IMG/VR virus record: IMGVR_UViG_3300027921_000004
Span: 1-24,756 of that record
Length of the DNA stretch: 24,756 nt
DNA from: a virus
Lineage: Duplodnaviria > Caudoviricetes
Strand: one strand, 5' to 3'
The notes beneath the pieces were generated by a model. It was not told the origin of the DNA, did no database searches, and saw only the letters and a program-made list of their open reading frames with translations. Positions 1-24,756 of this stretch are shown piece after piece. The number at the start of each line of letters is the position of its first letter. The stretch's first letter is position 1. Both the position numbers and the translations under genes were made by a program.

Positions 1-3000
1 CCGCCCCTGATCGTCCACCACATTGGAGTCGCCGAACCATCGCCAGAAGTTCGTCAGCGCCTCATCCGTCCCCGCAATCGGATTGCCGTTGCTGTTCAGC
101 CGTGGGCGCTCCTTGCCGTCTACGGTGATGGTGTCGCCATGGCGAGACAGCCGCACATCCGACTCCCGCATCGCGTCCAGCTTCTCGCCCTTCCGCGCAA
201 ACACGCCGGCCGCCTGCTTCGCCAGTGCTACGAAGTCGTCCTCATTCAGCTTGACCCCGCCGAAGTTGCGATACACCCAGGCGCGCACTGCCGCCTTGAA
301 GTCGCGCATCCAATCCTGAACCCGCTCAGATAACGTCTCTCCGCGAACTCTACGGTTTTCGGCTATCTCGACGAAGTAGGCGATGCGCTCATGGTCAACT
401 GATCCCGGCCTTGTGTCGCCTGGTACGCGTTTCTGCGCCGCGATGGCTACAGGTTCACCATCCCTGTGCATCTCATGGAATCGGTCTACGAGGTCGCGGT
501 AACGGTCGCCCAGCATCGCTTCCATGCCGGCGTGCTCACCGACCTCATGTAGGAATGTCCCGCCTACGCTGCGCGAAGTCAGGTTATCAGACACCAGCCA
601 CGCGACCTTCCCATCCCACACGCCGCCATACCCTGACGCCATGCGCGCCTCTGGAACGTCTACCTCGCTTTCGTTCTGGACGATGCGCAGGGTTCCGGCG
701 TCGAGCAGCTCGCCCACCTTGCGCCCGAAGCGTTTGCGCAGGATTGATTCTGCTTCGGATACTGGGAGTCCGCGCGCTTCGGCCTGGTCTGCCGGCCGGT
801 TTGATCCAGTCAGGAAAAACGGTTCCGCTTGAGCATCGGCGCGCGCCCGTTCTTGCTTCGCGCTTTCCTCTCGCTGCTTGGCCTCTTTCTCTGTCGTCAG
901 GACATCTTCGGCGCTTTGCCCGGAGAGGACGAAATCCTTCCCCTCCTGCGCGCTTCCTTGAGCAGCACCATCTGCGCTTGCTTCGGGTTGAGCTTCGGTA
1001 GTGTCTTGAGCAAAGCCGAAAAGCTGGTCGATCTCTTGGTCTGTGAGGTTGGCATTGGGTTTCCTTTCGCTGTTGAAAGCGGCATCCAGCAGACTATCAA
1101 GTTCGTCGTCTGTCACGCCCTGGATTGCTACGTCTGCCGCCTGTATGGCTTCGCGTTCGGCTTGCGCTTCTTCGCGCGTTGCCGCCTGTTCCGCCTGGAT
1201 TGGTTGCGCGATGTCGAGCAATGCAGATACTGCTCGCTTCTCTTTCGCCGTCATGGGCTGGCCCGCAATGGCCTTCTCGACTGCTTCCATCGTAGCAGCA
1301 CGGTTTAGGCGCGCATTGGCAGGTATTTCCGCGTACCACTCCGACTGTGGTATCCATTTCGTCCTTCCGGATACTTCCTCGAGGTTCGTTTCACTGTCGA
1401 ACGTCCGTATCAGTAATCCGCCCTGTTCTGCCCATCCCGCACCGTCTGCAAGAGCACGAAGCATTCCATCACTGCCTGTCATGCGTTCGTCTACAAATGG
1501 CTTCAGGCGGCTGCGCTTCTCCGCAACTTTCGCGCTTTCCGGCGTGCCTGTTTCTTGAGGAGTCGGCGTAGGTTCGGGAGCAATGGGTTCTCCTTTGCTA
1601 TCAATCTGATTCGTTTCGATAGGTTTTGATACTTCGCCTGGCTGCACCGATGCCACCAGTCCATCCAGTTCGGCAGACTGAGCTTGCGTCAATCCGCCCT
1701 GCGCCTCGATCAACTCCAGTTCCGCGATGCGCTCGAACGGGTCGGTAATTGGCGCGGTCGTGATTTCCGGCGCTGCCGTCTCTCCCTGGACTGATACGCC
1801 GTTTTCGTCCATCCGTAGACCCGACCTGTCGGCTTCCGACATGGCGATGTCCGGCATCTGCGAAGGGCCGGCGTAGGCGTCCGGGAACGTGCCAGCGATG
1901 GGCGCGGCCTGTCCGGTGTAGGGTTGCCCTGGCTGGGCGCGTTGCGTGCCGCTGACGGCCTCTGTGGCCTGCCTGGCATACTCTGCTTCCTGCGCGGTCG
2001 GCATCTGGCCCGGTGCTGTCCTGCCGGCAGTGCGTGCAGTGTCCACCCAGGCCGGTGCGATAGGCGTGCGAGCGGCTATCTCTTGCTGCAATGAATCCAG
2101 GAACACGTTTCTTTTTGGCTGCTTCACATACTGCGTGGCTCCCATGATCGCGCCTGCCGCGCCCATGCCGCCAGCCGTAGCCTTGAGCGTCTGATACGCA
2201 GCCGCCCCGCGTTCGTTCCAGTAATCCTCCCAGGATTTCTCCGGGTGCAATACGGATTGTTCCAGCGCGTCCTGTGTGATCGTGGCAATCTGCTCGCCGG
2301 CAAGTTCAGGCATGAAAGCCCTTACCATCCGATCAACGACGTGACCGCCAGATTTCCCAAACAGGATTTTGAGTGGCAAGTATTCCGTTCCTGCCTCGAT
2401 CAAACCCTGTCCCAAGGCATAGGCTGCCGCCTTCTCTTTGGCGAAGTCAGTCGTGAAGTACCCTGGTGCCGGATTGTATTTTTCGATTGCCTGACCATAC
2501 GCAGGACCGGCCGCAAGCGCGCCGCCAATAGCGATACCAACCGCCGGATTAATCATCGCTGCGGGAGTGATGGCAGCCATAGAGCCGGCCCCCTGCTCGA
2601 AGTCGGCCATGCCTTTCGGTGCGGCCAGAGTCAACCCCTGCACCCTGCGTTCCGATGCCTTGCGCGCTTCATGGTCGCCTGTGAATCCTGCGCCTGCCTG
2701 GATAACCTGTTCAGCACCATGCACAAGCGCGCGTGGCACTCCAAGCGCCGCATTGATTGCCGGATTCTCTGATCGGTACAGCGTATCCGGTGATGCACGA
2801 ATCTCAGCCTCTTGCGGCCTCATCGCGCCCACGTCCGTCGGCTTCGTCAGCGGAGACTCGCGCCGCTGTGTCAGGCCAGCTACCGGGCTATCTAGCGGTG
2901 CGCCTGCATCCAGGACCGGGCCGGTCGGCTGACCTTCCTCGAACAGATCGTCATACGATCCGGCAGACTTCTGATTCAGATCGTCGTATGCGCCGGCCTT

Positions 3001-3036
3001 CTTTTGTGGCTCGAACAGATCGTCATAAGCGCCCAT
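1..3036 (-). CDS. Large virion ejection / polyvalent protein (partial, >1,012 aa) with a zincin-like metallopeptidase motif and the probable start of an ADP-ribosyltransferase-like domain
   Basis: Missing from the ORF track because it runs off the edge. ATG at 3036 gives MGAYDDLFEPQKKAGAYDDL...; I read nearly all of the frame and found no stop. FLHEVGEHAGM has its His/Glu core at 532-549. It ends ...NFWRWFGDSNVVDDQGR. Position after two ejection-type genes resembles P22 gp16. Confidence 0.8.
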   Translation of the reverse strand, partial: MGAYDDLFEPQKKAGAYDDLNQKSAGSYDDLFEEGQPTGPVLDAGAPLDSPVAGLTQRRESPLTKPTDVGAMRPQEAEIRASPDTLYRSENPAINAALGVPRALVHGAEQVIQAGAGFTGDHEARKASERRVQGLTLAAPKGMADFEQGAGSMAAITPAAMINPAVGIAIGGALAAGPAYGQAIEKYNPAPGYFTTDFAKEKAAAYALGQGLIEAGTEYLPLKILFGKSGGHVVDRMVRAFMPELAGEQIATITQDALEQSVLHPEKSWEDYWNERGAAAYQTLKATAGGMGAAGAIMGATQYVKQPKRNVFLDSLQQEIAARTPIAPAWVDTARTAGRTAPGQMPTAQEAEYARQATEAVSGTQRAQPGQPYTGQAAPIAGTFPDAYAGPSQMPDIAMSEADRSGLRMDENGVSVQGETAAPEITTAPITDPFERIAELELIEAQGGLTQAQSAELDGLVASVQPGEVSKPIETNQIDSKGEPIAPEPTPTPQETGTPESAKVAEKRSRLKPFVDERMTGSDGMLRALADGAGWAEQGGLLIRTFDSETNLEEVSGRTKWIPQSEWYAEIPANARLNRAATMEAVEKAIAGQPMTAKEKRAVSALLDIAQPIQAEQAATREEAQAEREAIQAADVAIQGVTDDELDSLLDAAFNSERKPNANLTDQEIDQLFGFAQDTTEAQPEASADGAAQGSAQEGKDFVLSGQSAEDVLTTEKEAKQREESAKQERARADAQAEPFFLTGSNRPADQAEARGLPVSEAESILRKRFGRKVGELLDAGTLRIVQNESEVDVPEARMASGYGGVWDGKVAWLVSDNLTSRSVGGTFLHEVGEHAGMEAMLGDRYRDLVDRFHEMHRDGEPVAIAAQKRVPGDTRPGSVDHERIAYFVEIAENRRVRGETLSERVQDWMRDFKAAVRAWVYRNFGGVKLNEDDFVALAKQAAGVFARKGEKLDAMRESDVRLSRHGDTITVDGKERPRLNSNGNPIAGTDEALTNFWRWFGDSNVVDDQGR

Positions 3037-3037
3037 T

Positions 3038-4075
3038 TCATTTCACCACACCGAGCTTTCTTGCTCTTTCCGTGATCTTCCGTTGCAAGTCAGGCTTGCC
3101 TTCCGCGCGCTTGAAGGCGTCCATGTATTCCTGATACTTGGCACCCTTTCCAGACGATGCCCCGCCGCTCTCGGAACTGAGCTTCATCTTGGCGAGCAAC
3201 TGCGCCTTGGTGACTTCCGGGTTGAGGCCGATGATCTTTTCCAGTTGGGCCGCACTCATGCCGGCATACTGAGATTTGAAGTTCTCCACGAGGTCGCGCG
3301 CCGCCTCGATTTCCTGGTCGCGCTGAGACAGCTTGTCTTTCCAGTTGCGTTCATCCTTGCCAAGTTGGGCTTGCTGATACGCAGTGAGTCCGCCATCCTC
3401 GCCGCCTAGCTTCTTCTCGCCTACCCACTTGTCCGGCTCGATCAGGTTGCCGGATTCGTCCACCTTTGCAGCCGCTGATCGCCCGTATGCGTCACGGATG
3501 ATATTTGGCTTCTCTGGCTTCGGCGTGCCCGTGCTTTCCCCAAACTTGCCGGTGCGCTTGTTGTACAGGGTCGTCACGCCGTTGCTTTCAGTCACCCCGA
3601 ATTCTGGCGCGGTCTTCTCGGCATCAAGCACTGTGGCGATGAACATCTTGGATTGCTGTTCATCAAAATCCTGCGGCACTTTGCTCAAAATGTCCTTGCC
3701 GTTCGGCATGGTTTTCTCGACCACACCAAGCAAGTTCTTGTAGGCAATCTGACGTTCTGCTGGGTCTTGAACCGACATGACTTGAGACTGTAGCGCGCTG
3801 GCGATCTTCTTCAATCCGCTCAGGCCATCCGCAGTGCGTTCGTTCAGCCGCTTCGCCACATAGTCGTACTTGCCGGCCTGCCATGCCGCGTCCAAATCCT
3901 CCGGGCCAGCCGCGCGCATCGAAGCATCGTCCTGCTGCGCCTGCGCGCCGGCCTGCAATTTCTGCTGATTGAGCGCGTTCACCTGCTGATTGTTGGCAGA
4001 TGCCTCGCGCTGCTGCTGCGCCGCGCGCTGGTCGGCAAAGTAATTCTGCATTGTGTAGGCGGGTGCGTTTTGCAT
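3038..4075 (-). CDS. Putative DNA ejection / internal virion protein (P22 gp20-like position)
   Basis: 345 aa, Q/A-rich helical N-terminus; lies between the Gly-rich ejection protein and the giant protein. Confidence 0.55.
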   Translation of the reverse strand: MQNAPAYTMQNYFADQRAAQQQREASANNQQVNALNQQKLQAGAQAQQDDASMRAAGPEDLDAAWQAGKYDYVAKRLNERTADGLSGLKKIASALQSQVMSVQDPAERQIAYKNLLGVVEKTMPNGKDILSKVPQDFDEQQSKMFIATVLDAEKTAPEFGVTESNGVTTLYNKRTGKFGESTGTPKPEKPNIIRDAYGRSAAAKVDESGNLIEPDKWVGEKKLGGEDGGLTAYQQAQLGKDERNWKDKLSQRDQEIEAARDLVENFKSQYAGMSAAQLEKIIGLNPEVTKAQLLAKMKLSSESGGASSGKGAKYQEYMDAFKRAEGKPDLQRKITERARKLGVVK

Positions 4076-4084
4076 GGTGCGCTC

Positions 4085-5206
4085 CTAGAGACTTGCCATA
4101 GTCATGCTGGGCGCATTGACCATGCCTGAAAGGTAGTTGTTCGTCCTGGTGTTGCCGTAGGCGTTCGCCGCCGCCGTGCTGTTGCCGACACCCGCGCCGC
4201 CTCCGAGTTGCTGCAAGCGGTTCTGATAGAACTTGCTGGCAAGCGCCATGCGCTGTTCGCTGAGTTTCGCCGTCAGCGCCCCACTGTCCGTCATCCCCAT
4301 CGCCGCAGCCTGGCGCATCAATGCCTCGTCACCCTGCTTCGCCGCCGCCATATAACTCGGGTCGCTATAGATGCTGTCCGGGTTCTGCAAGAGCGCGTTG
4401 TACGCCGCCGCATCGCCGGCCCGATACTGCTGGTACGGGTCTGCCATCGCCGCCATCTTGGTCGCCTGCTTCTGGTTCTCGGCGTTCATGTACATGTTGC
4501 TGCCGGCGTTCACGAGGGTAGGAAGCAGGTTGCTCTTGCCATCCTTGCCGCCGCCAAGAAGCTGTTGCAGTAAGTTCGGGCTGGAACCGCTGGCTGCAGG
4601 CCCAACTTTCCCGAGCGTCATGCCGCCGTTGTCGTTGCCAAGCGTGGGCGTATTCCCGCCGCCAGTGATCGAATAGTCTTGTGCGCCCCATGATTCGGTA
4701 GCCGCGCCACCTTCGGCCGGAGTGCCCCAGGTCTGCGTGTTGTTGTCGAAGGTGCCGAGCGATGGCGTATTGGCACCCCATCCACTGACCTCTCCACCTC
4801 CAGCAGCGCCAGGCGTAGACCCGCCGCCCCACGAACTCATGACGTTCTTCGCGCCTGACATGACGCTGGGCATGGCCCCGCCAACAAGCGCGCCTTGCAG
4901 GATGTTCCCGCCGCTGAGCGCCGAAGTAGCCGCCCCGGTAAGCCCGCTCAGGACATTGCCGGTGTACTGTGAGCCAATACCAATCGCATCCAGCCCTGAT
5001 CCGATGCTGTCCCCGAATGCACCCCCGAGCGCGCTACCCAGTCCGGCCGATACCCCGGAGGTGAGCGCCCCTTTCCAGAAGTTGCCGCCGCTGGCTGCTG
5101 CACCCAGCCCGCCGCCGATGGCCGAGCCGATCATTGTTCCGACCATTCCGCCAATGGCCGATCCGCCAATGGATCCACCGATATACGCTAATGCGACTTG
5201 TGGCAT
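4085..5206 (-). CDS. Putative DNA ejection / pilot protein (P22 gp7-like)
   Basis: 373 aa with Gly/Ala-rich hydrophobic N-terminus. C-terminal DPSY...QGDEALMRQAAAMGMTDSGA motif resembles gp7-like transfer proteins; synteny agrees. Confidence 0.65.
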   Translation of the reverse strand: MPQVALAYIGGSIGGSAIGGMVGTMIGSAIGGGLGAAASGGNFWKGALTSGVSAGLGSALGGAFGDSIGSGLDAIGIGSQYTGNVLSGLTGAATSALSGGNILQGALVGGAMPSVMSGAKNVMSSWGGGSTPGAAGGGEVSGWGANTPSLGTFDNNTQTWGTPAEGGAATESWGAQDYSITGGGNTPTLGNDNGGMTLGKVGPAASGSSPNLLQQLLGGGKDGKSNLLPTLVNAGSNMYMNAENQKQATKMAAMADPYQQYRAGDAAAYNALLQNPDSIYSDPSYMAAAKQGDEALMRQAAAMGMTDSGALTAKLSEQRMALASKFYQNRLQQLGGGAGVGNSTAAANAYGNTRTNNYLSGMVNAPSMTMASL

Positions 5207-5664
5207 GGTGTGCCCCTTAAAATGATTCCGACTTCGATCTCATCCAGCATTGTGCCGTCCGCGTTGCGGTAACTCTCGAACCGGTAGCCCTCGACCGTCC
5301 AGCCAGTGCGTAATGCCAATGTCCGCATCATAGGCCAAGGTGAGCGCGCTTCGAGCTTGTGGTAGTAGGTATTCTCCGCTGCCCAGGCGATAGCCGCCCG
5401 TCCTGCCCGTATCGCGTCGTGAATTCCGGCGTCGTCTCCGATGAACACATCGACCGATCCCACCCAAGCCGACTTGCGCCGCAGCATGAACACCACCGGG
5501 CCATCGTGGAACAGGCAGACGTGCCCTGCTTCCACTAGCTTCGGGATGGCTTCCATGAAAGACACATCCACCCCGTCGCCGTCCTGAGATAGCCCAGGCG
5601 TGAAGCCCTGGCGCAGCACTTGCAGGCAGTCGGGTGACGGGGAGGTTTTGTAGTACGCGGTCAT
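5188..5664 (-). CDS. GNAT-fold acetyltransferase-like protein (P22 gp14-like position)
   Basis: 158 aa; C-terminal YHKLEA...LALRTGWTVEGYRFESY..DG..LDEIEVGI resembles RimJ/RimL-type GNAT; sits just before the ejection genes. Confidence 0.55.
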   Translation of the reverse strand: MTAYYKTSPSPDCLQVLRQGFTPGLSQDGDGVDVSFMEAIPKLVEAGHVCLFHDGPVVFMLRRKSAWVGSVDVFIGDDAGIHDAIRAGRAAIAWAAENTYYHKLEARSPWPMMRTLALRTGWTVEGYRFESYRNADGTMLDEIEVGIILRGTPCHKSH

Positions 5665-5721
5665 GCTGTTTCACCACTTCGGGCCGCAGCATCTAACTGC
5701 GGCCCACATTATGCGAGGCTT

Positions 5722-6165
5722 TCATAGAGGGGTGTCGAGTGCAGCCTTCGCCGCCCAGCTCGCCGCGTAGGCTGCTTGCACTTGAGCAGCAATCGCCCCT
5801 GCAATTGCCAGGAGGTCGGCAAGGCCCGTCACAGGCAGATCGCTGTTGTCGGCGTCTCGCCATACAGTGGGCAGGGGTAATCCAGCCTGCGCGAGGGTGA
5901 TGGCGGCATTTAGGAGTTGCTGGCTGCGGGCATCGGCTTGCCAGGCTCGGCCAAGCGCGGTGACGCTGGTGATACAAGTAGCATCACGCTCGCGTTCGAT
6001 AGTGGTGAGCTTCTCTTCTCTCGTGGGCGGGTCAACAGGTTCTGGTGTATTACCCTCTGCGATCCAAGAGAGGTATCTGGCGTAATCAAAGTTATCACCC
6101 GCCGCAGGAATACATGCACCGTCTGAAAGTCTGATTACCGAGGGGGTGTTAGTTAATTTGTACAT
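5722..6165 (-). CDS. Tail fibre assembly-associated protein (DUF4376-like C-terminus)
   Basis: N-terminal IRLSDGACIP...NFDY..YLSW...GNTPEP and C-terminal WQAD..SQ...WRDADN motifs; directly follows the tail fibre gene. Confidence 0.65.
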   Translation of the reverse strand: MYKLTNTPSVIRLSDGACIPAAGDNFDYARYLSWIAEGNTPEPVDPPTREEKLTTIERERDATCITSVTALGRAWQADARSQQLLNAAITLAQAGLPLPTVWRDADNSDLPVTGLADLLAIAGAIAAQVQAAYAASWAAKAALDTPL

Positions 6166-6168
6166 TGT

Positions 6169-7404
6169 TTATAGCTCCGCGTTTAACAAAAATGAACCAC
6201 TAGAAACAGCGCCGATATAAACTGCATTAGCAGTTAGTGCACTAGCAAAGCCATTCGTACTGAATTGTGCCCAGGCAGCATCTCCATAATAGTTTGTTGT
6301 TGATGCGCCAGAATAGCTTGCAGTGCCGTTTGCACAAACGATAGCGGCGCTGCATGTAACAGTTGGAGTAGTCCTCATGACTACAGGAAGTTGCATTTCT
6401 GTGGCAAAGGTGTATGCACTAGAAGCCAGGCCGGCAACAGGCCTCACCGTTTGGTAATATCGCTGGCACAACAACAACTCATACCCATAAGGCCGTTGCT
6501 CGAAGTTAGTTGTTATGGCTCCTGGCTCGTACTGCACAGCAGACAAGCTACCAACGCCAAACTCCACGGTCTGATTTGTGCCACCGACAGCCATGCCAGC
6601 CACGCCACTCGCACCGTAGGCTCCTGAGTCAACCCGGCCCTGTGCAGTGCCCGCCCACGAAAGCTTATGGGCGCCAGACAGTAGGTTCGCCCCTTCGATC
6701 ACTTGCTGTAGCGTCCCAGCCGAGATGGTTAGCGTAGTTACGTTTTCCACCATGGCAAAGGTGTAAGTGCAGCCTCCCGCGCCCGCCTTCCACCGGTCAT
6801 GCCCATATGCTCCAGCAGCGAGGATAACGCTGCCGGAAACTCCCCGTTGGTTGATCCCGAAGTTTCCATTGATGACGCGGTTTCGCATTCCGGCCACTGT
6901 CCCTGTCCCTGTCCCTGTCCCTCCTTGAGCAACAGAAAGTGGCGTGGTCAGCCCGGTCAGGCTGGTAATGTCACTGTTGGCACCCGAAGCGGCAACGCCG
7001 AGATTCGATCTTGCCCCAGATGCCGTCGCTGATCCTGTTCCACCGTTTGCAATCGCCAGTGGGGACCAGTCAGGAGGGATAGCAGCAGGAGGTGCGGCAG
7101 GCTCCTGATAGCCGGCGATGGCTGTCAGTTCAGAATTTCCTGATAGATAGATTTTGGTATCGACGTAGATATTGCCTGAGTCGTATATCTGTATTCTGTA
7201 GTGAGTTGAATTAAGTCCGTCCGCATTGTTGTGCAGCGTGATCGCAATATCTCCGCTTGCGTTTGATAATGCAGTTTCAGGCCCGGATATAACGTAGTCG
7301 CTTCCGCTAATATCGGTCGCTGATAGGTAGGCATACAGAATAGCGCCTTCTACTGGAACGCCACCAGCATCAAGTATGGTTGTTGATAGAACTGAGGTCG
7401 CCAT
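6169..7404 (-). CDS. Tail fibre / receptor-binding protein
   Basis: 411 aa; IANGGTG..TASGARSNLG and SVAQGGTG repeats, then an RNRVINGNFGINQRG...DRW...ELLLCQRYY domain typical of phage tail fibres. Confidence 0.8.
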   Translation of the reverse strand: MATSVLSTTILDAGGVPVEGAILYAYLSATDISGSDYVISGPETALSNASGDIAITLHNNADGLNSTHYRIQIYDSGNIYVDTKIYLSGNSELTAIAGYQEPAAPPAAIPPDWSPLAIANGGTGSATASGARSNLGVAASGANSDITSLTGLTTPLSVAQGGTGTGTGTVAGMRNRVINGNFGINQRGVSGSVILAAGAYGHDRWKAGAGGCTYTFAMVENVTTLTISAGTLQQVIEGANLLSGAHKLSWAGTAQGRVDSGAYGASGVAGMAVGGTNQTVEFGVGSLSAVQYEPGAITTNFEQRPYGYELLLCQRYYQTVRPVAGLASSAYTFATEMQLPVVMRTTPTVTCSAAIVCANGTASYSGASTTNYYGDAAWAQFSTNGFASALTANAVYIGAVSSGSFLLNAEL

Positions 7405-7805
7405 TACGCGCTTCCTTTTGCAAGTCCTGCGGTTATCAAAACAGTGCGAAGCGAATGGATCAACGTCGATAGCGCGCGCACATCATCGCCTAGTTCTTCG
7501 CATTTATCGCGTAACGCCTGAACTTCGGCCTGTGCGTATGCCGCGCTTATCGTCAGTCCGCCTATCTCATTATTCGTATTGCCAATGGTTACGGCTGCTT
7601 GATCCGCGCTTGCTTGCTGATTGAGCTGCGCCTTGAGTGCCGTTGTAAACGATTCGGTCGTGTTGTTCAGCACGGACATATTGGCGTGGTCGTGCGCTAC
7701 CCCGTCCGTATCCTCGATGATGTTGGCAATGGTGGTGTACCAGTCGAGCCAGGCAGGAGAATCAGGCTTTGCCCATTGCGGCGGGGGCGGTATTCTCGCG
7801 GACAT
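7404..7805 (-). CDS. Hypothetical tail-associated protein
   Basis: 133 aa; overlaps both neighbours by 1 nt; PPPP...WLDWY N-terminus and coiled-coil C-terminus; follows the gp10-like gene. Confidence 0.6.
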   Translation of the reverse strand: MSARIPPPPQWAKPDSPAWLDWYTTIANIIEDTDGVAHDHANMSVLNNTTESFTTALKAQLNQQASADQAAVTIGNTNNEIGGLTISAAYAQAEVQALRDKCEELGDDVRALSTLIHSLRTVLITAGLAKGSA

Positions 7806-9148
7806 TATCCTTGCCTCTGCATCGCCGCACCAACCACATCCATTTCCAATTCGATCAGTCGCAATGCCTCGTTATGCGTGTGCGAGAACTCGAATGCGAT
7901 GCGGCGGAAGTCTCCGAAGTTGCGGAAGCTGACGCGCGTTGCAAGCGATGCTGTGCGCGGCGTGCTCCAGGTCGCAAAGTCGTCCTTGCTGTAGCGCACC
8001 GATATGTCCCCTGCCGCACGGTCGGCCAGCACTTCCAGTTGTGGGAGGCGTTTGCGCTTTCCGGTGCCGAAGTCCACCCATGCACTGCGCGCCGTTACCG
8101 TGAAGTTCGCGCCAGCGTCCTGGTTCGTGCTGAGTTTGTAGGTCGTCCCGTCCGCCCGCTGGAAGTAGACGCTCATTCCATCCTGCACGGCGTTGACGTA
8201 GGGCCAGTAATTCCCGCTCGCGTCCTGTACCTGCCACCATCGCTTGAGCGCGATGTCGTAGGCCAGCGTGACATTGCTGGTCGGCAGGGTGAGCATGTAG
8301 AAGGCGTGCCCTGCTATCTCGAATGCCTGCGCGAAGGCGTCTGTGAGTGTGGCCCCGGAGATGATGCGCTCGATGGCTGCCGGGGATACTCGCTCAGGGG
8401 CCATGTTGTTGAGCAGGTAGACCGCGCCACCATCCGAGACGAACAACACCATGCCTTTCACGCTGGCTAGAGTTCGCGCCTGAGTGCATCCAACCTGGAC
8501 GATTGCACCGGAGACTTTCGAGAGCACCGATCCGGTCGCATTCGCCCCGTCGTAGAAGAACTCAATGGTCTTTTCGCCCATGACGCCGATGTAGTTCAGG
8601 ATGCGGAAGATCGCTACCGCGCCGTCCGAAAAGCTCTCCGCGTTGATGACGTTGAGCGCGTTCCAGGCTGTGAAGTCTCGAACGTCTGAGTGCGCAACCT
8701 GCCCTACCGAGTTGACGGTGAACAGGTAGCCATCAAGATGTACCAATCCAGCGACGTGCGCCTGGTAGTCGCCATCCGTTACCGTAGTGAGCGCCCATGC
8801 CGTACTGAGCCGGTATCCCGTCGTCCCGTTGCTGATTGCCAGATAGCGCGTGGAAGTCCCGTATTCCGCCGCCCAGCATGGCCCGGTTCCGGCAATGGCG
8901 TTGGTGCCTACCTCAGTGGTGCCGTAGAACAGTTTGGCCCCGTAGATGCTGACCAGCTGCCCGTTGAACCACCACATCCCGCGCGGGGTACTGGCAGCGG
9001 CAGGGACTTGATGCGAGGCTACGCCAGGGCGCTTGACCAGCGCCGTCCTGCCGTCTGCCAACTGTTCCGCGTAGGCATTGATGGTTATGTCGTCTTTCAG
9101 CAGCGAGGTTCCGCGCTGGCCGGGTGACTGGATGAAGGGTAGCTTCAT
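7805..9148 (-). CDS. Packaged-DNA stabilisation / tail hub protein (P22 gp10-like)
   Basis: Likely start MKLPF at 9148, since the longer ORF overlaps the upstream gene. LVKRPG, LDGYLF, AESFSDGAVA, GEKTIEFFY, GHAFYMLT.P...TLAYD...WW and SKDD..TWS motifs match gp10-like beta-propellers. Confidence 0.85.
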   Translation of the reverse strand: MKLPFIQSPGQRGTSLLKDDITINAYAEQLADGRTALVKRPGVASHQVPAAASTPRGMWWFNGQLVSIYGAKLFYGTTEVGTNAIAGTGPCWAAEYGTSTRYLAISNGTTGYRLSTAWALTTVTDGDYQAHVAGLVHLDGYLFTVNSVGQVAHSDVRDFTAWNALNVINAESFSDGAVAIFRILNYIGVMGEKTIEFFYDGANATGSVLSKVSGAIVQVGCTQARTLASVKGMVLFVSDGGAVYLLNNMAPERVSPAAIERIISGATLTDAFAQAFEIAGHAFYMLTLPTSNVTLAYDIALKRWWQVQDASGNYWPYVNAVQDGMSVYFQRADGTTYKLSTNQDAGANFTVTARSAWVDFGTGKRKRLPQLEVLADRAAGDISVRYSKDDFATWSTPRTASLATRVSFRNFGDFRRIAFEFSHTHNEALRLIELEMDVVGAAMQRQG

Positions 9149-9161
9149 GGCTTCATTGCTT

Positions 9162-9851
9162 TCATGGCATGAACCTGTCGGTGCGCCCGTCGTACTGGCC
9201 GCGATGCAGTAGCATCTGATTGACGAGTGGATACACGCGGGCATTGAACGTCGCCAGATCGGCCTTGAACTTCGCCACGACCTCCTTGGATACGCTGGGA
9301 GCCTCCACCGAATACTCGGGTGCCAACTCGATAGCCAGCGCGTGCCTGATGCCTCTGGTGTAGCCAGGCGGCAGACCGTGCGCGGTGGTAAGTCCGGAAT
9401 ACTGGCCCCACGGCTTGATGGACGTGGCCTTAATCGCGCCCACTCCACCGACTGCGTACAGCGTGCCGGTAGGCATCGTGGCATCGTAGGCCACGGCCCA
9501 GATTGTGCCAGTCACCGACTTGTCCACCAGCGCCAGGTACTCGATCATCGACAGGACTTGCAGCGGGTATTCGTAGCCGTCCACCACCCGGCGCGCCGTC
9601 GTGATGCTGATCGGCCTGGTAGTGGCGATGGTGCCGGCCGCGCCCCAGGTTGTTGCGGCTGCGGTGAGCGTGACAGCTTCGTTGGTCTCGACGTAGTTCA
9701 CCAAGCCATCCAGGGCCAGCGAGTCGATAAAGGCATTCAGGGCGTCTAGCCCCTGGTTGCGCTGCGCGGTAGTCGCCCCGCCCTCCTGGTCAATGACACC
9801 CAGCAGGCGCAGGGATGAATCAATGATGTCTTGCGCGGTGCTGAGTGCCAT
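9162..9851 (-). CDS. Head-tail adaptor / head completion protein (P22 gp4-like)
   Basis: TAQDIIDSSLRLLGVI...GLDALN N-terminus and LPPGY...ALAIELAPEY C-terminus; lies before the gp10-like gene. Confidence 0.75.
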   Translation of the reverse strand: MALSTAQDIIDSSLRLLGVIDQEGGATTAQRNQGLDALNAFIDSLALDGLVNYVETNEAVTLTAAATTWGAAGTIATTRPISITTARRVVDGYEYPLQVLSMIEYLALVDKSVTGTIWAVAYDATMPTGTLYAVGGVGAIKATSIKPWGQYSGLTTAHGLPPGYTRGIRHALAIELAPEYSVEAPSVSKEVVAKFKADLATFNARVYPLVNQMLLHRGQYDGRTDRFMP

Positions 9852-9864
9852 GAATCAACTCCTG

Positions 9865-10614
9865 TTAGTGATTCGCCCGGTAGGCTTCGCGCTGTTCCCG
9901 GCGCATCTTGCTGAATTCAGCATCACTCATAGTTTCCCATGATTTGCTACCACTCGCCGCCGTTCCGCTGGTGCGATGCGTCGGCGGAGACGGTGCCTTG
10001 GACTCGATAGCCCCAGGCTTCACACGGGATTCGAGTTTGGCAATCTCGTAGCCCTGCATACTGGGCGGCAGGTTGGCGATGCGCGCGGCTTCGTCCTTGT
10101 GCTTCCCGAGATAGTAGGCCAGATCGCCGGCTGCGTCAGAGTTCATCATGGCCTCGGCCATGCTCATGCTGATAGGCACATCCGGCGCACCAGCCACCTG
10201 CGCGAAGTCCGGGTAACGCGCGCTCGCCTCGGTGCCGATACGCTGCCATTCGTCCATGATTGCGGCGGATGCGGTCTTGTCTGCGGTGTCTGCCGTGCCG
10301 GCAGCGCGCACTGCGTCCTGCTTGTGCGTGTTGTGCTCGATCTTGGCGTCTGTGTACGCCTCAATATCGTGGTCGAATTCTTCCAGCGTCGGCGCTTTGA
10401 GCCTGGCGAGTTCGGCCTGTGCCTGTTCCGCCGCAAGACGGTACTTGTTGCGCTCGATCAGCAAGTCCTGGAAACGGTGCTGAGTGCGCGGCTTGTCGGA
10501 AATCAGCTTGTCTTCTTCCGACTTTGCGGATACCGGCTCGACCACCTCGCTTTCAGTGTCCTGCACATCGGGTTCGACGCCATCAATCCGGCCTGTATCG
10601 ACAACCTCATCCAT
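9865..10614 (-). CDS. Capsid scaffolding protein (putative)
   Basis: Start MDEVV at 10614 after AAGGAG. Acidic N-terminus, then RF..L..ER, P.LEEF....EAY, ARYPDF, LAYYLGKH..EA.RIA.L.P...EIAKLE and SKAPSP: the pattern of P22-like scaffolds. Confidence 0.75.
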   Translation of the reverse strand: MDEVVDTGRIDGVEPDVQDTESEVVEPVSAKSEEDKLISDKPRTQHRFQDLLIERNKYRLAAEQAQAELARLKAPTLEEFDHDIEAYTDAKIEHNTHKQDAVRAAGTADTADKTASAAIMDEWQRIGTEASARYPDFAQVAGAPDVPISMSMAEAMMNSDAAGDLAYYLGKHKDEAARIANLPPSMQGYEIAKLESRVKPGAIESKAPSPPTHRTSGTAASGSKSWETMSDAEFSKMRREQREAYRANH

Positions 10615-11299
10615 TTGTTTCTCCTTTGAATTCGCTACCGCCAGGCTGGCAGAGCAAGAAATCGTGTAGGCATCCCGGATAAACGGTATCGCCCGCATGA
10701 TGGTTGATGTGAAGCGTCGGAACGGTCAGTATCTCGCCTCCCAATTCCAGCCAACGACGGCAGAACGAATAGTCTTCTCCAATCCATACAAACTCATGCG
10801 CTCCGTGATTGAACAGGTCGATGGACGGCGAATAGCGATCCCCGTACAAGAGTTCAGGGTATGCGGCGATGAACCGATTGATCGCATCCTTCGTGACCTT
10901 GAGGAAACCGGCTGGTGCGGAGAAGGTGTAAATCGCCCCGTCTTTCCGGCACATCGGCGTACCGTCGGTATTCGACAGCAAGCGGCCCATGTATTCCTCT
11001 GGCTCATGCTTGAAACGATAGGTGCCGGCTACGACGTCGCCAGGCGTCTCGATAAGCGTCAGCAAATCTTGCGCGTACCATGAAACGTCATGGTCAATGA
11101 ACACAACCACATCCGCCTTGGCGTCCAGGGCTTTGCGCAGCATCGTTGCGCGTGCCGCGCTGATGTATGGGCATCCGACCTCACTTACCATGCCATGCTC
11201 AATGCCAGCAGAATCCAGATACGGAACAGATGCGGCGATGCTGGACAGCGTTTCATCGTGTGGCTTGGTGAGCGTCGGAACGCACAAAATTACTTTCAT
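10607..11299 (-). CDS. GT-A fold (family 2-like) glycosyltransferase
   Basis: Start MKVILCVPT at 11299 after GGAG. ISAAR, VVFIDHD (DxD motif), AGFLKV, GEDYSFCRRW and INHH motifs. Confidence 0.75.
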   Translation of the reverse strand: MKVILCVPTLTKPHDETLSSIAASVPYLDSAGIEHGMVSEVGCPYISAARATMLRKALDAKADVVVFIDHDVSWYAQDLLTLIETPGDVVAGTYRFKHEPEEYMGRLLSNTDGTPMCRKDGAIYTFSAPAGFLKVTKDAINRFIAAYPELLYGDRYSPSIDLFNHGAHEFVWIGEDYSFCRRWLELGGEILTVPTLHINHHAGDTVYPGCLHDFLLCQPGGSEFKGETNG

Positions 11300-11308
11300 C
11301 AATTCTCC

Positions 11309-11340
11309 AAACAAAAAGAGGGCCGTATGGCCCCCTTCTC
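11309..11340 (-). terminator. Rho-independent terminator after the capsid / small gene pair
   Basis: Minus strand reads GGGGGCC-ATAC-GGCCCTC followed by TTTTTGTTT. Confidence 0.7.
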
Positions 11341-11358
11341 GCATTGCTGACGCATCAA

Positions 11359-11592
11359 TTACGCCGTTGCCCAGATACCCAAAGCCACAAGGGTTTTCTG
11401 GATTTCATTGACAGCCGCAGCCTGGGTTGCCCCAAACGAGGCAGACGTGACGCAGCCTGCCGATGCGTGAACGGCGGAACTGTAGGCACGCTGAATGACG
11501 GGCGTAGCCCCGTAGAAACCTACCTTGTCGGCGGCAGCGTAACCAACCACTGTGCCATATGGGTTGCGTCCTGCTACTTGTTGAACGGTCAT
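11359..11592 (-). CDS. Small capsid-adjacent hypothetical protein (possible decoration protein)
   Basis: 77 aa with AAGGAG RBS; DKVGFYGATPV.Q and LVALGI motifs; lies immediately after the coat gene. Confidence 0.65.
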   Translation of the reverse strand: MTVQQVAGRNPYGTVVGYAAADKVGFYGATPVIQRAYSSAVHASAGCVTSASFGATQAAAVNEIQKTLVALGIWATA

Positions 11593-11643
11593 GATTTACT
11601 CCTTGTCCTGTGAGGAACGGCCCGGACTAGCCGGGCCTCTCGG

Positions 11644-12846
11644 TTAAGTGTTGGCGTCGATGCCGACCATGCGCACGGCGTGGGTGTGCGGTCGATACGC
11701 GACGACGCCATACAGGATGTCGATACGGGTGAAGAATCGGTCGTTCGTGCCATCGTAATCGGTGATGATCCGAGCGCGGATACCCTTGTGCGTGCGACGG
11801 CTCGCACCATGCACACCCTGCGGAAGCACCAAATCGCCAGTCACCAGGCCGAACGCATCGCGGTGGAAGGCGATGGAGTTCACGCCGACTTCGGATGCGG
11901 TGCCGACAAAGGTGATGGCCGGGGTCCCGGTTGGCAGCGCGCTGACGTTCTTGTTCACGCCGCTGGCATACATCGCCGGGGCGAACGTCACCGTGGTTGA
12001 TGCACTGGATGCCGCCGTCACCACGAACTGCTTGAGGTTGCTCAAGGTTGCCTTGGTGATCGGGTTCACGTCGTACACCCCGGCAATATCGAACACGTCG
12101 CCAACAGCCAGCGTGCCAGTAGCAGACGCCACGATGGTCGTGCCGCCTTCGGTCGCGCCGCTGGCGTAGTTGCCAACGGAAATGTCTGCGCCGCAAGTGT
12201 GGGTGTACAGGTTCGGGCTTTGCAGCGTCTCAAAACCTGCGAGCATCCCGAGCTGCGCCTTCTTGTACATGTCGCTGACCGGCGCACCAGGATTGGCAAT
12301 GTGGATGAGGCCGCTGGTAGCGGTGCCCATCAACTTGGCCTTGTGGTACGGGGACAGCAGCATGAAGCGGTCGTTCATCGGCACGCCGTGTTCGGTCAGC
12401 TTCTGATCGGCGGCGAGCGGAGTGGCGATGCTGTTGATGTCCGTGCCCCATGTGCCGACGCTCATGCTCGCACTGGATGCCAGGGCCAGCAAGTCGATGT
12501 CAACTTGGTTGGCGAGGGCTTCCATGCGCGGCTTGATGGTGAACTCGCTGAATTCCTGGAATGCCGAATGGGTCATCTCGGCGCTGGTCATCGTGAAATC
12601 GCAGTGCTTTTGCTTGTCCAGGGCGACGAGCACCTTGGTCGAAGACGTGTCCTTCAGGTCCAGGGTAGGGCCATCGCTGACGGTCGGTGTCTCGGGAATG
12701 GGAACGTAGAAGCTATCGCCGCGTTTCGCGTTCTGGGCCTCTTTCTCGTAGCGGCGGTTGACGCACTTGGCGGCAACACAGGCATTGTCGAAATGGTCGA
12801 GCGCGTCTCGCAATATCGCGTCGTATGAAAGCAGTTCATTTGCCAT
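11644..12846 (-). CDS. Major capsid protein (P22 gp5 coat family)
   Basis: 400 aa; MANELL...AL..F.N, KRGDS..VP.P, LDKQKH, IKPRMEALANQVD.DL, IAFHRDAFGL and RIDILYGV motifs. Confidence 0.9.
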   Translation of the reverse strand: MANELLSYDAILRDALDHFDNACVAAKCVNRRYEKEAQNAKRGDSFYVPIPETPTVSDGPTLDLKDTSSTKVLVALDKQKHCDFTMTSAEMTHSAFQEFSEFTIKPRMEALANQVDIDLLALASSASMSVGTWGTDINSIATPLAADQKLTEHGVPMNDRFMLLSPYHKAKLMGTATSGLIHIANPGAPVSDMYKKAQLGMLAGFETLQSPNLYTHTCGADISVGNYASGATEGGTTIVASATGTLAVGDVFDIAGVYDVNPITKATLSNLKQFVVTAASSASTTVTFAPAMYASGVNKNVSALPTGTPAITFVGTASEVGVNSIAFHRDAFGLVTGDLVLPQGVHGASRRTHKGIRARIITDYDGTNDRFFTRIDILYGVVAYRPHTHAVRMVGIDANT

Positions 12847-12932
12847 GATAAATCTCCGGTTGTTGGGCCGGGTGCCGATTCCGATACGGCTGCGAGGTGA
12901 CGAGTCTCATGTAACGTCTAATGTTCGCTAGG

Positions 12933-12948
12933 ATAGTACAAATGTACT
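12933..12948 (-). promoter_or_regulatory. Putative late promoter/operator box upstream of the capsid gene
   Basis: ATAGTACAAATGTACT contains the palindrome AGTACA-AA-TGTACT and reads TTTG-TACTAT (-10-like) on the minus strand. A near-identical copy lies upstream of the portal gene. Confidence 0.55.
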
Positions 12949-12953
12949 GTGAA

Positions 12954-13073
12954 TCACAAATATTTTAATTGAAAGTGCATCCCATCTCGCTCGCCCCAGT
13001 CTCCACCCCAATCAAATCCGGCCTCCTTATCCGCCATTCCGTACTTCTGCGCGCAGTCTCCAGCGGTAATCAT
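12954..13073 (-). pseudogene. Internally deleted M15-family peptidase endolysin remnant (39 aa)
   Basis: MITAGDCAQKYGMADKEAGFDWGGDWGERDGMHFQLKYL. The C-terminal GF.WGG.W...DGMHFQL is the M15 peptidase signature, but the central zinc-binding region is absent. Located downstream of the holin-like gene. Confidence 0.7.
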
Positions 13074-13240
13074 CCCTCGTCATCCTCATGCTTGAATTGC
13101 AGGCACTTCACGGCGGCAGGGAACCTGCGCCCTCCGTGATCGCAACACACCATTCCTTTTTCCCGGCCGACCTTTGAGCATTCCGCGCACTGACCGTTCA
13201 GGTCGCAAGCGGGAAACCAGCCGAAGGTATCGGTTTTCAC
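13070..13240 (-). CDS. Small Cys-rich hypothetical protein (56 aa)
   Basis: GTG start overlaps the upstream stop (GTGA) and its stop overlaps the next ATG (ATGA). Sequence MKTDTFGWFPACDLNGQCAECSK...VCCDH...KCLQFK. Confidence 0.5.
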   Translation of the reverse strand: MKTDTFGWFPACDLNGQCAECSKVGREKGMVCCDHGGRRFPAAVKCLQFKHEDDEG

Positions 13241-13491
13241 TTGTCCACCTTCGTGTCAAGTTTCTGCTCGATCCTGTCCAGTTTCGTGAAGATAGCGACA
13301 ATATGTCGGTCCAAGTCATCCCTCTTCACATATTGCCCAGCCACCAGAACCTCGATTGATTGCACTTTCATTGCCAAGTGTTCATCGGATTCGTGCAGTG
13401 ATTTCACAGATTCCCGCAATGCGTTGATGAGCACACCTGCAAAAAAAGCCGACAAACCGATAGCGTAGTTAAAAGCTGTTTGATAATCCAT
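13237..13491 (-). CDS. Holin-like / single-TM lysis-module protein
   Basis: 84 aa; N-terminal hydrophobic helix, then coiled coil with YVKRDD...KLDRIEQKLD; upstream of the endolysin remnant. Confidence 0.5.
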   Translation of the reverse strand: MDYQTAFNYAIGLSAFFAGVLINALRESVKSLHESDEHLAMKVQSIEVLVAGQYVKRDDLDRHIVAIFTKLDRIEQKLDTKVDK

Positions 13492-13495
13492 ATAG

Positions 13496-13855
13496 TCATC
13501 CCCAATGATTGTGTTGTATTTCTTTTAGATTGCATTCTGCTAACGCAGCTTCAAGCGTTGTATTCACAAATAGCTTTGCAGTAGCACAGTAACTTTGTGC
13601 GACAGTTAATGGAATTTTTGCAGTTGCGGCAAGAGCTATTGGCGTTTCCATGAAGTATTGCACCTTGGTGAGAAACTCATCACTGCAAGGCGCTCCAGCT
13701 AGATAATGCGTAGCAGGTTCCTCACCTGTAGCAGATAGCGGAGTGCTGTAGATGTCAACATCGTATTGGTTGCCAGATAGGCCAGCCACGATCCCGCCTG
13801 CAAGAGGAACAAATGCAGCAGGGACAATAGAGTAGATGTAGTGGTCCGGATTCAT
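13496..13855 (-). CDS. Hypothetical protein
   Basis: 119 aa, coupled to the 613-aa gene by an ATGA overlap; PLSATGEEPATHY motif. Confidence 0.65.
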   Translation of the reverse strand: MNPDHYIYSIVPAAFVPLAGGIVAGLSGNQYDVDIYSTPLSATGEEPATHYLAGAPCSDEFLTKVQYFMETPIALAATAKIPLTVAQSYCATAKLFVNTTLEAALAECNLKEIQHNHWG

Positions 13856-15693
13856 ATTGTCACCCCATTCTTGCTACCGAAGTAGCGTTCTACTGTCTTG
13901 ACTTCCGCTTCTGTCATAAATGCAGGACAGATCATTGCGCCGGAGAATGGGCCGTTTGAAAAGCCTGTTCCTGCTGTAAGGCTGGTTTGAAGTGCACCAA
14001 TACTTACGGCGTATGAATCCGTGTCGCTTGTATTCCCGGCACTGGTTAGAGTAAGTGCAGAAGCGGCGACATTGTTTACGCGTAGATACGCAAGGCCGTT
14101 TGCGTAATCTGTGCGGCTGGAGGCCACCAAGCGAAGATTATTAGGTGCTACTGCGCTTGCTTGTGCCGCAATTGCTTCGGCGTCAAGGCGGCGGATAGCT
14201 TGCGTGTACTGGTTAGCGCCATTCTGCCGCAGCGCATTTCTTTCCGTACTAGCTGCGTTCGTGTTGACTTCCATATGGTATCGAGTCCCCGCCCCTAATT
14301 CCTGCTGTGCTACTACAAGGGTGGAACCTACCACATTTCTCAGAATGCCAAGCGCTGAAGGTACGCTGTAGAACGTGGCCGCGCCATCGCCATCCAGGTA
14401 GTACTCGGGGGGGCGATAGACATTTGCTGCGGCGGGGTTGAAATCTGCTACTGGCGTTCCACTTGCTGTGGCGTTATTCCAGATTTTGACGTAGTAGAGC
14501 TTACCGTTGAAAACATTGGCCGTGATATACTTTCCACCAACGATAACCACGCTACTTGTTTCATCCGGTGCGAGCAATAGCGTAGCGTCCACCGTTGTTC
14601 CAAGCTGCGTCCAGGTTACGCCATCTAGGGAAGTCTCGAATACTACCGATACGCCAATGGTGCGCTTTCCGCGCATGTAACCTTTCTGACCCGCTGAGAA
14701 TGGAACAGCAACCGTAGAAGTGGCCGTCTGCGCTACGGTTGCTTTGAACCACTGGAACAGCAATTTTCCGGTGGCATCTAGCGACAGGTAGAACTCGCCA
14801 ACGCTAGAACCAACGGATTTGGCGGTGAAGCCTTGAAGCACACCAGTATATGAAACCGGAGTTGCACAAACTTCAATCGAGCAATCTCCAACAATGCTGA
14901 GCGCTGCTGAATCTTGCGTGCTCGCGTAATTGCTCGCAGCCCCAGAACATTGCAAGTAAGGAACGCCATCAGCATCCCAAGCAATTCCGCTTCTATTCGC
15001 TATGTGCGTTCCTGCGAATGTCCAAGTTTCTCCGGTTGTGGGAGAAACCATCGGCTCGCGGTTCAGGTTCTTCCGCAAGATCATTGACGCAGCAGAAGTA
15101 TAGGCAATCGCGTTATGACCTAGCACTTCCTTGAAAGATATATTGTCAATGCTGCCGTCGAATGCCGTATTTGCAAATAACCCAATAGTCTGGTTAGTTG
15201 TTCCACATACAATGTATTCCGTGTATGTGCCTGATGCTGTTCTGTTGGTTCCGAAAGCCCCGCCTGCGCCTACGCGAACCGTCCCGCTATTCAGTACGAC
15301 CGTATAGGTAACTTTGTAAAGTCGTCCAGATACCCCCAGACTCGCTCGATACACACCAAGCGAAGTTGTTACCGCAGTGAATAAAGCTACCCCACCTGCA
15401 ATGATTACCCCGGTATCTTTAGTCCACCAAGTGTCAGACGCAAAGTCTCCATTGGTAGCAAGTTCACTACCAAGCGCGCCTCTATACCGCTCATCGAGAA
15501 TAATCTTGACCAGCGAACCTTCCACTGCTGGCGTACCTGCTGTATCGGCCCAGCAAGTCTCCTGGCGCGGTAGCCAGTAAGGCGCGTTGTACTTGGCGGC
15601 TATGGCCGCGACTTGCTGATTTTGGAAGCTTGCTGCACCAAACCCGGAGGAAGGCCATCCATCGGCGGGCCAAGATGGCGCTTGTGGGAACAT
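13852..15693 (-). CDS. Beta-rich virion-type protein with carbohydrate-binding and LamG/concanavalin-like segments
   Basis: 613 aa, Thr/Ala/Gly-rich; ELATNGDF...W...FDGSIDNISFKEV module, FNGKLYYVKIWN (LamG-like end) and C-terminal VERYFGSK. Visibly lower GC than the flanks. Confidence 0.55.
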   Translation of the reverse strand: MFPQAPSWPADGWPSSGFGAASFQNQQVAAIAAKYNAPYWLPRQETCWADTAGTPAVEGSLVKIILDERYRGALGSELATNGDFASDTWWTKDTGVIIAGGVALFTAVTTSLGVYRASLGVSGRLYKVTYTVVLNSGTVRVGAGGAFGTNRTASGTYTEYIVCGTTNQTIGLFANTAFDGSIDNISFKEVLGHNAIAYTSAASMILRKNLNREPMVSPTTGETWTFAGTHIANRSGIAWDADGVPYLQCSGAASNYASTQDSAALSIVGDCSIEVCATPVSYTGVLQGFTAKSVGSSVGEFYLSLDATGKLLFQWFKATVAQTATSTVAVPFSAGQKGYMRGKRTIGVSVVFETSLDGVTWTQLGTTVDATLLLAPDETSSVVIVGGKYITANVFNGKLYYVKIWNNATASGTPVADFNPAAANVYRPPEYYLDGDGAATFYSVPSALGILRNVVGSTLVVAQQELGAGTRYHMEVNTNAASTERNALRQNGANQYTQAIRRLDAEAIAAQASAVAPNNLRLVASSRTDYANGLAYLRVNNVAASALTLTSAGNTSDTDSYAVSIGALQTSLTAGTGFSNGPFSGAMICPAFMTEAEVKTVERYFGSKNGVTI

Positions 15694-15962
15694 TACCGAA
15701 TGCTCCAGGTATCTCCAGCTACACCAGTAAATCTCACGTTGCTTACTGGCGCACCGATAGTCAATACCTTTTGCGTCGCATCGTTGATTGCATAGGAAAC
15801 TTCCTTGAAGGAAGTCCCGCTGTCTGTGCTGATTTCGATTTTCTGCGTGGTGAGTGATGCAAATCCGAGCGTTATTGTTGCCGGAATGGATGCTGACTCC
15901 ATGTTCACCACTTCTGTTGTATCGGTGAGCGTGCCTTTGGACTTGGGGATATTAGTTTGCAT
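15693..15962 (-). CDS. Hypothetical protein
   Basis: 89 aa; overlaps the portal stop and the next start; GGAG RBS. Confidence 0.6.
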   Translation of the reverse strand: MQTNIPKSKGTLTDTTEVVNMESASIPATITLGFASLTTQKIEISTDSGTSFKEVSYAINDATQKVLTIGAPVSNVRFTGVAGDTWSIR

Positions 15963-17967
15963 TGCGATCTCCTTGATCTTTCAAAAAAGTGTTGCGCAAT
16001 ACATCCTGCGCTTCATCGAATTGCGCTTTCAGCACGTCCTCGGCCTTCATCGTCGCAATCTCCAGATCGTGCTGTTTCTTGACGATCCCTGCTTCCAGTT
16101 TCGCGGCTTCCAAACGCTGCGATAGCGACGTGATTTCGGCCTGCTGCTGCTCTGCCTCCTTGCCTGTCTGCTGGAGCGCCTGAGCGGCCTGCTCTGCCAT
16201 CTGCTGCGCCTGCTGTAGCTGCTGTTGCATCTGCTGGATAGCCGCCTGCATCTGCGCCATCTGCTGTTCCGGCTTCTGGCCTTTTCCTTCGGCCAATAAC
16301 TCTGGCGGGACCAACTTTTTCAGCCGTGCCGCGAGTTCGTCCGCGCCAGGCCAGTCCATATTCCCAACCCAGATGTCTGCCCCGACCTGGAGTAGCTGCG
16401 GTGCGGCCTGCGCCAACGAGGTAATCGCTGCCACGCTCTCTTGTCGCGCCGTGCCGAATGCCGGGCCGGCCGTGACTTCGGTGTCGTACTTTCCCGTCAG
16501 CCGGTTGCGCACGCCGCCAGGTTCCGGGCTGTTGAGGTGTACTGCGGTTGTCGTGCCATCGCGTGAGCGAGAGGTGACCACGCGCGTCGAGTCGTACACG
16601 CGAGGTATCGCATCCACGATGATGCGGCCAGTCTCCTCGACCGCGAGCAACAGGTTATCCGTAAAGATGTAGTTCCCTGTGTCGCCCTCGCGCTGCCGTG
16701 CCTGGATCGCCACGCCGCTGGTTTCGTTGCTTCGCTGGCCCAGACTGGCTTCATGGATTTTGGTGACCGCCATCACGTCGCCAGCCGCCACGATGGCCTC
16801 GCGCGCAAATCCTTCCGGGTAGGCGATTTGCTGCCGCTGCGGCCAGCCTGGGGCTTTGGGATCGGGATTGATGAGTAAGTATGGCTTGTTGCCAACATTC
16901 GCCCCGGCCCACATCTTTTCGTGCCCGCGCACCTGTTCTGCCGTCAGGATGTACGGCACTTTCGGCGCGCCGCCCATGATCTCGGCCACACTAGACCGGT
17001 TCAGGTTGTAGAGCATCTGCGGGTCTTTGGCCTTGCGCACCATACCAGACCAGTCCAGCCGGCCATCGAGCCAGGATTCATGCCCGACCACCAGCGAGAG
17101 AGGGACGTAGCGGCCAGGCCACTCGGTTTCCTCCAGCACCTCGTTGGCGGTAATCACTCGGCGCATGACCTTGGCCGTCCTGGTCTTGCGCTCGTTGAGT
17201 TGTTCGCTGCCCTCGGGTGGCGGCAGTATGTCCAGGTCGGTCTGTAGTGCGGTGATGATGTCGCCTGTCGGAAGGCGTAGCTGAATCAGCGTGTCGCTTG
17301 TGTACTCGCGCTTCCACCAGATCGCCGTGCGTACCTCGTCACATCCCCATTCGTCCGCCGCCTCAAATGAGCCGTTGGCCTTGGGATACGCCTTCTTGAA
17401 AGCCTCTTGCGTGAAATGGTCGATGACGAAACCGTATTCCATGCCGTCTGTCGTCGCCCAGTTGCGCGCGTCCGGGTAGATGGATAGCGGGTTGGGGATG
17501 CGGCGAATGGCAATGTGCTGGTCAAAACTGTCCGGCGCGCTGTACTCCGTATCGAGATACCAGCCGCCTAGCCCGCACTGCACGGCATGTTCAAACGAGA
17601 GCGCCTGTACCCACTCAAACCGGCTGCGGCGCTGGATGTCGCGCACCAGGCCGCTGATGAAATCGCCCTCGCTGATCGTGGATTTGTCGGCCGTCGTGAG
17701 GTCGTTTGCCTCCAGGCTCTTGGAGACGACCTTGACGGCCAGGTCGTTCTGCCGCTGATCGCCTACCAACTGGCTGATCGCGCCATCGAGTCTGTCAATC
17801 GTGAGGCAGGGGAGCCGCTGTGATTCTCGCCACGCCCTGAGTTCTTCCGGCCACTGGTCGCCATTGGCGAATCGCAGGTCTGTTTCTGCGACCTTGCGCC
17901 AGTCCCCGGTTAGCTCCTGTGCTTCGCTGAACTGTTCCAGCGCTTCCTTGATTATTGCGTCCGGCAC
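15952..17967 (-). CDS. Portal protein (P22 gp1-like)
   Basis: 671 aa; DLRFANGDQW, PCLTIDR, GMVRKAKDPQMLYN, SNETSGVAIQARQREGD, GKYDTEVTAGP and a Q-rich coiled-coil C-terminus. Confidence 0.92.
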   Translation of the reverse strand: MPDAIIKEALEQFSEAQELTGDWRKVAETDLRFANGDQWPEELRAWRESQRLPCLTIDRLDGAISQLVGDQRQNDLAVKVVSKSLEANDLTTADKSTISEGDFISGLVRDIQRRSRFEWVQALSFEHAVQCGLGGWYLDTEYSAPDSFDQHIAIRRIPNPLSIYPDARNWATTDGMEYGFVIDHFTQEAFKKAYPKANGSFEAADEWGCDEVRTAIWWKREYTSDTLIQLRLPTGDIITALQTDLDILPPPEGSEQLNERKTRTAKVMRRVITANEVLEETEWPGRYVPLSLVVGHESWLDGRLDWSGMVRKAKDPQMLYNLNRSSVAEIMGGAPKVPYILTAEQVRGHEKMWAGANVGNKPYLLINPDPKAPGWPQRQQIAYPEGFAREAIVAAGDVMAVTKIHEASLGQRSNETSGVAIQARQREGDTGNYIFTDNLLLAVEETGRIIVDAIPRVYDSTRVVTSRSRDGTTTAVHLNSPEPGGVRNRLTGKYDTEVTAGPAFGTARQESVAAITSLAQAAPQLLQVGADIWVGNMDWPGADELAARLKKLVPPELLAEGKGQKPEQQMAQMQAAIQQMQQQLQQAQQMAEQAAQALQQTGKEAEQQQAEITSLSQRLEAAKLEAGIVKKQHDLEIATMKAEDVLKAQFDEAQDVLRNTFLKDQGDRNAN

Positions 17968-17980
17968 GTTGACTGCTCCA

Positions 17981-17998
17981 ATAGTACAAATGGACTAT
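17981..17998 (-). promoter_or_regulatory. Putative late promoter/operator box upstream of the portal gene
   Basis: ATAGTACAAATGGACTAT matches the box at 12933-12948 at 15 of 16 positions; adjacent to the GGAG RBS. Confidence 0.55.
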
Positions 17999-18373
17999 CG
18001 GCAGTGTAGCACCGTGCTGGAATATGGAAATGCGCGTTATGCACAAACGAACATAACGGTACAGTCAAGGCAAGCCATGCTCTTTGATCCCCCCCATTGC
18101 TGGGGCAATCCTATTGGTAGAGGAGAGGGAATCGCACACTTTGCCGGGTGCCCGTATCGTGGGCTAGTCGCCACGCCTCTCGGCGCATCAGTTGAGCTTT
18201 ACCCGTATTGTGGCCTGTCGATTCCGTGCCGGCCTGGGGCGGCTTGCCAGTTACCCCATGCCCATAACCTGGGCGAGTCCGGCATGTGACGTGGCTGCCG
18301 GCAACGACCTGTACGCCGGTTTACGTTGCTGCTGTCCTATGGATTTTGATGATATTCATCTTGCGATGATAGC

Positions 18374-19606
18374 TCACGCCAGCCATCCGTGCCCGCCAAA
18401 CTGGGGGATGTCGTAGCCTGATTGCTCCTGGTGCGACGCCACGCCGCCAAGCAGTGGCTCCATCGCGTACCTGATCGCATCCCAGCAGTGGTCATTGCCC
18501 GGCTTGAGCTTGGGCAGGATGTCGCCGCTCAGTCTGTCCACCGCCCATTGCCATAGTCGAGACTCCTCCAGTGCGTGCGCACAGCGTGGGTGGATGACGA
18601 TCCCGTCGAACCCTCGCAGCAGCGCAATGCCATCCTCAATGCTGCCCGGCCCCTTTACGGCCGCATGGACGCGATACCCGCGCTTGACCATGTGCGCGAT
18701 TGTCTCGGGCCTGGCGCTGTCGGCCCGGATGACGTGCTGGCGAGAGCCTGGAACGAGATCGAACAGCCCTGGCAGCGCATCTAGATCGACCCTGTGTCCG
18801 TATGCCTCATGCTCGACATAGAGGTGGCGCGCGTGTACCCAGCATTTCACCAGCGTCGTCGGGTCCACGCTGTAGCCCCAGTCCGCGCCGTAGTACGGGC
18901 CATCCCAGTCAGAGCCTGGCGTGAAATCATCCACCACGCATTTACCAGCGAGAACCTGGGCCTCACTGTGCAGCACGCACGCGCCCTCCCAGATGTGCAG
19001 GTACGCATCCATATCGGTGCGGCGCATCTGCTCCATCTCGGCCCGCAGCACATCGGGAAACCACGGATTATCCTGCCAGTTCACGCGATGGACGATTGAG
19101 CCGGCCGGGGGATTGAGCACGAACCGCTGATAGGTGGAATCGCTCTCCATCGAAGGGTTGAACGAAATCCATATCTCAGAGTTTGGCGAGCGGATGGTGG
19201 GAATCAGAAACTTCCAGCTTTCCTCACTCACGCCCTGGGCTTCCTCCACCCAGCAGATGGATATGCCCTCAGTGGATTTGATTTCAGCGCTGTTGGCGCG
19301 CAGGCCGGCGAAAATGAACTCGCTCCCGTTGCGGCAGCGCAGGTAGTTCTGGCCCACGTCGTAATATGCCTGTAGGCCGCACATCTCGATCTGCTCTCGC
19401 AGCAATTGGAGCACGGATTGTTTGATCGAGTTTTGCAGCTCACGGCAACAGAGGATGCGGATTTTGCGCTGCATCGCCGCTATCAGGGCCAGGCGGGCGA
19501 ACACCCATGATTTGCTCGACCCGCGCCCGCCATAGGCGATTTTGTGCCGTGCTGGCGGGGAGAATTCAGCCGCCCACGGTGGTAGCTCGATGGTGCGCTC
19601 TGTCAC
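18374..19606 (-). CDS. terL: Terminase large subunit (PBSX family)
   Basis: Walker A YGGRGSSKS, Walker B CWVEEAQ, SFNP, nuclease YGADWGYSVDP, RADSARPETI and NDHCWDAIRYA. Confidence 0.95.
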   Translation of the reverse strand: MTERTIELPPWAAEFSPPARHKIAYGGRGSSKSWVFARLALIAAMQRKIRILCCRELQNSIKQSVLQLLREQIEMCGLQAYYDVGQNYLRCRNGSEFIFAGLRANSAEIKSTEGISICWVEEAQGVSEESWKFLIPTIRSPNSEIWISFNPSMESDSTYQRFVLNPPAGSIVHRVNWQDNPWFPDVLRAEMEQMRRTDMDAYLHIWEGACVLHSEAQVLAGKCVVDDFTPGSDWDGPYYGADWGYSVDPTTLVKCWVHARHLYVEHEAYGHRVDLDALPGLFDLVPGSRQHVIRADSARPETIAHMVKRGYRVHAAVKGPGSIEDGIALLRGFDGIVIHPRCAHALEESRLWQWAVDRLSGDILPKLKPGNDHCWDAIRYAMEPLLGGVASHQEQSGYDIPQFGGHGWLA

Positions 19607-19944
19607 TCCTCGATCCCGATGCTCAGGGCGTCGTGCTCGATCACCGTGCCCTGCTCCTCTGCTGCTATGTGGACAGCCCCGTAGACGATGCGCATGACAA
19701 TCTCGCCGCCGTCTGCCCCGCTCATCTCAACCTGCTGGCGAGGCTTGCCGTCGAGTACATCGCGCAGCATCTCGCAGGCCCAGCGCTCGCCGCCTGCCGC
19801 CAGGTCCATCACGGAGTTAACCGCCATTACGATCCGCTGCCGCTCGCTCGGTAGGGTCTTTGCCTCGCGCTCAATGAGTGCGCGGATGTGCGACTCCCAC
19901 AACTGAGATTTCCCACCTGCTCTATTGCCTAGTGCGAAGGCCAT
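19603..19944 (-). CDS. terS: Terminase small subunit (putative)
   Basis: 113 aa, GTGA overlap with terL; N-terminal F..GN..G and C-terminal LDGKPRQQVEMSGADGG motifs. Confidence 0.65.
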   Translation of the reverse strand: MAFALGNRAGGKSQLWESHIRALIEREAKTLPSERQRIVMAVNSVMDLAAGGERWACEMLRDVLDGKPRQQVEMSGADGGEIVMRIVYGAVHIAAEEQGTVIEHDALSIGIEE

Positions 19945-19959
19945 AATATGCGGTCATGT

Positions 19960-20008
19960 ATAAGCTTTTGGTTATGCAACCATAGCACAACCATAACCAA
20001 AAGCTTAT
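19960..20008. repeat. Perfect 17-bp inverted repeat upstream of terS
   Basis: ATAAGCTTTTGGTTATG (19960-19976) and CATAACCAAAAGCTTAT (19992-20008), with a 15-nt spacer. Confidence 0.9.
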
Positions 20009-20070
20009 GGTTTATGTCCAATATCCTGGCTACGGGTCAAGATTACACGTCAGATGGGGGCGATCATGCG

Positions 20071-20619
20071 TTATGCACCACGGTTCAATAACCTGTATTT
20101 GGTGTCAGTGTCGCCCTCAACCCAAACCGTCCAATGCACCTCCATTGTTGGCGCTCCGCCACGCTCTCCGCCCATGAAATCAGGCCGCCAAGTCAATGGC
20201 AGCACATAAGCGGGCGGAAACTCCTTGAACAGCAACGAGCGTTTTTTCGCGTGCCAGTATTGGGATTTTAAAACCATTGCCACCGTCCCAGCCTGAGTCA
20301 GCGCATGGCGTATGAATTCCTCGCTCACATTGAATGGGGGATTGGTAATAACTGCGTCATAGTCGGCACTCGTTTCGAGAAAATCAATTCCGCCATTCCC
20401 GTAACCAGTGTGGCGAATATCGCTTGATACAACGTCGTGTCCGTACTGTTTCAGAACTTCCGCCATCGCTCCATTACCGCAAGCTGGCTCCAAAATTAAG
20501 CAGGGTTTCAATTCCAGAAAACGCATGAGTGCGTGTGTTACATCTGGCGGCGTTGGGTAGAAATCCAAGTCGCGCCGTTTGTTGTCCGTACTGCTGTTTG
20601 CTAAATTAAGTGCTTTCAT
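20071..20619 (-). CDS. Cassette 1: DNA amino-methyltransferase (N6-A/N4-C type)
   Basis: DFYPTP, motif I ILEPACGNG, motif IV VITNPPF. The stop TAA lies within GTTATGC at 20070-20076. Confidence 0.85.
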   Translation of the reverse strand: MKALNLANSSTDNKRRDLDFYPTPPDVTHALMRFLELKPCLILEPACGNGAMAEVLKQYGHDVVSSDIRHTGYGNGGIDFLETSADYDAVITNPPFNVSEEFIRHALTQAGTVAMVLKSQYWHAKKRSLLFKEFPPAYVLPLTWRPDFMGGERGGAPTMEVHWTVWVEGDTDTKYRLLNRGA

Positions 20620-20641
20620 TCCACATCCTTAAAGTTGCCAC

Positions 20642-20705
20642 GCATAACACTGCGCTCAAAAAGGACAAGCCAAAACCCGGCTTGCCTTTTAGCTAGGCGT
20701 TAGGC
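20642..20705 (+). repeat. attC site 1 (64 bp)
   Basis: GCATAAC-ACTGC-GCTCAAAA...TTTTAGC-TAGGC-GTTAGGC. Confidence 0.9.
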
Positions 20706-21047
20706 ATCATGCAGCAGCACTGCACGCGCCATTTCAATATCCCGCGCCTTCGGCTTTATGCACCGGATCACGCGGGCCTTTTCACACTGCCACGAAAGCC
20801 CCGGCATAGAGCAATCCGGGTCTGGCTCAACCTCACCGAGCGGTTCGCACTCGTAAATTACGCCGTTCTTGACGCCTGCCGCGTACAGCAGCGCCGCCGC
20901 TTGGCTCGTGGTCACATAAACTCTATCGCGCCTATGCACATCAGCCGCCCCATATTCCGAGAGCGAGGGCGCTTTCGTTACTGTCGGCGGCAATATGTAC
21001 GCTCCACGCTGGATACCGCGCCGACCGCCGTGCCAGTAAGTCGTCAT
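20700..21047 (-). CDS. Cassette 2: Arr-like ADP-ribosyltransferase-fold protein
   Basis: YWHGG, RVYVTT, VIYECEPLGEVEPDPD and SW parallel the Arr motifs FYHGT / IYFT / IYIVEPTG..EDDP / SY. Confidence 0.6.
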   Translation of the reverse strand: MTTYWHGGRRGIQRGAYILPPTVTKAPSLSEYGAADVHRRDRVYVTTSQAAALLYAAGVKNGVIYECEPLGEVEPDPDCSMPGLSWQCEKARVIRCIKPKARDIEMARAVLLHDA

Positions 21048-21058
21048 CTCGTCTCCAT

Positions 21059-21124
21059 GCCTAACACGGCGCTCAAGCGGGACCGGGCAAACTGCCGCCC
21101 GGCCCCTTAGCTTCAGCGTTATGC
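21059..21124 (+). repeat. attC site 2 (66 bp)
   Basis: GCCTAAC-ACGGC-GCTCAAGC...CCTTAGC-TTCAGC-GTTATGC. Confidence 0.9.
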
Positions 21125-21316
21125 GTCTTCATAGCACGGCTCAGTCACGAAAGCCGGGACATCGACCGCACGAACTTCGTCAATCGAGTACAACGGCGAT
21201 GGCCCTGTCGCGTAGTGGCTTTTCGTCACTTCATACAACACGCCGTCGCAGCGAATAAACCGCGCCTTTTGTTTCTCGGCTTGGCGTTTCAGGTAGTACC
21301 ATTTTTCGTCTGTCAT
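21119..21316 (-). CDS. Cassette 3: hypothetical protein
   Basis: Likely start MTDEK at 21316 after AAAGGA; stop lies in the R' box. Confidence 0.65.
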   Translation of the reverse strand: MTDEKWYYLKRQAEKQKARFIRCDGVLYEVTKSHYATGPSPLYSIDEVRAVDVPAFVTEPCYEDA

Positions 21317-21338
21317 TTCGCGTCCTTTCATCAAATAC

Positions 21339-21402
21339 GCATAACCCGTCGTTCCAGCGGACTGGCGATAATGCCGCCAGCCGCTGAACTCAGGCGTTAT
21401 GC
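21339..21402 (+). repeat. attC site 3 (64 bp)
   Basis: GCATAAC-CCGTC-GTTCCAGC...GCTGAAC-TCAGGC-GTTATGC. Confidence 0.9.
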
Positions 21403-21693
21403 CGCTTCATACGTCGCCTCGAAAATGTCAGGCTTGCACGGGTACAGTTCGCCCTTCACGCCCTGGATGATCCAGTCGCCCCACGAAACGAGGTGCTGCC
21501 CTTCGAGCGTGCCAATCGAAAGCGTTCCGTCGCCCGTGCCTTCTTCGGTCGGGTACAGCGAGCCGGGCGCTTCGCGGTCAAGCTGCCAGGCGCGGTGCAT
21601 CCAGTTCGGCCAATCGGCATTGCTGGCGCGGCGCTCTTCGGTCATCTGGAACGCCTCGATCACTACGGGCTTCTTGCGAAATTTCAGGTTCAT
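21397..21693 (-). CDS. Cassette 4: conserved phage protein (PGDYG-like)
   Basis: Start MNLKF after GGAG. RKKPVVIEA...TLEG...GDWIIQGVKGELYPCKPDIFEATYE is a widespread phage accessory family. Confidence 0.8.
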   Translation of the reverse strand: MNLKFRKKPVVIEAFQMTEERRASNADWPNWMHRAWQLDREAPGSLYPTEEGTGDGTLSIGTLEGQHLVSWGDWIIQGVKGELYPCKPDIFEATYEAA

Positions 21694-21727
21694 TTTGTTC
21701 TCCAAAACCGCGCTTCGTGGGTAGGCG

Positions 21728-21803
21728 GCATAACCCGTCAATCAACACGGACGCCTGCCGGCGATAAAGCCGCCGTCAGTCGCCGATTATTTCTGCGTTG
21801 GGC
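21728..21803 (+). repeat. attC site 4 (76 bp)
   Basis: GCATAAC-CCGTC-AATCAACA...GATTATT-TCTGC-GTTGGGC. Confidence 0.85.
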
Positions 21804-22021
21804 GCATCAATTGCAGCATCAATCAGAGCGAGAGTTTCGTCATCCCATGAACGCAAAACTAGAGATTTCCTCGCCTCTATCATGGCCACCTGTAGCGCCT
21901 CGCGTTTCCGCCGTTCATCGTGCCAGCGATCGTAGAATTCAGCGTGTTCCCGCTCCAGAACTTTCATCCGGTCTTCCATTTCTATTAACCGGCAAGCATC
22001 AGTACATGGGTGCAATGGCAT
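21776..22021 (-). CDS. Cassette 5: hypothetical coiled-coil protein
   Basis: 81 aa after GGAAGGA; the C-terminus PNAEIIGD is encoded inside attC4. Confidence 0.6.
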   Translation of the reverse strand: MPLHPCTDACRLIEMEDRMKVLEREHAEFYDRWHDERRKREALQVAMIEARKSLVLRSWDDETLALIDAAIDAPNAEIIGD

Positions 22022-22043
22022 TTCATTTTCCTTCCGTTATATC

Positions 22044-22110
22044 GCCCAACAGGCGCTTCAACGCGGACGGGCGAAAATGCCCGCCCGCCGGTTAAGCTTT
22101 GGCGTTGGGC
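22044..22110 (+). repeat. attC site 5 (67 bp)
   Basis: GCCCAAC-AGGCG-CTTCAACG...GGTTAAG-CTTTGGC-GTTGGGC. Confidence 0.88.
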
Positions 22111-22114
22111 GTCA

Positions 22115-22342
22115 TCATTCATGCGCCTTTCGTTCGATTCCGACCTTCTTGACAATCAGAGACAGCATTTCCAATGTCGCCGCCGCGTCTTCCTGGTTCA
22201 CCGGCATTGTCACCTGCATTCGGCCTTTCATTGTCGCTGCGCTCTCCTTTCTGATCTGGCGTTCCGCCCACAACTGACCCCACCCGAAACCAGCAAACAA
22301 GAGCACTCCGATAGTAATTACTGCCGTGAAAATTTCTTCCAT
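22115..22342 (-). CDS. Cassette 6: small membrane-anchored hypothetical protein
   Basis: 75 aa; N-terminal hydrophobic helix; AAAGGA RBS. Confidence 0.65.
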   Translation of the reverse strand: MEEIFTAVITIGVLLFAGFGWGQLWAERQIRKESAATMKGRMQVTMPVNQEDAAATLEMLSLIVKKVGIERKAHE

Positions 22343-22366
22343 TTCAGTATCCTTTCAAGTTGTCAT

Positions 22367-22455
22367 CGCTAACAAGCGCTTCGAGCGGACCGGCGAACAT
22401 GCCGCCTCACTCCGATCCACCGCCGCGCGCCGGCCGCTCATGGCTGGCGTTAGAA
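22367..22455 (+). repeat. attC site 6 (89 bp)
   Basis: CGCTAAC-AAGCG-CTTCGAGC-GGACCGGCG...CGCCGGCC-GCTCATG-GCTGGC-GTTAGAA. Confidence 0.8.
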
Positions 22456-22512
22456 CCCAAGCCGTGGAGTCCCGTTACCGGGGCTCCAGAGTTTGGCTTC
22501 TTGGCGGGGGCG

Positions 22513-22668
22513 TCAGTATCCAGAAACACCAACGTCCCCGGTGCATATCAGCGGCCCGATAGGGCGCGGCATACGCGGCTCAGTATCGGCGTCGGCACGC
22601 TCTTGATCCACCATAGGTTCTGGCCAGTGGTAGCTGAGGGCCAAGCCGATCAACAAAACAATCAGCAT
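22513..22668 (-). CDS. Cassette 7: small protein (51 aa) with hydrophobic N-terminus
   Basis: Below the ORF-track cutoff. AGGAG RBS, then MLIVLLIGLALSYHWPEPMVDQERADADTEPRMPRPIGPLICTGDVGVSGY. Confidence 0.5.
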   Translation of the reverse strand: MLIVLLIGLALSYHWPEPMVDQERADADTEPRMPRPIGPLICTGDVGVSGY

Positions 22669-22683
22669 CTTCTGTGTCTCCTG

Positions 22684-22753
22684 TTCTAACTAACGCTTCA
22701 ACCCGGACGCTGCGCATAAAGGCCGCGCCGCGCCGGTTAAGCTGGCGTTATGC
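22684..22753 (+). repeat. attC site 7 (70 bp)
   Basis: TTCTAAC-TAACG-CTTCAACC...GGTTAAG-CTGGC-GTTATGC. Confidence 0.88.
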
Positions 22754-22932
22754 CGCGTGCAATTATCCACATCATGAATAACAACGGTCATTCCAAATGG
22801 GTCAAAAACCTGACATCCGCACACTGGGCACGTTTTTGGCTGCCTGGCGACGAACTTAGTAATCTGCTCGTCATCGTCGGGAATGCCACATTTTTTGCTG
22901 CACCTGGCTTTCGTGTACTCAACAAAATCCAT
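22690..22932 (-). CDS. Cassette 8: Cys-rich (CPVCG zinc-ribbon-like) hypothetical protein
   Basis: Likely start MDFVE after AAAGGA; reads through almost all of attC7 before stopping. Confidence 0.6.
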   Translation of the reverse strand: MDFVEYTKARCSKKCGIPDDDEQITKFVARQPKTCPVCGCQVFDPFGMTVVIHDVDNCTRHNASLTGAARPLCAASGLKR

Positions 22933-22952
22933 TTCATTTCCTTTGTTGTCAC

Positions 22953-23043
22953 GCATAACTGGCGGGTCAAGCGGGACGCCCGGCCGGCGTGGTTTGGTCT
23001 TTGCCGGCGTGGTGCCGGGCGCCCCTTACCCTAAACGTTATGC
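22953..23043 (+). repeat. attC site 8 (91 bp)
   Basis: GCATAAC-TGGCG-GGTCAAGC...CCTTACC-CTAAAC-GTTATGC. Confidence 0.88.
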
Positions 23044-23286
23044 GTCGTCTTCATTGCATATGTCGGTTTTTGGTCTTGATGTCATCCAGGCAATTATCTC
23101 ATCTTGCCGCCACATCACGCTTTTAGCTCCCCATCGCATTGGTTTCGGGAACTCTGGATCATAACGAGAATGTTCAGGGTTAATCATTTCGTAAATCTTG
23201 CTCCTGCTTATTCTTAATGCACCTTCAACCTCTACGCGCGTCATGATTAAGAATGGCGGATCGAATACAATTTTCACAGGTTTCAC
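23038..23286 (-). CDS. alpA: Cassette 9: AlpA-family phage regulator / recombination-directionality-factor-like HTH protein
   Basis: EVE..L.ISRSKIYEMINP....YDPEFPKPMRWGAKSVMWRQDEIIAWM is the AlpA pattern. Confidence 0.85.
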   Translation of the reverse strand: MKPVKIVFDPPFLIMTRVEVEGALRISRSKIYEMINPEHSRYDPEFPKPMRWGAKSVMWRQDEIIAWMTSRPKTDICNEDDA

Positions 23287-23308
23287 GTCTATATCCTTAT
23301 GTTGTCAT

Positions 23309-23400
23309 GCATAACGGGCGGTTCAAGCGGAGCGCGCGAAATGCCGGTTCACTTCGTGGTTAGCGCCTCGCGCGCGCCCGTTTAACCCAAGACGTTAGGG
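23309..23400 (+). repeat. attC site 9 (92 bp)
   Basis: GCATAAC-GGGCG-GTTCAAGC...GTTTAAC-CCAAGAC-GTTAGGG. Confidence 0.88.
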
Positions 23401-23651
23401 GCTTCCGGAAGCGGCATCCAAAACACAAAATAGTGCAATTCTTGACCCGAGACAGCATCACAAAACCCGCCTATAAAATCTCTCCAGTAAACCACCGCCA
23501 TCCCGGTTTCGTCTCCATTATCGGCATACCCGAGAAATACTTTCCCATCTTTCGGCGCGGTTTCAATTGGAAGCCATGCCCCTAACCCGGCGCTCAACGC
23601 GGACGCTGCGCCGTCAAGCTCTTCAACCTTCATCACTTCTTCCACGTTCAT
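23382..23651 (-). CDS. Cassette 10: DUF551-like phage protein
   Basis: WLPIETAPKDG...WMPLPEAP. Starts inside attC10 and ends inside attC9. Confidence 0.8.
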   Translation of the reverse strand: MNVEEVMKVEELDGAASALSAGLGAWLPIETAPKDGKVFLGYADNGDETGMAVVYWRDFIGGFCDAVSGQELHYFVFWMPLPEAPNVLG

Positions 23652-23701
23652 CTCTCCTTCAATCGTCGGCGCGCGCAGCGCCTGTTAGCTGGGCGTTAGC
23701 C
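23580..23701 (+). repeat. attC site 10 (122 bp; long loop carries an RBS and ATG on the minus strand)
   Basis: CCCTAAC-CCGGC-GCTCAACG-CGGACGCTGCGC...GCGCAGCGCC-TGTTAGC-TGGGC-GTTAGCC. Confidence 0.85.
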
Positions 23702-23874
23702 GCCACCTTCGCGGCCTTCTCGCGGCGTTTCAGCAACTTTGCCGCCAGCGCCTTGATAGCCACCCAGTCTTCCGGGTGGGCGTAGATTTCCAGGCGTTTC
23801 AGGCCAAGAGCGGCGGCCCGCTCTCGCAGGGCCGCTACCCGAGCACTGACGGATTTCGGATCATTCCGGGTCAA
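23659..23874 (-). CDS. Cassette 11 ORF c: small basic putative DNA-binding (ribbon-helix-helix/antitoxin-like) protein
   Basis: Likely TTG start after GGAG. RVAALRERAAALGLKRLEIYAHPEDW..IK; the tail is encoded in attC10. Confidence 0.55.
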   Translation of the reverse strand: MTRNDPKSVSARVAALRERAAALGLKRLEIYAHPEDWVAIKALAAKLLKRREKAAKVAANAQLTGAARADD

Positions 23875-24046
23875 TCCAGTCTCCAGGAACGTGCTCGATG
23901 AAGAAATTCTCATCCACCTGCACACCCATGTGGCGCGCAGTATTGATACGCTGGTGCATCTCTGTTTCGCAGTCCGTACTGTTGTCAGACACGAACACGC
24001 AAACTCCATCCTGAGAAATTAATTTGTAATTCGATGGTGAGTACAT
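23861..24046 (-). CDS. Cassette 11 ORF b: hypothetical protein
   Basis: 61 aa; TAATG overlap with the upstream ORF. Confidence 0.55.
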   Translation of the reverse strand: MYSPSNYKLISQDGVCVFVSDNSTDCETEMHQRINTARHMGVQVDENFFIEHVPGDWIDPE

Positions 24047-24321
24047 TATGTGAACTCCCGGATAATGAAATGTTTTGCATCACTTTCGATGCGTTCGATA
24101 TCCTCAAACAACTCACTATCCGCAGTCAGTGTGACCATTCCATCCTCTGTTGCAGTTGCCTCGACATACCGAGAGCGTGTGTCAGCAACCGCACTGCGCG
24201 CCAGGTCGATGAAAACCTGAAAATACCCGTGCGCGCCTTTACTCAGCGGCCCCTCACAAGCTGCGACAGCGAATTCCATCTCTTTTCTTAGGTCGATGGT
24301 GACGGTGCGTTTTTCTGTCAT
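24046..24321 (-). CDS. Cassette 11 ORF a: acidic hypothetical protein
   Basis: 91 aa; AGGAG RBS; directly downstream of the predicted promoter. Confidence 0.7.
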   Translation of the reverse strand: MTEKRTVTIDLRKEMEFAVAACEGPLSKGAHGYFQVFIDLARSAVADTRSRYVEATATEDGMVTLTADSELFEDIERIESDAKHFIIREFT

Positions 24322-24353
24322 TTCGTGCTCCTGGTTGGTTGCGGTACGGTTCT

Positions 24354-24382
24354 AATATAGCAAACCGTTTCCGGTAACGCAA
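24354..24382 (-). promoter_or_regulatory. Sigma70-type promoter inside cassette 11 with an overlapping near-palindromic operator
   Basis: Minus strand TTGCGT-17 nt-TATATT with TG extension and an A/T-rich upstream tract; GTTACCGGAAAC overlaps the -35 and spacer. Confidence 0.6.
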
Positions 24383-24419
24383 GGGCTTGAGAAGATATAT
24401 TTTTTGTCACGGCTGTCAC

Positions 24420-24488
24420 GGCTAACTCGTCGTTCCAGGCGACCGGGCGGATAAAGCCCCGCCCGCCGCCTGAACTGTTGCGTTAGGC
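24420..24488 (+). repeat. attC site 11 (69 bp)
   Basis: GGCTAAC-TCGTC-GTTCCAGG...CCTGAAC-TGTTGC-GTTAGGC. Confidence 0.9.
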
Positions 24489-24755
24489 ACCAAGTGCCGC
24501 CAGTTCTTCGCACAGTTTTGCTTTCCGCTGCTCTATCCACTCTTGGTCAATCTCGACGGCCATTCCTGCCGAGGCTTCGGCTACGTTGCAGGCGTCAATC
24601 CAGCCTTGCGCCTCTCTGCAATTTATGGAGCCTCCAGCATTCATAGAAACATGATCTCCAATCTCGAAAGTCCCGTCTACGCTGGCCTTGGTGACGATGT
24701 ACCGCTTACCCACCGCCATGCCTAACACGTCGCTCAACCCGGACGCTGCGCCGGC
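24483..24755 (-). CDS. Cassette 12: hypothetical protein (start uncertain; frame open to the window edge)
   Basis: ...AGAASGLSDVLGMAVGKRYIVTK...; stop lies in the R' box of attC11. Confidence 0.65.
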   Translation of the reverse strand, partial: AGAASGLSDVLGMAVGKRYIVTKASVDGTFEIGDHVSMNAGGSINCREAQGWIDACNVAEASAGMAVEIDQEWIEQRKAKLCEELAALGA

Positions 24756-24756
24756 A
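24720..24756 (+). repeat. attC site 12 (left half only, truncated by the window)
   Basis: GCCTAAC-ACGTC-GCTCAACC-CGGACGCTGCGCCG, closely similar to the left arm of attC10. Confidence 0.8.

Follow-up and report, generated by a model that had tools for sequence, protein, structure and literature searches.

Reversed attC cassettes and a likely attI-like site beside the presumed terS gene of a P22-like phage

The phage contig and its attC array

The window analysed here is a stretch of viral DNA of 24,756 nucleotides (IMG/VR record IMGVR_UViG_3300027921_000004, positions 1 to 24,756). It belongs to a P22-like phage, with a P22-like portal, a P22-like coat protein and a terminase large subunit (terL) among its profile matches. 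The record is about 65% complete, with about 35% of the genome absent, and the contig stops inside an attC site, attC12. The following features lie up to the start of the array:

11644..12846, minus strand, P22-like coat protein (PF11651, E 2.5e-40)
15952..17967, minus strand, P22-like portal (PF16510, E 5.8e-142)
18374..19606, minus strand, terL (PF04466, E 1.2e-42)
19603..19944, minus strand, presumed terS, named from its position; overlaps the terL start, diverges from the attI top strand and lies in the place of intI
19960..20008, no strand, perfect 17-bp inverted repeat in the terS-attI interval, considered as a possible Xer/dif site
20015..20076, plus strand, degenerate attI-like site with a predicted G|TT crossover at 20070, by likeness to the attI of bacterial integron G116

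The terS label draws on position and on Atlas neighbours, which are viral hypothetical proteins; no protein family was matched. Searches with terL, terS and coat retrieved no phage closely related to this one as a whole, so that cassette gain or loss within its own lineage is a proposal; the terS and coat searches of viral contigs gave nothing useful. The array was absent at 80 terL loci (42-59% identity), with at most three scattered box-scanner matches per locus and 0 covariance-model matches in 18 of them. In an annotated phage collection, the PGDYG-like gene was the sole match among the listed 30 of 176. Within 121 relatives of G116, no prophage close to the window phage was found, the best portal match being 37%. 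Runs X3 and X4 placed no unitigs on the window, which is not proof of absence.

From the terminal motif GTTATGC at 20070 onwards, the window contains 11 complete attC-type sites of 64-122 bp and a 12th truncated by the contig end (24720-24756). Measured from G to G, the units span 629, 419, 278, 401, 307, 345, 298, 290, 357, 301 and 787 bp, reproducing the 11 complete units of 278-787 bp given in a preliminary description of this DNA. The complete sites, with their covariance-model scores, are:

20642..20705, plus (top strand), attC1, 48.5 bits
21059..21124, plus, attC2, 59.3 bits
21339..21402, plus, attC3, 60.8 bits
21728..21803, plus, attC4, 36.9 bits
22044..22110, plus, attC5, 40.5 bits; 98% over 55 nt to a site of G440
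22367..22455, plus, attC6, 35.7 bits
22684..22753, plus, attC7, 45.9 bits
22953..23043, plus, attC8, near copy of an attC repeated in bacteria, 45.2 bits; 89% to G116 sites
23309..23400, plus, attC9, likewise a near copy of an attC repeated in bacteria, 31.7 bits; 93-94% to G442 and G459 sites
23580..23701, plus, attC10, 122 bp, 44.4 bits
24420..24488, plus, attC11, 43.8 bits

A self-built covariance model, trained on 69 bacterial attC bottom strands, recovered 11 of 11 complete sites on the minus strand at 31.7-60.8 bits and nothing else in the window. Its best plus-strand match reached 11.9 bits, and nothing was found left of 20642. With the same model, the three sites of phage TJE1, two of which were shown to be active (Qi 2023, PMC9892861), scored 31.1-38.8 bits, and Shewanella phage 3/49 gave no match above 14.1 bits. 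Rfam returned 0 matches within the window. A box-pairing scan yielded 11 matches in 20000-24756, comprising 10 real sites and one nested duplicate, with site 4 one match lower; 1000 dinucleotide shuffles averaged 0.167 matches and never exceeded 3, and positions 1-19900 gave none. All 11 complete sites carry R''-L''-L'-R' boxes and an extrahelical base opposite the R' crossover within a length of 55-150 bp. Of the 11 sites, 9 had a lower folding energy as bottom strand than as top strand, several of them by less than 1 kcal/mol. The sites share one strand, lie less than 4 kb apart and have no neighbouring intI, the arrangement termed CALIN in the available text of PMC4889954.

Cassette cargo and gene polarity

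The cassettes, all with minus-strand genes, carry the following cargo:

20070..20698, minus, cassette 1: DNA methyltransferase (MTase; 20071-20619; phrog_799, E 6.7e-56), stop codon within the core site
20699..21117, minus, cassette 2: Arr-like ADP-ribosyltransferase-family protein (20700-21047; phrog_17296, E 2.2e-28)
21118..21395, minus, cassette 3: 65-aa ORF (21119-21316; weak phrog_4007 match)
21396..21796, minus, cassette 4: PGDYG-like protein (21397-21693; phrog_419, E 3.9e-30)
21797..22103, minus, cassette 5: 81-aa ORF (21776-22021), reading across the crossover into attC4
22104..22448, minus, cassette 6: 75-aa ORF with a hydrophobic N-terminus (22115-22342)
22449..22746, minus, cassette 7: 51-aa ORF with a hydrophobic N-terminus (22513-22668)
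22747..23036, minus, cassette 8: 80-aa ORF with Cys pairs (22690-22932), reading through attC7
23037..23393, minus, cassette 9: AlpA-family regulator (23038-23286; PF05930, E 7.2e-10)
23394..23694, minus, cassette 10: 89-aa ORF (23382-23651), with ribosome-binding site and start within the attC10 loop
23695..24481, minus, cassette 11: three ORFs (24046-24321, 23861-24046, 23659-23874) downstream of a promoter-like stretch
24482..24756, minus, cassette 12 (ORF 24483-24719), closed by the left arm of attC12, where the contig end cuts it

The phage accessory cargo proposed in the preliminary description is borne out for the MTase, AlpA and PGDYG-like genes by phrog_799, PF05930 and phrog_419. Its "DUF551-like" label is tentative, drawing on a weak phrog_924 match (E 0.004) and on a motif. 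The PGDYG-like gene matches, at 75.6% on the DNA level, a gene annotated as "pgdyg protein", and attC flanks were absent beside its closest relatives (8 of 80 inspected by eye). The cassette 2 product matches Pfam Arr-ms below the cut-off (E 1e-4), and its identification as a rifampin ADP-ribosyltransferase (Arr) was rejected at 14.7 and 15.5 bits against NCBIfam ARR cut-offs of 130 and 250. The Atlas neighbours of the last ORF of cassette 11 include clusters with 11% MazE-like members. A promoter and terminator scan of the window stayed at chance level.

All 14 cassette ORFs lie on the strand opposite the attC top strand, unlike the genes of canonical cassettes; the preliminary description had overlooked this reversal. 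At 126 other viral loci, picked out by an attC pattern that ignores orientation, 118 cassettes were reversed, 3 sense and 31 ambiguous (118 of 121 scorable), compared with 29 sense, 5 reversed and 44 ambiguous at 20 bacterial integron loci (5 of 34 scorable reversed). The controls TJE1 and Vibrio phage p16 were canonical, with 7 sense, 0 reversed and 8 ambiguous cassettes. These counts replace an earlier test by longest ORF without ribosome-binding sites, which was too noisy for short cassettes. By covariance model, reversed polarity also characterizes MW202573, a Qi 2023 phage with P22-like portal and coat. In the complete bacterial integrons L598 and L398, reversed cassettes are present as a minority; Abi_alpha, AbiU2 and PDC-S29 are among the sense cassettes. 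Of 10 reversed bacterial ORFs, one had a weak PHROG match and none a clear one, and six of them, searched against the fetched loci and the window, had no relative in a viral locus.

The terS end, the integrase and cassette exchange

The terS end of the array is likely a degenerate attI, with terS where intI would sit; this end, too, had gone unremarked. Compared with the attI of G116, which was picked after its attC match, the 20070 site ranks first of 688 GTT sites in the window (14 of 19 nt). With a general attI matrix it ranks fifth of 688, below the leave-one-out bacterial range of 4.9-34. Across 41 arrays, an attI-like site was top-ranked in its own locus in 19, and 7 arrays reached the bacterial score range. 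A single copy of the motif TGTCCRRTA lies in the window, at 20015; the motif is also present in the intI-attI spacer of G116, G437 and G287 and in phage locus L179, but in 1 of 19 other integrons. The DNA identity shared by the window and L179 continues for 15 nt beyond the crossover, and the end of L179 falls inside the bacterial range of attI scores. From the presumed start of terS (19944) to the terminal G, the distance is 126 bp, in agreement with the approximately 125 bp first described, versus 114 bp for intI in G116.

Window sites 8 and 9 are 83-89% identical to the attC sites of G116. Run X1 contains a 60-nt unitig, at depth 1641.7, that is one letter off attC8. One rival reading is a host chromosomal integron joined to the phage contig, whether at the edge of a prophage or through misassembly of repeated attC sites. 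In its favour, the sequences covering attC8 and attC9 have hundreds of times the depth of the phage, and misjoins are possible there; the contig ends before the far side of the array; and only attC2-4 are bridged by one listed unitig. Such a fusion is very improbable, given that a single unitig (17814-20509, zero differences) covers terL, terS, attI and most of the MTase, joining the array to phage DNA on the terS side, and that cargo depth (5-9) resembles that of the structural genes (6.4-6.7). Further arguments against it are an attI without intI, a polarity opposite to bacterial arrays, cargo unmatched in any of 121 genomes sharing the attC type, and the same layout in the complete phage genomes G001 and G005.

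A complete integron has intI beside attI; in the window, terS is there instead. No IntI was found in the window, which covers about 65% of the genome, nor in 22 virus records with such attC sites (0 matches to TIGR02249 at E 1e-10). Five of these 22 encode a tyrosine recombinase; of the nine that are at least 90% complete, eight have none and one has a non-IntI enzyme. In Burkholderiales-order bacteria, the order with matching integrons, IntI was found in 126 of 301 genomes. Genomes G302, G034 and G213 were left out of all conclusions. A self-contained phage integron, with its own IntI or Xer-like recombinase in the missing third, is the reading implied by the preliminary description and would fit an incomplete record that breaks inside attC12; we consider it unlikely, as attI adjoins terS rather than a recombinase, the virus records argue against it, and both attC and attI match host-type sites. 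The likeness of these sites to those of a single bacterial lineage points to the host as the likely source of the enzyme, and because the recovered DNA contains no integrase gene, the phage likely borrows it. The "dedicated phage gene-shuffling system" initially proposed is thus not upheld.

At G|TT, relatives of two of the cassettes are joined to other neighbours. MTase relatives of cassette 1 switch neighbours at the core site: all 15 at 74% identity or above end in TAAC, whereas 1 of the 25 less similar ones does; the 30 nt inside the crossover have an identity of 0.69, compared with 0.30 outside, where all 16 12-mers are distinct. Relatives of the Arr-like gene at 90-95% identity occur in three phages with different neighbours, the match spanning 20696-20699 to 21064-21066; one Arr relative, L416, still matches for about 20 nt beyond the crossover into attC1. 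In an independent run, X2, unitigs start at 20069, at 21395-21396 (three unitigs, at the cassette 4 edge) and at 23695. Cassettes 1, 2, 4 and 11 appear as units with changed neighbours, bounded by G|TT. The MTase tree gives no support for a single origin of the cassette form: it has 4 changes, and 0% of bootstrap trees have one, although the form clusters on the tree, none of 500 shuffles reaching so low a count. The X1 joints 22394 to 22060 and 23040 to 23306 were rejected as circles or deletions; their intervening letters are unknown and their arms are shared with deep repeats.

The attC body behaves differently from the gene. Identity of a gene's own attC falls from 1.0 at 95% gene identity to 0.72 at 92-94% and 0.50 at 85%, in a comparison that leaves out the L082 and L183 rows, where the own attC was wrongly picked automatically. 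Between the window and L179, genes are 0.85 identical and the cassette's own attC body 0.50, the random level; in L081/L185, the own attC differs at 92% gene identity. Crossovers inside attC arms could yield the L179 value, as would be expected of a relic, built by IntI in the past with attI since decayed, whose genes would now be exchanged chiefly through homologous or illegitimate recombination of similar attC arms in co-infection, comparable to lambdoid junction sequences. The low general-matrix attI score and the four ORFs that read across a crossover also fit, as does the lack of excised-circle junctions in X1 contigs, which drop rare variants. We nevertheless regard a relic as unlikely, since all 11 sites have full attC scores, sites 8 and 9 closely copy repeats present in bacteria today, breakpoints fall at AAC instead of being scattered through the arms, and L188 and L189 carry near-identical MTases with the same attC and new neighbours.

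Proposed mechanism and relation to known systems

Judged from the sequence, the locus probably combines a likely attI with at least 12 reversed attC cassettes and no recovered integrase gene, and host IntI likely inserts, excises and exchanges cassettes at G|TT. A phage ancestor may have acquired the spacer between intI and attI from a host integron, with terS taking the place of intI. During infection, host IntI would recombine the folded bottom strand, here the coding strand; extrahelical bases determine the recombined strand and the insertion orientation (PMC5027507). Cassettes would excise by attC x attC recombination and insert at the terS-side attI. Phage transcription, its direction read from the ORFs only, would run towards attI and terS and would therefore express reversed cassettes, leaving canonical host cassettes antisense. 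In a host array, reversed and canonical cassettes would meet the opposite outcome, and polarity would therefore sort a shared cassette pool into phage-expressed and host-expressed sets. The conserved unit in relatives would be the gene from G|TT to the AAC of R'', with attC bodies turning over and likely taken from the host's repeated attC sites.

More tentatively, and with somewhat less than even confidence, we suggest a widespread phage mirror image of the integron, in which attI is captured without intI, the host integrase is used, and phage accessory or counter-defence cassettes are expressed while host anti-phage ones stay silent. Phage genes may become cassettes with host attC sites and flow to host integrons, making such arrays a cassette birthplace. 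Integrons have been regarded as devices of bacteria and, more recently, as reservoirs of anti-phage genes. If the proposal is true, phages possess a platform with the same integrase and opposite polarity for programmed change of methyltransferases and small accessory genes, and polarity offers a simple rule for who expresses what from a shared pool. One gene family occurs with and without core sites, and phage genes carry attC bodies near-identical to bacterial repeats, which makes the conversion of genes into cassettes testable here. Anti-phage defence is often encoded by chromosomal integron cassettes, according to the available text of 10.1101/2024.07.02.601686.

Phage attC clusters have already been published; in the literature searched, we found no account of reversed polarity together with attI. 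Phage-borne CALINs are attC clusters in phages without intI, often with MTase cargo, and IntI1 recombines their attC sites (Qi, Rajabal, Ghaly, Tetu and Gillings 2023, PMC9892861). The window resembles them in both features, and MW202573 shares the reversal. However, the published clusters have 2-4 sites (Table S1; TJE1 3) versus at least 12 here, TJE1 is canonical, and the main text describes no gene-versus-attC reversal, no attI in a virulent-phage CALIN and no inter-phage cassette exchange. Top-strand R'' recombination of attC (Nivina et al. 2016, PMC5027507) is a known low-frequency route to R'' crossovers, which could exchange attC bodies or flip a GTT...AAC gene module; it inverts the whole cassette relative to the array and alone gives no uniformly reversed gene-attC polarity. 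The attG sites and SALINs (Loot et al., 10.1101/2022.09.11.507474) likewise involve IntI acting outside its own integron, and a stop codon plus C reads GTTA on the opposite strand, consistent with the GWT consensus. SALINs are isolated insertions, whereas the window pairs a long, ordered array with an attI-like end of lineage-specific type. Other close counterparts are the sedentary chromosomal integrons of Burkholderiales-order bacteria (G116, G437), with 83-94% attC identity, likeness in the attI core and spacer motif, a predicted G|TT crossover and an opposite-strand gene 114-126 bp from attI; the window differs from them in having terS in place of intI, all cassettes antisense, a minority state in bacteria, and phage accessory cargo.

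The attC array and its phage setting

The region at 20070–24756 is a real, large phage attC array. The array of 278–787-bp units proposed in the preliminary description was borne out, since the region contains 11 complete attC-type sites of 64–122 bp, a twelfth truncated at the contig end and units spanning exactly those lengths, and an attC covariance model recovered all 11 complete sites on the − strand (31.7–60.8 bits), with no match left of 20642 in the window. This model was derived from 20 regions adjoining IntI genes in genomes from the order of the bacterial genome G006 and built from an alignment of 69 of 113 candidate sites, which were chosen by our own scanner, so that the model inherits the scanner's assumptions. 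With the same model, the attC sites of phage TJE1, two of which are reported to recombine (Qi et al. 2023, PMC9892861), scored 31.1–38.8 bits. A box-pairing scan returned 11 matches in the array region, made up of 10 real sites plus a single nested duplicate (shuffle control: mean 0.167, maximum 3 in 1000 shuffles), with site 4 one match lower, and zero matches at positions 1–19900. The array fits the definition of a CALIN, an attC cluster without intI; tests for a complete integron and for canonical cassettes were negative.

The left 20 kb codes for terL, a P22-like portal, coat, scaffold, head closure, tail fibre and ejection proteins, and the virus record is linear and 65% complete. The viral join at the array start, for which the preliminary description had sought reads across 19.9–20.1 kb, is bridged in sequencing run X1 by a single unitig spanning 17814–20509 with zero differences, a stretch that takes in terL and terS as well as the terminal site and the greater part of the cassette 1 MTase gene. 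X1 is probably the source sample and therefore not independent of the window. A second X1 unitig spans attC2–4, and cargo depth (5–9) is similar to that of the structural genes (6.4–6.7). The remaining joins are not bridged by the listed X1 pieces, making cassette order less sure at sites common to deep repeats.

Features in and beside the array

10607–11344: 245-aa ORF between the coat and scaffold genes (phrog_1574, function unassigned); our impression is of a glycosyltransferase-type protein.
19960–20008: perfect inverted repeat, with 17-bp arms 15 nt apart, in the interval from terS to the attI-like site; it could be an operator or packaging signal.
23695–24481: cassette 11, whose three ORFs are accompanied by a stretch resembling a promoter and, near 24368–24380, by a palindrome of the GTTACCGG type. 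A contig from run X2 links 23835 to 24321, skipping 485 nt, which suggests that a shorter version of this cassette exists.

Reversed gene polarity

The extra base sits in L'' on the + strand in all sites, identifying + as the top strand, and all 14 array ORFs lie on the − strand, opposite the attC top strand. By our reading, a ribosome-binding motif precedes 13 of these ORFs; the core-site TAA serves as the stop codon for six, four extend across the crossover into the neighbouring attC, and cassette 10 starts within the attC10 loop. Across 126 viral loci, which were picked by an attC pattern that ignores gene direction and is biased to this attC lineage, and of which a few share a contig, polarity was reversed in 118 cases, sense in 3 and ambiguous in 31; 28 of 29 scorable viral arrays were reversed. 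The controls gave 7 sense, 0 reversed and 8 ambiguous calls for TJE1 and Vibrio phage p16, which carry canonical attC cassettes, and 29 sense, 5 reversed and 44 ambiguous calls for 20 bacterial loci.

Three candidate reasons for this polarity in nearly all of the phages may be considered: protection against host defence cassettes; an arrangement in which the bottom strands serve as lagging-strand template (PMC5371416, PMC8946536), as the lagging-strand model predicts (PMC5371416); and creation of an attG-like entry point by a stop codon followed by C, in the sense described in bioRxiv 10.1101/2022.09.11.507474.

In five of the ten scanned window sites (attC1, 5, 6, 8 and 9), a GTT precedes R'' by exactly 8 nt, a spacing otherwise seen at one of 292 viral sites and one of 108 bacterial ones. 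On the gene strand of these five, a start codon directly follows R'', yielding a tiny leader ORF ahead of the real ribosome-binding site. Cassettes of the type found in the bacterial genome G116 have related GYYGYCAY ends. The GTT is possibly a trace of attC joining to phage genes.

Changes of cassette neighbours and the terS-proximal end

Among the best 40 of 177 MTase loci, with duplicates removed, a TAAC end was present in 15 of 15 at no less than 74% identity versus 1 of 25 below 74%. Pairwise identity was 0.69 across the 30 nt inside the crossover versus 0.30 outside, where 16 of 16 12-mers were distinct, and the one cassette shared by loci L083, L188 and L189 has, on either side, a different neighbour in each of the three. 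The Arr-like cassette 2 matches three phages between 20696–20699 and 21064–21066, limits that correspond to G|TT and to the AAC of R''; for a fourth, partial relative the match extends into attC1 by roughly another 20 nt. Run X2, which is independent, has unitigs, or matching portions of unitigs, that start at 20069, 21395–21396 and 23695. The expectation of breakpoints at G|TT thus held in that cassette relatives switch neighbours there; as for gain or loss within a lineage, searches turned up no relative of the phage as a whole, and the breakpoint evidence comes from relatives of single cassettes.

Where the genes are 95% identical, the attC body belonging to the cassette is retained; at 92–94% it is retained in part, and at 85% its identity is at random level. 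The attC bodies of loci L081 and L185 differ at 92%. This loss with falling gene identity suggests that the stable unit is the GTT...AAC gene module, while attC bodies would turn over. The Arr-like protein (window 20700–21047) has a 95% relative, P0001, whose C-terminal extension resembles an attC arm in translation; shuffling can therefore alter protein ends.

The terS end appears attI-like. Scored with a general matrix derived from 23 attI sites of bacteria, the predicted crossover at 20070 ranks fifth of 688 window GTT sites, under the leave-one-out range; the terminal site of L179/L180, the closest MTase relative, whose DNA match to the window continues 15 nt beyond the crossover, falls inside that range. 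A query with attC8–9 matched 4 of 401 genomes, the best being G116, whose integron has five sites of this type adjoining intI. Over the 19 nt preceding the G, the G116 attI, a comparison picked after the attC match, agrees with the window at 14, which places 20070 first among the 688 GTT sites, ahead of a runner-up with 11. The motif TGTCCRRTA, found once in the window at a distance of 55 nt upstream of the G, recurs in L179 and in the intI–attI spacers of G116 and two further bacterial genomes (G437 and G287), against 1 of 19 other integrons. On the opposite strand, terS has its start 126 nt away from the G, and G116 intI has its own at 114 nt. Across 41 arrays, the best upstream attI candidate was first in its own locus in 19 and within the bacterial score range in 7, a ranking somewhat inflated by taking the best among several candidates.

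Six viral or metagenome arrays (L428, L458, L416, L183, L470 and L438) terminate in clear bacterial-type attI sites. At L179/L180:690–900, the same MTase cassette ends at attI, followed by a small ORF in the intI position, presumably excisionase-like.

Source of the integrase and relation to known integrons

The window has no match to TIGR02249, the IntI profile. Tyrosine recombinases occur in 5 of 22 virus records bearing such sites, none matching TIGR02249 at E 1e-10 (bacterial control, 473 bits); of the 9 records with a completeness of 90% or more, 8 lack any tyrosine recombinase. Of 301 genomes from the G006 order, 126 have an IntI match above its cut-off. Matches to the array occur in 24 of 121 G116 relatives; they fall on attC sites and their immediate flanks, with cargo unmatched (best, 94% over attC9), and no close prophage was detected in these relatives. 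An abundant attC8-type repeat is present in the X1 sample: a 60-nt unitig one letter off attC8 has a depth of 1641.7, against a phage depth of 5–9, although summed unitig depth is not a copy number. The recombining enzyme is probably the host's.

In bacterial arrays, 10 of 42 scorable cassettes are reversed, some surely false ORFs; two lie in integrons with IntI (L598 and L398), several have leaders resembling those of window cassettes 2, 5 and 8, and none has a clear PHROG match. The short contigs of bacterial genome G442 could be mis-binned phage DNA. Sense bacterial cassettes include Abi_alpha, AbiU2 and PDC-S29. In L553 (G116:C11:1–2700), the first two cassettes are short, mutually related and apparently non-coding.

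The sites, the gene polarity, the breakpoints seen in relatives, the resemblance to attI and the lack of IntI in the recovered DNA are observed; the reading placed on them is that the array is, in function, most likely an integrase-less integron of reversed polarity. A phage ancestor may have captured an intI–attI spacer, and host IntI would act on the folded coding strand of the array. New cassettes would enter at the terS end, which would make the MTase the newest; it is also terminal in L179/180, L184, L188, L189, L084 and L192. Cassettes would be expressed through read-through towards terS, and canonical cassettes landing in the array would stay silent.

Phage CALINs have precedent: Qi et al. 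2023 (PMC9892861) describe 17, with IntI1 active on five of six phage attC sites. Our literature search, which mostly covered sources other than subscription papers, found no account of reversed phage arrays with attI. The main text of Qi et al. 2023 (PMC9892861) is silent on reversed polarity in MW202573, whose CALIN, carried by a P22-like phage (L604:2069–3738), is of reversed polarity by the covariance model, with five matches.

Follow-up and report, generated by a model that had tools for sequence, protein, structure and literature searches.

The array at the end of this phage contig raises the question of why its genes read away from the recombination sites to which they belong. For integrons it is taken as a fixed rule that a cassette gene has one direction relative to its attC, and the origin of the cassettes is an unsolved question. 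The window (the whole stretch of DNA analysed, 24,756 nucleotides) comes from a P22-like phage and ends in 12 attC sites, the last of which is cut by the contig end.

The cassette array and its cargo

The virion-module genes of the contig match Terminase_3, P22 portal and P22 coat in family searches. The module begins with a putative terS and terL (18374-19944, minus strand), directly downstream of the array in the direction of transcription. terS was assigned solely from its position, and no relatives of it were found in viral contigs. Two or more attC sites occur in only 1 of 80 terminase relatives, which we count against the explanation preferred below. The array consists of several paired attC sites of the same polarity at cassette spacing, as in CALINs. 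The sites are hairpins with R''/R' and L''/L' boxes, the conserved AAC/GTT and an extrahelical base in L'', as expected of attC. The window ORF listing places 14 small minus-strand ORFs in the 12 cassettes. No integron integrase was found among the window ORFs (ORF list and family searches); the contig ends within the array, and a recombinase may lie further right. There is no Rfam match in 19500-24756.

The array head is a bare G|TTATGC core with a weak attI-like L box (20058-20076, plus strand), placing the crossover between 20070 and 20071. All of the following ORFs lie on the minus strand and all attC sites on the plus (top) strand, with covariance model (CM) scores in bits. Cassette 1 (20071-20619) encodes a DNA methyltransferase (phrog_799, E 7e-56), the TTA of the core site serving as its stop codon; attC 1 lies at 20642-20705 (46.9 bits). 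The cassette 2 ORF (20700-21047) matches phrog_17296 (E 2e-28) and weakly resembles an Arr-like ADP-ribosyltransferase fold (Pfam Arr-ms, E 1e-4, under the cut-off), followed by attC 2 (21059-21124, 54.0 bits). The cassette 3 ORF (21119-21334, from the ORF list) is without a family match in Pfam and PHROGs profile searches, while attC 3 (21339-21402, 58.7 bits, fold z -5.2) shows an extrahelical G and T in its minus-strand fold. Cassette 4 (21397-21741, likely start ~21693) encodes phrog_419 (E 4e-30), the 'PGDYG' protein of many phages, homologues of which occur in phages without attC sites; attC 4 lies at 21728-21803 (36.5 bits).

Cassettes 5 to 8 have no assigned function. The ORF of cassette 5 (21776-22021, from the ORF list) runs into attC 4 and precedes attC 5 (22044-22110, 33.4 bits). 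Cassette 6 (22115-22342, from the ORF list) is the one cassette whose core sites match at only 4 of 7 positions; its attC 6 lies at 22367-22455 (28.9 bits). A 51-aa ORF, taken from the ORF list with a composition call, occupies cassette 7 (22513-22668; attC 7, 22684-22753, 33.7 bits). The ORF of cassette 8 (22690-22956; attC 8, 22953-23043, 37.7 bits) crosses attC 7, and its composition strand call is ambiguous. Cassette 9 (23038-23286; attC 9, 23309-23400, 26.9 bits) encodes an AlpA-family regulator or excisionase (PF05930, E 7e-10), of which no close relative was found in metagenome contigs. Sites similar to attC 8 and attC 9 are present on contigs of high depth from the same sample; a plasmid match was sought for both sites and none was found.

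The cassette 10 ORF (23382-23651) is weakly DUF551-like (PF04448, E 0.017, under the cut-off; phrog_924, E 0.002), and its ribosome site and start codon fall in the loop of the attC that belongs to the same cassette (attC 10, 23580-23701, 35.3 bits). Cassette 11 (23659-24321) contains three ORFs (23659-24009, 23861-24046 and 24046-24321) without a family match in profile searches. A predicted promoter-like site noted by eye (TTGCGT, 17 nt, TATATT with TG; 24352-24382, minus strand) faces these genes, though the consensus promoter scan misses it and lists a different site at 24419-24392. Finally, attC 11 (24420-24488, 45.0 bits) and the ORF of cassette 12 (24483-24737, likely start 24719, function unassigned) are followed by the left arm of attC 12 (24720-24756). 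Altogether, one window ORF begins within its own attC and four extend into the next attC. The stop codon overlaps R' in 6 of the 12 window cassettes, and in 87 of 200 reversed viral ORFs.

Polarity of the sites and of the genes

The first-pass annotation took the plus strand as the top strand from the asymmetry of the sites. All 12 of the L'' octamers that it described were found on the plus strand after R'', each 5 nt past the R'' core. The right-hand spacer measures 5-7 nt (7 nt in attC 5). Once position 4 of L'', the proposed extra base, is removed, 5-7 of the 7 remaining letters pair with L'; the mirrored reading does less well at each of the 11 complete sites. A strict site scan of 20001-24756 returned 10 plus-polarity matches, 8 of them curated sites, and 0 of minus polarity (shuffle mean 0.3 each). 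A covariance model trained on 26 bacterial attC sites only recovers every one of the 11 complete sites, always on the plus strand (E 1e-12 to 8e-5), and has no further match in the 24.7 kb. Folding of both strands showed the bottom (minus) strand to be the more stable at 9 of 11 sites, with a mean of -1.5 kcal/mol. The extra L'' base and the covariance model confirm that all 11 complete attC sites have plus as the top strand.

The accompanying claim that all 14 cassette ORFs read on the minus strand, away from their own attC, is upheld, with uneven support from ORF to ORF, by family matches, which only minus ORFs have (5 of 14, one of them weak); 0 of 17 plus-strand ORFs match PHROGs at E<=0.05. 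The 9 of 14 minus ORFs left without a match by family profile searches are counted against the preferred explanation. By composition, 8 of 9 window intervals were classified as reverse and one as ambiguous. Strand was called by composition score, ORF length on its own having misassigned GC-rich cassettes. Three homologues of cassette 2 differ from it by 53-57 mismatches, of which 41-45 are at third positions of the minus frame, and protein identity is 91-95% in that frame versus 59-65% in the open plus frame, a pattern that shows purifying selection on the minus-frame gene. Whereas the ORF of a standard cassette lies on the top strand and reads towards its own attC, the supported ORFs here all lie on the bottom strand.

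The same arrangement recurs beyond the window, and the proposal of a distinct reverse-cassette class is supported by the window polarity together with a viral survey. Among 125 cassette intervals surveyed without bias in viruses, 114 were reverse, 1 forward and 10 ambiguous; these counts exclude the first viral search pattern, which was biased by an anti-ribosome-site motif. The 70 intervals from bacterial genomes divided into 32 forward, 19 reverse and 19 ambiguous, with 12 of the 19 reversed intervals on one phage-like contig. A Propionivibrio bin holds a reversed phage-like array together with an ordinary forward integron. The reversed layout is common to many other uncultured phages, and the cargo is phage-type (methyltransferases, Mom, Lar, phrog_419 and AlpA).

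Cassette exchange, integrases and transcription

In 11 of 12 cassettes R'' is complementary to the core before it (permutation mean 2.8; 0 of 100000 as good), and the first R'' is a perfect complement of the array-head core. Cassette 2 occurs as a cassette in four other phages, and in three of these the homologous stretch runs from G|TT to R'' and adjoins neighbours that differ. Judged by such boundaries, cassettes appear to move as units cut at G|TT. Among 17 homologous cassette pairs, attC is kept on the start-codon side in 9 of 10 discordant pairs, including all 4 discordant pairs at >=99% identity. In homologues of 82-85% identity, cassette 2 retains a conserved attC body on neither side (52-55%), which counts against the preferred explanation and suggests that bodies are also exchanged by a route beyond simple cutting at G|TT. 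In run X1 a joint that leaves out 23041-23305 was rejected as a cassette excision, having a 26-letter side, a depth unlike that of the phage and a position off G|TT.

The L box of the head scores 2.2, a value reached by 1.3% of 150 background sites. It lacks the CTA present in 21 of 40 other heads, a set that still includes a few missed attC arms. No attC body was found left of the head core by covariance model and site inspection. The window head is a poor match to attI and could be a secondary GWT site. It is adjoined by terS and not by intI, the gene that makes an integron complete and that is present in G004 and its relatives. Of 45 viral records with arrays, 1 contains IntI, and of the 9 at >=90% completeness none does; many array-bearing phages carry an attI-like head though most are without IntI. 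G004 combines 10 attC sites and an attI-like head with an intact IntI that scores 446 bits (cut-off 265). Its intI-attI geometry is the standard divergent one, and its genes are reversed. Four related phages have intI and attI in common; their similarity stops precisely at G|TT, after which each of the four has a first cassette of its own. In 16 of 17 records the phage IntI exceeds the cut-off for integron integrases.

A natural control comes from five phages in which G|TT closely follows the intI stop: their downstream cassettes are forward. The inverted-integrase layout, with intI on the attC top strand and genes forward, was found in L420, L422, L424, L426 and Rctr41k and not in the window, where no intI was found and the genes are reversed. 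Where phages encode a true IntI within the early operon, as some do, the arrays preceding intI are reversed and those following it (the inverted-integrase layout) are forward. Array direction thus switches with the position of intI, which argues that gene direction follows the phage transcript and not attC. The integrase tree, open at its base, resolves neither layout as a clade and shows no single origin.

The cassettes are likely read by the early phage transcript; the first-pass annotation had proposed leftward phage transcription. Array genes are co-oriented with terS in the window and with early replication and recombination genes in complete relatives; in complete phages the arrays come after these genes. 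A consensus scan of 19850-24756 found no plus-strand promoter-like site that might represent Pc, to which the genes are in any case opposed, and promoter and terminator counts within the array are not above shuffles. From the known geometry of Pc, reversed cassettes are predicted to be silent in a host integron, although probably not universally, since cassette 11 has its predicted promoter-like site facing its own genes.

We consider it probable that the locus is a phage-borne cassette array with attC in front of the start codon, read by the early phage transcript and exchanged at G|TT by IntI. The mobile unit would be a small phage gene with an attC hairpin before its start codon, not behind its stop. 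An integron integrase from host or phage likely cuts and pastes cassettes at G|TT, and would recombine the minus (bottom) strand, here the coding strand. New cassettes would enter at the head beside terS. The first-pass annotation did not see that some phages carry a whole intI-attI platform, which offers a reason for the reversal: with intI in sense orientation in a phage operon, a standard attI would point against the transcript and only reversed genes would be expressed. The window phage may have lost, or never had, an intI beside its head, and would use one in trans, a reading favoured by the rarity of IntI among array-bearing viral records and by the Propionivibrio bin with its two kinds of array. 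A broader account, advanced tentatively, is that phages turn their own accessory genes into cassettes and trade them via an early-operon attI, forming a mirror-imaged pool unreadable in standard host integrons. The hairpin would be placed at the start codon and the core site on the stop codon; lineages would exchange cassettes via attI at the early-operon end, using host or phage IntI, and cassette direction would be fixed at birth by the transcript on which the cassette sits.

Reversal might instead have been selected for recombination rate, a bottom strand on the lagging-strand template folding and recombining more when genes are co-oriented with the fork. The available part of one study reports that this placement gives more recombination and that large chromosomal arrays avoid it (PMC5371416), and the position of phage arrays behind replication and recombination genes would suit it. 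We nonetheless think it unlikely, as inverted-integrase phages and TJE1 have operons of this kind with cassettes that stay forward, and as the account presumes the fork direction of these phages; it is compatible with the explanation preferred here and both can act together. Considerably less probable is that another phage-encoded recombinase cuts the top-strand arm, making the reversal an effect of naming only. Diverged copies of one gene do adjoin different attC bodies, and the far end of the window is missing, but near-identical cassettes retain the start-side attC, the head is a bare G|TT, and the phage IntIs that pass the cut-off accompany arrays diverging at G|TT. Least probable of all, and already weakened, is a dead captured piece of a host integron, or forward host cassettes with genes flipped between inverted core sites: the sites are bacterial-type by covariance model, similar ones are abundant in the same sample and Qi et al. 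2023 (PMC9892861) describe parts of chromosomal integrons captured by Vibrio and Shewanella phages, but the cargo is phage-type with homologues in phages without attC, reading frames are under purifying selection, and a plain flip would not yield the ORF starts inside attC seen in 41 of 200 reversed ORFs.

Significance and relation to known systems

A large and consistently mirrored phage cassette pool would mean that the direction rule stems from expression, not chemistry. It would also constrain models of cassette origin, since the same hairpin could be joined to a gene at its start or at its end while the stop codon still falls on a core site. If the broader account is true, phages would be a place to watch and test that origin. 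Phages would gain a site-specific route to mosaic accessory regions, which are usually ascribed to illegitimate recombination; methyltransferases and other counter-defence genes would be the cargo. Metagenome cassette surveys would also contain phage genes that have been assigned to the wrong strand.

Integrase-less attC clusters with methyltransferase cargo were described in phages by Qi, Rajabal, Ghaly, Tetu and Gillings (2023, PMC9892861), and the window resembles these CALINs in its attC cluster and its methyltransferase cargo. The available part of that article reports that IntI1 recombines phage attC sites with the bottom strand preferred and makes no mention of genes reversed against attC, though some of its arrays may be reversed without comment; its example TJE1 has forward cassettes, unlike the window. 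Phage attC clusters are already published; no description of gene reversal was found in the literature searched.

The window shares with standard integrons (Nivina 2016, PMC5027507; Loot 2017, PMC5371416) the R''-L''-loop-L'-R' hairpins with extrahelical bases near L'', the paired core sites, the G|TT crossover and stop codons often in the core site. It differs in that its genes lie on the bottom strand with attC before the start codon, cannot be driven by Pc, and have stops overlapping R' and not R''. Inverted-integrase integrons, defined by intI and attC on one strand (PMC13323075), also depart from the standard geometry and are seen in phages, for example Rctr41k (KX853513), but there the integrase is flipped and the genes are forward relative to attC, whereas in the window the genes are flipped. 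Wrong-way insertion by top-strand recombination (Nivina 2016) also yields genes facing Pc. Such insertion flips gene and attC together, so the extrahelical-base polarity still follows the gene, unlike in the window. Reverse self-promoted cassettes, such as toxin-antitoxin pairs, occur occasionally in integrons and likewise face Pc. These are exceptions within forward arrays, whereas here whole arrays are reversed. Finally, IntI can insert cassettes at short GWT sites outside attI, termed attG (Loot et al., bioRxiv 10.1101/2022.09.11.507474), in a preprint whose available part is silent on gene direction. The weak head of the window could be one such site; many other phage heads resemble attI.

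Array anatomy and strand polarity

The window spans an entire virus record of 24,756 bases. Its left 19.9 kb encodes, on the minus strand, the virion proteins of a P22-like phage (terminase, portal, coat, scaffold, head closure and tail fibre). In the head module, a glycosyltransferase-like gene (10607-11344; phrog_1574, function judged by eye) and a second, small one (11359-11592) lie between the scaffold and coat genes. From 20070 to the contig end, 12 hairpin sites stand in a row between 14 small minus-strand ORFs. In each left arm a 7-nt core with terminal AAC is followed, after the 5 nt given in the first-pass annotation, by an 8-nt box with base 4 unpaired. A mirrored reading of the arms pairs more poorly at all 11 complete sites. 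The minus strand of attC 3 folds with a G and a T unpaired. Since the extrahelical bases lie near L'', the plus strand is the top strand by the definitions in passages of PMC5027507. A covariance model built from 26 of the 37 bacterial sites chosen in the genome scan, and from no phage sites, matches exactly the 11 complete sites in the window, all on plus. Its training sites were oriented by our own scanner, which agrees with gene direction in most of their loci and with intI position in the one complete host integron. With the ORFs on minus, these calls uphold the earlier claim that the cassette genes are inverted relative to the attC top strand.

Family matches on the minus strand comprise a methyltransferase, an Arr-like protein, phrog_419, AlpA and, weakly, DUF551; nine of the 14 ORFs have no family support, and the strand of cassette 8 is ambiguous by composition. 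None of 17 plus-strand ORFs has a PHROGs match. When cassette 2 is compared with three full-length homologues, 45 of 53, 41 of 53 and 42 of 57 differences are third-position changes in the minus frame, and its open plus frame is just 59-65% identical across the same three. The gene of this cassette (20700-21047) has a putative Arr-like ADP-ribosyltransferase fold, occurs as a mobile unit in five phages and is under purifying selection.

In six of the 12 window cassettes the stop codon coincides with TTA in the G|TTA core, four ORFs extend into the next attC site, and the gene of cassette 10 begins inside the loop of its own attC 10. The loop of attC 6 (22367-22455, minus) holds a ribosome-site-like motif and an ATG that opens a short peptide ending next to the cassette 6 gene start; translation of the two may be coupled through the hairpin. 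Between the putative terS and the array head, a bare G|TT core without an attC body, lies a perfect 17-bp inverted repeat (19960-20008; fold z -5.7) whose arms hold the core-like pair GTTATG/CATAAC. Inverted repeats also occur just outside the core at several other phage heads, and the window copy is possibly an operator or terminator at the early/late boundary.

Reversed cassettes across viruses

The survey pattern was the left arm, without gene-direction bias. The hits covered are 124 of about 230 viral stretches, 44 of which are only some 600 bases long, and 130 of about 3300 genome stretches; duplicates among overlapping loci were removed by sequence. Both sets contributed to training the site profile, and a missed site may hide in an interval. 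Intervals occur in 46 viral loci and number 125, of which 114 are reversed (attC before the start codon), one is forward and ten are ambiguous, bearing out the proposal of a distinct reverse-cassette class. The 18 genome loci hold 32 forward, 19 reversed and 19 ambiguous intervals among 70; 12 of the 19 reversed ones come from one contig of a Propionivibrio bin with phage lysozyme and methyltransferases. Among 200 reversed viral ORFs pooled from both viral scans, 87 have their stop codon on the core and 41 have their start within the site. PHROGs matches were found for nine of 40 reversed ORFs sampled from 184 (five methyltransferases, Mom, Lar, phrog_419 and one unknown) and for three of 32 forward bacterial ORFs.

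Where the genome is complete, the array is the last part of the early operon, behind bet/exo/ssb, dnaB/ninB/erf, ninB or rdgC, or else lies ahead of terS. Carriage is patchy, since only one of 80 terminase relatives has at least two attC sites, in the polarity of the window. One complete phage (G025) has two reversed arrays (L403, L404) of opposite polarity, each along the local gene direction.

The mobile unit is an attC with its reversed gene

R'' is complementary to the core at the opposite cassette end in 11 of 12 cassettes (permutation mean 2.8). Four other viral contigs carry homologues of cassette 2, with 82-85% DNA identity. Three of these matches run from G|TT to R'' and have different neighbours, and one homologue is the first cassette behind a head. 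A 38% homologue (L469) is without attC. On the start side of the Arr-like ORF in locus L467, the place of attC is taken by a short site resembling a head (core remnant, 6 nt, GTT), which suggests that heads and truncated attC sites can interconvert.

Among 245 cassettes there are 17 homologous pairs. In nine of the ten pairs with differing flanks, conservation lies with the attC next to the start codon, and this attC is unchanged in all four such pairs of at least 99% identity; the mobile unit is therefore a reversed gene together with that attC, with G|TT as the cutting point. More diverged pairs, including cassette 2, keep the attC body on neither side (52-55%), so over time the bodies are also swapped by a route that G|TT cutting does not explain, which counts against a tidy picture. 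One cassette occurs twice at 100% in the same array (L331, 3021 and 7102) with differing left neighbours. Judged by their sequences, array units have moved.

Integrases and comparison with known integrons

A bare core matching the first R'' occurs at the head of 34 of 47 arrays. CTA is found at -9/-10 in 21 of 40 heads (background 1.3%) and an upstream GTTA in 12 of 40 (background 0.7%), features that we take to resemble the L box and direct repeat of attI1; the window head has a weak attI-like score. IntI is encoded in one of 45 array-bearing viral records (G004) and in none of the nine nearly complete ones. The Propionivibrio bin with the reversed array also carries an ordinary forward integron with IntI. 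In the sequencing run containing the window phage, sites like attC 8/9 lie on contigs at thousands-fold depth versus about 6-9 for the phage, the flanking letters of one reading as a forward gene ending in R''. Both observations are consistent with an integrase acting in trans, though bins can be mixed and the contigs are unassigned.

G004 holds a full integron with ten sites and reversed genes. Its head is attI-like and is followed by an intact intI that reads with the phage operon and diverges from the attC top strand, which is the standard geometry. A protein search with its IntI gave 54 viral loci; 16 of the best 17 records examined pass the integron-integrase cut-off, eight of these being nearly complete genomes. 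Four relatives are alike over intI and about 105 bases, then part company exactly at G|TT, where each continues into a different reversed cassette. The near-identical phages L415, L416, L417 and L418 swap cassettes for DNA methyltransferases at the attI position; of their four first cassettes, three look like methyltransferases. Reversed cassettes also lie upstream of intI in L413, L417, L427 and, by eye, L428; the L412 locus is cut.

The inverted-integrase layout, as defined in passages of PMC13323075, is instead seen in L420, L422, L424, L426 and the GenBank virus Rctr41k, where G|TT lies just after the intI stop and the downstream cassettes are forward. These loci (Rctr41k: KX853513, 4680-10100) have 7-nt right spacers, and the Rctr41k integrase is annotated only as xerD. 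As far as sequence can tell, cassette genes follow the phage transcript in both layouts.

We propose that the reversal arises because a standard intI-attI unit whose intI reads along with a phage operon has its attI facing the oncoming transcript. The bottom strand, here the coding strand, would be folded and recombined by IntI, cassettes would enter at the terS-side head, and expression would come from early leftward transcription. Many host integrases are under SOS control according to passages of PMC10500605, which would couple cassette shuffling to prophage induction. A lagging-strand benefit of the reversal (discussed in passages of PMC5371416) is a less probable rival that is compatible with this mechanism.

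A literature search, with subscription journals mostly outside its scope, found no description of reversed phage arrays, and they are absent from the passages seen of PMC8618304, 10.64898/2026.03.17.712381 and 10.1101/2022.09.11.507474. Qi et al. 2023 (PMC9892861, in part) report 17 CALINs and three complete integrons in phages, with IntI1 active on phage attC sites; the parts of its text and supplement compared do not discuss reversal of genes relative to attC. The genes of the TJE1 phage array in that study are forward, unlike those of the window. Reversed phage arrays are real and widespread, an integron variant whose mirror layout has a proposed reason that can be tested.
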